This document shows, piece after piece, positions 1 to 32,000 of a stretch of 32,000 nucleotides of DNA. The notes below the pieces were generated by a model, which ran no database searches, was not told the DNA's origin, and saw only the letters and a list, made by a program, of their open reading frames with translations. Within the stretch, counting starts at the first letter, position 1. Every line of letters starts with the position of its first letter. This stretch comes from Candidatus Saccharimonadota bacterium (GTDB lineage Archaea; Nanobdellota; Nanobdellia; Pacearchaeales; GW2011-AR1). The stretch is taken from assembly GCA_049511795.1 (NCBI GenBank), contig JBEKXS010000001.1, forward strand, positions 300,001 to 332,000, in the 5' to 3' direction. The position numbers and the translations under genes are program-made.

Positions 1-246
1 CTTTTTGAATCTGCATTTTTAGGAATGCTTGCAGGAGTTTTAGGAGTGATGCTTGGATTTGTAATGACGACAATTGCAGGAAGTATACTTGCAAATTTAG
101 GCCTGTCATTTTTAACCCCATATTACTCAATATGGCTTTTTGTCGGATGCATACTTTTCGCAACATTTACAGGAGCTATTTCTGGAGTTATTCCGGCAAT
201 AAAGGCGTCCAGAATTAATACTGTTGACGCATTAAGATATGAATAA
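1..246 (+). CDS. ABC transporter permease, FtsX/MacB-like, C-terminal fragment (5' end outside the window)
   Basis: Frame 1 is open from base 1. The product is hydrophobic and ends in ...GVIPAIKASRINTVDALRYE, the typical C-terminal signature of FtsX-family permeases. Confidence 0.6.
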   Translation, partial: LFESAFLGMLAGVLGVMLGFVMTTIAGSILANLGLSFLTPYYSIWLFVGCILFATFTGAISGVIPAIKASRINTVDALRYE

Positions 247-296
247 ATAGATCAGAATTACTAAAGATTTAAAAATAAAACTCGATTAAACATTTT

Positions 297-1187
297 ATGA
301 AAAAGGATTTTATTCTCGCAATTTTTGCTTTTTTTATTATATTAGGAGGCTTTAGTTTAACCCATGCAGACACTAGCAGTTGTAATTTACAGGTTTCTCT
401 TGTAAACCAAGATCCTTATCCTGCTGTTCAGGGAGATACTGTCAAATTATTATTCCAGGTAAGTGGCGTTCAAAGTTCTAATTGTAATGGGGCTATGTTT
501 GAGCTAAATCCAGGGTATGCATTTTCCTTAACAGAGAATAATAGCGTGCAAACATTATCTGGTAGCACATTTACCCAGAATTCTAATAATAATTGGGTTA
601 TTCCTTACACCTTAAATGTAAATCCAAATGCACCTGATGGTGACTCACAAGTACAAGTTTTTTATTCAGCAGGAAATGCTTTAAACTTCCCTGCATCTGC
701 TCTTTCTCAGACATTCAATGTAACAGTGCAGAATTCAAGAACAAGTTTCGAGATTTTTGTAAGCAACTATGATACTAAAACAAAAACAATAACCTTCCAA
801 ATTTTAAATACGGGAAAAGTTGATGTAAAAGCGGTAGCAATACAAATTCCTGAGCAGAAAACACTGCAGGTTAAAGGAGCAAATACAAATATTGTGGGAG
901 ATATAGATTCAAATTCATATACTACTGCTGATTTTTTAGGAACACCATCTAATGGAAATATAACTCTTCAGGTGTCTTACAGTGATTTGTCTGGTATAAG
1001 AAGAACAATTGAGCAGAATGTCACATATGATTCTGTTTATTTTACAAATGTGCCTTCACAAAGTGGTAGTTCAGGAACAACAATAATTATTGTACTAATT
1101 ATCATTGCAGTCATAGGTTACTTTTTTTACAGAAACAGGAAAAAGAAGAAAAGATTGCTCGCTGAAAGAAGAAATAGAATAAAATAA
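297..1187 (+). CDS. Secreted cell-surface protein with an N-terminal signal/TM segment and a C-terminal TM anchor plus basic tail (COG1361 / S-layer-domain-like)
   Basis: 296 aa. N-terminal hydrophobic segment, then S/T/N-rich beta-type sequence (VNQDPYPAVQGDTVKLLFQV resembles CARDB/COG1361 repeats). The C-terminus reads IIIVLIIIAVIGYFFY followed by RNRKKKKR. It sits next to an FtsX permease gene, a common archaeal pairing. Confidence 0.55.
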   Translation: MKKDFILAIFAFFIILGGFSLTHADTSSCNLQVSLVNQDPYPAVQGDTVKLLFQVSGVQSSNCNGAMFELNPGYAFSLTENNSVQTLSGSTFTQNSNNNWVIPYTLNVNPNAPDGDSQVQVFYSAGNALNFPASALSQTFNVTVQNSRTSFEIFVSNYDTKTKTITFQILNTGKVDVKAVAIQIPEQKTLQVKGANTNIVGDIDSNSYTTADFLGTPSNGNITLQVSYSDLSGIRRTIEQNVTYDSVYFTNVPSQSGSSGTTIIIVLIIIAVIGYFFYRNRKKKKRLLAERRNRIK

Positions 1188-1278
1188 GATTTATTTTTCT
1201 ATAAAAAATATAAAACTCAACCACAAGAAAATTTAAAAACTAGTTTTTTCTTTAGTGATAAGCTAATAAAAAAGAGAA

Positions 1279-1494
1279 ATGACAAAAAAATGTATTTATT
1301 GTAAGGCGGAAATACCTGATGAGAGTGTCATTGACTTCTGTGAAAAGTGTGGTGTTGGAGTTTGGGGAAGAAAGATGTTCAATACAATATTAAAAAATAT
1401 GGAAGAGGCAAGGGATAAGGAAGATTTGGTTTCTACAAATACCATAGGCATTGCTAAACTTGAAAAACCGAACCCAAAGGATTTTAGGCGATAA
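1279..1494 (+). CDS. Small zinc-ribbon protein
   Basis: 71 aa with CxxC...CxxC (CIYCKAEIPDESVIDFCEKCG). No closer family recognised. Confidence 0.55.
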   Translation: MTKKCIYCKAEIPDESVIDFCEKCGVGVWGRKMFNTILKNMEEARDKEDLVSTNTIGIAKLEKPNPKDFRR

Positions 1495-1520
1495 TTCTTA
1501 AATTTATGATAGATAAGGTT

Positions 1521-1528
1521 TTTAAATA
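1521..1528 (+). promoter_or_regulatory. Putative TATA box for the L21e operon (leaderless or near-leaderless transcript)
   Basis: TTTAAATA is centred about 24 nt upstream of the L21e ATG at 1548. No Shine-Dalgarno sequence lies between them. Confidence 0.35.
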
Positions 1529-1547
1529 GAATATTTGTGAATGATTT

Positions 1548-1820
1548 ATGGTTAGAAGAAAACCGATAAGAGCAAGAGGAAAAATACAGTTAAGCAAGTA
1601 TTTCCAGCAGTTTAAGGAAGGCGACAACGTGACAATAATAAAAGAGCCTTCCGTTAGCTCAAGCTTTCCTGAAAGAATCCAGGGGAGAACAGGAACTGTT
1701 GAAGAAAGACGAGGAAGAGCTTATATAATAGAACTCATGGACCATAACATGAAAAAAAAGTTTATAATAGAACCAATACACTTAAAGAAGATAATTAAAG
1801 AAAAAAAATCAGCAAAATGA
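1548..1820 (+). CDS. rpl21e: 50S ribosomal protein L21e (eL21)
   Basis: 90 aa. MVRRKPIRARGKIQLSKYFQQFKEGDNV... matches the eL21 N-terminus and SH3-like core. The stop overlaps the next start (ATGA). Confidence 0.9.
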   Translation: MVRRKPIRARGKIQLSKYFQQFKEGDNVTIIKEPSVSSSFPERIQGRTGTVEERRGRAYIIELMDHNMKKKFIIEPIHLKKIIKEKKSAK

Positions 1821-2140
1821 TAAAATACAGAGAACCATTAAGCATGACAGAATCTTTAGAATACATAGAAGATGTCAAAGGCAAAGAAAGCGAAAAAGAA
1901 TCAGAAGTTGACATAAAGAAATTCATAAAAAAGTTTGTCAAATTAAAGCCTGAAGAAGCGAAAAAGCTGAGAGAAAAGTTGACTGGATTAGGTCTGCTTA
2001 AATTAAAGCAGGAATACATTTCAAAAATAATTGATCTTATGCCTGAAGATGCTGAGAACTTGAATAAAATTTTCACAGATGTTGGCCTTGATGAAGATGA
2101 ATCAAAAAAAGTACTTGAAACAATTGAGGAATTCAGATAA
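1817..2140 (+). CDS. rpoF: DNA-directed RNA polymerase subunit Rpo4 (RpoF)
   Basis: 107 aa acidic helical protein with Rpb4/RpoF-like KFVKLKPEEAKKLREKL...IIDLMPEDAENL. The conserved archaeal order L21e-RpoF-DUF655 supports the call. Confidence 0.75.
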   Translation: MIKYREPLSMTESLEYIEDVKGKESEKESEVDIKKFIKKFVKLKPEEAKKLREKLTGLGLLKLKQEYISKIIDLMPEDAENLNKIFTDVGLDEDESKKVLETIEEFR

Positions 2141-2145
2141 AAACA

Positions 2146-2682
2146 ATGGAAAAAGAAGAATATGCAATAGTCTTAGAGTACCTTCCGAACGGGTACCCTT
2201 TAGAGAAGAAAATGATGCCTATAGCACAGGCTATAGGAGAAGTCAATATGACTCTTTTGGAATTAGTTCCTAGACGAGGAGTTACCATTGAAGTTGGAGA
2301 AAGAGTTTACATCGGCGAAGGGAAAAGGGACAAGATTTATTACATCCTTGGAAGACTTAACAGGGAAAAGCTTACAGAATCTGCAAAAAATCAGCTTGAA
2401 GAGTTCATAGGAAAGATAGTCAAGGAAAAAGAAAAAAGATTCATTGATTTTTTCAACAAATCAGATGCAATAAACAAAAGAATCCATCAGATAGAATTGA
2501 TTCCTGGATTCGGAAAAAAGCATACTCAGGAAATACTCAACAAAAGAAAGGAAAAACCTTTCGAAAGTTTTGAGGATATGAAAAAAAGGATTCAGAACCT
2601 TCCTGACCCTGAAAAAGCAATAGAAAAAAGAATATTGGAAGAACTTACTGGAGATGAAAGATATAAATTGTTCGTAAATTAA
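2146..2682 (+). CDS. DUF655 (COG1491) predicted nucleic-acid-binding protein with an HhH motif
   Basis: 178 aa. MEKEEYAIVLEYLPNGYP... is the characteristic DUF655 N-terminus. A helix-hairpin-helix (IELIPGFGKKHTQEIL) is present. The position after rpoF is conserved. Confidence 0.8.
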   Translation: MEKEEYAIVLEYLPNGYPLEKKMMPIAQAIGEVNMTLLELVPRRGVTIEVGERVYIGEGKRDKIYYILGRLNREKLTESAKNQLEEFIGKIVKEKEKRFIDFFNKSDAINKRIHQIELIPGFGKKHTQEILNKRKEKPFESFEDMKKRIQNLPDPEKAIEKRILEELTGDERYKLFVN

Positions 2683-2695
2683 AATAAAAAACAAA

Positions 2696-3244
2696 ATGGA
2701 AGCAAAAACAGAAATCAATGAAGAAAAGAAACAGGCACAGAAGCCAGTGTATAAAAACCCAAATGAAAAAAAATATGAAGGAAGGCTTGTAAGAATTGTT
2801 TCTGAAGACATAGAAGGGGAAATGACTGTTTATGCTGGGCTTACTAAAATAAAGGGAGTTTCATGGGGAATCTCCAATGCAATATGCAAGACTCTTGGAA
2901 TTGAGAAAAGAAAAAAGATAGGATCTCTTACTCCTGAAGAAATAAAAAAAATATCTGAATTTATAAAAAATCCAAAAATACCTATTTATTTGTTAAACAG
3001 AAGAAAAGATTTTGAAACAGGCATTGACAAACATGTTTCAGGAACAGATCTTGAATTGCAAAAAGAATTTGACATCAAAAGACTGAAAAAAATAAAGAGC
3101 TACAGAGGAATAAGACACGGAGCAGGACTTCCTGTCCGTGGACAGAGAACAAAAGCACACTTCAGAAAGAATAAATCAAAGGGAGCAGGAATTAAAAAGA
3201 AAGGAGAGAAAAAGGAGAGGGTTGCAAAACCTTATGAAAAATGA
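2696..3244 (+). CDS. rps13: 30S ribosomal protein S13 (uS13), with N- and C-terminal basic extensions
   Basis: LVRIVSEDIEGEMTVYAGLTKIKGV...SYRGIRHGAGLPVRGQRTKA is the uS13 signature. The stop overlaps the S4 start (ATGA). Confidence 0.9.
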   Translation: MEAKTEINEEKKQAQKPVYKNPNEKKYEGRLVRIVSEDIEGEMTVYAGLTKIKGVSWGISNAICKTLGIEKRKKIGSLTPEEIKKISEFIKNPKIPIYLLNRRKDFETGIDKHVSGTDLELQKEFDIKRLKKIKSYRGIRHGAGLPVRGQRTKAHFRKNKSKGAGIKKKGEKKERVAKPYEK

Positions 3245-3729
3245 AACGAAAGCATAAAACATATTCAAGACCAAAAAGACCTTTTGACAAGGTAAGAATC
3301 GAGGAAGAGGCACAGATAAAAGAAGATTATGGTCTGAAAAATAAGATAGAAATATGGAAAGCTGATTCCCAAATAAAATCTATCAGAGAAAAAGCAAAGA
3401 GTCTTATTCCAGCTGGTCCTGAAAAACAAAAAGTTCTTTTTGAAAGGCTGAAAAAAATGGGGCTTAAGTCAGATACATTGACAGATGTTCTCTCACTTGA
3501 CAAAACAGATTATCTGAATAGAAGGCTTCAGACAGTTGTCTTCAAGAAAAGGCTTGCAAAAAGTCCTAAGCATGCAAGACAGTTAATTGTACACAAAAAA
3601 ATTCTTGTAGATGGAAGAGCTATAAACAGTCCGTCTTATGTTGTTCCTGTTGAACTTGAAGAAAAAATAACTATTAAAAAAATAAACAAGCCTAAAATAG
3701 CTGCAGTTACAGGTGAACAAAATGAGTGA
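3241..3729 (+). CDS. rps4: 30S ribosomal protein S4 (uS4)
   Basis: 162 aa. The KTYSRPKRPFDK N-terminus and an S4 RNA-binding domain (RRLQTVVFKKRLAKSPKHARQLIVHKKILVDGRAINSPSYVV). Confidence 0.9.
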   Translation: MKRKHKTYSRPKRPFDKVRIEEEAQIKEDYGLKNKIEIWKADSQIKSIREKAKSLIPAGPEKQKVLFERLKKMGLKSDTLTDVLSLDKTDYLNRRLQTVVFKKRLAKSPKHARQLIVHKKILVDGRAINSPSYVVPVELEEKITIKKINKPKIAAVTGEQNE

Positions 3730-4213
3730 GTTAGAACAACCAGTTGAAACAGAGAAAGAAGAAGTAAAGGTACCTGTAGAAATTTCAGAAACTACTAATG
3801 AGGAGAAAGAATCATCTGAAGAAAAAAGAAAAGAGAAAGGAAAAGCAGAAGCAGTGGTGAATATTTACACATCATTCAATAATACCCTTGTTCATGTTAC
3901 AGATATGTCCGGAAAAACACTTGCAAAGGTAACTGGTGGAATGGTAACAAAGCATGGAAGACTGAAGGCAAACCCCACAATTGCAATGTTTATAGCAAAA
4001 AGAGTCGGAGAGCAATTAAAAGAGATTGGAGTCGGAAATCTTTATTTCAGGATAAGGGCCAAGACGAGAAATCCTGCACCTGGACCTGGAGCAAATGCAA
4101 TAATCAAAAGCCTTTCAAGAGAAGGCTTTAAGATATTAAACATACTTGACACTACAAGATTCCCACGTGGAGGTCCAAAGAAAAAGGGCGGAAGAAGAGG
4201 AAGAAGGCCATAA
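3722..4213 (+). CDS. rps11: 30S ribosomal protein S11 (uS11) with an acidic N-terminal extension
   Basis: The core VNIYTSFNNTLVHVTDMSGKTLAKVTGGM...GPGANAIIKSLSREGFKI...DTTRFPRGGPKKKGGRRGRR matches uS11. The ATG at 3722 overlaps the S4 stop (ATGAGTGA). The ORF track's GTG at 3713 is an alternative start. Confidence 0.9.
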   Translation: MSELEQPVETEKEEVKVPVEISETTNEEKESSEEKRKEKGKAEAVVNIYTSFNNTLVHVTDMSGKTLAKVTGGMVTKHGRLKANPTIAMFIAKRVGEQLKEIGVGNLYFRIRAKTRNPAPGPGANAIIKSLSREGFKILNILDTTRFPRGGPKKKGGRRGRRP

Positions 4214-4247
4214 AAAGATTTAAAGGCAGCCAAAAATTCAAAATAAA

Positions 4248-4964
4248 ATGAAATTAATAGAAAAAACAAAAGACCAGATTATTTTCAGTGCTGAAATTGA
4301 CGAAAGTATTGCAAATGCAATAAGAAGATATGTAAAACAAATTCCTGTTATTGCAATTGATGAACTTGAAATTTCAAAAAATGATTCCCCTCTTTATGAT
4401 GAAACAGTTGCACACAGAGTCGGTCTTATTCCATTAAAGATGGACAAGTCAGCAGAAAAAGGCAAGCTTAAGCTTAGTGTAAAAAAAGAAGGCACTGTTT
4501 ATTCTGGAGAGATAAAGGGACATCCAGAAGTCGTTTACAAAGCAATTCCAATAACAACCCTTGACAAAGGCCAAGAACTTGAATTCACAGCAACTGTAAA
4601 ATTAGGGAAGGGCGCAGAGCATTCTAAATTCTCACCAGGTTTGATGTTTTACAGAAATGAAACAGAAATAACCTTAGACAAAGATTTTCTTGAAGAAGTA
4701 AAAAAATTTGTTCCTGATGCAGAAATAAAGGAAAAAGGAAACAAAATAACAGTCATAGACAACAAGAAAAAAGAAATGACAGATGTAATTGAAGGTCTTG
4801 CAATAAAGAGAAAAAAGCAAGCAGAAGTTGCAAATGGAAAAGATTTGGTAGTGACTGTAGAATCTTTCGGTCAATTAGAGCCAAAAGATATCTTCAACGA
4901 GTCAATTGACATGCTTAGAAAAGATCTTGCTAGTGTTGAAAAAGCTGTTGAGAAAGAAGCTTAG
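4248..4964 (+). CDS. rpoD: DNA-directed RNA polymerase subunit Rpo3 (RpoD)
   Basis: 238 aa. IANAIRRYVKQIPVIAIDELEISKNDSPLYDETVAHRVGLIPLK is the alpha/Rpb3/RpoD dimerisation-domain signature. The position after S11 is canonical. The product has no cysteines, so no Fe-S domain. Confidence 0.85.
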   Translation: MKLIEKTKDQIIFSAEIDESIANAIRRYVKQIPVIAIDELEISKNDSPLYDETVAHRVGLIPLKMDKSAEKGKLKLSVKKEGTVYSGEIKGHPEVVYKAIPITTLDKGQELEFTATVKLGKGAEHSKFSPGLMFYRNETEITLDKDFLEEVKKFVPDAEIKEKGNKITVIDNKKKEMTDVIEGLAIKRKKQAEVANGKDLVVTVESFGQLEPKDIFNESIDMLRKDLASVEKAVEKEA

Positions 4965-5008
4965 GGATATATTTTAAAACAAGAATTCTTAGTAAAATTA
5001 TCAAATTT

Positions 5009-5092
5009 GCGGGAATGCCGGAGCGGTCAAACGGGCAACGCTAAGGACGTTGTGGCTTAGTGCCTGCGAAGGTTCGAATCCTTCTTCCCGCA
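5009..5092 (+). tRNA. Class II tRNA-Leu; the anticodon loop reads CUAAGGA, giving a nominal anticodon AAG
   Basis: Manual cloverleaf: acceptor GCGGGAA/TTCCCGC; D arm CCG-GAGCGGTCAAA-CGG; anticodon stem CAACG/CGTTG; long variable arm TGGCTTAGTGCCTGC; T arm GAAGG-TTCGAAT-CCTTC; discriminator A. No CCA is encoded. Confidence 0.85.
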
Positions 5093-5179
5093 TAAACTTT
5101 ATAAATGACATAAAACTCACATTTTTACCTGCGAGTTGCTCGCGTTAGCAGGAATTAATACTTCTTGCTTGATTCAAAA

Positions 5180-5563
5180 ATGAAATCAAAAACAAAAATA
5201 GAAAAGCAGTCGGAAAAGAAGGCAAATCCTTTGCTAGTTGAAACAATAAGACTTGCAAAGAAAACAAACTCTAATTTCTGGCTTAAAGTTGCAGGAATTC
5301 TTTCAGGACCAAGAAGAAATCATGTTGCAGTAAATCTTGATGAAATAGAAAAAAATACAAAAGAAGGGGATTCAATAGTTATTCCAGGAAAAGTTCTTTC
5401 ACAGGGTGAAATCAGCAAGAAAATAGCAATAATTGCATTTAATTTTTCAGAGAAGACAAGAGAAAAGCTATTAAAAACAAAATCACAAGCTGTAAACATG
5501 GCTGAAGAGATAAGAAAAAATCCAGAAGCCAAAGGACTTAAATTTATAGGAGAGAAAAAATGA
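5180..5563 (+). CDS. rpl18e: 50S ribosomal protein L18e (eL18)
   Basis: NPLLVETIRLAKK...WLKVAGILSGPRRNHVAVNLDEIEK...VIPGKVLSQGEISKK matches L18e. The ATG at 5180 is preferred over the track's TTG at 5165. The stop overlaps the L13 start (ATGA). Confidence 0.85.
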   Translation: MKSKTKIEKQSEKKANPLLVETIRLAKKTNSNFWLKVAGILSGPRRNHVAVNLDEIEKNTKEGDSIVIPGKVLSQGEISKKIAIIAFNFSEKTREKLLKTKSQAVNMAEEIRKNPEAKGLKFIGEKK

Positions 5564-5955
5564 AAGTAATTGATGGAACAAATGCTGTAATGGGGAGACT
5601 TGCAAGCTATGCTGCAAAACAAGCTCTTCTTGGAGAAGAAGTCATAGTCTTGAATTGTGAAAAAGTAATAATAACAGGCAACAGAAAAAATATAATTGAT
5701 GAATTCAACGAAGAAAGAAAGAAAATAGGAAGTGGGCAAAAAGGACCAAAACATTCTAGGATTCCTTACATGATAGTAAAAAGAGCAATAAGAGGTATGC
5801 TTTCTCACAGGCAGGGAAGGGGAAAAGCTGCATTTCAGAGAATAAAATGCTATGAAGGGGTTCCTGAAAAATATAAGGATGCAAAGAAAATAGTAAGTAG
5901 CAAAGAAAAGAAAGGTAAATTCATAGAAGTAGAAGAATTGAGGAAAGGAAATTAA
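5560..5955 (+). CDS. rpl13: 50S ribosomal protein L13 (uL13)
   Basis: MKVIDGTNAVMGRLASYAAKQALLGEEVIVLNCEKVIITGN... and RAIRGMLSHRQGRGKAAFQRIKCYEGVP match archaeal uL13. Confidence 0.9.
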   Translation: MKVIDGTNAVMGRLASYAAKQALLGEEVIVLNCEKVIITGNRKNIIDEFNEERKKIGSGQKGPKHSRIPYMIVKRAIRGMLSHRQGRGKAAFQRIKCYEGVPEKYKDAKKIVSSKEKKGKFIEVEELRKGN

Positions 5956-5956
5956 A

Positions 5957-6361
5957 ATGAATACAAGGATAATCACATCTGGAAAAAGAAAAACATCTGT
6001 TGCAAGAGCTGTAACAATGGAAGGAAATGGGAAAATAACAATAAACGGAAAACCTTATGAAATTCTGCAGATTTTTGACAGACTAAAAATTGAAGAACCA
6101 ATTAGAATAGCAAAAAACATTGTAGGAAAAATAAGCTTTGATATAAAAGTTAATGCCAGAGGCGGTGGAGAAAAAGGGCAGATAGAAGCTTCAAGGATTG
6201 CAATATCAAGAGCTTTGGTTGCCGCTACAGGAAGCAAAGAGTTGGAAAAAGCATTTCTAGATTATGATAGAACACTCCTTGTTGCAGATGTAAGAAGGAA
6301 GGAAGCTTACAAACCAGGAGACAGTAAAGCAAGAAGAAAGAGACAGACTTCTTACAGATAA
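5957..6361 (+). CDS. rps9: 30S ribosomal protein S9 (uS9)
   Basis: GKRKTSVARAV...GGGEKGQIEASRIAISRALV...DVRRKEAYKPGDSKARRKRQTSYR is the uS9 signature, including the C-terminal ...SYR. Confidence 0.9.
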   Translation: MNTRIITSGKRKTSVARAVTMEGNGKITINGKPYEILQIFDRLKIEEPIRIAKNIVGKISFDIKVNARGGGEKGQIEASRIAISRALVAATGSKELEKAFLDYDRTLLVADVRRKEAYKPGDSKARRKRQTSYR

Positions 6362-6366
6362 ATAAT

Positions 6367-6717
6367 TTATTTCAGAATTTCTTTATATTTAGGATCATCC
6401 CCAGAAATTATTCTGGTATGTATATTTCTAGATTCAACATCTGGTCTGTATTTTCCATACCACCATACAGCTGTCTCAAGCTGTTTTTTTGCTCTTTCTA
6501 AAAGTTCGCCATTTCCATTACATTTATACTCTATTATATAAACTTCTTTTTCCCCATTCCTTGTCTCAAAAACAACATCTGGTTGAGTTATAATTCTTCC
6601 TCTGTCTAAAAGAGTTGGTTCAATTAATACTGAAATTGTGTTTTCAATTCCAAGTTTTCCTGCACTTGATGCGATTTTCTCAAGAGCCCTTTTATGACTG
6701 TTATTATCTCTTTTCAT
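6367..6717 (-). CDS. Small PD-(D/E)xK nuclease-fold protein (Hjc / restriction-endonuclease-like); function unknown
   Basis: 116 aa. An upstream acidic residue (ALEKI), then QPDVVFETRNGEKEVYIIEYKC, a PD...ExK arrangement on predicted beta strands, then a following helix with Q (AKKQLE). Confidence 0.5.
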   Translation of the reverse strand: MKRDNNSHKRALEKIASSAGKLGIENTISVLIEPTLLDRGRIITQPDVVFETRNGEKEVYIIEYKCNGNGELLERAKKQLETAVWWYGKYRPDVESRNIHTRIISGDDPKYKEILK

Positions 6718-6823
6718 GTCATCTCTTTTTAACCAAAATCAATAAAAAGAAAAATTTAGAGTATAAAAATAAAATTGCTGCGAAAATTAGCACAATAATC
6801 TTAATAAACTATTTTTTCCTGTG

Positions 6824-7243
6824 CTATTTTATTCCCAATTTTTCAAGCTTATTCTGAACATGGTTAAATAGTGTTGTTGATATTATTGCCTTGTGATTTC
6901 CGTCAAAAGTCTGGTTATTGAACTTAATTTTCCCTATATAAGTGAAATTCTTAAGTATCTTTTTAAGTCCATTAACGGAAAGTTTATGCTTTTGGGCAAC
7001 TTTTCTTAGACTAATATTATTTTCTAGAAATTCCTCAAAAATCTCCTGAATCTCAATGTAATTTTCAGCAGGAATTAGTTTTTTGTCTTCAATTTTGTAG
7101 CCAAATGGGGCTCTGGACATCAAATTTCCTTTTGTTGCGCTTTTAATCATGGACTTCTTTTGGTTTTCTTTTATTATTTTAGATTTTTCAAGCTCTTTTC
7201 TTAATTCCTCATTTTCTATTCTAAGCTTTTCAAGTTCATCCAT
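6824..7243 (-). CDS. Serine-recombinase 'Recombinase' (DNA-binding) domain protein that lacks the resolvase catalytic domain; N-terminal coiled coil
   Basis: 139 aa. SRAPFGYKIEDKKLIPAENYIEIQEIFEEFL...ISLRKVAQKH...TYIGKIKFNN...GNHKAIISTTLFNHVQNKL follows the pattern of the Recombinase domain of large serine recombinases. The N-terminus is only a short heptad-rich segment (MDELEKLRIENEELRKELEK). Confidence 0.6.
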   Translation of the reverse strand: MDELEKLRIENEELRKELEKSKIIKENQKKSMIKSATKGNLMSRAPFGYKIEDKKLIPAENYIEIQEIFEEFLENNISLRKVAQKHKLSVNGLKKILKNFTYIGKIKFNNQTFDGNHKAIISTTLFNHVQNKLEKLGIK

Positions 7244-7315
7244 TCATTTCTAAGCCCAGATAAGTTTATAAAAACTACAGATTTTATCCATATAACAGGT
7301 TATTCGGAGGCTAAA

Positions 7316-7687
7316 TTGAGTAAGAGAATTTACGTTGGAAATCTGCCATGGAGCATAACTTATGAAAAGCTTAAGGTTCTTTTTTCTTCTTTTGGCGAAA
7401 TTGAACAAGCTTTGGTCATAGCTAACAGGGAAACCGGAAGATCCAGGGGTTTCGGATTTGTCACATTCAAAGATGATAAAGCAGCAGATACTGCAATAAA
7501 AGAAATGAGCAACAAGGAAGTTGAAGGAAGAGTTCTTGTTGTAAAAGAAGCAACTCCTATGGGAGAAAAGTCTGAAGAAAAAAGGGAAATAAGAGAAGAG
7601 GTTACTGAAGAAAAACCTCGCAAAGCCAGAAAAAGAAAAGAGAAAAAAGAAGAAAAACCAGATGAGGGGTCATTTGCAGAAGAGTAA
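7316..7687 (+). CDS. RRM (RNP-type) RNA-binding protein with a K/E-rich C-terminal tail
   Basis: RNP-2 IYVGNL and RNP-1 RGFGFVTF are both present. TTG start, with GGAGG at 7306-7310 five nt upstream. The tail reads KSEEKREIREEVTEEKPRKARKRKEKKEEK. Confidence 0.85.
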   Translation: MSKRIYVGNLPWSITYEKLKVLFSSFGEIEQALVIANRETGRSRGFGFVTFKDDKAADTAIKEMSNKEVEGRVLVVKEATPMGEKSEEKREIREEVTEEKPRKARKRKEKKEEKPDEGSFAEE

Positions 7688-7834
7688 TTACTTTTTTTGT
7701 TTTTTTGTTAATTCTTTTTGGTTTATGAAAATAATCACTACAGCCGGAATAAGAAAAAGCCAGCTGACTAAAAAGCTAAGGGCAATTGATGCAAGTCCTA
7801 GCAATGAATAAAAAACTACTTTAGAATTTACCAT
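7688..7834 (-). CDS. Possible small single-pass membrane protein (48 aa; below the ORF-track cut-off)
   Basis: Manual translation: MVNSKVVFYSLLGLASIALSFLVSWLFLIPAVVIIFINQKELTKKQKK. The ATG overlaps the stop of the upstream minus-strand ORF (ATGGTAAATTCTAA). Confidence 0.3.
   Translation of the reverse strand: MVNSKVVFYSLLGLASIALSFLVSWLFLIPAVVIIFINQKELTKKQKK
7692..7707. terminator. Oligo-T/oligo-A tract between convergent genes (putative archaeal intrinsic terminator for the RRM gene)
   Basis: TTTTTTTGTTTTTTTG lies immediately after the RRM stop codon. Confidence 0.35.
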
Positions 7835-8153
7835 ATTTTGTGTACTCCTCAAGATGATGGTCTCTATGGAATTTTATTGCATCTTTAGATAAAAAATGAT
7901 AATTCACTAAGCAACAGTCATCTTCTTCTATAGATGATGGCAATAACCTTGGACCTCTGCCATCCACCATACCTATGTTTTTCATATGGGTAAAGTGTTT
8001 ATAGTCTTCTCTTATCATTGGTTCTGGGAACTCTGGAGTTCTTTTAGAAATTGCTTCATCCAATAAGATTGTAATATCTTCGATAATCTCATCTGGTCTA
8101 AAAGCGGATGATACTTTACTCAGTCCCTCTTGTTGTGTTCTTGTAAAAACCAC
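7821..8153 (-). CDS. Hypothetical protein
   Basis: 110 aa ORF with a GTG start, co-directional and 38 nt downstream of the ogt-like gene. No recognised motif. Confidence 0.45.
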   Translation of the reverse strand: MVFTRTQQEGLSKVSSAFRPDEIIEDITILLDEAISKRTPEFPEPMIREDYKHFTHMKNIGMVDGRGPRLLPSSIEEDDCCLVNYHFLSKDAIKFHRDHHLEEYTKYGKF

Positions 8154-8191
8154 TAGAGGTTGTATTTCTTATAATTTAAATAATTTTGCAA

Positions 8192-8494
8192 CTAGAATTT
8201 GTAAATGTATTTTTTAAGGTCAATTTTTCCCTTGTTTATTTCAATTCCTTCTTTTTTTAGCATCTTTATTTTATTCTTTGTACCTGATGCAAAACCGCCG
8301 ACACTTCCATCATTTTTCACAACCCTGTGGCATGGAACTTCTGGAGCATAGGGGTTTTTGTTCATCGCGTTTCCAACAGCGCGATATGCGTTTGTATTTA
8401 ATGTTTTTGCAATAGTTTTGTAAGTTGTAACTTTCCCTTTAGGAACCTTTCTCAGGATTTTATAACAACGTTCGTTAAAACTTATTTCTGCCAT
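8192..8494 (-). CDS. ogt: Methylated-DNA--protein-cysteine methyltransferase (Ogt/MGMT), single DNA-binding/active-site domain
   Basis: The active-site motif PCHRVV is present, within ...TTYKTIAKTL...AYRAVGNAMNKNPYAPEVPCHRVVKNDGSVGGF. The start is taken at the internal ATG at 8494 (MAEISFNERCY...), which overlaps the HAD gene stop. Confidence 0.85.
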   Translation of the reverse strand: MAEISFNERCYKILRKVPKGKVTTYKTIAKTLNTNAYRAVGNAMNKNPYAPEVPCHRVVKNDGSVGGFASGTKNKIKMLKKEGIEINKGKIDLKKYIYKF

Positions 8495-9099
8495 TTTTTC
8501 AAATCTCTGATTGCCTGCTCTGTATTTTTGAAAAGAATCGCTTTCATTCCCAATCTTTTTGCAGGAGCAATATTCCATTTTTGATTGTCAATGAAAATAA
8601 CTTCTTCTGGTTTAAGTTTCAGCCTTTTTAATGTCAGATTGTAAATTTTAGGGTTTGGTTTCCTCATCCCAACATCGCATGAAACAACAACTGTGCTGAA
8701 ATTTTTGTAAAAAATAGGAAGAATTAGTGCTTTTTTGGAGAGGAGCCATTGATCAGAAAGAACAGCTGTTCTATAACCTTTATTCTTAAGACTTGATGCA
8801 AATTGCAGAAGTTTTTTATTTATAAGATAATTTTTTCTATAAGCAGTCATGTAAAGTTTTGTTAATTTTCTGGGTGTGATTTTCAGGTTTCTTGACATTG
8901 TCTTTATCGCTTTCTTCTCTGAAATTTTTCCCTCAATAGAGCTTGCATAAGCGGTGTCTATAGAATCAAAATACTGGTCAAGAGAAATTCCTAATTCTTT
9001 AGCAATAAAACTATGGACATGTGGGTGATTAAATCTTGGGTTTGGCAGTTGCAAAACTCCACCAACATCAAAAATGAATCCTTTAATTTTTTGTTTCAT
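8482..9099 (-). CDS. HAD-superfamily hydrolase (subfamily IA-like)
   Basis: Motif I is FIFDVGGVL. There is a cap region. A later motif reads VLSDQ...K...P and the late acidic motif is VIFIDNQ. Confidence 0.8.
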   Translation of the reverse strand: MKQKIKGFIFDVGGVLQLPNPRFNHPHVHSFIAKELGISLDQYFDSIDTAYASSIEGKISEKKAIKTMSRNLKITPRKLTKLYMTAYRKNYLINKKLLQFASSLKNKGYRTAVLSDQWLLSKKALILPIFYKNFSTVVVSCDVGMRKPNPKIYNLTLKRLKLKPEEVIFIDNQKWNIAPAKRLGMKAILFKNTEQAIRDLKKWQK

Positions 9100-9131
9100 G
9101 ATTAATTAAAATTAGTTTAACTTAAAAACTT

Positions 9132-9764
9132 TCACTCAAATCTGACAGAAATGCACCAAGGCTGGTTGTAAACTGATTTCAAAAGAGATTCTATATTCTT
9201 TTTCTTGCCTTCTATTACATAAGTGAATGTAACTGCCTGATCTTTTTTATTGAGATTTGTATTATAAAGATAAAATTCTGTGGTGTATTTACCTAAAATA
9301 TTCATTATTTTGTTTTTTGGAACAAGACCTTTTGTCTGGATTACTATCTTTCTTCTGTAAGAATTTATTGCATGTTTATCAAAATATTTATCAAAAAAAG
9401 CTACAATCCAAACCATAATGTATATTATTCCTGCACTGAGATACTCTCCTAATCCTATAGATAAACCAAAAATTGCGAAAAACCATATGCTTGCTGCCGT
9501 TGTAAAACCAAAAACCTTGTCAGATTCTTTTATCATAGCTCCTGCACCAAGGAAACCAATACCTGTTACAATTGCACCTAAAAGCCCTATACTATTCTGA
9601 ATTTGAAGGTCAACAGCTATTAAAGCAAGAGCGCATGAGCCTACTGCAATAAGTATAAATGTTCCAAAACCAACTGGCTTATGACTTTTCTGCCTATTGA
9701 AGCCATAGGCAAATGAAGCAAGAAAAACAATCAAAAATCTTATTAAAACTATTGTCTGATCCAT
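9132..9764 (-). CDS. MgtC/SapB family membrane protein
   Basis: 210 aa. The N-terminal multi-TM region has FAYGFNRQKSHKPVGFGTFILIAVGSCAL, resembling the MgtC signature. A soluble C-terminal domain follows. Confidence 0.7.
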   Translation of the reverse strand: MDQTIVLIRFLIVFLASFAYGFNRQKSHKPVGFGTFILIAVGSCALALIAVDLQIQNSIGLLGAIVTGIGFLGAGAMIKESDKVFGFTTAASIWFFAIFGLSIGLGEYLSAGIIYIMVWIVAFFDKYFDKHAINSYRRKIVIQTKGLVPKNKIMNILGKYTTEFYLYNTNLNKKDQAVTFTYVIEGKKKNIESLLKSVYNQPWCISVRFE

Positions 9765-9877
9765 TAATAAAAATAGTTAACTTGGTTTATAAAATTTTTT
9801 CAAATGTTTTAGTGACTAAATTAAAAAATTTATTTCACTTTCATTAAATTTAAATACCTACTTTTTTTAATGAACCG

Positions 9878-10342
9878 ATGAACAAGGGATTGGTGATAGG
9901 AATTTTAGTTGTTTTGGTTTTGGCTGCAGTTGTAGTTATCGCTACAAGATCAAACAGTACGGGAAGCACTATTGCAAACTCAAACACACAAAGTTCAACA
10001 AATTCTGCGGGTACTGGTTCTACAACAAGTATGAAATTCTCAGATAGCCCTTATTATCCATACCGTTACTTAATTTCAGGTGATACATTAAGCCCTGATG
10101 CACAAAATGCAATTACTGGTTTTAATTTAAGTAAGACATCAAATTCAGACGGCACAACAACTTATACACTTACTGCATTAAAGTCAGAATATGTAAGCCA
10201 AACATACACTTTACAGCCAGGACAAAGTCTTTATTTCATTGAAAGATCAATGGGGGATGACGACACTGCAGGAAATACAGATTATAATCTTGGTGATGAC
10301 ATGGCAGTTGTAGTTGATTCTAACGGAAATATAGTTCAATAA
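9878..10342 (+). CDS. Membrane-anchored extracellular protein, function unknown
   Basis: 154 aa. N-terminal TM (GLVIGILVVLVLAAVVVIA), an S/T/N-rich linker, then a beta-rich domain. Confidence 0.6.
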   Translation: MNKGLVIGILVVLVLAAVVVIATRSNSTGSTIANSNTQSSTNSAGTGSTTSMKFSDSPYYPYRYLISGDTLSPDAQNAITGFNLSKTSNSDGTTTYTLTALKSEYVSQTYTLQPGQSLYFIERSMGDDDTAGNTDYNLGDDMAVVVDSNGNIVQ

Positions 10343-10346
10343 AAAG

Positions 10347-10715
10347 ATGAGAAATGAAGCGATAAGGCATTATCTAACAGTATATGCAGCTGCTTTCATA
10401 TTCATTGTCTTTGGATTGTGGGAAATAATAAATCCTGTTTACTGGTCTGGTTTTGTTCCTTCTTTCATTTCAAAGGTTTTTACAAATGTTAATCTGCTTG
10501 TTGAAATTCACGGAATTGTTTTAACCTTGCTTGGAATTTGTTTTGTTTTTGAATTTAAAAGAAAAATTGCCTCTGTTCTTGGGACATTAATTATGCTTGA
10601 TATTGTATTTTCCCTTTTCTTGGAGTCGGGCTTCAGCGACTTGCTTGTGAGAGATATAATTATAACAATATTAATTGTTTCAATATTTTTCGATGATTAC
10701 AAGAAAGATAATTAA
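10347..10715 (+). CDS. Integral membrane protein (about 4 TM)
   Basis: 122 aa, strongly hydrophobic. Starts 4 nt after the preceding gene. Confidence 0.6.
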   Translation: MRNEAIRHYLTVYAAAFIFIVFGLWEIINPVYWSGFVPSFISKVFTNVNLLVEIHGIVLTLLGICFVFEFKRKIASVLGTLIMLDIVFSLFLESGFSDLLVRDIIITILIVSIFFDDYKKDN

Positions 10716-10969
10716 TTTTGTTCAAATTTAAACAAATCAACTGTTTTTATTATTAACATTAAATAAATTAAAGTTGCAATTGCAAGTCCAATCATCCAAA
10801 CAAACACATTTGTAAATGTAAGCTCATCTAAGTTGGTCCATGGTGAAAAAATTGTGAATATAGCCATTACAACGTAAAAAGACAGGAAGATAAAAAATAT
10901 CTTTAATATAAGAAGAAGACTTAATTTGCTTTTATGAATAATATGGTGTCTTAAACTTTTTTTGGGCAT
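10712..10969 (-). CDS. Small membrane protein (2 TM)
   Basis: 85 aa with two hydrophobic spans. Convergent with the previous gene. Confidence 0.5.
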   Translation of the reverse strand: MPKKSLRHHIIHKSKLSLLLILKIFFIFLSFYVVMAIFTIFSPWTNLDELTFTNVFVWMIGLAIATLIYLMLIIKTVDLFKFEQN

Positions 10970-11045
10970 TTACATAACAGGCTGAATCATGATTTAAAGG
11001 TTTCTTAAAAGAAAAACTTAAAAAACAAAAGCACATTCTCTTAAC

Positions 11046-11204
11046 ATGGCAAACAAAAAAGACGAGTCTGGATTAGCAATACCTGCAGGATTATTCATTG
11101 GTATGGGTATTGGTTTCATGACAAATGACCTTGTTCCATGGATTTTCATAGGCTTAGGTGGCGGATTTCTTGGGATGTTGATTTCAAAACTAGTAAAGAA
11201 ATAG
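11046..11204 (+). CDS. Possible small glycine-zipper membrane protein (52 aa; below the ORF-track cut-off)
   Basis: Manual translation: MANKKDESGLAIPAGLFIGMGIGFMTNDLVPWIFIGLGGGFLGMLISKLVKK. This is more protein-like than the overlapping 125-aa minus-strand ORF. Confidence 0.35.
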   Translation: MANKKDESGLAIPAGLFIGMGIGFMTNDLVPWIFIGLGGGFLGMLISKLVKK

Positions 11205-11236
11205 TTAAATAGAGATTTTTCTTGAATAATATTGAA

Positions 11237-11488
11237 ATGGGGCTTGATAGTATTACAAGTACAAGTGTTGGTTCTGGGGTTACTGAAGACCCAATGGTAA
11301 TTAGTCTTAGACATATAAAAGAATTTTATGGTGCAGGAATGAGTTCTGAAGAATTTGGGGAGTATGAAAATCGTGCTAGAGAAATGACTAGTCAAGGATA
11401 TGCAGATAGTTTAGGAATTTCTTATGAAGCACTTCGTCAACAAAATCTTATCCGAATTCTTGAACAAAAAACAATGGATATAGATTAA
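11237..11488 (+). CDS. Hypothetical protein
   Basis: 83 aa from the ATG at 11237 (the track lists a TTG at 11222). Acidic and helical. No motif recognised. Confidence 0.4.
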   Translation: MGLDSITSTSVGSGVTEDPMVISLRHIKEFYGAGMSSEEFGEYENRAREMTSQGYADSLGISYEALRQQNLIRILEQKTMDID

Positions 11489-11498
11489 AAAAGAGTAA

Positions 11499-12152
11499 TC
11501 AAAACCTCTCGCACCATTCACATCCTTCATGAGGGCATTCCCCATTCAATAGTTCAAGAGCTTTTTTCCATAAAAATTCTGCATTCTTAACATCTGTCTT
11601 CATTCTTTTCAGTGTTATGTCAAAAACAAATTCGCCTGTAGGAAGAACTTCTTTAGGAACATAGAACAAAAGGAAAGCGTAATCCTCTGTTTCATAGTCA
11701 TTTTTTCTTAGAAGAAAATTATAAATGTCAAGTTGGTCCTGGTAATGTTCATGCGTGTCTTCTTTCAGCTCAAATCCGCGGGTTTTGTAGTCAAGAACAA
11801 TTATTTTTTTTCCTTTCATAAGAAGATTATCTACAGCTCCATGGAGAATATTTCCTTTGGAATCCTGCCAAGAAATTCCTTTCAGGTTATTTCTCCAGAT
11901 TGTTAACTTCTCTTCGTCATCAAACAAAGTGCATCCTTCTTCTTTGCACTCACTTTTGTCCAGCTCAGGCGGCAATTGTCCTTTATCTCTGAATTTGTCA
12001 AAATGTGTCTTGAGTATTTTGTCCATTCCAGAAGGTAGGCTTGGAAAAATTCCAATAGGACGCTTCCAAACATTATGTTTGTCAAGCCAGAAACATCTTG
12101 GGCAGTCATTCATGAGAGAAATTGAAGATGGTGAAATGGAAAATGTTTTCAT
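11499..12152 (-). CDS. Cas4-like / RecB-family PD-(D/E)xK nuclease with a four-cysteine (Fe-S) signature
   Basis: N-terminal SPSSISLMNDCPRCFW, motif II HGAVDNL, motif III VLDYKT, QhxxY-like YQDQLDIYNFLL, and C-terminal CPHEGCEWC. The start is taken at the internal ATG (MKTFSISPSS...). Confidence 0.75.
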   Translation of the reverse strand: MKTFSISPSSISLMNDCPRCFWLDKHNVWKRPIGIFPSLPSGMDKILKTHFDKFRDKGQLPPELDKSECKEEGCTLFDDEEKLTIWRNNLKGISWQDSKGNILHGAVDNLLMKGKKIIVLDYKTRGFELKEDTHEHYQDQLDIYNFLLRKNDYETEDYAFLLFYVPKEVLPTGEFVFDITLKRMKTDVKNAEFLWKKALELLNGECPHEGCEWCERF

Positions 12153-12240
12153 CAAAAGAAAAACAGAAAGCAACTTATATAATTTTCTTACTGAGCAATT
12201 CAATAAAAAGGTTTTTAATTCAGATACTTTTGTTTAGATA

Positions 12241-12510
12241 ATGGATTTTATACTCAGCTTGCTTGAGGTGTCAATAGTTCTTGCGGTATTTGTATGGGGA
12301 GAAGTTTTGGTCAGATTTTTGCTTGGCTTCACAAGATGGACAGGAGACTTGATTGGATTTGGGATATTTATTTTTATTATTCTTATATTAAGTCTGTTCA
12401 GCCAAGAGGTTGCGCAGTTTATCCTTGACAAATTTGGGGAAAATGTTGCATGGATTTTCTTTGTTTTCGTGCTGATTGGGGCTTGGATAAATTATAGAAA
12501 GAAGTATTGA
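12241..12510 (+). CDS. Small membrane protein (about 3 TM)
   Basis: 89 aa, hydrophobic throughout. Confidence 0.5.
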   Translation: MDFILSLLEVSIVLAVFVWGEVLVRFLLGFTRWTGDLIGFGIFIFIILILSLFSQEVAQFILDKFGENVAWIFFVFVLIGAWINYRKKY

Positions 12511-12541
12511 TTACAGTTTTTCCTGGACTTTATTGAATAAA

Positions 12542-12907
12542 TTAATCAAAATCTAAAGATTTGAAGATTTTAATAACTCTGTTAATATCGTCTTTGCTTA
12601 AAGTCTTAAAAATTTCGGGTTTTTCTATTCTTAGTTTTTCTAATGCTTGAGGTAGAATAGTCATGGTTCCATTCTCTTTTATTTTAATATATGACTCAAA
12701 TTCTTCTTTATAATTTGGAGCGAATCTGTGACAGTTTCTACATAAGGTTATTAAATTATTTATATTATCTTTACCTTCAAAGACTAATGGTGTTATGTGA
12801 TGCACTTCTAGCTTATTACCAGTTTCATCATTTAACCGGCATTTTTGGCATGTAAATTTATCTCTTTTTAGTGCTTGTTTTCTTAAAGTTTGGTTTCTTG
12901 TTTTCAT
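12542..12907 (-). CDS. HNH endonuclease
   Basis: CQKCRLNDETGNKLEVHHITPLVFEGKDNINNLITLCRNCHRF shows CxxC...HH...N...N...CxxCH. The ATG at 12907 is one nucleotide after the xerA stop (TAA-A-ATG). Confidence 0.8.
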   Translation of the reverse strand: MKTRNQTLRKQALKRDKFTCQKCRLNDETGNKLEVHHITPLVFEGKDNINNLITLCRNCHRFAPNYKEEFESYIKIKENGTMTILPQALEKLRIEKPEIFKTLSKDDINRVIKIFKSLDFD

Positions 12908-12908
12908 T

Positions 12909-13736
12909 TTACAAACTATCAATCGGACTTTTTATTTTCTTTAATTCTTCCTGACTAATATGGGTGTAAATCTGTGTCGTGTTTAGGTCTGCATGGCCCA
13001 AAAGCTCTTGGATTTTCCTTATGTCTGTGTTATTTTCCAGAAGATGTGTTGCAAAGCTATGCCTTAATGTATGTGGGTGTACACTCTTTTTTATTCCTGC
13101 TTTCTGTGCTGATTTAACAACTATTTTTTGGATATTTCTGGAAGATAAAGGACCTTTTGCTCCTGTGAAAAGATATTCCTGGTTGTTTTCTTTCTGCATT
13201 TCTGCTTGTTTCTTTAGTCTTAATGCAAGAGTTTCTGGTATATTGAATGTTCTGTCTTTTCTTCCTTTTCCCTGCCTTATCTGACCTATGCCCTCTTCAA
13301 AGTTGATCTCTTTAATTTTCAGGCCTGTTAGCTCAGATACCCTCATTCCACAAGCGTAGAGCATTGAAATCATAAGTCTGCTTTTTTTGTTTTCTGTAGA
13401 ATCAATCAGTGCCTTGATCTCTTCTTTTGTAAGAACAGCTGGAATTTTTCTTTCTCTTTTTGGGCGTTTGATGTTCTCTGTTGGGTTTCTCTGGAAAACA
13501 ACAGAATAGGCATATTTTATTGCAGAAAGGAAAAGCACAATTGATGAAGATGTTTTGTCTGATAGATTTTGAGCCATAAATGCCTTAATGTCATCCTGAT
13601 CTATTGCCTCAGGGCTTTTATTTAAGAAATCCAGGAGTTTTTGATTTGCAGTTACATAGTTCCTAACTGTATAGTCTGAGTTCTTGGATATCTTTAATTC
13701 TGTTTCCAACTTTTTCAGAAACACTTCTTTTTCCAT
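12909..13736 (-). CDS. xerA: Tyrosine recombinase, XerA/XerCD-like
   Basis: 275 aa. An N-terminal SAM-like core-binding domain is followed by a catalytic domain with R (CGMRVSEL), HxxR (HTLRHSFATH), H (LLGHADL) and Y (TQIYTH). Confidence 0.9.
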   Translation of the reverse strand: MEKEVFLKKLETELKISKNSDYTVRNYVTANQKLLDFLNKSPEAIDQDDIKAFMAQNLSDKTSSSIVLFLSAIKYAYSVVFQRNPTENIKRPKRERKIPAVLTKEEIKALIDSTENKKSRLMISMLYACGMRVSELTGLKIKEINFEEGIGQIRQGKGRKDRTFNIPETLALRLKKQAEMQKENNQEYLFTGAKGPLSSRNIQKIVVKSAQKAGIKKSVHPHTLRHSFATHLLENNTDIRKIQELLGHADLNTTQIYTHISQEELKKIKSPIDSL

Positions 13737-13746
13737 GTATTTGCTA

Positions 13747-13812
13747 GTGCGAACTTATTTATAAAAAAGTGCTGTAATTATTGAGTTCGTACAATACATC
13801 TTGTGCGAAGTT
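13747..13812. promoter_or_regulatory. Three copies of a GTGCGAA(C/G)TT-like 10-mer around the xerA TATA box (candidate operator or recombinase-binding sites)
   Basis: GTGCGAACTT at 13747-13756. AGTTCGTAC at 13784-13792 is the inverted copy with one mismatch. GTGCGAAGTT at 13803-13812. TTATTTATAAAAAA lies between the first two. Confidence 0.35.
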
Positions 13813-13832
13813 TTACTAAGGAAATTTTGTTT

Positions 13833-14207
13833 TTAGATGAAAGGATCTCTTCCAACTCTTCTTCTTTTAATTTCTGCCGCTCTTTCGACTAATGATTTAT
13901 CTGAATTTTCTAATTCTGTTAACTTAGGTAAGCTTTGTGCACGTGCTTCAAGTGTTGATTTCTCAACTGCTGCATCATATCTCTTCCTAAATTCTGATTT
14001 AAGGTCAAGGGTATGAATATATTCTTTAACAAAAATTCTGTATTTTGGGTTTAGAGAAACTTGTGCCATTTCTTCTGGGGACATGCCTAAGCTAGGTAAA
14101 TCAACCCCTAATGAGCGATAATAATCAGCCCTTGATTCTGCAAATTTATTCCTTTTTATTGCCAATATCCTCATTATTCTCTTAAATTCTGGAGAGAGAT
14201 TATCCAT
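13833..14207 (-). CDS. Hypothetical helical protein
   Basis: 124 aa ORF, co-directional with and upstream of xerA. No motif recognised. Confidence 0.5.
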   Translation of the reverse strand: MDNLSPEFKRIMRILAIKRNKFAESRADYYRSLGVDLPSLGMSPEEMAQVSLNPKYRIFVKEYIHTLDLKSEFRKRYDAAVEKSTLEARAQSLPKLTELENSDKSLVERAAEIKRRRVGRDPFI

Positions 14208-14372
14208 AAAACACTGAAAAAGCTGAAGTTTTTAAGAATTTATATAATAAAAGAGACAGACTTCAAAGTATTCTGAAATAATTATGACCCTTCTTGTGCA
14301 ATTAGGTCATCTTAATGAAGACGTTGGAATAAAGTTAAAGTAAAATAAAAAACAAATTAGAGTAACTAGGAC

Positions 14373-14540
14373 TTATCTCTTTTTAGATCCGTAGTTTCTC
14401 ATGAGCTTGCCAATTCCCATTACTAGGAATGATAGGCCTATCAACCAACTTGATAGTGTTACTCCTATATCCAAATTGAGTAAAGGCAATAGCCACAATA
14501 CTCCAATAAGAGTAACAAGCCAGGCACTTAGTTTTGCCAT
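14373..14540 (-). CDS. Small two-TM membrane protein (55 aa; below the ORF-track cut-off)
   Basis: Manual translation: MAKLSAWLVTLIGVLWLLPLLNLDIGVTLSSWLIGLSFLVMGIGKLMRNYGSKKR. A GGAGGT Shine-Dalgarno (complement of 14551-14556) lies 10 nt upstream of the ATG. Confidence 0.45.
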   Translation of the reverse strand: MAKLSAWLVTLIGVLWLLPLLNLDIGVTLSSWLIGLSFLVMGIGKLMRNYGSKKR

Positions 14541-14776
14541 TTAAATTCATACCTCCTTTCGTTCAAGTTATAGGAAAAAAGAGATTATAAACATTTCGAA
14601 AGCTAGTGAAAAAGGTTGCAAAAATATATGAGAAAAAAGAGCAAAAAAACAGCATTTTCAGACTATTTTCAGGGAAAAGAGGGTTTGTCGACGGAATTTT
14701 AATATTTTGATGCAAATTTTTTGCAAGAATTTTTGTTTTGGGCGAGTTTTGTGCACTAAGGTTAGCTTTGTGCATA

Positions 14777-14889
14777 GGTGTTTAGAGGTCGCTGTTTGGT
14801 GTTTGTTGGAGTAGAGTGCTGTTTGATGATGTTTAAACAGGCTGTTTGGGGCTGTTTATAGGTGTTTTTTAAGACATTTTTGTCTGTTT
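14777..14889 (+). repeat. Iteron array: nine same-orientation copies of G[C/G/A]TGTTT (the last copy is TCTGTTT)
   Basis: Copies start at 14777, 14791, 14798, 14818, 14828, 14841, 14851, 14861 and 14883. Several are spaced about 10 bp apart. Nearby are a TTTGTGCA direct repeat (14748, 14767) and the palindrome TGCAAATTTTTTGCA (14711-14725). Confidence 0.65.
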
Positions 14890-14965
14890 TTGGAGTTTTG
14901 AAAAGGGTGTGGATAAAAATGGATTTTAGCTAAAAAATAGAGAATTTTCGTCGGGAAAAGAAAAG

Positions 14966-14975
14966 ATATTTAAAC
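14966..14975 (+). promoter_or_regulatory. Putative TATA box with a purine-rich BRE for the 14996 gene (leaderless)
   Basis: GGAAAAGAAAAGATATTTAAAC has its TATA-like element centred about 26 nt upstream of the ATG at 14996. Confidence 0.35.
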
Positions 14976-14995
14976 TATATTTCTTAAGATAATGT

Positions 14996-15604
14996 ATGTT
15001 TGGGTGGCTTTTTGGTAAAAAAGAGAATGAAGCACTAAAAGAGGACACAAAAAAAGGATTTGATTCTGTCAAAAAAGACATAAATTCTGTTGTTGGATGG
15101 ATTAAACACCTTGATTCTGAAGGAAATTCTATGAAAAAAGAAATTAATGAGCTAAAAGAAGCTTTATCGTCGATACAAAATGACATGGAAGGGATGAAAA
15201 ATGTTGTTGCAATAATGAATGAGCTAAGTCCAAAGGCAAAAAATCAAACAGCTAAACAGCTGTTTAACAAACAACCCTCTGTTTATGCTGTTCAAACAGG
15301 TGTTCAAACAGGTGTTCAAACACCAAATTTTGACCAATTTTCAGTAACAGAAAGAGCAATTATTTGGGTACTTTTAAATTCTGATTTAAAATTAGGATAT
15401 GATGATCTTGCTGCAATGCTTGGAAAAGAGAGATCAACAATAAGGGGGCATTTGAACAGAATAAAACAGAAAAGTACAGGATTAATAGAAGAAATCGTTG
15501 AGAAAAATGGGAAAAAAAGGGTATTTGTACCTGAAGAAGTGAAGGAAAAACTATTGAAAAGGGTAAAAGTGAGGCTTAAAGAAGGCAAAAAAGACAAAAA
15601 ATAG
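14996..15604 (+). CDS. Coiled-coil / linker / C-terminal winged-HTH DNA-binding protein (uncharacterised family)
   Basis: 202 aa. N-terminal heptad-rich region (FDSVKKDINSVVGWIKHLDSEGNSMKKEINELKEAL), a VQTGVQTGVQT linker, an HTH (SVTERAIIWVLL...LGYDDLAAMLGKERSTIRGHLNRIKQK) and a basic tail. Confidence 0.7.
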   Translation: MFGWLFGKKENEALKEDTKKGFDSVKKDINSVVGWIKHLDSEGNSMKKEINELKEALSSIQNDMEGMKNVVAIMNELSPKAKNQTAKQLFNKQPSVYAVQTGVQTGVQTPNFDQFSVTERAIIWVLLNSDLKLGYDDLAAMLGKERSTIRGHLNRIKQKSTGLIEEIVEKNGKKRVFVPEEVKEKLLKRVKVRLKEGKKDKK

Positions 15605-15847
15605 AGGAAAATGAAGGTTTTAAGCTAAAAATTAAAGGAAGAAAGTCAAAAAGTGAGAGTTGTTGATAAGGATTTCAAAGGAAAAAATTAGATAAAAAAT
15701 CAAAAATAAGAGAAAACAAAGAAAAATTAAAGAAAGAGTGAAAAAATAAAAAGTCTGAAAGTCGGAAAAAGAGGGTTATTAAGGCTTTTAGGGGAAACTA
15801 TATTAATTAATCGGTATAACGATTAGTTGGTAATTTAATAAGAAGAA

Positions 15848-16660
15848 TTAAATGTCCCTTAGCTGCAGAATCGTCGACAAAGAGGCCACTTTCTTGAGGT
15901 TTTGGGAAACACTCAGCATGATCTGTTTGTTATTTATTTTTGTTTTATCGACGGGAATTCCTTTTTTAAGCAGCCTTCTTATGTAATCTCTTATAGAGCT
16001 TTCTGTAAGTTTTAGTTTCTCAGCAAGAACTCGGTATTCAACAGGGCCTTGTTCTTCCTCTAGCTGGTATAATGTCGAGAAAACCATGAGCTCCTGGTCT
16101 GTAAGATTCTTGAATTTAAGCCTGATTTCCTTCTTCAAACTGTCTAGGGAATCCAGCATTTTTGCAGCATCTTCTATAGGGCTTTGAGATTGGGTTTGAA
16201 AAATTGGCTTTTTAGGCTGGATTATAGGGGATTTTTGTGTGAAAACATGCTGTTGCAAGGGGTTTTTTGGCTTGTTCTCAAGCCAATTGTCTGTCTGTTG
16301 GTCTGTCTGTCTGTCTGTTGGAACCCCTTCATTTCCAGTGGAAAAACCTTGATTTTGGGGTTTTAAAGGGTTTAAAGGCCAACTATGTGTTGGAAAATGT
16401 GTTGGAGTTGTCTGATTTATATGTTGGTTTGCTGGATGTATTGTTGGTTGGTTTATTGGTAAATTTTGTGGTTTTGTGTTGATTTTTTTCAATTCCAAAG
16501 AAATTTTTTCAAGGATTTCACAGATTTTGCCCAAGTCTTGCTTCATTTCAGACATGTCTTTTTTTAAAACAGAAATATCAAAATTAAGAATGTCTATGTC
16601 TCTTTTAACATTCTGGAATGATTCTTTTATTTTGTTGCTGTCTCCTTCCTGTGAGTCCAT
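15848..16660 (-). CDS. Coiled-coil / long P,Q,T-rich linker / C-terminal winged-HTH protein; paralog of the 14996-15604 product
   Basis: 270 aa. The N-terminal FQNVKRDIDILNFDISVLKKDMSEMKQDL parallels FDSVKKDINSVV... in the partner. The linker is about 110 aa of low complexity. The HTH reads LTDQELMVFSTLYQLEEEQGPVEYRVLAEKLKLTESSIRDYIRRLLKKG. Confidence 0.7.
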   Translation of the reverse strand: MDSQEGDSNKIKESFQNVKRDIDILNFDISVLKKDMSEMKQDLGKICEILEKISLELKKINTKPQNLPINQPTIHPANQHINQTTPTHFPTHSWPLNPLKPQNQGFSTGNEGVPTDRQTDQQTDNWLENKPKNPLQQHVFTQKSPIIQPKKPIFQTQSQSPIEDAAKMLDSLDSLKKEIRLKFKNLTDQELMVFSTLYQLEEEQGPVEYRVLAEKLKLTESSIRDYIRRLLKKGIPVDKTKINNKQIMLSVSQNLKKVASLSTILQLRDI

Positions 16661-16732
16661 CGTTTTTTGAAATAATGCCCATATAAAAAGTTAAGTCTCT
16701 TTCAGTATACATATTTGCCCAATAACTGAAAA

Positions 16733-17014
16733 TTATTCTTTCTCAGGTGCGCCAATTGATTTGTAAGCGCTATATACTGAATCACTGAGCTTCCATCTTG
16801 ACCTTTTCATGTAGTCTTTTCCCTTGGAATTCTTCTTGATTTCAAGAACAAGGGCTTTCTTCTTCAGGTCAAGGAGAAGTGCTTTGACAAATTCCTCATC
16901 CCTGACAACTTCCTGGGCAATATGGGATGTAAAATCAGATCTTGGTGAGATAGAATAAAGGAATGCGAGTATTTGCTCTGAGATTTTATCTTTCTTATTG
17001 TTAGATATATTCAT
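16733..17014 (-). CDS. Small winged-helix DNA-binding protein
   Basis: 93 aa. ISEQILAFLYSISPRSDFTSHIAQEVVRDEEFVKALLLDLKKKALV is a typical wHTH layout (H1-H2-recognition helix-wing). Confidence 0.5.
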   Translation of the reverse strand: MNISNNKKDKISEQILAFLYSISPRSDFTSHIAQEVVRDEEFVKALLLDLKKKALVLEIKKNSKGKDYMKRSRWKLSDSVYSAYKSIGAPEKE

Positions 17015-17041
17015 AGAAAAGAGCTGTTTCTTAATTTTAAA

Positions 17042-17470
17042 TTACTTTTCTTTTTTCTCTTCTGTATTCTCGTTGCTTACAACAGGCATAGGCATGTGTG
17101 TAGGAAGATTCATTTCATCTTCCAATTCAAGGGCCTTTATTGTTGCCTTTCTAAGAATTATATTGAAAACAACATTTCTGAACTCGTCTGGAAGTTTCTT
17201 TTTCTTCCAGTCTCTTAAAGTGTCTTTTGCCTGCTGCTCTTCTAAAGAAAGGATTATTGTGCCTTTAAGGTCGATTTTAGCTATTTCTGGGTCGTATTTA
17301 ACAGTGTAAATAAAGTCAATTTGAATTGGCTTTTCCTCGCCCTTCAAAATATTATCTTTAAGCTCTTCAATATCTTCAATATCTATGTTGGAATTGACGC
17401 TTAATTCTCCCTGTTTTCCTTTGAGTCTTTCAACACTTATCTTACTAAAATTAAATCCCAATATTCTCAT
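17042..17470 (-). CDS. Hypothetical protein (weak resemblance to a SecB-like chaperone fold)
   Basis: 142 aa. Beta-rich N-terminal half, then VVFNIILRKATIKALELEDEMNLPTHMPMP, which is reminiscent of the SecB C-terminal helix/loop. Pattern-level similarity only. Confidence 0.5.
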   Translation of the reverse strand: MRILGFNFSKISVERLKGKQGELSVNSNIDIEDIEELKDNILKGEEKPIQIDFIYTVKYDPEIAKIDLKGTIILSLEEQQAKDTLRDWKKKKLPDEFRNVVFNIILRKATIKALELEDEMNLPTHMPMPVVSNENTEEKKEK

Positions 17471-17585
17471 GAAAAGTAGAAATGTAAGGTATTTTTAAAG
17501 TTTTAGTAATTTTAAAAATAATATCAATAGAATGAGAATATTCTTTACAATGAAAGATAATCTGGCTTAATTTAGAACTGTCTGA

Positions 17586-17846
17586 TTAAACTAAATCTTC
17601 TTCTGAAACTATCACAAAGTCCCCTATTGCTATGATAGAATTGTAAGGAACAAGAAGCTCATTTGATGAGGTCTTTTCCAGGTTCAAATTTCTCGTATAA
17701 GGGGTAGAATCTTTCACTACCAAACTTATAAGCTCACCTGATTTTGTCTCAAAGGTGACGTCCCTGACAAAGCCCAGTCTCTTTCCTTCTTTAGTCACAA
17801 TCATCTTTCCTACTATACTTCTAAAGGGATTTTTATCGCCTTGCAT
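17586..17846 (-). CDS. PRC-barrel domain protein
   Basis: 86 aa. GKMIVTKEGKRLGFVRDVTFETKSGELISLVV...LVPYNSIIAIGDFVIV matches the PRC-barrel pattern common in archaea. Confidence 0.7.
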   Translation of the reverse strand: MQGDKNPFRSIVGKMIVTKEGKRLGFVRDVTFETKSGELISLVVKDSTPYTRNLNLEKTSSNELLVPYNSIIAIGDFVIVSEEDLV

Positions 17847-17947
17847 GCAAAACTGAGAAAGAAATAATATTTAAACTTTTCTGTAAAATTAAATAGATTT
17901 CAGAGGATATGAAAGAAACAGATAAAAGAGAAGAATTAAAGGAAAAC

Positions 17948-18356
17948 ACACCCTCACCCCCTTATTTCCCATAGAAGTATTTAAAAAGAAAAAATTGATT
18001 TTTTTATTTATATTATTTATTTAAAAAAATTTATATTATATAGTATATAGATATATTATATTTTATTATTATATTATAATTATTTACTATAATTTAGTTA
18101 TTTTATCTTATTTTCTTTAAAATTTATTATTAATTTAATTAAGATAATTAATAATTTAATATAACCTAATTAAAATTTTTCTTAGCTAATTCTTGTTAAG
18201 GACTAAAATCCAAAAAATCAAGCAAAAATCCTTTTCCACATGAAATTGAGGCGTTCTTCTTTATTAGTAGTCATAAGTGTTTATATAAAGAATTATTTTT
18301 TTGCCGTTACAAAATATTTCAGGCTTAATTTCTCCACAAGAAACATACGTGTGAGG
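17948..18356. other. Predicted chromosomal replication origin (oriC): ORB-like boxes flanking an A+T-rich unwinding element
   Basis: By my count 18001-18180 holds only 9 G/C in 180 nt. On the left the minus strand reads CTTCTATGGGAAATAAGGGGGTGAGGG (17948-17977). On the right are TTTCCACATGAAATTGAGGCG (18233-18253) and TCTCCACAAGAAACATACGTGTGAGG (18329-18356). orc1/cdc6 lies immediately downstream. Confidence 0.6.
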
Positions 18357-18390
18357 TATAAGCAGGAAATTAAGGGCGAAAAGAGAGAAA

Positions 18391-19602
18391 ATGAAAGCAG
18401 AACTAGACAAAATATTTGAATCTTTCGACGGAAACAGAATCTTCAAAGACAAATCTATTTTGCAAAGCAATTACAGGCCTGAAGAAATTCCGCACAGGGA
18501 AGAACAGATAAAACAAGTTGCTTCAATACTTGCTCCAGTTCTCAGGGGAGAAAGAACAAGCAATCTTTTTCTTTACGGGAAAACAGGTTCTGGAAAAACA
18601 CTTTCAATTCTCTATGTTAGAGATGAACTGCTGAAAAGGGCAAAGAAAGACAGCGACTTCAACCTAAGAATAGAATACCTAAACTGCAAGCTGAAAAAGG
18701 TTTCTGACACAGAATACAGGATTCTTGCTGAAATGATTAAGAAGCTTGGCGGAGAAGTGCCAAATACTGGATTGCCAACAGAGACAGTTTACAGCAAGTT
18801 TATAGAAATGGTTGACAAAGAGAAACAATTCCTTGTCTTTATTTTGGATGAAATAGACCAAGCTGTAAAAAAAATTTCAAGCGACTTTCTTTACAATCTG
18901 ACAAGGCTTAACTCTGAATTGTCAAAATCACAGATTTGCATTGTTGGAATAAGCAATGACCTTACTTTCCTAGACAACCTTGACCCAAGAGTAAGAAGCT
19001 CTCTTTCTGAAGAAGAAATTGTATTTCCACCATATAATGCATTACAACTCCAGGAGATTCTTAACAAAAGAGCTGAAAACGCATTCAAAGAAAAGGTTGT
19101 TCAGGAAGGTGTCATCGCAAAATGCGCTGCATTTGCTGCAAGGGAGCATGGAGATGCAAGAAGAGCCCTTGACCTGCTCAGAATTGCAGGAGAGATTGCA
19201 GAAAGGGATAATTCAAAGAAAATAATGATGAAATATCTTGATGAGGCAAACACGAAAATTGAAAGGGACAAAATTCTTGATGTAATAAAGACAGAGCCAA
19301 AGCAATTCCAGTATGTTTTGCACTCAATAATAAATTTATCTGAAAAAAATAACGGCAGTCCTGTTTTCACAGGAGATGTTTACAATTTTTATGAGGAAGT
19401 ATGCCTGAAAAACAAGGCAGAAGTTTTGACCCAAAGGCGTGTTTCAGACATTATACAGGAATTTGACATGCTGGGAATAATCAATGTCAAGGTTGTTTCA
19501 AAAGGAAGAGGGGGAAGAATGAGGGAAATTAAACTTGCAATTGCAAAATCAATTACTGAGAAAGCAAAGGAAATAATTGAAGAATCTTTGAGATATAATT
19601 AA
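18391..19602 (+). CDS. cdc6: Orc1/Cdc6 replication initiator (AAA+ with a C-terminal winged helix)
   Basis: 403 aa. Walker A GKTGSGKT, Walker B FILDEID, sensor regions, GDARRALDLLR, and a C-terminal wHTH. Confidence 0.95.
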   Translation: MKAELDKIFESFDGNRIFKDKSILQSNYRPEEIPHREEQIKQVASILAPVLRGERTSNLFLYGKTGSGKTLSILYVRDELLKRAKKDSDFNLRIEYLNCKLKKVSDTEYRILAEMIKKLGGEVPNTGLPTETVYSKFIEMVDKEKQFLVFILDEIDQAVKKISSDFLYNLTRLNSELSKSQICIVGISNDLTFLDNLDPRVRSSLSEEEIVFPPYNALQLQEILNKRAENAFKEKVVQEGVIAKCAAFAAREHGDARRALDLLRIAGEIAERDNSKKIMMKYLDEANTKIERDKILDVIKTEPKQFQYVLHSIINLSEKNNGSPVFTGDVYNFYEEVCLKNKAEVLTQRRVSDIIQEFDMLGIINVKVVSKGRGGRMREIKLAIAKSITEKAKEIIEESLRYN

Positions 19603-19621
19603 TTTTACACCGTAAAATAAC

Positions 19622-21253
19622 ATGGACACAAAAGAAATCCTAAAATTTTGTATGGAACGAGGCCTACTTTTGGATCCAGAGGTCCTTAATCTTTTCAGCG
19701 ACGTTGCAGATGATGACTCTGTCAAACTTATTATAGACAGAATTCAGAGGTATACGCAAAAAAGAATTATAACAAAAGATATTATTGAGAAAAATAAAGA
19801 GCAAGTTAGCGAATTTTTTCTTGAACTGCCAAAAGAAAATCAGGCAAAATTAGAGAGGCTTAAGATAAAGCTCGGATTGCAAATAGAAATTTCAAAAGAA
19901 AGCGCTGTTGTTTCACAGAATCCAACGAATACATACACAATATTGAATCCTGATGATTTGAATGAGCAGTCAAAAGTCGTTGTTTTGTCAAAAACACCTT
20001 CTTTCAGGAAAAAAATAGAGGTTGACGATTTTGTAAAAACAATGAGAAACAGAATTCTTGAAATGAAAGAAATGCTACAGGAGCACCCTGACCTTGACGG
20101 GCTTATTTCAATAAACAAGCTTTCAAAAACTAGACAGAAAGTCTCAATCATTGGAATGGTTTCTGACAAAAGAATAACAAAAAACAAAAACATAATTTTC
20201 GAGGTTGAAGACCTAACAGGAAAGATAAAAGTTCTTGTTAGCCAGGGAAAAGATGAGCTTTTCAAGAAAGCAGATGAAATTTCACTAGATAGTGTGATGG
20301 GATTTACTGGTTTCGGAGACAGGGAAATATTTTTTGCAAATGATGTTGTTTTTCCAGATGCATTTCTTCCTGAAAGAAAGCATTCACCATTTGAGGAAAG
20401 CGCTTTGTTTATCGGAGATATTCATTATGGAAGCAAGCTTTTCATGGAAGATAGCTTTCTCAAATTTATAGATTATGTGAATGGGAAAGGCGGTAAGCCT
20501 GCAGAAGCAGAAAAAATAAAATACATTTTTATTAATGGAGATATGGTTGCTGGTGTTGGAGTTTATCCTGGCCAACAAAGAGACCTTAAAGTTGAAGACC
20601 TGGAGGTACAGTTTCAAGGATTTGCTGAATTATTAAGCAAAATAAGACGCAATATCAAAATTATAATTTCTCCAGGAAATCATGATGGTGTTAGGTTAAT
20701 GGAACCCCAGCCAATGCTAGATGAAAAATATGCATGGCCATTATACAATATGAAAAATGTTACACTTACTGGAAATCCAACATACTTAAATATCGGAGCT
20801 GGAAAAAACTTTTCTGGATTTAATGTATTGAGCTATCATGGAGGTTCTTATCCTTTTTACTCAAACACTGTCCCAAGCCTTATGAAGAAGGCACTGAACG
20901 AACCTGAAAAAATAATGGCTTATCTTCTGAAGAACAGGCATCTTGCACCAACTTATTCTTCTGTGCAAATGTTTCCTTCTGAAAAAGATGAACTTGTAAT
21001 TAAAAAAATACCAGATATTTTTGTTTCAGGGCACATACACAAATGCGCTGTTACATATTACAATAATGTGATGATTGTTTCAGGAGCGGGTTGGGAAGAA
21101 GAAACAGAATACCAGAAAAGAAAAGGAATTACTCTGGATTTCTGCAAAGTTCCTTCGTTCAATTTGAGGACAAGGGAAGTAAAAATTCTTGACTTTGATA
21201 TCAAGGAAGAACATGAAAAACTTATGCACAGAGAGCTGAAAATTAAAGAATAA
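19622..21253 (+). CDS. dp1: DNA polymerase II (PolD) small subunit DP1, with calcineurin-like phosphoesterase/exonuclease domain
   Basis: 543 aa. An OB-fold region is followed by phosphoesterase motifs GDIHYGS, NGDMV, SPGNHD and GHIH. Confidence 0.9.
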   Translation: MDTKEILKFCMERGLLLDPEVLNLFSDVADDDSVKLIIDRIQRYTQKRIITKDIIEKNKEQVSEFFLELPKENQAKLERLKIKLGLQIEISKESAVVSQNPTNTYTILNPDDLNEQSKVVVLSKTPSFRKKIEVDDFVKTMRNRILEMKEMLQEHPDLDGLISINKLSKTRQKVSIIGMVSDKRITKNKNIIFEVEDLTGKIKVLVSQGKDELFKKADEISLDSVMGFTGFGDREIFFANDVVFPDAFLPERKHSPFEESALFIGDIHYGSKLFMEDSFLKFIDYVNGKGGKPAEAEKIKYIFINGDMVAGVGVYPGQQRDLKVEDLEVQFQGFAELLSKIRRNIKIIISPGNHDGVRLMEPQPMLDEKYAWPLYNMKNVTLTGNPTYLNIGAGKNFSGFNVLSYHGGSYPFYSNTVPSLMKKALNEPEKIMAYLLKNRHLAPTYSSVQMFPSEKDELVIKKIPDIFVSGHIHKCAVTYYNNVMIVSGAGWEEETEYQKRKGITLDFCKVPSFNLRTREVKILDFDIKEEHEKLMHRELKIKE

Positions 21254-21256
21254 AAA

Positions 21257-24200
21257 ATGGATACAAAACAATATTTCAAAAACATAGAATCAGAGACAAA
21301 GAAAATCTATGAAGTCGCGGAAAGGGCAAGGGCAAAAGGGCTGGACCCACAGGACAAAGTTGAAATTCCATTGGCAAGAAGCCTTGCTGAAAAAGTTGTT
21401 GGCCTGATTTCAACGCTTTATCCACAAATGATGGATTCTGGAATTGTTGAAAGAATGATTGAACTTGAAAAAAAACATGGAAAACTAGACCCTGCTGTAT
21501 GTTTGCAGATTGCAGAGGAAATTTCAAAACAAAAATTCTGCAAGTTTGCGAGCCTGAAGGAAGCAATAGAAGCAGGAGCGAGAACAGGAGTTGCATACAT
21601 AACTCTTGGAGTTGTTTCAAGTCCTATAGAAGGACTAACTGAAATAAAAATATGTAAAACAAGAGACGGAAAAGAATATCTTAGCCCTTATTATTCAGGA
21701 CCGATAAGAAGTGCAGGAGGTTCTGGTGCTGCTTTTTCTTTGGTTATTGTAGATTATCTGCGTGAATTGTTTGGATATAGTAAATATGACCCAACAGAAG
21801 ATGAAATAAAAAGAAGTGCTGTTGAATTGCATGATTATCATGAAAGAATTACAAATCTTCAATATATGCCAACAGATGATGAATCAAAATTCCTTGCAGC
21901 AAATATTCCTGTTCAAATTAATGGAGAACCATCTGAAACCTTGGAAGTTTCAAACTACAAAAATCTTGAAAGGGTAGAAACGAATTTGCTTAGAGGGGGG
22001 TTTTGCCTTGTTCTTGGAGAAGGAATTGCACAAAAAGCAAAAAAAATTGCAAGATACATTTCTTCATTAAAGAAAAAAGGATTTAAATTAAGCGATTGGG
22101 AATTTTTGGATGAATATGTAAAGCTTCATGAAAGAAGAGACATGGGAAAAACAGATGCCTCGCCAACATATATTCAAGACCTAGTTGCTGGAAGGCCTGT
22201 TTTCGGGCATCCTTCTGAATCAGGAGCTTTCAGATTTAGATATGGCAGAGGAAGATCTTCTGGATTTAGTGCAACGTCAATTCATCCTGCAACAATGGAG
22301 ATAACAGACGAATTTATTGCAATAGGAACACAACTTAAGATTGAAAAGCCGACGAAAGGCTGCATTGTCACTAGTTGTGATTCAATAGACGGTCCAATTG
22401 TCAAGCTTTACAATGGTTCTGTCAAAAAAATAAATACAAAAGAGGAGGCAAAGAAATTATATGCTGATGTTGAGGAAATAATCTATCTTGGAGACATTCT
22501 TTTTCCATTTAGCGATGTTGCCAACAGGAATGCAAATCTTTTGAAGCCAGGATATGTCGAGGAATTCTGGAAATTAGAATTGAGGGAAAAAAATCCAGAG
22601 CTTGAGAAAACAACTGATCCATTTAAAATTGATTTTGAAAAAGCCATTGAAATAAGCAACAAAGAAAAGATTTCCCTTAATCCAAAATACATTTTTTATT
22701 GGACAGAGATATCAAAAGAGCAGCTTTTGAATTTGATAGACTGGCTTAAGCAGGGAAAAACAAGCAAGAAAATAATTCTTCCTTTCACAAAATCAGACCA
22801 GGAGAAATTTGGCCATGGAAAAAGAGCGCTTGAACTTCTTGGCATTGAGCATGATTTTGTAATAGAACATGTCATAATAAACCAAGAGAACAGCAAGGCA
22901 ATGCTTGCAAATCTTGGAACTGATTTTGAAATTGTTAATGAAGAAAAAGAGTTAAGGTGGGAATTTGAAGAATATTCTGAGAAAATCAAGAAAACAATTT
23001 CTGAAAATCCTGATTTTGGTGTTTTGGAACTGATTAATTCTGCTTCCAAACTAAACATAAGAAACAAAGCAGGAGATTTTATCGGTGCGAGAATGGGAAG
23101 GCCAGAGAAAGCAAAATTAAGAAAGCTTACAGGCAGTCCAAACGTACTTTTTCCTGTTGGAGAAGAAGGAGGAAGATTAAGAAGCTTCCAGTCAGCTGTT
23201 GAAAACGGAAGTGTATCAAGTGTTTTCCCAATATATAAATGTGAAAAATGCAACAAGGAAACTATTTACAGAACATGCGAAACCTGTGGAGAAAAAAGCA
23301 GAAAAATGTTTTATTGTCCAGAATGCGGAATCAACAAAACAGAAAAATGTGAGCAGCATAAAAATTCTTACTCATACTCAAACAATTCAATAGACATGAA
23401 CTATTATTTTGAAAGTGCAAGAGAGAAACTTGGATTGTCAAGCGGAGAAATACCCCCGTTAATTAAAGGAGTAAGAGGAACAATGTCTGAAGGGCATATT
23501 GTTGAAAATTTAAGCAAGGGAATTTTAAGAGCGATGTTTGACTTGCAAGTAAACAAAGATGGAACAATAAGATTTGATGCAACAGAAATGCCCTTAGTTG
23601 CTTTCAAGCCAAAAGAAATAGGAGTTAGTGTTGAAAAATTACGGGAAATTGGTTATGACAAAGATATTAACGGGGAAGAACTTGTTAATGATAATCAGAT
23701 TTTGGAATTAATGCCACATGATATTCTTCTTCCAAGCTCTCCTGAATCGCCAGATGGAAGAGCTGATGATATTTTCATGAGAATATGCCATTTTGTCGAT
23801 GATATGCTTGTAAAGCTTTACAGGATGGAACCTATTTACAATGTCAGGAAAAGAGAAGATTTAGTTGGTAAAATTGGTGTTTGTATTGCGCCACATAATT
23901 GTGCAGGTGTTGTTTGCAGGATTATTGGATTTTCAAATACTTTAGGAATGTTTGCAAGTCCATTCATGCACGCTGCAATCAGAAGAGACTGCGATGGTGA
24001 TGAAGCAGCTATAATGCTTTTGGGAGATGTCTTGATAAATTTCTCAAGGGAATTTCTCCCACAGCACAGAGGAGGAAATCAGGATTCGCCACTTGTCCTT
24101 AATGCAAAGATTGACGCAGGAGAAGTTGATGACCAAATAATGGATTTCGAGCTTGTCAAGGAATACCCTATTGAATTATACAGGCTTGCAGAAGAAAGGA

Positions 24201-24739
24201 AACACTCTTCTGAAGTTTCAATTAAAGATGTAAGAAAAGCTTTGAAAAATGGAGACGATCCATTCCAAAACATTTTCTTTACGCATAACACAGAGAATAT
24301 CAATGATGGAGTTGCATGCTCAAGCTACAAACTTTTGGAAACAATGCAAGACAAGGTAAATCACCAAATGGAGCTTGTTGAAAAAATAAGGGCTGCAAAC
24401 ACAAGCGAGACAGCAAGGCTCATAATTGAAAGACATTTCTTGAGAGACATGAGAGGAAACCTGAGAAAATTTTCGATGCAGGAATTTAGGTGTGTTGCAT
24501 GCAATGAGATAATGAGAAGGCCTCCCCTAACAGGTTTTTGCCCAAAATGCGGAGGAAGAGTAATTTTCACGACAAATGAAGGCGGAATCAAAAAATATCT
24601 TGAACCTGCTTTGAACCTCGCAAAAAAATATAATCTATCTTCTTACATAAAACAGTCTTTGGAACTGACAAAAAGACAGATTGACTCTCTTTTTGGAAAA
24701 GAAATAGAATCACAAGAAAATCTTGGTAGGTGGTTCTAA
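21257..24739 (+). CDS. dp2: DNA polymerase II (PolD) large catalytic subunit DP2
   Basis: 1160 aa. The DP2 N-terminus is conserved (YF...ERA...GLDP...VEIPLA). Zn fingers CEKCNKE...CETCG, CPECG and CVACNE...CPKCGG are present. The start is 3 nt after dp1. Its length is consistent with an intein-free DP2. Confidence 0.95.
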   Translation: MDTKQYFKNIESETKKIYEVAERARAKGLDPQDKVEIPLARSLAEKVVGLISTLYPQMMDSGIVERMIELEKKHGKLDPAVCLQIAEEISKQKFCKFASLKEAIEAGARTGVAYITLGVVSSPIEGLTEIKICKTRDGKEYLSPYYSGPIRSAGGSGAAFSLVIVDYLRELFGYSKYDPTEDEIKRSAVELHDYHERITNLQYMPTDDESKFLAANIPVQINGEPSETLEVSNYKNLERVETNLLRGGFCLVLGEGIAQKAKKIARYISSLKKKGFKLSDWEFLDEYVKLHERRDMGKTDASPTYIQDLVAGRPVFGHPSESGAFRFRYGRGRSSGFSATSIHPATMEITDEFIAIGTQLKIEKPTKGCIVTSCDSIDGPIVKLYNGSVKKINTKEEAKKLYADVEEIIYLGDILFPFSDVANRNANLLKPGYVEEFWKLELREKNPELEKTTDPFKIDFEKAIEISNKEKISLNPKYIFYWTEISKEQLLNLIDWLKQGKTSKKIILPFTKSDQEKFGHGKRALELLGIEHDFVIEHVIINQENSKAMLANLGTDFEIVNEEKELRWEFEEYSEKIKKTISENPDFGVLELINSASKLNIRNKAGDFIGARMGRPEKAKLRKLTGSPNVLFPVGEEGGRLRSFQSAVENGSVSSVFPIYKCEKCNKETIYRTCETCGEKSRKMFYCPECGINKTEKCEQHKNSYSYSNNSIDMNYYFESAREKLGLSSGEIPPLIKGVRGTMSEGHIVENLSKGILRAMFDLQVNKDGTIRFDATEMPLVAFKPKEIGVSVEKLREIGYDKDINGEELVNDNQILELMPHDILLPSSPESPDGRADDIFMRICHFVDDMLVKLYRMEPIYNVRKREDLVGKIGVCIAPHNCAGVVCRIIGFSNTLGMFASPFMHAAIRRDCDGDEAAIMLLGDVLINFSREFLPQHRGGNQDSPLVLNAKIDAGEVDDQIMDFELVKEYPIELYRLAEERKHSSEVSIKDVRKALKNGDDPFQNIFFTHNTENINDGVACSSYKLLETMQDKVNHQMELVEKIRAANTSETARLIIERHFLRDMRGNLRKFSMQEFRCVACNEIMRRPPLTGFCPKCGGRVIFTTNEGGIKKYLEPALNLAKKYNLSSYIKQSLELTKRQIDSLFGKEIESQENLGRWF

Positions 24740-24743
24740 ATGT

Positions 24744-25253
24744 TCATCGCTGACAACCTGAGGAGCTTCCTCCCCACCAATCCACATCATAATTAGAATT
24801 AATTCCATCAATTTCCCATTGGCCTCCTATTTTTCGTACTGAAGAATCGAAACCAAGTTTATAGTCAACTTCACCCTGATTAGTATTAGGTACAAATTGA
24901 TAATAGTCTGTATTTCCCACCACCTCTCCATATCCTCTAGCTAAATCATCATCAGTCATCCAAACTTCAATACGAAAGATATCATCATACGATTGTCCAC
25001 CTAAGTCCCAAATTTGTTTGTGAACTTTTGTTCTTCCCTCGCAATTCGAGCCAGGAACACAGTAGGACATAGCTCCTGCAAAATCTCGAGCAATTAATCT
25101 TTCTGACCAAGAATGATATGTACTAACAATTTTTTGGCATTCACTTTTTAAAGGATCTTCTGGAGGGGGACTAGTAGACTCACTACCTTTACACCCTAAA
25201 GTAAAGGAACCTATTAAACCAACTCCTACAAATAATTTTTGTGCTAAATTCAT
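24744..25253 (-). CDS. Putative secreted lipoprotein, function unknown
   Basis: 169 aa. A signal peptide with a lipobox-like LGC (VGLIGSFTLGCKGSES), then a Cys-containing globular domain. Convergent with dp2. Confidence 0.5.
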   Translation of the reverse strand: MNLAQKLFVGVGLIGSFTLGCKGSESTSPPPEDPLKSECQKIVSTYHSWSERLIARDFAGAMSYCVPGSNCEGRTKVHKQIWDLGGQSYDDIFRIEVWMTDDDLARGYGEVVGNTDYYQFVPNTNQGEVDYKLGFDSSVRKIGGQWEIDGINSNYDVDWWGGSSSGCQR

Positions 25254-25346
25254 TTTTTATCAAGTCTATTTTAGTTTAAATAAACTATTGCATTAGATTA
25301 TGTATAAAACAAAAACATTTAATAATTCTTAACTTTTTATGTGATA

Positions 25347-26375
25347 ATGAATACAGGTCTAACCATCGACGAAAAATTTGAGCTGATTAAGAGAAATACA
25401 GAGGAAATTGTTACTGAAAAAGAATTGAAATATCTTCTTACAAAAAAAGAAAAGCCAGTTGTTTATCTTGGCACAGCAATAACCGGAAAACCACATATAG
25501 CCTATTTTACCTGGGTTTTAAAATTGGCTGATTTTTTAAGAGCAGGATTTAAAGTTAAAATTCTTTTGGCTGATTTGCATGGTGCTTTAGATAATACTCC
25601 ATGGCTTGTTCTTGAAAAAAGATATGATTACTACAAAAAAATAATTCCATTAATATTTGAGGCAGTAGGAGTTAATACAAAAAATCTGGAATTTGTTAAA
25701 GGAAGCGAATTTGAATTAAAACCAGAGTATATGTATGATGTTTTGCAGGTTTCTTCTATGGCTTCCATACATGATCTTAGGAAAGCGGCATCAGAAGTTG
25801 TTAAAATGGGAGACAACCCCAAACTTTCTGGATTTATTTATCCTATAATGCAAGCTTTAGATGAACAATACCTTGGAGTTGACATTCAATATGGTGGTGC
25901 TGACCAAAGGAAAATTTTTATGTTTGCAAGAGAATACCTTCCTAAAATTGGATATAATAGAAGAATAGAGATAATGACACCAATTATTCCAGGTCTTATT
26001 GGAAAAAAAATGTCTGCTTCTGACCCCAAATCAAAAATAGACTTGCTTGATGATGAAAAAACAATAAAATCAAAGATACAAGGAGCAGAATGTGTTGCAG
26101 GAAACCCAGACAATGGATTAATAGCTTTCCTAAAATATGTAATTATGACAATAAAAAAAGACAAAAATGAGAATTTTGTTATAAAAAGAAAAAAAGAGCA
26201 TGGTGGAGACAAGATTTATGATAACTATGAGGAAATTGAGAAAGATTTTGTTGATAAAAAAATTCATCCCCTTGATTTGAAGAATAGTGTTGCTGAGGAA
26301 ATCACTGAATTGTTAAAACCAATACAAAAACATAGAGCAGAACTTGAAAAACTTGCAGAAAAAGCTTATTCTTAA
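25347..26375 (+). CDS. tyrS: Tyrosine--tRNA ligase (archaeal type)
   Basis: The HIGH-type motif is GKPHIAYF and the KMSKS-type motif is KMSAS. The Rossmann core reads LLADLHGALDN...YPIMQALDEQYL...QYGGADQRKI. The ATG at 25347 is preferred over the GTG at 25341. Confidence 0.9.
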   Translation: MNTGLTIDEKFELIKRNTEEIVTEKELKYLLTKKEKPVVYLGTAITGKPHIAYFTWVLKLADFLRAGFKVKILLADLHGALDNTPWLVLEKRYDYYKKIIPLIFEAVGVNTKNLEFVKGSEFELKPEYMYDVLQVSSMASIHDLRKAASEVVKMGDNPKLSGFIYPIMQALDEQYLGVDIQYGGADQRKIFMFAREYLPKIGYNRRIEIMTPIIPGLIGKKMSASDPKSKIDLLDDEKTIKSKIQGAECVAGNPDNGLIAFLKYVIMTIKKDKNENFVIKRKKEHGGDKIYDNYEEIEKDFVDKKIHPLDLKNSVAEEITELLKPIQKHRAELEKLAEKAYS

Positions 26376-27284
26376 TTAATGAGTCTTGAATTCAATCACA
26401 TCCAAGTCTTTAAGCCCGTGATTCAAACCAACAATTTGCCCTGGAAATTTTGAACTTGGGCCCCAGATTCTTGTTTCCTTAACTTTTGTTGTTGTTTTGA
26501 AGATTTTTTCTGCAACATTCTTGACAGTTGTACTTGGATTGAAAATAAAAGGCTTTTCTGATTTATCTTTTCCTGGTTCCTTCGTGAAAATTCTTATTTT
26601 TCCAAAACTTTTGAAAATCTTTTCCTTAAGCTGCTCCAAACCTTCACCTGTTTCTGTGTTTATTATCAAAGGCTCAATTTTTCTTGTTTTCATTGTTGCT
26701 TCAAGCTTTCTTAAGTCTGTATTTTTATCCATTACATTAAAAACAATAATTTTTTTCCCCACTGAACTTTGCAACTCCTCCTCTATTTCATTTATTTGCT
26801 CAAGACTATTTACAAGAAGAATAATTGAGTCAGCACTATTGACAAGGCCACGATCATAAAATTCTGATTTTACAGGCGGAACTTCAATAATTTGAATATT
26901 GACACCCGAATATTTCATGATTCCAATAACTGGATTTTTTGTTGCAAAATGATAAGGATTTATTTCTGGAGATGCATTTGTAAGTTGGGAAAGGAGACTT
27001 GATTTTCCTGAATTTGTCAAGCCGACAATAACTGCCTGCATATCTTCTTTTTTTATTCCCTGTTTACCCTTTCTTGCTTTTTTTGACTTTTCCTGCTGCT
27101 CTAGGAATTTTTTCAGCCTTGCCCTTAATTGCGCCCTTAAGTTTTCTCCTCCTTTATGTTTTGGAGCCACAGAAATCATTTTTTTGAGCTTCTCAATTTT
27201 CTCTTCCTGCGTTTGGGCCATCAAATATTCTTTTTGGGCAGCCATGTATTCAGGATGTGCATTTATTGGCATTTTAAGGTACAA
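26376..27284 (-). CDS. DRG/Obg-like GTP-binding protein with a C-terminal TGS domain (divergent G3/G4 motifs)
   Basis: G1 is GLTNSGKSSL. The TGS-like C-terminus reads IRIFTKEPGK...VGLNHGLKDLDVIEFKT. The helical basic N-terminus resembles DRG. The stop abuts the tyrS stop (TAATTA). Confidence 0.7.
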   Translation of the reverse strand: MYLKMPINAHPEYMAAQKEYLMAQTQEEKIEKLKKMISVAPKHKGGENLRAQLRARLKKFLEQQEKSKKARKGKQGIKKEDMQAVIVGLTNSGKSSLLSQLTNASPEINPYHFATKNPVIGIMKYSGVNIQIIEVPPVKSEFYDRGLVNSADSIILLVNSLEQINEIEEELQSSVGKKIIVFNVMDKNTDLRKLEATMKTRKIEPLIINTETGEGLEQLKEKIFKSFGKIRIFTKEPGKDKSEKPFIFNPSTTVKNVAEKIFKTTTKVKETRIWGPSSKFPGQIVGLNHGLKDLDVIEFKTH

Positions 27285-27313
27285 CTTTTAAACACAAAGA
27301 ACTTAAAAATTTA

Positions 27314-28081
27314 ATGAAGCAAGAATTGTACCAAAAGATAGTTTCAAAGAAAGAATTTTCCCAGCTTCCTGAAGAAGATGTTGAAAAAGCATTTTCCCAC
27401 TTTGAAAAAAGGCAGACAAGCGAGGAGGAGAAAATAAGGCTTACAAGGGAGCTTTTACACAAAGTTTTCGGTGCATTTCTAAGCAAAAAACTTCTTAGCC
27501 TGAAAAGTAAGGATGAAGAATGGATTTTGAGAAAACATCTTTCAACAAGGGAAAGACTTGAATTTTACAATGAACTTTACAAAAAACTGCTGAAGGGACT
27601 TGGTAAAAAAATAAGTGTTATTGATTTAGGAGCAGGTGTTAATGGTTTTTCTTACAAAATGTTCAAAAAAGTTGGTTTTGATGTGAACTACATAGGAGTT
27701 GAAGCTATAGGTCAGCTAGTAAACCAAATGAATAAATATTTTAAGAAAAATTTGCTGAATGCCAAAGCAATACACCTTAGCTTGTTTAATTTGGGCAAAC
27801 TGAGGGAAATTATTAGCAAAACAAAAACATCAAGAGTTATTTTTTTGTTCAAAGTTGTTGATTCTTTAGAAATGCTTGATAGAGATTATTCAAAAAATCT
27901 TATTTTAGAAACATCTAAACTTGCTGATAGAACTGTTGTAAGCTTTGCAACAGAAAGCATGATAAAAAGGAAAAGATTTGCTGCAAAAAGAACATGGCTT
28001 ATTGATTTTCTTGAAAAGAATTTTGAAATCCTTGATGACTTTGAAATTGGTCATGAAAGATATATTGTTTTCAGAAGGTAA
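27314..28081 (+). CDS. SAM-dependent methyltransferase resembling the Arm/Rmt (FmrO) 16S rRNA m7G1405 methyltransferase family
   Basis: 255 aa. KHLSTRERLEFYNELY, SAM motif I VIDLGAGVNGFSY, VIFLFKVVDSLE and VVSFATESM are collinear with the blocks I recall from RmtB/ArmA. Confidence 0.65.
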   Translation: MKQELYQKIVSKKEFSQLPEEDVEKAFSHFEKRQTSEEEKIRLTRELLHKVFGAFLSKKLLSLKSKDEEWILRKHLSTRERLEFYNELYKKLLKGLGKKISVIDLGAGVNGFSYKMFKKVGFDVNYIGVEAIGQLVNQMNKYFKKNLLNAKAIHLSLFNLGKLREIISKTKTSRVIFLFKVVDSLEMLDRDYSKNLILETSKLADRTVVSFATESMIKRKRFAAKRTWLIDFLEKNFEILDDFEIGHERYIVFRR

Positions 28082-28116
28082 AACTTTATATATAACTTTT
28101 ATTTTTATTGAGCATA

Positions 28117-28317
28117 ATGGCACAGAATCCGATGCAACCAATGCAACAACCTGTTCAACAGCAACCAGCACAAATGCCTCAGCCTAACCCACAACAGCCA
28201 ATGCAGATGGGGCAGCCAATGCCTGAGCAAAAGAAAGGTGGATGGATGAAATGGTTATTTATTATTCTGGGAATAGCAATTGTTGTTGGGCTTCTCTTTG
28301 TTTTAAAGATAATTTGA
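28117..28317 (+). CDS. Small tail-anchored membrane protein with a P/Q/M-rich N-terminus
   Basis: MAQNPMQPMQQPVQQQPAQMPQPNPQQPMQMGQPMPEQKK is followed by the TM WLFIILGIAIVVGLLFVL. A TATA-like CTTTATATATAAC is centred about 27 nt upstream. Confidence 0.5.
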   Translation: MAQNPMQPMQQPVQQQPAQMPQPNPQQPMQMGQPMPEQKKGGWMKWLFIILGIAIVVGLLFVLKII

Positions 28318-28376
28318 ACATTCTGTTTTTTAGTTATATAATTAATCTTTAAATAGCTGCAAATATTATTTGTAAA

Positions 28377-29585
28377 ATGTATGGAAAATATTACAAGAAA
28401 AGAATTAGGAACGGAATGACTGTTATATTTGAAAAAAGAAGCCTTCCAGTAATCAGTGTTGCGTTTGCAGTAAAAACAGGGGGAGTAAATGAATCTGAGG
28501 AAGAAAAAGGGATATCTCATTTCATTGAGCACCTTTTGTACAAAGGAACTCCAAAAAGAAATGCTCAGATGATTGCAGAAGAAATTGAAAAAAACGGCGG
28601 AATCCTTAACGGATTCACAGACCAAGAACTGACCGCTTACTGGTGCAAAATGCCTTCTTCAAAACTGAATATTGCCCTTGAAGTCCTTGGAGACATGGTA
28701 AAAAATCCTCTTTTTGACGAGAAAGAAATAGAGAAGGAGAGAAAAGTAATTTTTGAGGAAATAAAAATGTACAATGACAGCCCGCATTTGCATGCAATTG
28801 ATGAGATACATAGAAACTTGTATAAAAAACCGTTTGGATCTGCCTTAATAGGTACAGAAAAAACACTTGGAGCCATGACGAGGAAAAAGATTCTTACAAG
28901 ATTCAAAAAGATATACCAGCCAAACAATATGATTTTATGTGTTGTAGGAGACGCTGATTTTAAAGACATTATTTCTTTTGCAGAAAAGAATTTTGGAAAA
29001 ACAAAAGGCCAAAACCCAAAATTCCAGATTTTAAAAACAAATAGTTCAAGAACAGAAAAAAGAAAAGGAATAGACCAGGCAAATATTGTCTTTGCATACC
29101 ATGTTCCGCTTGCAAGAGACAAAAAAAGCTATTCTGCATTTGTTTTGAACACTCTGATGGCAGGTGGCATGTCTTCGAGATTATTCCATGAAATAAGGGA
29201 AAAAAGGAACCTTGCATATTCTGTTCAGGGAGAATCTCATTTTTCTAGGAATTTTGCATATAACTTGATTTATGTAGGAACCAAGAAAGAAAATATTGAC
29301 CAAATAAAAGAAATAGTGCTAAAAGAATTTGAAAAAATATCGAAAGAGATTCCAGAAAAAGAATTTGCGCAAGTGAAGGAGCAAATAATTGGAAATTATC
29401 AAATTTCCTTTGAAGATTCAAACAATCAGATGACAAATCTAATTCTTAATGAAATCAATGGAGACGCAAAAGAAACATATGAATTAGAGAAAAAAATAAG
29501 AGCTGTCAAATTAAAAGATGTAAAAAAAATGGCAGGAAAAGTCAGGGGAAAGAATTACAGTTTCTTTGCGCTTGTGCCAGAATGA
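28377..29585 (+). CDS. M16 (pitrilysin/insulinase) family zinc peptidase
   Basis: 402 aa. The inverted zinc motif HxxEH is present (HFIEHLLYKGT), with a downstream E in EKERKVIFEEI. Confidence 0.85.
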   Translation: MYGKYYKKRIRNGMTVIFEKRSLPVISVAFAVKTGGVNESEEEKGISHFIEHLLYKGTPKRNAQMIAEEIEKNGGILNGFTDQELTAYWCKMPSSKLNIALEVLGDMVKNPLFDEKEIEKERKVIFEEIKMYNDSPHLHAIDEIHRNLYKKPFGSALIGTEKTLGAMTRKKILTRFKKIYQPNNMILCVVGDADFKDIISFAEKNFGKTKGQNPKFQILKTNSSRTEKRKGIDQANIVFAYHVPLARDKKSYSAFVLNTLMAGGMSSRLFHEIREKRNLAYSVQGESHFSRNFAYNLIYVGTKKENIDQIKEIVLKEFEKISKEIPEKEFAQVKEQIIGNYQISFEDSNNQMTNLILNEINGDAKETYELEKKIRAVKLKDVKKMAGKVRGKNYSFFALVPE

Positions 29586-29618
29586 TAAACTTATAAATAA
29601 ATCCTTCTCCAAAAAAAT

Positions 29619-30422
29619 ATGTTCATTGTCAAAGTTCCTGGTGTGAATGGAAATGGAAAGACAAAAGGCTGCGAGAAAGCTGGAAATGCAGTAATTGAAG
29701 CTTTGAAAGACATTCATAGTAATGAACAGGGAAAACTAGTTGATGTTAAATTGCTTGATTTAGAGGAAATACATTTTGATAACAATGACCTTAAACTGAC
29801 AAACAAACTTATTTATGAAAATGCACTTGAAACTTTCGAAGAAAAACCCAAAACAATATTTTTAGGTGGGGACCAGTCAATAAGCGGATCACTCGGAAGA
29901 GCTTTTCTGAAACGGTGCAGAGATTCAGGCAATGAACCTTGCTTAATTGTCTTTGATTCAAGACCAAACTGCTTAAGTTTAAAGTCAGATTTTCCAAATA
30001 ATGTAACCTGGCTTAGAAATCTAGTTGAAAATGGTTTTCCTGGTGTAAATGTACTATTAGTTGGTGTAAGAGCTCTGGAAAGCCAAGAAATTGAATTTTT
30101 GAATAAAAACAAGATAAGAAATATTAACATTAACCAATTGATGAACAATTTGGATGATACATGCGATACTATAATGGAATTTTCTTATGGAAAAGAGCTT
30201 TACCTTTCAATTGATCTTGGAATTGTTGACCCTGTATTTGTACCTGCAACAACTTTTCAGGATTCTGGCGGGCTTAGTTCTAGGCAAATCATTTATCTTA
30301 TTCAAAGAATAAACAAAATAAAGAACCTTAAGGCAGTTGATTTGGTTGAAATAAATCCTGAAAAAGAAGGTGGAGATGTTACTGTTAGATTAGGGGCAAA
30401 AATTCTTTCTGAGCTACTTTAA
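29619..30422 (+). CDS. Arginase/agmatinase (ureohydrolase)-fold protein with substituted metal ligands
   Basis: 267 aa. GGDQSIS replaces GGDHS. FDSRPN replaces DAHxD. SIDLGIVDPVFVPAT replaces SxDxDxxDPxxAPG. AVDLVEINPEKE is retained. Confidence 0.7.
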   Translation: MFIVKVPGVNGNGKTKGCEKAGNAVIEALKDIHSNEQGKLVDVKLLDLEEIHFDNNDLKLTNKLIYENALETFEEKPKTIFLGGDQSISGSLGRAFLKRCRDSGNEPCLIVFDSRPNCLSLKSDFPNNVTWLRNLVENGFPGVNVLLVGVRALESQEIEFLNKNKIRNININQLMNNLDDTCDTIMEFSYGKELYLSIDLGIVDPVFVPATTFQDSGGLSSRQIIYLIQRINKIKNLKAVDLVEINPEKEGGDVTVRLGAKILSELL

Positions 30423-30461
30423 ATTAGTATAATTTATAAATTTCATTTATTTTTTTCCTTT

Positions 30462-31085
30462 ATGAACAAAAAACTTTTGATGCTGATTTTTTCAGACCTT
30501 TTCATATTAAGCGGCTTTGGATTAATTAGCCCTATTTTTGCAGTATACCTAAATAGTGATCTTGTAGGAGGAAGTTTAGTTGCAATAGGATTGGCATCAG
30601 CAATTTTTCTTATTGTAAAATGTGCAATACAATTGCCTTTATCAAAATACTTTATTGACAAGCACGACCATAAATCTGTCTTTGTTGTTGTTGGAACAAT
30701 TTTGATTGTCAGTGTTCCCTTTATTTATATGTTTGCTAAAAATATTAGTACAATATATATTGCTCAGGCAATTTATGGTGTTGGTGCCGCACTTGACTAT
30801 CCTGCATGGTTCAGCTTGTTCACAATATATATGGACAAAAAACATAGAGGATATGAATACACTGTTTATACCACTTTGATAGGAATAGGAACAGCCTTCG
30901 CGGCTTATTTCGGAGCAAATATAGCTGCTTTGCTTGGTTTTAAAACACTTTTTTTAGTTGTCGGAATAGTTTCATTCATAGGTTTATTATTCCTAATTGC
31001 CCTTTATCAAATGGAATTACATAAGGCACGTTCAGGTCTTTTCCCAAATCATCCTTTCAATAAACTGACAAAATGGGTTTTTTAA
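30462..31085 (+). CDS. Six-TM membrane protein, MFS-like half-transporter
   Basis: 207 aa with about six hydrophobic spans. The loop after TM2 (KYFIDKHDHK) is in the position of MFS motif A. Overlaps the next gene by 13 nt. Confidence 0.5.
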   Translation: MNKKLLMLIFSDLFILSGFGLISPIFAVYLNSDLVGGSLVAIGLASAIFLIVKCAIQLPLSKYFIDKHDHKSVFVVVGTILIVSVPFIYMFAKNISTIYIAQAIYGVGAALDYPAWFSLFTIYMDKKHRGYEYTVYTTLIGIGTAFAAYFGANIAALLGFKTLFLVVGIVSFIGLLFLIALYQMELHKARSGLFPNHPFNKLTKWVF

Positions 31086-31606
31086 GAGCATTTATTTCTG
31101 TTGATATTCCTGAAAATATCTTAAAAGAGATTGAAAAAATCCAGAAAAAACTACCTGCCTTTGAAGGAAAAATAACTGAATTAGAGAATTTGCACTTGAC
31201 ATTGAAATTTCTTGGAAATGTTGATGAAAAAATTCTAATTGAAGTAAAAAGAAGGCTTAAAGAAATTAAATATAAGAAATTCGAAGCAAAAATCTCCGAG
31301 ATTGGAGTTTTTTCGCCTTCTTACGTAAAAATAGTATGGGTTAAATTAGATAACTGCTATGATCTCCAAAGAATTATTGATGAAAAATTAGAAGATATTT
31401 TCAAAAAAGAAGAAAGATTTATGGGCCATATAACAATTGCACGTGTTAAATACATTAAAAACAAGAAATATTTTTTAGGGGAGCTGAAAAAAACAGAAAT
31501 TCCTGATGGATTAAAATTTAAAGTCAAAAACTTTAAACTTAAGAAATCAGAACTTAAACCAGAAGGACCCATTCATAAAATTATTGAAGAATATAGGCTA
31601 GAATAA
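31073..31606 (+). CDS. thpR: RNA 2',3'-cyclic phosphodiesterase (ThpR/LigT, 2H family)
   Basis: 177 aa with the two HxT/S motifs HLTLKF and HITIAR at the expected spacing. Confidence 0.85.
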   Translation: MGFLRAFISVDIPENILKEIEKIQKKLPAFEGKITELENLHLTLKFLGNVDEKILIEVKRRLKEIKYKKFEAKISEIGVFSPSYVKIVWVKLDNCYDLQRIIDEKLEDIFKKEERFMGHITIARVKYIKNKKYFLGELKKTEIPDGLKFKVKNFKLKKSELKPEGPIHKIIEEYRLE

Positions 31607-31615
31607 AAAATAAGA

Positions 31616-32000
31616 TTAATATTTACTGTTTATTATCCTAATAAAATTTTCTGATTTTTTCCCAAGCTCTTCTTTTAATTCTTCTTCGGGCAGATTCATT
31701 ATTTCCTTTATTGTCTTGAATTTTTTAAGAAGTTTTCTTGCTGTTTTTGGGCCTATTCCTGGAAATCCTTCAAGGATATACTGCATTTGCTCCTTCTTGT
31801 TGCGGAATTTTTTTGTCACATTTAAAGGAGATTCCCGCGGTTTCTTCTTTGCAAGGACAGAAATGAATTTTGCTGTATCTTCATAGTTTTTAGTAAAAAC
31901 TATCGGTGTTTTGTAATTAAGGAGAATTGAAAGAAGGAAACCACGAATAGAATTAGGATGCATTCCAATTCTTTCTTCTGGCCCGTCATCTGAATAAAGC
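31616..32000 (-). CDS. XPF/Hef/Mus81-family ERCC4 nuclease, C-terminal part with (HhH)2 (5' end outside the window)
   Basis: The frame is open to the window edge. The end of the ERCC4 domain (IRGFLLSILLNYKTPIVFTKNYEDTAKFI) is followed by an HhH (LEGFPGIGPKTARKLLKKFKTIKEIMN). Confidence 0.7.
   Translation of the reverse strand, partial: LYSDDGPEERIGMHPNSIRGFLLSILLNYKTPIVFTKNYEDTAKFISVLAKKKPRESPLNVTKKFRNKKEQMQYILEGFPGIGPKTARKLLKKFKTIKEIMNLPEEELKEELGKKSENFIRIINSKY

Follow-up and report, generated by a model that had tools for sequence, protein, structure and literature searches.

An origin-flanking gene cluster of Pacearchaeota with conserved predicted DNA-binding sites inside coding sequences

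The origin recognition boxes (ORBs) of euryarchaea follow the consensus GTTCCAGTGGAAAC-AAA----GGGGG (PMC1868953). In Pyrococcus, a cluster of ORBs is located within the dp1 gene and is bound by Cdc6, and a lone mini-ORB was found to be bound poorly (PMC1904270). The oriC2 of Haloarcula hispanica is kept in check by a separate ORB-rich region, which titrates Cdc6E (PMC3936714). The archaeal dif, in turn, was described as a single site with 11-bp arms and a 6-bp spacer that is not adjacent to xerA (PMC2958812). Herein, we analyzed a 32-kb stretch of DNA (the window) from a tiny DPANN archaeon, in which a supposed 4.5-kb island beside the origin proved to consist of an ordinary chromosome-resolving recombinase and an inherited cluster with conserved predicted DNA-binding sites inside its coding sequences, including a replication-initiator box.

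As summarized in Table 1, the block at 12542-17014, which an earlier note had treated as a natural unit, is made of two unrelated native pieces. The first (~12.5-14.3 kb) is part of a variable spacer containing XerA, an accessory HNH gene and a probably spurious orphan ORF, all of which vary among relatives. The second (~14.4-17.0 kb) forms the left arm of an origin-flanking module that is inherited vertically, is common to Pacearchaeota and extends to 24.7 kb. The right edge of the block splits this cluster, which also takes in g142, the PRC-barrel gene, oriC, cdc6 and PolD; the origin cluster had been correctly placed to the right of the block. In the module, g55, the control region and w202 come first; w270, w93, g142 and the PRC-barrel gene follow on the strand opposite to w202, and then oriC, cdc6 and PolD. 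From w202 onward, this order was retained wherever the contig extends, in ~50 Pacearchaeota genomes and further metagenome contigs; it was intact in all of the ~51 species-level genomes reaching far enough (Cdc6 77-97% identical) and likewise in deeper metagenome relatives (Cdc6 64%, w202 40-50% identity). Across the clade, w202 was conserved about as well as PolD.

Table 1. Features of the block and of the adjoining origin region (positions in the window)
Feature	Position	Strand	Basis or remark
Small stand-alone HNH endonuclease	12542-12922	-	Pfam HNH 47.4 bits; many PHROG HNH families matched
XerA, archaeal Xer-type tyrosine recombinase resolving chromosome dimers	12909-13736	-	NCBIfam recomb_XerA_Arch, catalytic residues
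Orphan 124-aa ORF, probably spurious	13833-14207	-	No family match
g55, 55-aa two-helix membrane protein	14373-14540	-	Weak DUF308 match
Conserved non-coding (TGTGCAC) element	14750-14774	+	TGTGCACTWAGGT-TAGC-TTAGTG; GC-rich box and AAATTTTT precede
Upstream array, nine TGTTT cores, half-site RGSTGTTT	14777-14890	+	Contains TGTTTAAACAGGCTGTTT
TCGTCG (TCGWCG) box, putative core promoter	14948-14953	+	Positional enrichment
TATA-like ATATTTAAA, putative core promoter	14966-14974	+	22-30 nt before ATG
w202, 202 aa	14996-15604	+	AlphaFold2, Foldseek
Intragenic array in w202 linker codons	15246-15325	+	AAACAGCTAAACAGCTGTTT then (TGTTCAAACAGG)x2.8
w270, 270 aa	15848-16660	-	AlphaFold2; Pfam HTH_11 27.5 bits (cutoff 25)
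(GACA)n / (TGTC)n tract abutting ORB	16288-16319	-	Translated DRQTD(R/Q)QTD
Canonical ORB in w270 coding sequence	16320-16345	-	TTTTCCACTGGAAATGAAGGGGTTCC, translated FSTGNEGVP
w93, small conserved protein, 93 aa	16733-17014	-	Synteny
g142, conserved protein (outside the block, same conserved cluster)	17042-17470	-	Synteny
PRC-barrel protein (outside the block, same conserved cluster)	17586-17846	-	Pfam PRC 41 bits
oriC proper	17951-18356	.	Sequence features; GC down to 0.27
oriC inverted ORB with G-string	17951-17976	-	Sequence
oriC AT-rich unwinding region	~17990-18180		Sequence
oriC two forward ORBs	18232-18253 and 18329-18356		Just before cdc6
cdc6	18391-19602		Directly after forward ORBs

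The tyrosine recombinase and the HNH nuclease recognized in the block by the earlier note were both borne out (Pfam HNH 47 bits). The former scored 245.9 bits against the NCBIfam recomb_XerA_Arch equivalog (cutoff 220) and possesses the catalytic R, K, H-x-x-R, H and Y; it is a genuine XerA, a housekeeping enzyme of dimer resolution. In only 22 of 49 loci does an orthologue (61-76% identical) lie less than 5 kb from w202, divergent from w202 in every linked locus and separated from it by 0.8-4.6 kb of variable DNA. The HNH gene, located directly downstream of xerA here, likely starts at ATG 12907 and would then encode 121 aa, as in the JGI gene call, instead of the 126 aa of the ORF. Only 7 of 27 related loci have it downstream of XerA, indicating that it is an accessory gene. 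Small and membrane proteins of no assigned function had also been reported, and the 124-aa ORF and g55 are indeed present; for the 124-aa ORF, however, tblastn of ~200 related loci gave no homologue outside the same species, and it is probably spurious and may not be a real gene. The variable DNA that separates w202 from the ribosomal operon also contains a serine-recombinase remnant (6824-7243), and resolvase genes in relatives.

Of three winged-helix genes previously proposed, the C-terminal domains of w202 and w270 were substantiated by structural prediction, and for w270 also by the Pfam match, while w93 was less well supported. In the AlphaFold2 model of w202, a long helix at the N terminus (residues 4-77) is joined by a disordered linker (78-116) to the C-terminal winged helix, which carries a terminal helix, and the Foldseek matches of w202 were MepR/MarR and the Sulfolobus Lrs14-like AbfR2 (E 1e-4, 28% identity); no Pfam family scored above cutoff. 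The model of w270 is organized alike, with its N-terminal helix at 4-61 and a disordered linker at 62-160 ahead of the winged helix. The two families were aligned by hhalign with a probability of 90.6% (E 1.3e-6), collinear over 167 columns, and w270 is a paralogue of w202. Both predicted folds are MarR/Lrs14-like, with scores against the curated Lrs14/Sta1 models (20 and 16-18 bits) under the cutoffs of 80-90. The w202 family is narrow, with 279 clusters among 1.84 billion representatives. The w93 gene, syntenic in every locus that reaches it, probably encodes a winged helix as well, as suggested by a weak profile match to MarR-type chains (E ~0.1; hhalign E 0.09), and g142 matched neither a family nor a PDB entry.

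Upstream of w202 lies a non-coding stretch of 455 bp (14541-14995), bordered by g55, homologues of which (44-75% identity) immediately precede the array in 20 of 80 anchored genomes and in further metagenome contigs. Each genome has between one and three copies of the TGTGCAC element, a partial dyad with 7-bp imperfect arms and a 5-bp spacer. With two exceptions the matches in the anchored loci are on the w202 strand, and with one exception they lie upstream of w202; in the window, weaker copies are located at 14295-14317 and, within the 124-aa ORF, in degenerate form at 13917-13941. Neither a conserved RNA structure nor an Rfam match was found for this element. The TCGWCG box is enriched 46-48 nt before the start codon (22 of the 44 loci examined) and, judging from the sequence, likely forms the w202 core promoter together with the TATA-like element.

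The repeat array noted earlier in the non-coding region is real: the stretch 14777-14867 has seven GSTGTTT copies on one strand, where ~0.015 would be expected, versus 20 matches on both strands of the whole window (10.3 expected). The half-sites, including palindromes AAACAGSTGTTT and TGTTTAAACA, are phased with a modal spacing of 10 bp, 110-230 bp 5' of the w202 promoter. The term iteron in its plasmid sense was, on the other hand, unsupported because a Rep gene is absent. In 45 genomes, GCTGTTT reached 2.78 copies per genome over -200..0 of w202 and 1.94 at +200..+400, versus ~0.05 per 200 bp elsewhere, and the motif was enriched 40- to 50-fold at these two fixed places around the w202 start (45-51 genomes); the survey covered ~20 kb per genome, and further arrays may lie elsewhere in these genomes.

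The second place corresponds to the intragenic array, translated as KQLFNKQ..VYAVQTGVQTGVQT, which falls in the low-confidence linker of the w202 model. Synonymous codons were unusually fixed in codons 81-120 (excess homozygosity 0.3-0.4 vs 0.04-0.15 in the folded winged helix), and this segment shared 9.2 complex 8-mers with the upstream array, versus 1.55 for a control coding segment. Such sharing was higher within than between genomes (0 of 5000 permutations), and in two loci (L019 and L031) a synonymous GTC variant was found in both arrays. The linker peptide itself is conserved, and thus some protein-level selection on it is possible. On another contig (L204), which lacks w202 in the vicinity, the motif flanks an unrelated gene of 192 aa; its association with w202 is therefore not strict, and it may be the mark of a broader regulon.

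The ORB in w270 matches the euryarchaeal consensus (PMC1868953) and Pyrococcus ORB1 (PMC1904270), and was found in 51 of 54 genomes. Its third-codon positions are invariant, and variation occurs only at the degenerate central dinucleotide, where it alters the amino acid. The abutting tract, (TGTC)7.8 by Tandem Repeats Finder, follows the ORB as 3-10 GACA units in most of the 54 genomes, being absent in three and located elsewhere in the gene in a few. The box lies ~1.65 kb from the unwinding region in the orientation of the left-hand origin box, and Orc1 binding to this single box at such a distance may be weak. An A-rich tandem-repeat spacer (15605-15847) separates it from the intragenic array. 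The two forward ORBs of oriC itself are conserved in nearly all of 74-77 loci.

From the synteny, motif conservation, nucleotide-level constraint, protein folds and ORB match, we infer the binders and the regulatory outcome as follows, with a probability of about 0.55: the origin-flanking module would be a regulatory one linked to Orc1/Cdc6, in which the two Lrs14/MarR-like proteins probably bind the arrays. Dimers or higher oligomers of w202, perhaps also of w270, would occupy the upstream and intragenic arrays, and their long N-terminal helices could bridge the two, so that the promoter and the 5' part of w202 would be looped out and w202 would set its own level. Through the ORB and (GACA)n tract in the w270 linker, the w202/w270 pair may be linked with initiator binding: these sites could titrate Orc1, or they could make transcription of the operon responsive to Orc1 occupancy. 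Alternatively, the arrays could be bound by w270, w93 or an unlinked factor. For the statement as a whole, a native origin-flanking module with this binding and looping, we consider the odds rather better than even.

The earlier note had considered two explanations, a mobile element and a native module of XerA and DNA binders near oriC. A decayed or domesticated plasmid or provirus, with the recombinase as integrase, the winged-helix proteins as regulators and the repeats as iterons, appears highly improbable. Its repertoire is superficially element-like, the recombinase matching PHROG integrase families and the HNH protein phage HNH families, and the adjacent variable DNA bears the recombinase remnant and resolvase genes described above; nevertheless, the mobile origin failed every test that could be run. 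No presence or absence of the block as a unit was seen across 80 species-level genomes, its right two-thirds being syntenic everywhere, and 8 of 8 same-species contig places contained it. The recombinase is a XerA equivalog, and the composition is typical of the window (tetranucleotide rank 15 of 56, GC 0.333). Neither att-like or flanking direct repeats nor a tRNA was found around the block, as stated previously, and searches of Pfam and PHROGs yielded no Rep, capsid or terminase gene; recombinase and HNH aside, the coiled-coil part of w202 alone had PHROG matches, which were weak (E no better than 2e-5) and did not involve any replication, packaging or capsid family. Moreover, w202 had no relative among the 2.9 million viral contigs of IMG/VR, and its conservation is close to that of PolD. 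We thus regard the block with high confidence as part of the native chromosome, although a very ancient domestication, at the root of the clade, is formally conceivable. The native alternative held in that the winged-helix genes and their cis-elements are vertically conserved near oriC, but not as regards XerA, which is loosely linked, or a ParA/SegA-type partner, which the window lacks; what is conserved is the trio of winged-helix genes together with these elements rather than a combination of XerA and binders. It is also very unlikely that the repeats act as RNA, the 5' leader pairing with the w202 linker codons, or that they or the TGTGCAC elements are dif-like or cassette recombination sites of XerA. 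Pairing would be possible given the opposite predominant orientations (GCTGTTT:AAACAGC 85:40 upstream vs 34:65 within the gene), whereas the short distance from the TATA-like box to the ATG implies a near-leaderless mRNA, such that the upstream array would not be transcribed with w202; variants common to both arrays match in the same orientation, not as complements, and no consensus RNA structure or Rfam match was found. The TGTGCAC element does show a partial dyad between xerA and w202, but it can have as many as three direct copies, is also found at loci without XerA, and differs from archaeal dif in its arms, spacer and copy number (PMC2958812).

Two further readings assign the arrays to chromosome maintenance or to replication. 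That they form a centromere-like site, with the coiled-coil winged-helix proteins as centromere binders segregating the origin region and XerA as part of the same module, in the manner of ParB/parS, Sulfolobus SegB or pNOB8 AspA, seems unlikely. The array is origin-proximal, multi-copy and phased, and part of it lies within a gene that encodes a DNA-binding protein, much as parS of B. subtilis sits within spo0J, the long coiled coils would suit bridging, and XerA is often near; against this, the window contains no ParA/SegA/MinD-type ATPase or SMC gene, the XerA linkage is loose, the array occupies the position expected of an upstream regulatory site beside the core promoter, and the motif appears at another gene on contig L204. 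Slightly less likely still is that the stretch spanning the arrays and the w270 box belongs to the origin or is a second origin, with w202 and w270 as accessory initiators, comparable to iteron plasmids, in which iteron-like sites lie beside a host-initiator box, or to WhiP at Sulfolobus oriC3. The canonical ORB oriented like the left-hand oriC box, the A-rich repeat spacer and the locally encoded winged-helix proteins would fit such a role, but the region is almost entirely coding, neither protein has an AAA+ or Rep domain, and a complete conserved canonical origin with inverted ORBs, an AT-rich unwinding region and cdc6 already exists at 17.95-18.36 kb.

For the regulatory module linked to Orc1/Cdc6 that we prefer, the intragenic ORB of w270 finds its precedent in the ORB cluster inside the Pyrococcus dp1 gene (PMC1904270), and its possible function as an Orc1 titration site in the ORB-rich region of Haloarcula hispanica (PMC3936714).

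The window belongs to an organism of the Pacearchaeota/Nanoarchaeota within the DPANN lineage, judging from the source names of its Cdc6 homologues, and the genes that an earlier note had placed in it were all found at those positions, as summarized in the table. The DNA from the ribosomal operon to w202, the gene of a 202-aa DNA-binding protein, looks like an insertion hotspot. At the gathering thresholds of Rfam, the only match in the whole window was a tRNA-Leu, which is also its sole tRNA, and a scan for bacterial-type promoters and terminators was uninformative in an archaeon. Homologues of the 124-aa ORF were found only within the same species, in anchored genomes and metagenome contigs. 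In five related loci, full resolvase-type genes occur in the variable DNA that precedes w202. At the other end, the PRC-barrel gene directly adjoins oriC in a position fixed across the clade, and PRC-barrel proteins (CdpB1 and its relatives) function in archaeal cell division (bioRxiv 10.1101/2023.03.28.534520). Its neighbor g142, conserved to an equal degree, matched no family or solved structure.

Features of the window and of the predicted origin (positions in window coordinates)
Feature	Position	Strand	Remarks
Ribosomal-protein and RNA-polymerase genes	window start		left of variable stretch
Variable stretch	left of block		serine-recombinase remnant, MGMT, HAD, MgtC, small membrane proteins, PD-(D/E)XK nuclease
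tRNA-Leu	5008-5093		
Serine-recombinase remnant	6824-7243	-	'Recombinase' domain
Reported block	12542-17014		
xerA	12909-13736	-	tyrosine recombinase; HNH gene downstream, the pair spanning 12542-13736
124-aa ORF			no family assigned (Pfam, NCBIfam, PHROGs)
TGTGCAC elements	13917-13941, 14295-14317, 14750-14774	+	also upstream of w202 in L011-L088
g55	14373-14540	-	55-aa membrane protein; no family assigned (Pfam, NCBIfam, PHROGs)
TCGWCG(A) sites	14688, 14948, 15167, 15871, 15948		about -48 and +170 of w202 in related loci
Upstream array	14777-14890		RGSTGTTT half-sites
w202	14996-15604	+	predicted winged helix
Start-codon half-site	14996-15001		
Single half-site	about 15103-15110		about +108 of w202
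Intragenic array	15246-15325		linker codons of w202
w270	15848-16660	-	predicted winged helix
(GACA)n tract	16288-16319		within w270
w93	16733-17014	-	
g142	17042-17470	-	
PRC-barrel gene	17586-17846	-	
oriC left box	17951-17976		inverted, with G-string
oriC AT-rich region	about 17990-18180		GC falls to 0.27
oriC forward boxes	18232-18253, 18329-18356		pair conserved in nearly all 74-77 loci
cdc6	18391-19602	+	
Right of block			g142, PRC-barrel gene, AT-rich region, cdc6, both PolD subunits, further housekeeping genes

The earlier note had treated the 4.5-kb block as a single unit, possibly a mobile element. In 80 species-level genomes anchored on cdc6 with a 10-kb flank (about 20 kb per genome), onto which all window proteins were mapped, the gene order w202(+), w270(-), w93(-), g142(-), PRC(-), cdc6(+), PolD(+) was retained in every locus reaching far enough (about 51), the Cdc6 identity across the syntenic anchored genomes being 77-97%. 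The synteny extended to metagenome relatives with 64% identity in Cdc6 and 40-50% in w202, and in some of these several kb lie between w93 and g142 with w202-w270-w93 still together. In four deeper-branching loci, an insert of 4-6.5 kb separates w202-w270-w93 and the array from g142-PRC-oriC-cdc6. All eight same-species contig places that reach the block contain it; across the 80 genomes, its right part was always present and its left part varied gene by gene, not as a unit. Two independent assemblies of the window's species stop within w270, at approximately 16067 and 16088, which may point to differences among strains or to a fault of assembly at that place.

The composition of the block was likewise host-like, its tetranucleotide distance ranking 15 of 56 and its GC content of 0.333 being ordinary for the window. 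A search of the whole window with a 12-nt seed detected no att-like direct repeats flanking the block; an A/T-rich 27-nt inverted repeat (12599/14216) was regarded as a chance occurrence. Pfam, NCBIfam and PHROGs disclosed no Rep/helicase, capsid or terminase gene, strong profile matches being limited to recombinase, HNH and HTH families, with weak PHROG matches to the w202 coiled coil, and the viral contigs of IMG/VR held no relative of w202. Because of these synteny, composition, repeat, tRNA and IMG/VR results, the mobile-element reading is unsupported, and we consider the block native with a probability of roughly 0.9. The idea of a single unit also fails, as XerA, HNH and the 124-aa ORF vary while the right part is syntenic; the remarks that the block lacks flanking direct repeats, a nearby tRNA and Rep/helicase, packaging or capsid genes were borne out. 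The syntenic, vertically inherited, host-like pattern that the earlier note had named as speaking against its own proposal was found for the right two-thirds of the block, and the question as posed is largely resolved in favor of an ordinary, native and conserved origin neighborhood plus XerA.

The recombinase was identified as XerA by the NCBIfam equivalog NF040815 (245.9 bits; cutoff 220), and its catalytic R-K-H-R-H-Y residues were seen in the translation. In 22 of 49 loci, the gene was located no more than 5 kb upstream of w202; its orientation relative to w202 was divergent in 26 of 26, with 0.8-4.6 kb of unrelated DNA between the two. The HNH gene, which is separated from xerA by one base if the ATG at 12907 is used, directly follows xerA in 7 of 27 loci and comes in two sizes, of about 100-120 aa and of about 211 aa; it looks to have been gained or lost repeatedly at one spot. 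Such a protein could be a selfish homing nuclease or a partner of XerA, and we know of no XerA system with an HNH gene downstream of xerA.

In the AlphaFold2 model of w202, a long helix (residues 4-77) is followed by a linker modeled with low confidence (78-116) and by a winged helix modeled with confidence; w270, the 270-aa protein, was predicted to share this three-part build, the C-terminal domains of both reaching a pLDDT of about 90. Foldseek gave a probability of 1.0 to MepR, MarR and AbfR2 (E 1e-4 to MepR for the w202 C-terminal domain; 28% identity between w202 and AbfR2), and the two analyses together indicate a MarR/Lrs14-like winged-helix fold with a dimerizing helix. The two proteins are paralogues, aligned by hhalign with 90.6% probability (E 1.3e-6) and collinear over 167 columns. 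The profile scores of w202 and w270 were below the cutoffs of both Sta1 (20.1 and 16.4 bits; cutoff 80) and Lrs14 (13.6 and 18.2 bits; cutoff 90), so that only the modeled fold, not family membership, matches Lrs14/Sta1. Three winged-helix genes had been claimed; the C-termini of the 202-aa and 270-aa proteins agree with this, and the assignment is weakly supported for the 93-aa w93, which hhalign did not establish as a further paralogue (E 0.09-0.25). Sequence searches with w202, w270, w93 and g142 against PDB chains returned weak coiled-coil or HTH matches only. With 279 representative clusters among 1.84 billion, w202 forms a narrow family; every member carries a hypothetical or generic HTH annotation, and no characterized relative offers a guide to its function.

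Within the non-coding stretch 14541-14995, GSTGTTT occurs seven times on one strand within 91 bp, against a Poisson expectation of about 0.015, the count for both strands of the whole window being 20 versus 10.3 expected. Among the anchored genomes, GCTGTTT averaged 2.78 copies per genome over the 200 bp that precede the w202 start and 1.94 at +200 to +400 within w202, and about 0.05 per 200 bp elsewhere. The half-site was defined as RGSTGTTT, with a median of 10 cores per upstream region and a commonest same-strand spacing of 10 bp; half-sites in opposition make AAACAGSTGTTT and TGTTTAAACA. The "iteron array" reported here is thus a real and conserved repeat array, but not an iteron replicon, for which a Rep gene is missing and the 8-bp half-sites are unsuited. 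A half-site also overlaps the w202 start codon (ATGTTTGG, coding for invariant M-F), and a further one reads AAACACC within the WIKHL codons; both are conserved across the related genomes compared.

The intragenic array, which contains a 12-bp tandem repeat and translates as KQ(L/V)F(N/D)KQ..VYAVQTGVQTGVQT, occupies the codons of the low-confidence w202 linker. Excess codon homozygosity was 0.3-0.4 in this linker versus 0.04-0.15 in the folded domain, Thr being always ACA, Ala always GCT and one Gln CAG though CAA is used elsewhere. After removal of low-complexity (poly-A) words, the number of complex 8-mers shared with the upstream array was 9.2 for the linker DNA from its own genome, 7.2 for that from other genomes (0/5000 permutations) and 1.55 for a control coding segment; in two related loci, the coding repeat has a synonymous GTC variant that was found in the non-coding array too. 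The fixed synonymous codons, the shared 8-mers and the shared GTC variant thus show that selection acts on the array DNA itself and that the two arrays co-evolve.

In one metagenome contig with XerA at its end (L204, 1000-1860), clusters of the AAACAGCTGTTT/TGTTTAAACA motif flank an unrelated 192-aa gene and w202 was not detectable; either the locus has been replaced or the motif has further targets, and in the latter case a wider regulon is possible. A local HMM search, run without a positive control, found no divergent w202 in array-bearing contigs lacking a tblastn match; for most of these arrays, a contig end is no more than about 250 nt away, and w202 may lie beyond it.

In the otherwise variable linker of w270, the peptide FSTGNEGVPTDRQTD is nearly invariant, and its DNA reads TTTTCCACTGGAAATGAAGGGGTTCC, followed by (GACA)n. 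This stretch matches the dyad TTCCAnnGGAAA plus G-string of an origin recognition box (ORB), the euryarchaeal consensus being GTTCCAGTGGAAAC-AAA----GGGGG (PMC1868953) and the Pyrococcus ORB1 oligonucleotide, in reverse complement, being GTTCCAGTGGAAATGAAACTCTGGGGGG (PMC1904270). It was found in 51 of 54 genomes with conservation at the DNA level: eight third-codon positions are invariant or nearly so, and the degenerate central dinucleotide varies, the encoded residue being T, S, I or N. Judged by sequence, the w270 box is a canonical ORB, in the orientation of the left-hand box of the oriC predicted next to cdc6 with the consensus of PMC1868953. The (GACA)n tract, mostly adjoining the ORB, comprises 3-10 units in frame in most of the 54 genomes; its persistence is notable because slippage by one unit would break the frame.

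Two other elements were noticed around w202. The non-coding TGTGCAC element, of roughly 26 nt, reads TGTGCACTWAGGT-TAGC-TTAGTG and is preceded by a GC-rich box and AAATTTTT; each genome has 1-3 copies, nearly all on the same strand as w202 and upstream of it by about 0.2-2 kb, the proximal copy directly abutting the array and one copy often lying 50-75 nt past the stop codon of g55, a two-helix membrane protein. The (TTAGN)3 core of the element places stops in all three + strand frames. The palindrome TCGWCG(A), which contains CG, is uncommon in DNA as AT-rich as this and yet sits at fixed places: directly before the w202 TATA box, in the LSS codons of w202, whose synonymous sites are likewise fixed, and near the 3' end of w270.

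For the repeats and elements around w202, centromere-like, second-origin, RNA-pairing and Xer-site readings were weighed against operator function. Short phased same-strand repeats beside a winged-helix DNA-binding gene, with part of the sites inside that gene, are shared with iteron plasmid replicons and ParB/parS centromeres; unlike those systems, the locus is without a Rep initiator, partition NTPase, plasmid or virus context and presence/absence polymorphism. No ParA/SegA/MinD family member, as expected of ParABS or SegAB, occurred among the window proteins scanned, and no Rep family of an iteron replicon in Pfam, NCBIfam or PHROGs. Iteron plasmids moreover combine tandem 17-22-bp iterons with Rep and an AT-rich origin, unlike the 8-bp half-sites with 10-bp phasing found here. 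As for RNA pairing, a permissive Rfam scan of 13700-15100 gave a single, sub-threshold snoRNA-like match (E 0.77), and RNAalifold found no consensus pairs in 69 copies of the TGTGCAC element, in which the pair counts of a 7-bp hairpin were inconsistent. With regard to Xer sites, the recombinase is an XerA orthologue identified by a curated model, and its gene varies in position relative to oriC, as has been reported of Thermococcales (PMC2958812). A dif site is single, with 11-bp inverted arms and a 6-bp spacer (PMC2958812), and no such single-copy 11-6-11 pattern was present in the block; the TGTGCAC element, with 7-bp imperfect arms, a 5-bp spacer and up to three direct copies, does not fit it and also occurs where XerA is absent. 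The HNH gene, found repeatedly but sporadically behind xerA, has no counterpart in PMC2958812.

The operator reading starts from the geometry of the locus: the arrays lie 110-230 bp upstream of a TATA-like box, itself 22-30 nt before the w202 ATG, and recur about 240-330 bp into w202, and the local proteins have MarR/Lrs14-like DNA-binding domains with long N-terminal helices that suit oligomerization. In the simplest model, which we favor by a little, w202, possibly with w270, would bind and bridge both arrays and so autoregulate the w202 gene; this is plausible because Lrs14 represses its own promoter. Orc1/Cdc6 occupancy of the w270 box might affect the g142-w93-w270 operon, or the box might instead titrate Orc1. 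Far more speculatively, and in our estimation improbably, w202, w270 and the origin would form a self-contained control circuit with cis-elements in the linker codons of its own proteins, the w202 linker bearing the w202 operator array and the w270 linker the Orc1/Cdc6 box and (GACA)n, by which initiator occupancy, transcription of the two regulators and origin firing would be directly coupled. If true, such a device for licensing the origin or titrating the initiator would have no described counterpart among archaea, and it would belong to a lineage in which hardly any cell-cycle regulators are known.

DPANN archaea are uncultivated, and to our knowledge their replication control is largely unknown, our literature search on DPANN origins having returned nothing. 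The false lead of a "mobile island" is now replaced by a clade-wide map of the Pacearchaeota origin neighborhood, comprising canonical origin boxes, one box in a coding sequence and a lineage-specific winged-helix pair with a candidate binding motif. Its noteworthy feature, as read from the DNA, is the occurrence of operator-like arrays and a putative initiator box in codons for the linkers of two winged-helix paralogues, both lineage-specific and encoded beside oriC. A function of the DNA here clearly constrains codons that encode a disordered protein linker, which calls for caution in reading linker conservation as a protein-level signal. Testing the predictions directly would take recombinant proteins and synthetic DNA but no culture of the organism.

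Compared with known regulators, w202 and w270 have the C-terminal fold of the Lrs14/Sta1/AbfR and MarR proteins, with weak Sta1/Lrs14 profile matches for both paralogues, and the candidate sites cluster at the w202 gene's own promoter, as with Lrs14-type regulators. Unlike Lrs14/MarR regulators, they carry an extra N-terminal helix of 60-75 residues and a long linker, and the candidate sites comprise a phased array with about 10 half-sites and a second array in coding sequence. In Pyrococcus, a Cdc6-bound ORB cluster lies inside dp1 (PMC1904270), and in Haloarcula hispanica a separate ORB-rich region (oriC2D) restrains oriC2 by titration (PMC3936714). The predicted origin resembles those of both organisms in that cdc6 adjoins an AT-rich region between inverted ORBs, and the Pyrococcus dp1 cluster in that a further conserved ORB with G-string lies inside a neighboring gene. 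Unlike those systems, the w270 element, recognized from its sequence, is a single box instead of a cluster. It is situated 1.65 kb from the unwinding region, in codons for the disordered linker of a DNA-binding protein, and is followed by an in-frame (GACA)n tract.

Follow-up and report, generated by a model that had tools for sequence, protein, structure and literature searches.

According to our analysis, the stretch of DNA upstream of the gene wH202 carries an array of short direct repeats which is, on balance, probably a helically phased set of DNA sites for cooperative binding of the product of that adjacent gene, operating as an autoregulatory element or a nucleoprotein hub and not as a plasmid iteron origin. 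This reading draws on the sequence of one window, the whole stretch of 32,000 nucleotides that was analysed, and on its comparison with related loci. The window belongs to a Pacearchaeota/Nanoarchaeota-type DPANN chromosome and has ribosomal protein genes, orc1 and polD in synteny. To our knowledge, nothing has been established experimentally on how Pacearchaeota-type DPANN archaea regulate their genes, control their origins or segregate their chromosomes, and our literature search found nothing relevant on the wH202 family, the array or a DPANN virus element. The locus provides a compact, testable cis/trans pair made up of a 202-aa protein and a 7-mer array in strict helical register, located 1.5 to 3 kb from the replication origin and beside a paralog with an origin recognition box (ORB) in its coding sequence. 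Should wH202 bind as predicted, the array would represent the first operator code for this lineage and would offer a handle on how ultra-small archaea tie origin activity to expression or to chromosome organisation.

The repeat array and its conservation in relatives

The coordinates of the array and of the surrounding features are reported in Table 1. A previous sequence-only reading had counted nine copies of G[C/G/A]TGTTT in 113 bp; eight of them follow the motif strictly, whereas the ninth, TCTGTTT, is off in its first base. The four exact copies of GCTGTTT placed within 67 bp were counted correctly and span positions 14791 to 14857. The last five units (14818 to 14861) are phased at 10, 13, 10, and 10 nt, and a palindromic core, TGTTTAAACAG-GCTGTTT, lies within the array. 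The clustering of the repeat units is far above chance: in 1,000 dinucleotide-preserving shuffles of the window, no stretch of 113 nt on either strand contained more than 3 motifs, compared with 8 observed, and GCTGTTT reached at most 2 copies per 67 nt, compared with 4 observed. When the region 14543-14995 alone was shuffled, the mean was 0.36 and the highest count 4, against the same 8. The GC content of the array region (about 0.33) equals the window average. No open reading frame runs across the array, and a protein-coding reading was discarded since all six frames are closed or non-conserved. The two minus-strand open reading frames at 14563-14775 and 14926-15186, already taken for non-coding, are without conserved counterparts in relatives.

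Table 1 Features of the array locus and of the neighbouring origin region, in positions of the window
Feature	Position	Strand	Remarks
Weaker E1 copies	14295-14316, 13917-13938	+	
Upstream box C	14684-14697		TTTGTCGACGGAAT; TTATCGWCGATAA palindrome type
T-rich block	14711-14739		Contains palindrome TGCAAATTTTTTGCA
E1 box	14750-14774	+	TGTGCACTAAGGTTAGCTTTGTGCA; conserved 22-25-bp pseudo-palindrome
Core array	14777-14867	+	8 units G[C/G/A]TGTTT, read directly
Units GGTGTTT	14777, 14798, 14861	+	
Units GCTGTTT	14791, 14818, 14841, 14851	+	
Unit GATGTTT	14828	+	
Palindromic core	14830-14847		Within the array
T-rich tail	14865-14891	+	3' of array; T6 at 14865-14870, T5 at 14877-14881 and 14887-14891
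Degenerate ninth unit	14883-14889	+	TCTGTTT; fails first-position G
wH202 promoter (putative)	14944-14975	+	Box C TCGTCG at 14948 (-48), purine-rich BRE-like run, TATA ATATTTAAAC at 14966-14975
wH202 gene	14996-15604	+	202 aa; array at -219 to -129 from its start
Intragenic box C	15163-15176		TTTATCGTCGATAC; codons 57-60 of wH202
Intragenic half-sites	15246-15327	-	AAACAGC at 15246 and 15254; palindrome AAACAGCTGTTT at 15254-15265
Three GTTCAAACA copies	15290-15322		TGTTTGAAC on minus strand
wH270 gene (paralog)	15848-16660	-	Coiled coil, low-complexity linker, wHTH; converges on wH202
Box C copies in wH270	15871, 15948		
Canonical ORB inside wH270 coding sequence	16323-16343		
True ORBs in the window	16323, 17956, 18234		
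AT-rich DNA unwinding element (DUE)	18000-18180		About 3.1 kb from the array

The comparison set consisted of 76 orthologous loci, whose proteins are 48 to 90% identical to wH202. Within the 450 nt upstream of the gene in these loci, GCTGTTT was counted 193 times and GGTGTTT 167 times, where chance predicts 3.8 and 4.1 copies, respectively. The 7-mer is enriched approximately 45-fold, with position and strand shared among the loci (167 copies of GGTGTTT versus 13 of its reverse complement). Arrays are most frequent 200 to 150 nt before the ATG, with a mean of 5.4 units per locus (range, 1 to 11). Unit spacing is quantised at 10 nt (n = 103) and 13 nt (n = 54), with harmonics at 20, 23, 30, 33, and onward, which bears out the helical phasing of about 10 bp that had been read from the window. 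The palindromic core is universal and is kept even in loci with only two or three units, while inverted half-sites in fixed register form the palindromes TGTTTAAACA, AAACAGCTGTTT, and GGCTGTCCAAACAGCC, a pattern expected of dimeric DNA binders.

Whether related genomes keep the array beside homologs of these genes, the check suggested along with the sequence-only reading, can be answered with a strong yes in the 76 loci. The array still adjoins homologs at 48 to 66% identity (L143, L172, and L123), and comparison of the loci indicates that it is conserved across related ultra-small DPANN archaea. Its linkage to the gene family is strict: array clusters were found 65 times upstream of the gene and 39 times within it, versus 2 in other parts of the 582 kb of flanking sequence, in a scan which covered 4 kb on either side of the gene as well as the 32-kb window, and the rest of the window contains no further array. 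L143 has the array but no E1 box, so that the array tracks the gene and not E1. Conservation, phasing, and the near-absence elsewhere in 582 kb together argue for the earlier proposal of a multi-site protein-binding array tied to a coiled-coil/wHTH gene.

The same data bear on the suggestion that the array is a neutral, G/T-rich tandem repeat of low complexity or slippage origin, devoid of function, which we regard as scarcely tenable. It could be fostered by the observation that three GNTGTTT units spaced by 10 nt also match many unrelated metagenome tandem repeats; among the matches listed for the pattern GNTGTTT(N3)GNTGTTT(N3)GNTGTTT, 116 of 120 stretches were unrelated tandem repeats of this kind. 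However, those matches are perfect 10-mers from unrelated organisms, and the pattern with three units is too general. The four DPANN-like matches among those listed comprise L123, L143, and L172, which adjoin wH202 homologs, and L196, where the array lies at a contig end. In the orthologous loci, instead, the 3-nt spacers vary (at least 20 different triplets), and in aligned close relatives the TGTTT blocks are invariant while the spacers and the second base change. A fixed 7-mer combined with free spacers and a free second base points to selection on the 7-mer and its register rather than to replication slippage. The array also keeps its place and its strand in lineages whose proteins are as little as 48% identical, and by this pattern of conservation the neutral reading is effectively refuted.

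The wH202 protein, its promoter and the predicted complex

As had been pointed out, the array sits directly upstream of a coiled-coil/wHTH gene. The product of this gene, wH202, features an invariant MFGW N terminus, a long helix (residues 5 to 77), a disordered VQTGVQTGVQT linker, and a MarR/Lrs14-like winged helix (residues 111 to 180; pLDDT 81 to 90 in the AF2 model) followed by a basic tail. Foldseek retrieved MepR, MarR, SlyA, and Sulfolobus AbfR2 of the Lrs14 family with E values of 1e-4 to 1e-3, DNA complexes included. Scores against family HMMs were 20.1 bits for Sta1 (cutoff, 80) and 13.6 bits for Lrs14 (cutoff, 90), which amounts to a weak similarity, and none of the Pfam wHTH models reached its cutoff. 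In the structural model, the winged-helix DNA-binding fold is predicted with confidence. A protein-database search returned about 2,500 homologs, and the protein is conserved at 65 to 90% identity.

Among the proteins encoded here, wH202 is deemed the prime candidate and the likeliest one to bind the array, while wH270, wH93, Orc1, or an unlinked factor could be alternative binders. In the mechanism which we propose, a wH202 dimer would nucleate on the universal palindromic core, consisting of TGTTT|AAACA and then GCTGTTT, and more subunits would join cooperatively at the flanking G[C/G]TGTTT units. The spacing of one helical turn, i.e., 10 nt, or 13 nt across the palindrome, would place the subunits on one face of the DNA. 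The long N-terminal helix is supposed to mediate oligomerisation and may bridge to the inverted half-sites in codons 84 to 110 of its own gene.

The palindromic core and the repeats are present in the regulator's own upstream region, about 150 nt from the TATA box. TTTAAA is found at -50 to -26 in 65 of 74 loci and, since the ATG follows it by 26 nt, the wH202 mRNA is probably leaderless, with a transcription start site (TSS) predicted on the same ground. The array lies about 100 nt upstream of the TATA box, with its centre at about 150 nt, and does not overlap it. As neither the TATA box, nor the BRE, nor the TSS is overlapped, simple steric autorepression seems unlikely. From this distance, the nucleoprotein complex would exert autoregulation of wH202 either by upstream activation or by looping repression. 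It would probably cooperate with E1 and box C, the presumed targets of further factors, for instance the neighbouring wH270 and wH93 proteins.

Inside the wH202 gene, we confirm the previously described AAACAGC copies at 15246 and 15254 as well as the palindrome AAACAGCTGTTT spanning 15254-15265. This stretch is under synonymous constraint: in codons 85 to 115, Thr is encoded by ACA in 94 to 99% of cases and Gln by CAA in 97 to 100%, compared with 60 to 72% ACA for other invariant Thr residues, and synonymous fixation is stronger here, in the half-site stretch, than in the rest of the gene. Fixation is also seen outside the motif region, at the scattered Ser41, Ser160, and Val192, and part of it may come from other constraints or from the relatedness of the sampled genomes.

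Several known systems are close to this arrangement. Upstream-activating clusters such as those of EarA at the Methanococcus fla promoter, of Ptr2, and of the Sta1/Lrs14-family wHTH proteins consist of several short repeats upstream of the BRE/TATA, which are recognised by small archaeal wHTH proteins. The locus described here resembles them in having repeats upstream of the BRE/TATA and, according to the model, a wHTH domain similar to the Lrs14/MarR fold; it differs from them in family HMM scores far under the cutoffs, in the unique N-terminal helix and VQTG linker of wH202, and in a bigger array (up to 11 units) which is strictly phased and mirrored in the coding sequence. The Omega (ω) repressor of pSM19035/inc18 binds cooperatively to runs of 7 to 10 units of 7 bp, both direct and inverted, which serve as operator and centromere. 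The array shares with them the 7-bp units in mixed direct and inverted orientation, whereas Omega is a ribbon-helix-helix protein acting on contiguous heptads and our candidate is a wHTH protein with a long helix, whose units stand in a 10-nt register in a chromosomal origin region.

The strand bias, the T6 run after the array, and the promoter-like blocks upstream of it, one of box C/TATA type and one reading 'aaattttt', would fit a short plus-strand transcript too. Such a small non-coding RNA would extend from near E1/box C through the G[C/G]UGUUU repeats to the T-run, and would act as a protein sponge similar to CsrB or TRAP targets or base-pair with the wH202 mRNA in its AAACAG-rich part; we judge it unlikely. 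The 7-mer is strongly strand-biased, and the T6 run in relatives peaks directly after the array, at -150 to -125 from the gene (98 matches in that bin), but T5-6 runs would break the putative transcript in many loci, and for the T-rich tail a terminator-like signal, a simple T-tract, and a remnant of an ORB are all conceivable. Upstream, the promoter-like T/A blocks are accompanied by a box C, which in relatives (38 copies) is not consistently followed by a TATA box, and a second promoter for an array RNA made of box C and TATA was discarded on this basis. The array is complementary to codons 84 to 110 over 10 to 14 nt (pairs I14, I17, and I23), a stretch of the mRNA that is synonymously constrained; however, AAACAGG, the commonest repeat in the mRNA, does not complement the array units exactly.

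A structured RNA was rejected for the array, given fold z-scores of -1.4 and -1.9, not significant on either strand, and in view of RNAalifold, which gave 0 compensatory pairs and an unfavourable covariation term (+0.94), and of Rfam, with no match at the gathering threshold or at an E value of ≤1. The GGA repeats of CsrB/RsmZ and the (G/U)AG repeats of TRAP targets are short motif copies on one strand; the array resembles them in repeating a short motif many times on a single strand, with brief spacers of variable sequence, and departs from them in that the fold, covariation, and Rfam tests found no evidence of transcription or structure. The zero-spacer palindromes, the 10-nt register, and the gene of a DNA-binding protein next door accord better with recognition of duplex DNA. 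If the RNA did exist, DPANN archaea would have their first repeat-motif sponge or antisense RNA.

The origin region and chromosome organisation

The block wH202-wH270-wH93-o142-PRC barrel-oriC-orc1-polD is kept in nearly all loci, and orc1 is present in 55 of the 57 loci that extend far enough. The sequence-only reading had put the array about 3 kb from a predicted oriC, which holds for the AT-rich DUE, whereas the nearest canonical ORB, a perfect copy inside wH270 found in about 76 loci, is just 1.45 kb away. In 9 of 69 loci, an ORB directly adjoins the array. We rejected the array itself as an ORB or an origin, since it is without the dyad and the canonical ORBs and the DUE lie elsewhere. 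The GCTGTTT copy at 17023, formerly linked to the small wHTH gene downstream, is probably due to chance and was dropped as a regulon member, as any motif occurs upstream of that gene in only 6 of 71 related loci. Scans of the neighbouring genes with Pfam and NCBIfam detected wHTH proteins, XerA, HNH, and a PD-(D/E)XK nuclease, and wH93 showed a weak EarA-like match.

A similarity to ORBs is at the base of a further explanation, in which the array units are decoy or auxiliary sites for Orc1/Cdc6, comparable to a datA-like titration cluster. The 3' flank of the ORBs in this clade often reads GGTGTT(T): upstream of orc1, ORBs take the form TTCCACAGGAAAT-nnn-GGTGTTTTTC in many loci, and GTGTTTTTC was observed 26 times there against 1.3 expected, besides the nine loci where an ORB adjoins the array. 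GCTGTTT, the sequence of half of the units, differs from the ORB flank, and the likeness rests on about 6 nt. The units are also without the TTCCAnnGGAA dyad; when the array region was searched for the TTCCAnnGGAAA dyad plus G-string, the best match deviated at 8 of the 17 specified positions, no better than background. We hold a role as Orc1 decoy to be highly improbable.

The repeats had also been compared to plasmid or viral iterons, a likeness which our analysis does not support. Iteron plasmid origins (RepA/pi/TrfA) carry iterons of 17 to 22 bp bound by a winged-helix protein encoded next door, and what they have in common with the array is repeats of the same orientation beside the gene of a winged-helix protein. 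The array, instead, is chromosomal and syntenic with ribosomal protein genes, orc1 and polD in the window and in up to 55 related chromosomal loci; its units are half as long, a 7-nt motif in a 10-nt register being set against iterons of about 17 to 22 bp; no Rep-family initiator gene was found among the neighbours in the Pfam and NCBIfam scans; and the DUE, rather than being adjacent, is at 18000-18180 within a canonical ORB/DUE origin 1.5 to 3 kb off. Both the array core and the wH202 gene are absent from 2.9 million viral contigs (IMG/VR).

The proximity of the origin is more relevant to the idea that the same protein-DNA array is mainly an element of chromosome organisation, i.e., a centromere-like, tethering, or initiation-control site, which we rate as possible but rather doubtful. 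Here, coiled-coil wHTH proteins would coat the phased sites, and the MFGW motif together with the coiled coil would serve to tether the origin region, to pair it, or to modulate the action of Orc1. The near-universal block from wH202 to polD with its orc1 gene, the perfect ORB in wH270, and the ORBs which adjoin the array would suit such a function. By analogy, phased direct repeats before the binder's own gene recall the parC/ParR and tubC/TubR layouts, and a helix joined to a DNA-binding domain may recall organisers of the RacA or MatP type. On the other hand, each locus has a single array, whose fixed distance from the promoter suits regulation, and neither the conserved block (14996-17846) nor the upstream genes contain a partition NTPase of the ParA, ParM, TubZ, or SegA type. 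The centromere-like site formerly suggested has in its favour the repeats upstream of a wHTH gene in 76 loci and may be kept as a less likely option; its defining NTPase partner is missing.

Both analogies have their limits. In parC-ParR of plasmid R1 and tubC-TubR of pBtoxis, short phased repeats lie upstream of the gene of the coating protein, which in the case of TubR is a winged-helix protein, and the parC/tubC sites double as autoregulatory operator. The array likewise comprises several short direct repeats about one helical turn apart before the gene of the candidate binder; unlike parC/tubC, it is chromosomal and conserved across a phylum-level group, has no linked ParM- or TubZ-type NTPase gene, is built from units of 7+3 nt instead of 11 to 12 bp, and is situated about 100 nt upstream of the promoter and not over it. 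RacA-ram, MatP-matS, and Noc-NBS combine a helical oligomerisation module and a sequence-specific DNA-binding domain with many dispersed palindromic sites. A helix plus DNA-binding domain and sites concentrated near a replication landmark are found here as well, in contrast with these systems as one dense array at the protein's own gene and with no sequence homology.

A broader version, to which we assign an equally low probability, would see the array, E1, the TCGWCG boxes, and the two coiled-coil winged-helix paralogs as parts of a nucleoprotein centre near the origin which has not been described before and which would be confined to Pacearchaeota/Woesearchaeota-type DPANN archaea, with a perfect ORB in the coding sequence of one paralog. 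If real, this centre would be a centromere-like, origin-tethering, or initiation-control device which couples Orc1 binding, chromosome positioning, and the expression of its own components without a ParA/SegA-type motor.

E1, box C and the T-rich block

The direct repeat TTTGTGCA noted earlier is present at 14748 and 14767, but its copies are really the two arms of the E1 pseudo-palindrome. In relatives, E1 is a multi-copy box with arms of about 9 to 10 bp and a centre of 3 to 5 bp, and its copies (167 on the plus strand versus 4 on the minus strand) all lie at -2000 to -200 from the gene. We tried and rejected several identities for this box. An RNA or DNA hairpin was dismissed as the pair columns 8/20 and 9/19 are paired in 34 to 47% of 164 copies, without covariation. 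A tight coupling to the stop codons of small minus-strand genes dissolved into a broad gap distribution once quantified. For E1-bounded cassettes the picture is mixed: in the window compared with L001, L002, and L004, synteny breaks near E1#2, but the other boundary is without E1. Integrons possess an IntI with an additional domain and attC sites that are structure-defined hairpins of 57 to 141 nt (PMC9668308). E1 was discarded as an attC, being a sequence-conserved 22-bp box without pairing covariation, and the integron-integrase model scored 210 on the nearby recombinase, matched in two pieces, against a cutoff of 265.

Recombination is the basis of an additional explanation of the array, as an accessory region of arm type or architectural type for site-specific recombination at E1. 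E1 would be the attachment or dif-like site of a nearby XerA-type recombinase, and the array-bound protein would, in the manner of the cer/psi accessory sequences, make the reaction directional or topologically selective. A XerA-family recombinase (XerA_Arch, above the NCBIfam cutoff) is indeed encoded upstream in 28 of 63 loci, and the E1 copies are nearly all direct and are confined to the variable 1 to 2 kb before the gene, where gene content between and beyond them differs among close relatives; the 124-aa open reading frame at 13833-14207, for instance, has a homolog in none of the loci. L001 has a half-E1 near a synteny break, but the breakpoints are in general near E1 and not at it, and the far boundary has none. 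Perfect E1 palindromes occur in 11 viral contigs, themselves without an integrase homolog; no E1-flanked provirus was seen, and the small open reading frames between E1 copies had no detectable homology to those E1-bearing viral contigs. For archaeal dif sites, 11-bp inverted arms and a 6-bp spacer are reported (PMC2958812), and E1, compared by layout only, departs from this 11-6-11 arrangement. A Xer/dif site is moreover a single-copy site recombined by XerA, and E1 is multi-copy. Since L143 keeps the array without E1, the two are separable, and we deem a recombination function of the array very unlikely.

The palindrome TGCAAATTTTTTGCA at 14711-14725 and GTTTAAAC were both confirmed. The block at 14711-14739 matches the conserved pattern 'aaattttt..ttaatttt', kept at a fixed distance left of the gene-proximal E1 box, and looks like a BRE/TATA-type promoter that may face either way. 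TCGWCG, the box C motif, occurs 11 times in the window against 1.27 expected, with 7 of the copies within 14688-15953. At the intragenic box C, Ser58 is encoded by the rare codon TCG in 93% of loci.

The array upstream of wH202

The window is a chromosomal segment of low GC content (about 33%) from a DPANN archaeon of the Pacearchaeota/Nanoarchaeota type. Within a flagged 453-nt stretch, a sequence-only reading had reported a dense iteron-like array of nine G[C/G/A]TGTTT copies on one strand. Direct reading of the sequence returned eight strict units on the plus strand, from 14777 to 14867, whereas the ninth, at 14883, is a degenerate TCTGTTT. The density itself holds, since 1000 dinucleotide-preserving shuffles of the whole window gave at most 3 units per 113-nt span on either strand, and intergenic-only shuffles averaged 0.36 units, with 4 as the maximum. 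The other elements listed in that reading were all recovered in place, and the region is non-coding as proposed, with no open frame crossing the array and no conserved counterparts of either minus-strand ORF. A GCTGTTT at 17023-17029, placed by that reading in the promoter of the neighboring 93-aa winged helix-turn-helix (wHTH) gene wH93, fared differently: it is shared only by the window and its closest relative and, since any such motif occurs there in only 6 of 71 loci, it is probably due to chance.

Main features of the window and their coordinates
Feature	Position	Strand	Remarks
Ribosomal-protein/RNA-polymerase cluster	1.5-6.4 kb		
PD-(D/E)XK nuclease	11499-12203		Island-like side, 11499-14330
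HNH endonuclease	12542-12922		Island-like side
XerA-family tyrosine recombinase	12909-13736		Exceeds NCBIfam XerA_Arch cutoff
Weaker E1 copies	13917-13938, 14295-14316		
Small membrane-protein gene	14373-14540	Minus	Left neighbor of flagged 453 nt
Box C (TCGWCG)	14688, 14948, 15167, 15871, 15948; also 18425, 22350, 25366		
E1 box	14750-14774		TGTGCACTAAGGTTAGCTTTGTGCA; 22-nt core TGTGCACTWAGGTTANCTTWGT
wH202 TATA box	14966-14975		ATG at 14996
wH202 gene	14996-15604	Plus	202 aa; right neighbor of flagged 453 nt
Orc1/Cdc6	18391-19602		
PolD DP1 and DP2	19622-24739		

Whether relatives keep the array beside homologs of the adjacent gene had been put forward as a check, and they do. We fetched 80 genomic loci with orthologs of wH202, the wHTH gene to the right of the array, and compared their upstream regions, of which 76 were usable. 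In the 450 nt before the ATG, GCTGTTT was observed 193 times versus 3.8 expected from the remainder of the same loci, and GGTGTTT 167 times versus 4.1 (reverse complement, just 13). Each locus carries 1 to 11 units (mean, 5.4), mostly between -300 and -125 with a peak at -200 to -150 from the ATG. Clusters of at least three units were found 65 times upstream of the gene, 39 times inside it, and at just two other places across 582 kb of flanking sequence; none lies in the remainder of the 32-kb window. The linkage reaches independently found homolog loci of 48 to 66% identity (L143, L172, and L123), and a search of 2.9 million viral contigs returned neither the array core nor a wH202 homolog. 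One of the two off-locus clusters, in the single genome of L029, is a true composite core (GGTGTTTGGACAGGCTGTTTAAACAGTTGTTT) 3.2 kb upstream of the gene (-3231 from its start; locus positions 770-801).

Successive units start 10 nt (n = 103) or 13 nt (n = 54) apart, and the distances between all pairs form the series 10, 13, 20, 23, 30, 33, 43, 53, and 63. Steps of 13 nt reflect the insertion of an inverted half-site (G(G)TGTTT-AAACAG-GCTGTTT), which creates the 10-bp palindrome TGTTTAAACA; AAACAGCTGTTT and, in some lineages, GGCTGTCCAAACAGCC are further frequent arrangements, and the palindromic core is kept even where a locus has just two or three units. The 3-nt spacers differ in sequence, and C (47%) and G (41%) are the usual second bases of a unit; when the eight closest loci are aligned, the TGTTT blocks are invariant while spacers and second base vary. 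Together, these features are the mark of selection acting on a short recognition motif and its helical register, not of slippage, and a neutral repeat is barely credible. Perfect 10-mer tandem repeats from unrelated organisms, which have the look of neutral repeats, were among the matches listed by an over-general metagenome scan.

wH202 as the candidate binder

The wH202 protein is among the most conserved of its lineage, with 2490 database homologs from metagenome-assembled genomes labeled Pacearchaeota, Nanoarchaeota, or Woesearchaeota, the best 120 of which are 66 to 90% identical over the full length. In its AlphaFold model, residues 5-77 form a long N-terminal helix at low confidence, an invariant VYAVQTGVQTGVQTPNF motif lies in a disordered linker, and residues 111-180 fold confidently (pLDDT, 81 to 90) into a winged helix, for which Foldseek matches include MarR, MepR, SlyA, ArsR, and the Sulfolobus Lrs14-family protein AbfR2, some in complex with DNA. 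Sta1, Lrs14, and generic HTH HMMs all score wH202 far under their family cutoffs. We therefore predict that wH202 is a DNA-binding wHTH protein from a family not yet described. Residues 1-6 (14996-15013), which precede the long helix, form an invariant or nearly invariant M-F-(G)-W-(L/F)-F sequence, with M1, F2, and W4 kept in 22 aligned orthologs; it may serve as a short motif for binding a membrane or a partner.

A TTTAAA is positioned between -50 and -26 of wH202 in 65 of 74 loci, with a purine-rich run and, at about -48, a TCGWCG box ahead of it. Since the TATA box in the window closely precedes an ATG that has no Shine-Dalgarno sequence before it, we infer that the wH202 mRNA is leaderless.

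Codons 84-110 of wH202 contain AAACAGC twice, the palindrome AAACAGCTGTTT, and three copies of GTTCAAACA (TGTTTGAAC on the opposite strand). Across 77 orthologs, the Thr codons of this stretch are ACA in 94 to 99%, the Gln codons CAA in 97 to 100%, and the Val codons GTT in 79 to 97%, whereas other invariant Thr residues use ACA in only 60 to 72% (Thr18 and Thr148) or have ACT as their commonest codon (Thr118, 60%). This suggests a nucleotide-level constraint on the intragenic half-sites, although the codon test is supportive rather than decisive, since a few scattered codons outside the stretch are just as fixed.

Given the fixed units, the one-turn register, the dimer-type palindromes, the exclusive linkage to a wHTH gene, and the intragenic mirror sites, a cooperative DNA-level binding array, with wH202 as the binder tuning its own promoter, is the best fit. 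We infer which protein binds, that it does so cooperatively, and the sign of regulation, and hold this reading as a whole at slightly better than even. wH202 would nucleate on the palindromic core and then spread over the phased units, with oligomerization through the N-terminal helix bridging to the intragenic sites; the complex would tune the leaderless promoter, about 100 nt downstream, jointly with factors bound at box C and E1. The strand bias of the units, the T-run after the array, and the complementarity of the array to the mRNA would suit a plus-strand repeat-motif sRNA, which we deem unlikely, as it shows no consistent promoter and neither structure nor covariation.

In layout, the array resembles the parC/ParR and tubC/TubR operator-centromeres, the omega-heptad operator-centromeres, and archaeal upstream repeat clusters such as EarA. 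The defining tests did not place it among plasmid iteron origins, canonical partition loci, ORBs (origin recognition boxes), known RNA families, or any curated wHTH family. No description of the wH202 family, the array motif, or the E1 box was found in the searchable literature, and we know of no experimental regulatory or chromosome-biology data for this lineage. We rate the array as a phased operator or iteron-like array for a highly conserved DPANN wHTH family that has not been described. Its function is most likely ordinary; unusual are the mirror sites within the gene, the pair of companion boxes, and a paralog that contains an ORB. The array is clearly delimited and lends itself to direct testing in vitro.

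Companion boxes and the variable side of the locus

Box C, a TTATCGWCGATAA-type palindrome, has 11 TCGWCG occurrences in the window versus 1.27 expected, 7 of them within 14688-15953, and clusters around wH202 and its 270-aa coiled-coil/wHTH paralog wH270, with fixed positions inside both coding sequences. Relatives carry it at about -250, about -48, and +172 of wH202 and at a fixed wH270 position; at +172 it forces Ser58 to be the rare codon TCG in 93% of orthologs. A T-rich block with a TGCAAATTTTTTGCA palindrome, conserved as 'aaattttt...ttaatttt' at a fixed distance left of the gene-proximal E1, looks like a promoter.

The pseudo-palindromic E1 box occurs in 1 to 5 direct copies per locus, with 167 cores on the plus strand and 4 on the minus strand across 81 loci, all 200 to 2000 nt upstream of wH202 amid variable small minus-strand genes. 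E1 is read as a protein-recognized DNA box rather than a hairpin, because almost every position is conserved and a search for covariation in the potential stem found none. A perfect palindromic E1 is present in 11 IMG/VR contigs; in 7 of them a large-terminase gene follows 200 to 800 nt downstream of it, and CGACG motifs and long G-runs (G8) lie alongside. A protein box, an attachment site, or a packaging-related site are possible roles.

The locus varies on the side upstream of the gene-nearest E1: 28 of 63 loci have a XerA-family recombinase there and 21 a 55-aa membrane protein, while the orphan 124-aa ORF of the window (13833-14207) has a homolog in none of the 80 related loci. An attachment or recombination role of E1 is therefore possible. 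Compared with L001, the closest relative, synteny is lost between 12542 and about 14327, and breakpoints lie near E1, not at it. Tested as an integron, E1 and the recombinase did not qualify. Set against the reported dif layout of 11-bp arms and a 6-bp spacer, E1 has arms of about 9 to 10 bp around a center of 3 to 5 bp and is multi-copy. That the array provides accessory sites for E1 recombination is very improbable; L143 has the array and lacks E1, so the array is independent of E1.

Origin-proximal setting

Essentially all loci share one syntenic block: wH202(+), wH270(-), wH93(-), the gene for a 142-aa ORF(-), that for a PRC-barrel protein(-), orc1(+), and polD(+). In nearly all related loci, the PRC-barrel protein (17586-17846; 79% median identity) and the uncharacterized 142-aa protein (17042-17470) are conserved in the interval from the wHTH genes to oriC. 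PRC-barrel proteins have been connected with cell division in archaea, a hint that these genes form a cell-cycle block.

The canonical oriC is predicted at 17950-18360, because ORB-like boxes at 17956-17976 (-) and 18234-18254 (+), with another at about 18331 (+), flank an AT-rich stretch (18000-18180) and TTCCATAGGAA-type dyads are about 45- to 65-fold enriched upstream of orc1 (55 loci). The array region was checked for an ORB dyad and has none; with oriC elsewhere, upstream of orc1, we rejected the array as a replication origin.

A perfect ORB (TTCCACTGGAAATGAAGGGGT) lies inside the wH270 coding sequence (15848-16660) at 16323-16343, on the minus strand, where it encodes ..FSTGNEGVPTDRQTD..; it recurs with 0 or 1 mismatch and constant strand in about 70 of 76 loci, 1.6 to 2 kb from the AT-rich origin stretch, and adjoins a TGTC tandem repeat (16288-16318) encoding DRQTD repeats. 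In 9 of 69 loci (L009, L012, L013, L014, L016, L022, L039, L045, and L047), a further ORB (e.g., TTCCATTAGAAACCGAGGGGCTTCGACAC) directly follows the array at about -140 to -100 from the gene start, a position where the window displays only background ORB similarity. The neighborhood of the array is thus very probably visited by Orc1, as the distribution of these boxes indicates, and there is only a faint chance that the units themselves are Orc1 decoy sites. Synteny and ORBs would fit the same complex serving mainly in origin-region organization, segregation, or initiation control, a role we consider unlikely; the lack of a motor NTPase weakens it. The 3' flank of the oriC ORB is commonly GGTGTT(T)TTC, resembling the array unit.

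Follow-up and report, generated by a model that had tools for sequence, protein, structure and literature searches.

Within the window (the whole stretch of DNA that was analysed, 32,000 nt), gene A (14996-15604, + strand, 202 aa) and gene B (15848-16660, - strand, 270 aa) converge on a spacer of 243 nt (15605-15847) that is 72% purine on the + strand. Both open reading frames were aligned with their homologues (n = 2490 for A, at 70-90% identity; n = 2116 for B) and modelled with AlphaFold2, heptads were counted, and the models were searched with Foldseek. Gene A encodes a heptad helix (residues 15-77; 15038-15226, + strand), a disordered linker (residues 78-116; 15227-15343, + strand) and a winged helix (residues 117-187; 15344-15556, + strand) with a basic tail after it. 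Gene B encodes a heptad helix (residues 4-61; 16478-16651, - strand), a disordered linker (residues 62-160; 16181-16477, - strand) and a MarR-like module (residues 161-270; 15851-16180, - strand) built of a helix, a winged helix and two further helices. In the model of A, a helix (residues 3-77) and a disordered stretch (78-116) were followed by the winged helix (117-187, pLDDT ~90) and one more helix only, and flanking dimerisation helices were missing; in the model of B, the order was helix (4-61), disorder (62-160), helix (161-184), winged helix (188-251) and C-terminal helices (253-269). Each set of heptads kept a single unbroken register, with hydrophobic residues at 83% of a/d positions versus 16% of other positions in A (residues 15-77) and at 94% versus 13% in B (residues 8-61), and the coiled coils most likely make each protein a dimer or higher oligomer. 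The linker of A is made of VQTG repeats and that of B of a P/Q/T/N-rich tract, and both held motifs that were invariant in the family alignments and hence go beyond mere low complexity. An earlier note on this DNA had described the convergent pair, the three-part proteins, the biased linkers and the purine-rich spacer in the same terms, and the invariant motifs are an addition to its account.

The N-terminal modules share the F-x-x-VK(K/R)DI start that had been reported before (GFDSVKKDINS in A, SFQNVKRDIDI in B). A and B were aligned by BLASTP over 42 residues (E 0.007) and by profile-profile comparison at 90.6%, rising to 94% (E 1.4e-7) when trimmed N-terminal alignments were compared by hhalign, and the B profile scored members of the A family at a median of 18.6 bits in a fixed register. 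The C-terminal winged helices reached 35-52% against each other by hhalign and below 1% against p93, the neighbouring small protein described below. These sequence comparisons support paralogy of the N-terminal module only, the winged helices being generically alike; the earlier claim that the two genes are paralogues thus stood for the first part of the proteins and was weak for the last.

Assignment to named families was assessed by profile and by fold. Against Pfam MarR (PF01047/PF12802), B scored 15.0 bits (cut-off 24.6) and A gave no match, and the MarR fold, a winged helix flanked by N- and C-terminal helices, was present in B only. HTH_11 (PF08279) was detected in B (27.5 bits versus a cut-off of 25, residues 197-241), and A fell short of it (13.1). 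Scores for the NCBIfam models NF040939 and NF053606 were 20.1 versus 80 (Sta1) and 13.6 versus 90 (Lrs14) for A, and 16.4 versus 80 and 18.2 versus 90 for B. Foldseek, which the earlier note had recommended, matched the C-terminal modules of both proteins to MarR/MepR/AbfR2-type winged helices (E ~1e-4), and the top 11 matches of B were all MarR-type proteins. Apart from HTH_11 in B, scans of A, B, p93 and p142 (a second neighbouring protein) against Pfam, NCBIfam, PHROGs and PADLOC returned sub-threshold coiled-coil and HTH noise, and PDB sequence-profile searches of the same four proteins had no hit below E 0.01. None of the libraries searched placed A or B confidently, over the full length, in a family, in keeping with the earlier view that the family is uncharacterised. 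In one relative, a response-regulator receiver domain was joined to VQT repeats and a winged helix, a fusion that suggests that these two elements may form a DNA-binding output unit. An ESCRT-III/CdvB-like or kleisin-like reading of A and B was dropped, as the models showed a single helix and no hairpin or multi-helix core; Snf7, PspA and ScpA matches were absent from both, longer relatives included. Two further candidates were set aside: a large nearby ORF considered as SMC is PolD DP2, and the haloarchaeal OapABC proteins belong to different families (small GTPase, DUF2073, DUF2072).

The gene order is A>, <B, <p93, <p142, <PRC-barrel, an AT-rich origin-like spacer, Cdc6> and PolD>. It was compared across 83 loci, comprising 80 GTDB species genomes (the best-matching 80 of 268 that encode an A relative) and 3 other contigs, and the pair and its synteny were kept in 82 of the 83, so that both are conserved outside this genome, as the earlier note's idea of a working pair had called for. 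Upstream of B on the - strand (16733-17846), and probably co-transcribed with it, lie genes for p93 (16733-17014, a small winged-helix-like protein with weak MarR/MepR profile matches), p142 (17042-17470, no family match) and a PRC-barrel protein (17586-17846, PRC domain E 1.9e-10), and this p93-p142-PRC-barrel order was kept in nearly all loci. Profile searches for p142 homologues returned only unnamed DPANN proteins, none with a Pfam domain, and one p142 homologue was convergent with a distant A-like gene in locus L084. The origin-like spacer (17847-18390) contains an AT-rich stretch (18000-18199, 7% G+C; 93% A+T) with ORB-like dyads on either side (17965-17976, - strand, followed by GGGGG; 18234-18245, + strand) and is followed by cdc6 (18391-19602), in which Cdc6 domains were found. 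The spacer probably acts as a replication origin; a full-text literature search returned no paper on ORBs or replication origins of these DPANN lineages. A search of 14200-18400 against Rfam gave nothing even at E of 1 or below. Because the window also carries genes for ribosomal proteins, RNA polymerase subunits, XerA, Cdc6 and PolD, the replicon was taken to be a Pacearchaeota-type chromosome and not a plasmid. No relatives of A or B were found in plasmid, phage and viral collections, and both probably bind DNA, belong to the chromosome and occur only in Nanoarchaeota-type DPANN archaea. Of the roles that had been proposed for the pair, plasmid maintenance thereby gains no support, and an origin-proximal organiser is the most apt, given a distance of ~1.2 kb from the pair to the origin-like spacer beside cdc6.

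The spacer between A and B varied from 57 to 602 nt among loci; it has 26-31% G+C. It carries the motif AAAAGTGAGAGTT (~15648-15664), and AAAGTGAG was present in 65 of 82 A-B spacers; the latter motif also encodes KVRV close to the end of gene A.

The linker of A is encoded by an iteron array (15246-15325) with AAACA-SS-TGTT palindromes at 15254, 15294 and 15306 and additional half-units. The array as a whole encodes QTAKQLF...VQTGVQTGVQTP, the linker peptide VQTGVQTGVQTP being coded by tandem palindromic iterons of a unit that is common to the array upstream of the gene. Gene A contains 3-5 tandem copies, the half-sites are 6 bp long (AAACAG) with 0-1 bp between them, and successive units were spaced at a 12-bp period in 60 of 175 cases. 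Codon choice in the array across 78 loci departed from that in the rest of the gene (GGT 100% versus 34%, GCT 100% versus 50%, CAA 99% versus 65%, ACA 96% versus 61%). Across the 83 loci, 249 units lay in the array region of A versus 14 in the 1.08 Mb elsewhere, and 342 of the 356 copies in 1.11 Mb lay in gene A and its upstream region. The unit centre alternates between GG, GC and CC to give VQTG, VQTA or VQTP, so that the residue (G, A or P) alters and the DNA arms stay constant; fixed arms around such centres, of which GG and CC are mutual reverse complements, fit recognition of double-stranded DNA.

The upstream array (14750-14870), located by repeat finding and conserved among loci, bears out the earlier report of iterons beside the pair. 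It comprises an inverted repeat TGTGCAC-N13-GTGCA (14750-14774), copies of GCTGTTT at 14791, 14818, 14841 and 14851, and a core, TGTTTAAACAGGCTGTTTG (14830-14848), that was invariant in 4 loci. The shorter core TGTTTAAACAGGCTGTT (14830-14846) recurred, with up to 2 mismatches allowed, at 61 of 81 related loci, ~175 nt 5' of the A start codon, and the density at the array was 12 per kb versus 0.36 per kb in the remainder of the loci. The idea that the upstream region and the A coding sequence form a large inverted duplication was considered and dropped (local alignment score 54, within the range of shuffles, maximum 57). Closer to the gene, a block on the + strand (14946-14975), conserved in the 80-locus alignment, consists of TTTTCGTCGG (14946-14955), a stretch rich in A, and ATATTTAAAC (14966-14975), which is TATA-like, and is a putative A promoter; with the TATA-like element in that place, the A leader would be very short or absent. 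The upstream array lies 150-200 nt 5' of the TATA-like box and does not overlap it. TCGTCGA/TCGACGA was enriched both near the promoter (33 copies at -50 to -26) and inside the gene (49 at +150 to +174) out of 149 in 1.11 Mb; the intragenic copies are LSS codons, with TCG at 93-94%. The distant A-like gene of locus L084 has a palindrome of its own, GTTCATGAAC, with 4 copies at the same linker position and none elsewhere in 16.6 kb; its recognition helix differs from that of A, and neither B nor p93 was found within 8 kb of it. In the distant relative L086 no intragenic repeats were found, so that such repeats are not universal in the superfamily.

In gene B, the peptide FSTGNEGVPTDRQTD is coded first by an ORB-like element (TTCCACTGGAAA-N3-GGGG) and then by an (ACAG)n run. 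The element (16322-16346, - strand; in the sense of B, TTTTCCACTGGAAAT-GAA-GGGGTT) encodes FSTGNEGV and contains the dyad TTCCAGTGGAAA (16332-16344), a perfect palindrome and the sole perfect TTCCANNGGAAA palindrome of the window. Such dyads occurred at ~1 per locus in B and ~1.8 per locus in the PRC-Cdc6 spacer, over a background of ~0.03 per 100 nt. The consensus of the dyad in B matched that of the cdc6-side boxes flanking the AT-rich stretch (ATTTTCCATAAGAAAT, 122 sites in the PRC-Cdc6 spacer). The B dyad has the ORB core of TTCC and GAA, of the TTCCAnnGGAAA type, with the consensus TATTTCCACTGGAAAT over 82 loci, and the GAA-GGGG after it corresponds to the G-rich extension of long ORBs; the cdc6-side boxes read AGGTG followed by GGGG or TTTTTC. 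The ORB 13-mer of Pyrococcus is TTCCAGTGGAACT (PMC1904270). There is one full ORB-like box in B, located in coding DNA ~1.6 kb from the nearest cdc6-side box (17965/18234) and not beside the AT-rich stretch. Its codons were fixed (TCC 79/79, GGA 77/77, GGG 79/80, GTT 73/73). The (ACAG)n run (16289-16319, - strand) encodes TDRQTDQQTD; its codon use, with that of the remaining gene in brackets, is GAC 99% (29%) and CAG 83% (29%), with AGA and ACA at 100% each, and ACAGACAGAC had 4 exact matches in the run and 0 in other parts of the window. Among loci the run measured 0 to 41 nt, the most frequent lengths being 15 and 31 nt; phase variation through it was dropped as an explanation, the run being short, often interrupted, of two modal lengths and not hypervariable, though it may apply to individual populations. 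A further frozen part of the linker (16352-16426, - strand) contains TCCAACA-type direct repeats encoding PTH/PT motifs, with TCCAACA at ~1.9 per locus versus 0.038 per 100 nt overall. Over codons 79-127 of B, codon-entropy loss was 0.9-1.3 bits versus 0-0.25 bits in the winged-helix part.

Frozen synonymous sites were confined to the linker-coding parts, where the maximum 9-codon value was 1.06 bits for A and 1.32 for B, compared with 0.40 bits or less in Cdc6, PRC, p142 and p93. An overlapping gene was dropped as their cause, as alternative frames were open in at most 30 of 83 loci. Conserved mRNA structure in the linker DNA of A was dropped as well: RNAalifold gave no consensus structure, and the RNA fold predicted for one member showed a compensatory change in 1 of 24 base pairs. 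The A segment of the window folds as RNA with z = -3.7 and the B segment no better than shuffles (z = +1.1). We infer that the invariant linker sequences of A and B are conserved mainly as DNA rather than as peptides. This putative second role of the linkers as cis-acting DNA, which the earlier note did not see, alters the meaning of their conservation.

The reading that we prefer, though tentatively and at somewhat less than even confidence, is that A and B are origin-side oligomeric winged-helix proteins and that their linker DNA provides cis sites, iterons in A and an Orc1/Cdc6 box in B. Oligomers of one or both coiled-coil winged-helix proteins would bind cooperatively to the iterons; the intragenic array and the one upstream, ~450 bp apart across the A promoter, would be joined in a looped or bridged complex controlling A; and Orc1/Cdc6 on the B box would couple the B operon, or origin architecture, to initiator occupancy, a step for which the ORB cluster inside dp1 of Thermococcales is the precedent. 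If the A linker is an iteron array for A or B and the B linker an Orc1/Cdc6 box, then the protein sequence there is dictated by cis-acting DNA. This preferred reading is favoured by the near-exclusive occurrence of the iteron in gene A and its upstream region, and by the private palindrome and differing recognition helix in L084. Against it, the iterons could be read by p93, by Cdc6 or by the product of some other locus, 0-1 bp between 6-bp half-sites leaves a classical winged-helix dimer little room, the upstream array stays clear of the TATA-like box, the A segment of the window has its RNA fold (z = -3.7), and the synteny may reflect common ancestry within one order and not function. A bolder claim, that a DNA-organising gene pair is a structural part of its own DNA and that pair, origin and initiator make up a self-referential control module for replication or segregation in DPANN archaea with reduced genomes, is possible but on balance unlikely.

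It is rather improbable that A and B are ordinary MarR/Lrs14-like regulators with targets elsewhere, the B box being read by Cdc6 and the iterons by p93 or an unlinked factor, with both sites lying by chance in mutation-tolerant linker DNA beside the origin. Both winged helices are generic MarR/Lrs14-like, the B box resembles known initiator sites and not a MarR operator, p93 adds a third small winged-helix-like protein to the block, and proximity to an origin can mislead, as for the haloarchaeal 'origin-associated' Oap proteins, which act in vesicle formation (PMC10927574). Confinement of nearly all iterons to gene A and the DNA upstream of it is nevertheless the classic arrangement of a self-regulating gene, and the A-like gene of L084 keeps a private palindrome in place with no B or p93 within 8 kb.

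TubR and ParR bind tandem 11-12-bp repeats as filaments, and RacA and Noc are bacterial tethers. By analogy, the iteron arrays could be a centromere-like site on which A forms a filament, with the N-terminal motif MFGWFFGKK anchoring it to membrane or division proteins, but we regard this as improbable. The 12-bp period (60 of 175 successive spacings) and the presence of two arrays of tandem repeats near the origin, one upstream of A and one inside it, suit a candidate centromere, and MFGWFFGKK is invariant in the A family alignment and recurs in distant relatives as MGFxxFF+KK; we presume it to be akin to membrane-targeting ends of the MinE/SepF type. A PRC-barrel gene was always present in the block, and PRC-barrel proteins function in archaeal division (bioRxiv 10.1101/2023.03.28.534520). 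The link from A to the PRC-barrel protein is, however, one of gene order alone, B lacks the N-terminal motif in its family alignment, and a simple test by hydrophobic-moment calculation on the motif gave no discrimination. A partition system would place a cognate NTPase beside the centromere-binding protein, and the window and the gene tables of five loci (L001-L003, L084, L086) showed none of ParA, SegA or TubZ type, a result that also tells against the partition adaptor of the earlier note.

WhiP is an accessory initiator at Sulfolobus oriC3, and A and B might likewise be accessory initiators if the A-B region as a whole belongs to the replication origin, with the B box and A iterons flanking a purine-rich unwinding or loading zone. 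This is highly doubtful. An ORB-like box with a G-run does lie inside B, the arrays bracket ~1 kb including the strongly skewed A-rich spacer, and B gave weak matches to HTH_36, DnaD_N and RPA_C; those Pfam matches were all below cut-offs, B contains a single full box, and the A-B spacer has 26-31% G+C versus 7% beside cdc6 and a length that ranges as widely as 57 to 602 nt. The last alternative, that the VQTG/TDRQ repeats are linear motifs for a protein partner or a regulatory mRNA structure and that the DNA matches are secondary, has very little chance of being right: the linker peptides are invariant in many species, linkers with repeats recur in distant relatives and the A segment of the window folds, but synonymous positions are fixed, often on codons rare in their own gene (TCC 15%, GAC 29-39%, CAG 29-36%), residues swap at the unit centre with DNA arms kept, identical units stand in untranslated upstream DNA, and consensus folding and the shuffled B segment speak against structure.

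The DPANN are uncultured archaea of minimal genome size, and the control of their replication, segregation and division is hardly known. A block of wholly uncharacterised proteins is here fixed beside cdc6 in the best-matching 80 of 268 GTDB species genomes, and treating the linker motifs as DNA elements turns it into concrete pairings (A, B, p93 or Cdc6 versus iterons, ORB-like box and (ACAG)n). It would be a clear case of cis-acting DNA dictating an invariant peptide in a disordered region, and if so, conserved short linker motifs are not automatically protein-interaction motifs.

Over its C-terminal 110 residues, B follows the order of elements of MarR regulators (MepR 3eco, MarR 3bpx, YusO 1s3j; Foldseek E 1.4e-4 to 1e-3, target TM-score 0.45-0.55), which the A winged helix matches too. 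Unlike these regulators, A and B add an N-terminal coiled coil of 60-75 residues and a long disordered linker, a ligand pocket is not evident in either, and the flanking dimerisation helices are missing from A. Whereas B has the complete MarR-like module, the winged helix of A is a simple Lrs14/Sta1-like one. Residues 116-192 of A cover 77 positions of the Sta1 model (100 in all), and its match to AbfR2 (6cmv; 25-28% identity, 81-96 columns) covers proteins that both have a winged helix and then a C-terminal helix, but Lrs14 proteins are ~100-120 residues long and have neither N-terminal coiled coil nor linker. TrmB likewise unites a winged helix and a coiled-coil helix for oligomerisation (weak B match, 18.8 bits versus a cut-off of 25.6), but in reversed domain order, with its winged helix N-terminal, and A and B lack its sugar-binding domain. 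TubR/tubC and ParR/parC, like A, pair a small (winged-)helix protein with tandem 11-12-bp repeats in two blocks around the promoter, and autoregulation is to be expected in each case; the A locus differs in having no partner NTPase, in being chromosomal, in carrying one array in coding sequence and in units that are palindromic and not purely direct repeats. The closest parallel to the B box is in Thermococcales, where initiator-box repeats inside dp1, ~1.5 kb from oriC, are bound by Cdc6 (Matsunaga et al. 2007, PMC1904270). The ORB/mini-ORB cluster of dp1 likewise places boxes with TTCC and GAA cores in a coding region, at a similar distance from oriC, and is likewise conserved order-wide, whereas the B box lies in a regulator gene, on the side of oriC opposite cdc6, and in a disordered linker where it fixes an invariant peptide; the present lineage would be the second, after Thermococcales, with a putative initiator box inside a gene near oriC.

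Genes A (14996..15604, + strand, 202 aa) and B (15848..16660, - strand, 270 aa) were recovered as open reading frames at the positions given in the earlier note. The 243-nt spacer between these convergent genes is 72% purine (+ strand), and both have the common start motif described there (GFDSVKKDINS in A, SFQNVKRDIDI in B). The proposed three-part architecture was confirmed by heptad counts, by AlphaFold2 models computed from 28-sequence alignments and by Foldseek matches. A single unbroken heptad register runs through residues 15-77 of A (a/d positions 83% hydrophobic vs 16% elsewhere) and residues 8-61 of B (94% vs 13%). The model of A comprises a helix (3-77), disorder (78-116) and a confident winged helix (117-187); that of B comprises a confident helix (4-61), disorder (62-160), a helix (161-184), a winged helix (188-251) and two short helices. 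The C-terminal modules matched MarR/MepR/SlyA and the archaeal Lrs14-type AbfR2 in the PDB (Foldseek, E 1e-4 to 1e-3), with the match of B spanning the whole MarR layout, and both proteins are predicted DNA-binders of the winged-helix type.

Paralogy of A and B was partly supported, through the N-terminal module. Pairwise BLASTP aligned 42 N-terminal residues only (31% identity, E 0.007), profile-profile comparison gave 90.6% with full alignments and 94% (E 1.4e-7) with trimmed N-terminal alignments, and the B profile hit A-family members in one and the same register (median score 18.6 bits), which supports common ancestry of the N-terminal modules. Support was weaker for the C-terminal winged helices (35-52%), which nevertheless resemble one another more than either resembles p93, a small winged-helix-like protein encoded upstream of B (<1%).

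The window is chromosomal. It encodes ribosomal proteins L21e, S13, S4, S11, L13 and S9, RNA polymerase subunits, tRNA-Leu, TyrRS, an XerA-type integrase, Orc1/Cdc6 and both PolD subunits, and no relatives of A or B were found in viral, plasmid and phage collections; plasmid maintenance, one of the roles suggested earlier, was therefore ruled out. Named homologues came from metagenome-assembled genomes of Pacearchaeota, Woesearchaeota or Nanoarchaeota. Relatives of A numbered 2490 (70-90% identity) and those of B 2116 (about 50-60% identity). The A family is narrow: when 1.84 billion cluster representatives were searched exhaustively with its profile, only 284 clusters reached E <=0.001. A relative of A is encoded in 268 GTDB species genomes; in the best 80 of these and three long contigs, the gene order (A> <B <p93 <p142 <PRC-barrel, ~530-bp spacer, Cdc6> DP1>) was essentially invariant, so the pair and its synteny are kept outside this genome. 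Contigs L005, L016 and L019, which carry the A-B block, were deposited as Gammaproteobacteria, Bacillota and Patescibacteria; they are probably contaminants introduced into those assemblies by binning.

Among the other genes of the window, a 123-aa protein (7316-7687, +) strongly matches the eukaryote-type RNA recognition motif (RRM_1, 82.8 bits), which is not known to be common in archaea. Small HNH-endonuclease and 'Recombinase'-domain ORFs lie at 12542-12922 and 6824-7243; these may be split remnants, as both domains occur in one 210-aa gene directly after an XerA-type integrase gene at the related locus L003. A 55-aa two-helix membrane protein with a weak DUF308 match (14373-14540, -) is encoded divergently from A. 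In 29 related loci a counterpart (47-93% identity) lies between about -470 and -1060 relative to the A start. The iteron array sits between this gene and A.

The array itself is genuine. Its GCTGTTT copies (14791, 14818, 14841, 14851) are conserved, and its core TGTTTAAACAGGCTGTT, invariant in four divergent loci, was present with <=2 mismatches in 61/81 loci at ~-175 from the A start codon. The iteron 7-mer was 33-fold denser in the upstream array than in the rest of the loci, with no copy in either the origin spacer or the A-B spacer, and its histogram over 83 loci had two peaks only, the array and positions +200..+350 of A. The second peak coincides exactly with the DNA encoding the conserved 'linker' peptide of A (AAACAGCTAAACAGCTGTTTAAC...GCTGTTCAAACAGGTGTTCAAACAGGTGTTCAAACACC in the window), where VQTG is written GTT CAA ACA GGT; the resulting TGTTCAAACAGG has one mismatch to the upstream core TGTTTAAACAGG. 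Synonymous codon choice in this motif was almost invariant over 78 loci: codon shares in the motif and in the rest of the gene were 100% (n=100) vs 34% for glycine GGT, 100% (n=48) vs 50% for alanine GCT, 99% vs 65% for glutamine CAA, 96% vs 61% for threonine ACA, 85% vs 44% for valine GTT and 73% vs 18% for proline CCA. The palindromic unit AAACA-SS-TGTT was counted 249 times in the A linker part (~3 per gene). A further 93 copies lie upstream of A, and the other 1.08 Mb of the loci contain only 14.

Other repeats were noted around A. An inverted repeat, TGTGCAC-N13-GTGCA (14750-14774), at the far end of the A upstream region and kept in 3/4 aligned loci, looks like a separate operator. The motif (TA)TCGTCGA lies just upstream of the TATA-like box of A (14946-14955) and again at 15164-15175, as A codons 57-59 (TTA TCG TCG, although serine is seldom encoded by TCG elsewhere); the two 25-nt bins containing these sites account for 55% of its copies in 1.11 Mb of loci. 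AAAGTGAGAGTT occurs at 15563-15577, where it encodes an invariant KVRV close to the A C-terminus and synonymous constraint peaks at residue 193, and at about 15648-15664 in the spacer, 50-100 nt downstream; 102 of the 116 copies in 1.11 Mb fell within bins +475 to +725, and a long spacer at the distant locus L084 (8650-9210) holds ~8. Possible roles for this element include a terminator, a binding site and a small RNA.

B shows the same pattern. Its invariant linker peptide FSTGNEGVPTDRQTDRQTD is encoded by TTTTCCACTGGAAAT-GAA-GGGGTT-CCA-(ACAG)n. The fixed motif codons, set against gene-wide shares that count all B codons including those of the motif, were TCC for serine (79/79; 15%), GGA and GGG for glycine (77/77; 41% and 79/80; 29%), GTT for valine (73/73; 48%), CCA for proline (61/61; 37%), GAC for aspartate (76/76; 39%) and CAG for glutamine (76/78; 36%). 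An origin recognition box (ORB)-like element makes up the first part. The window contains a single perfect TTCCAGTGGAAA palindrome, which lies here at 16332-16344 and is followed after three bases by a G-run, and TCCAACA direct repeats lie upstream of the element in the B linker (~1.9 per locus vs 0.038 per 100 nt overall).

Within the loci the dyad pattern is confined to two sites, B, which contains one copy, and the spacer between the PRC-barrel gene and cdc6; the consensus sequences of the two are similar. This spacer (17847-18390), directly upstream of cdc6, contains an AT-rich stretch (7% G+C at 18000-18199) flanked by inverted ORB-type dyads at 17965-17976 (then GGGGG) and 18234-18245. 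The dyad consensus across loci is ATTTTCCATAAGAAAT-AA-AGGTG, then GGGG or TTTTTC (~1.8 per spacer), and ATTTTCCATAAGAAAT is kept in 65 related loci. An AT-rich stretch with ORB dyads beside an initiator gene is the canonical archaeal oriC layout (PMC4010727), and the spacer is, judged from its sequence, probably a chromosomal replication origin.

The repeat units in A are identical with the upstream iterons and the element in B resembles the local ORBs, in a pair of confirmed architecture and conserved chromosomal, origin-side context. We tentatively favour, at somewhat less than an even chance, a combined reading in which oligomers of A, B or both occupy the iterons around the A promoter and Orc1/Cdc6 occupies the box in B. 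A and B would each dimerise or form larger oligomers through the heptad helices. Cooperative binding of one protein or both to AAACAG iterons would join the array upstream of A to the intragenic one, some 450 bp away, with the A promoter lying between them; Orc1/Cdc6 would bind the B box. Against this reading, half-site spacing is tight (0-1 bp), the TATA-like box lies outside the upstream array, and p93 is an alternative candidate reader of the iterons.

A and B might instead be generic regulators with embedded sites read by other proteins, which we consider unlikely. The sole family threshold passed was the generic HTH_11, by B (27.5 bits, cut-off 25). B fell below the sequence cut-offs of TrmB and MarR, yet has a MarR fold by Foldseek, and A scored far under the cut-offs of its closest families, Lrs14/Sta1. 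Neither protein is assignable to a characterised family; the earlier note had not recognised one either. A centromere or membrane-tether role is more doubtful; no partition NTPase was found with A and B in the window or in the gene tables of five inspected loci, so the pair lacks a defining feature of Par/Seg/Tub systems. An extended replicator is given little weight.

Both linkers are constrained at the DNA level. Codon-entropy loss (9-codon sliding) reached maxima of 1.06 bits (A) and 1.32 bits (B), compared with near 0-0.25 bits in the highly conserved winged-helix part of B and never >0.40 bits in Cdc6, PRC, p142 and p93. No alternative reading frame across the frozen segments was open in >30/83 loci. 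The window copy of the A segment alone folded well as RNA (z = -3.7), RNAalifold found no consensus structure among 81 distinct A sequences, the B segment did not fold well (z = +1.1), and an Rfam search returned nothing. Iteron centres are GG, GC or CC (GG and CC being mutual reverse complements) and the residue encoded there varies between G, A and P while the arms persist, which fits recognition of double-stranded DNA and is at odds with selection on the linkers as peptide or single RNA strand, an explanation we regard as barely credible.

Remote relatives of A (E values 1e-13 to 1e-9; labelled Nanoarchaeia or Nanoarchaeota where the source is named) also have a coiled coil and winged helix, with a hydrophobic-basic N-terminus (MGFLDIFRKK, MIDFLRQLFGGKK, MFGFFKKKK), one or two copies of an F-x-x-VK-x-D-x6-W-I-x-H-L helix motif and linkers that often carry lineage-specific repeats (SFMNVQ, TAVQ). 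The DNA behind the SFMNVQ repeats at L084 is a palindrome, GTTCATGAAC (in extended form AACGTTCATGAACGTT), with 4 copies in linker DNA and 0 elsewhere in 16.6 kb, and the recognition helix reads VTVRRHINDI vs STIRGHLNRI in A. Co-variation of repeat DNA and winged helix, expected if the protein reads its own gene, is hinted at in this small sample confounded by phylogeny; the relative at L086 has no intragenic repeats despite lying 4.3 kb from cdc6. In protein P0311, a receiver domain (Pfam Response_reg, E 2e-15) is fused to VQT repeats and an A-type winged helix, which suggests that the latter two may form a transferable DNA-binding output unit; its contig is 2.4 kb long and could be a chimera. 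The 142-aa p142 (17042-17470; 9280-9735 at L084) is always in the block; it matched no family in Pfam, NCBIfam or PHROGs, and a PDB profile search gave no match. Its homologue at L084 (E 3e-22) is convergent with the A-like gene, within 8 kb of which B and p93 were not found. Of all the neighbouring genes, p142 may be the one that accompanies the A family most constantly.

The finding is real: an origin-adjacent pair, restricted to these DPANN lineages, with disordered linkers occupied by candidate cis-acting DNA. There is more to the pair than 'two unknown regulators', and winged-helix regulators, iterons and ORBs inside genes are already known kinds. An ORB/mini-ORB cluster inside Thermococcales dp1 (mini-ORB TTCCAGTGGAACT; conserved cores 'TTCC' and 'GAA') binds Cdc6 both in vivo and in vitro and is conserved across the order (PMC1904270), and in Haloarcula a downstream ORB cluster was proposed to restrain oriC2 (PMC4010727). 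With these precedents, the candidate ORB-like box in B is a new instance of a known phenomenon; it differs from the known intragenic ORBs in its location and in its visible consequence for the B protein sequence.
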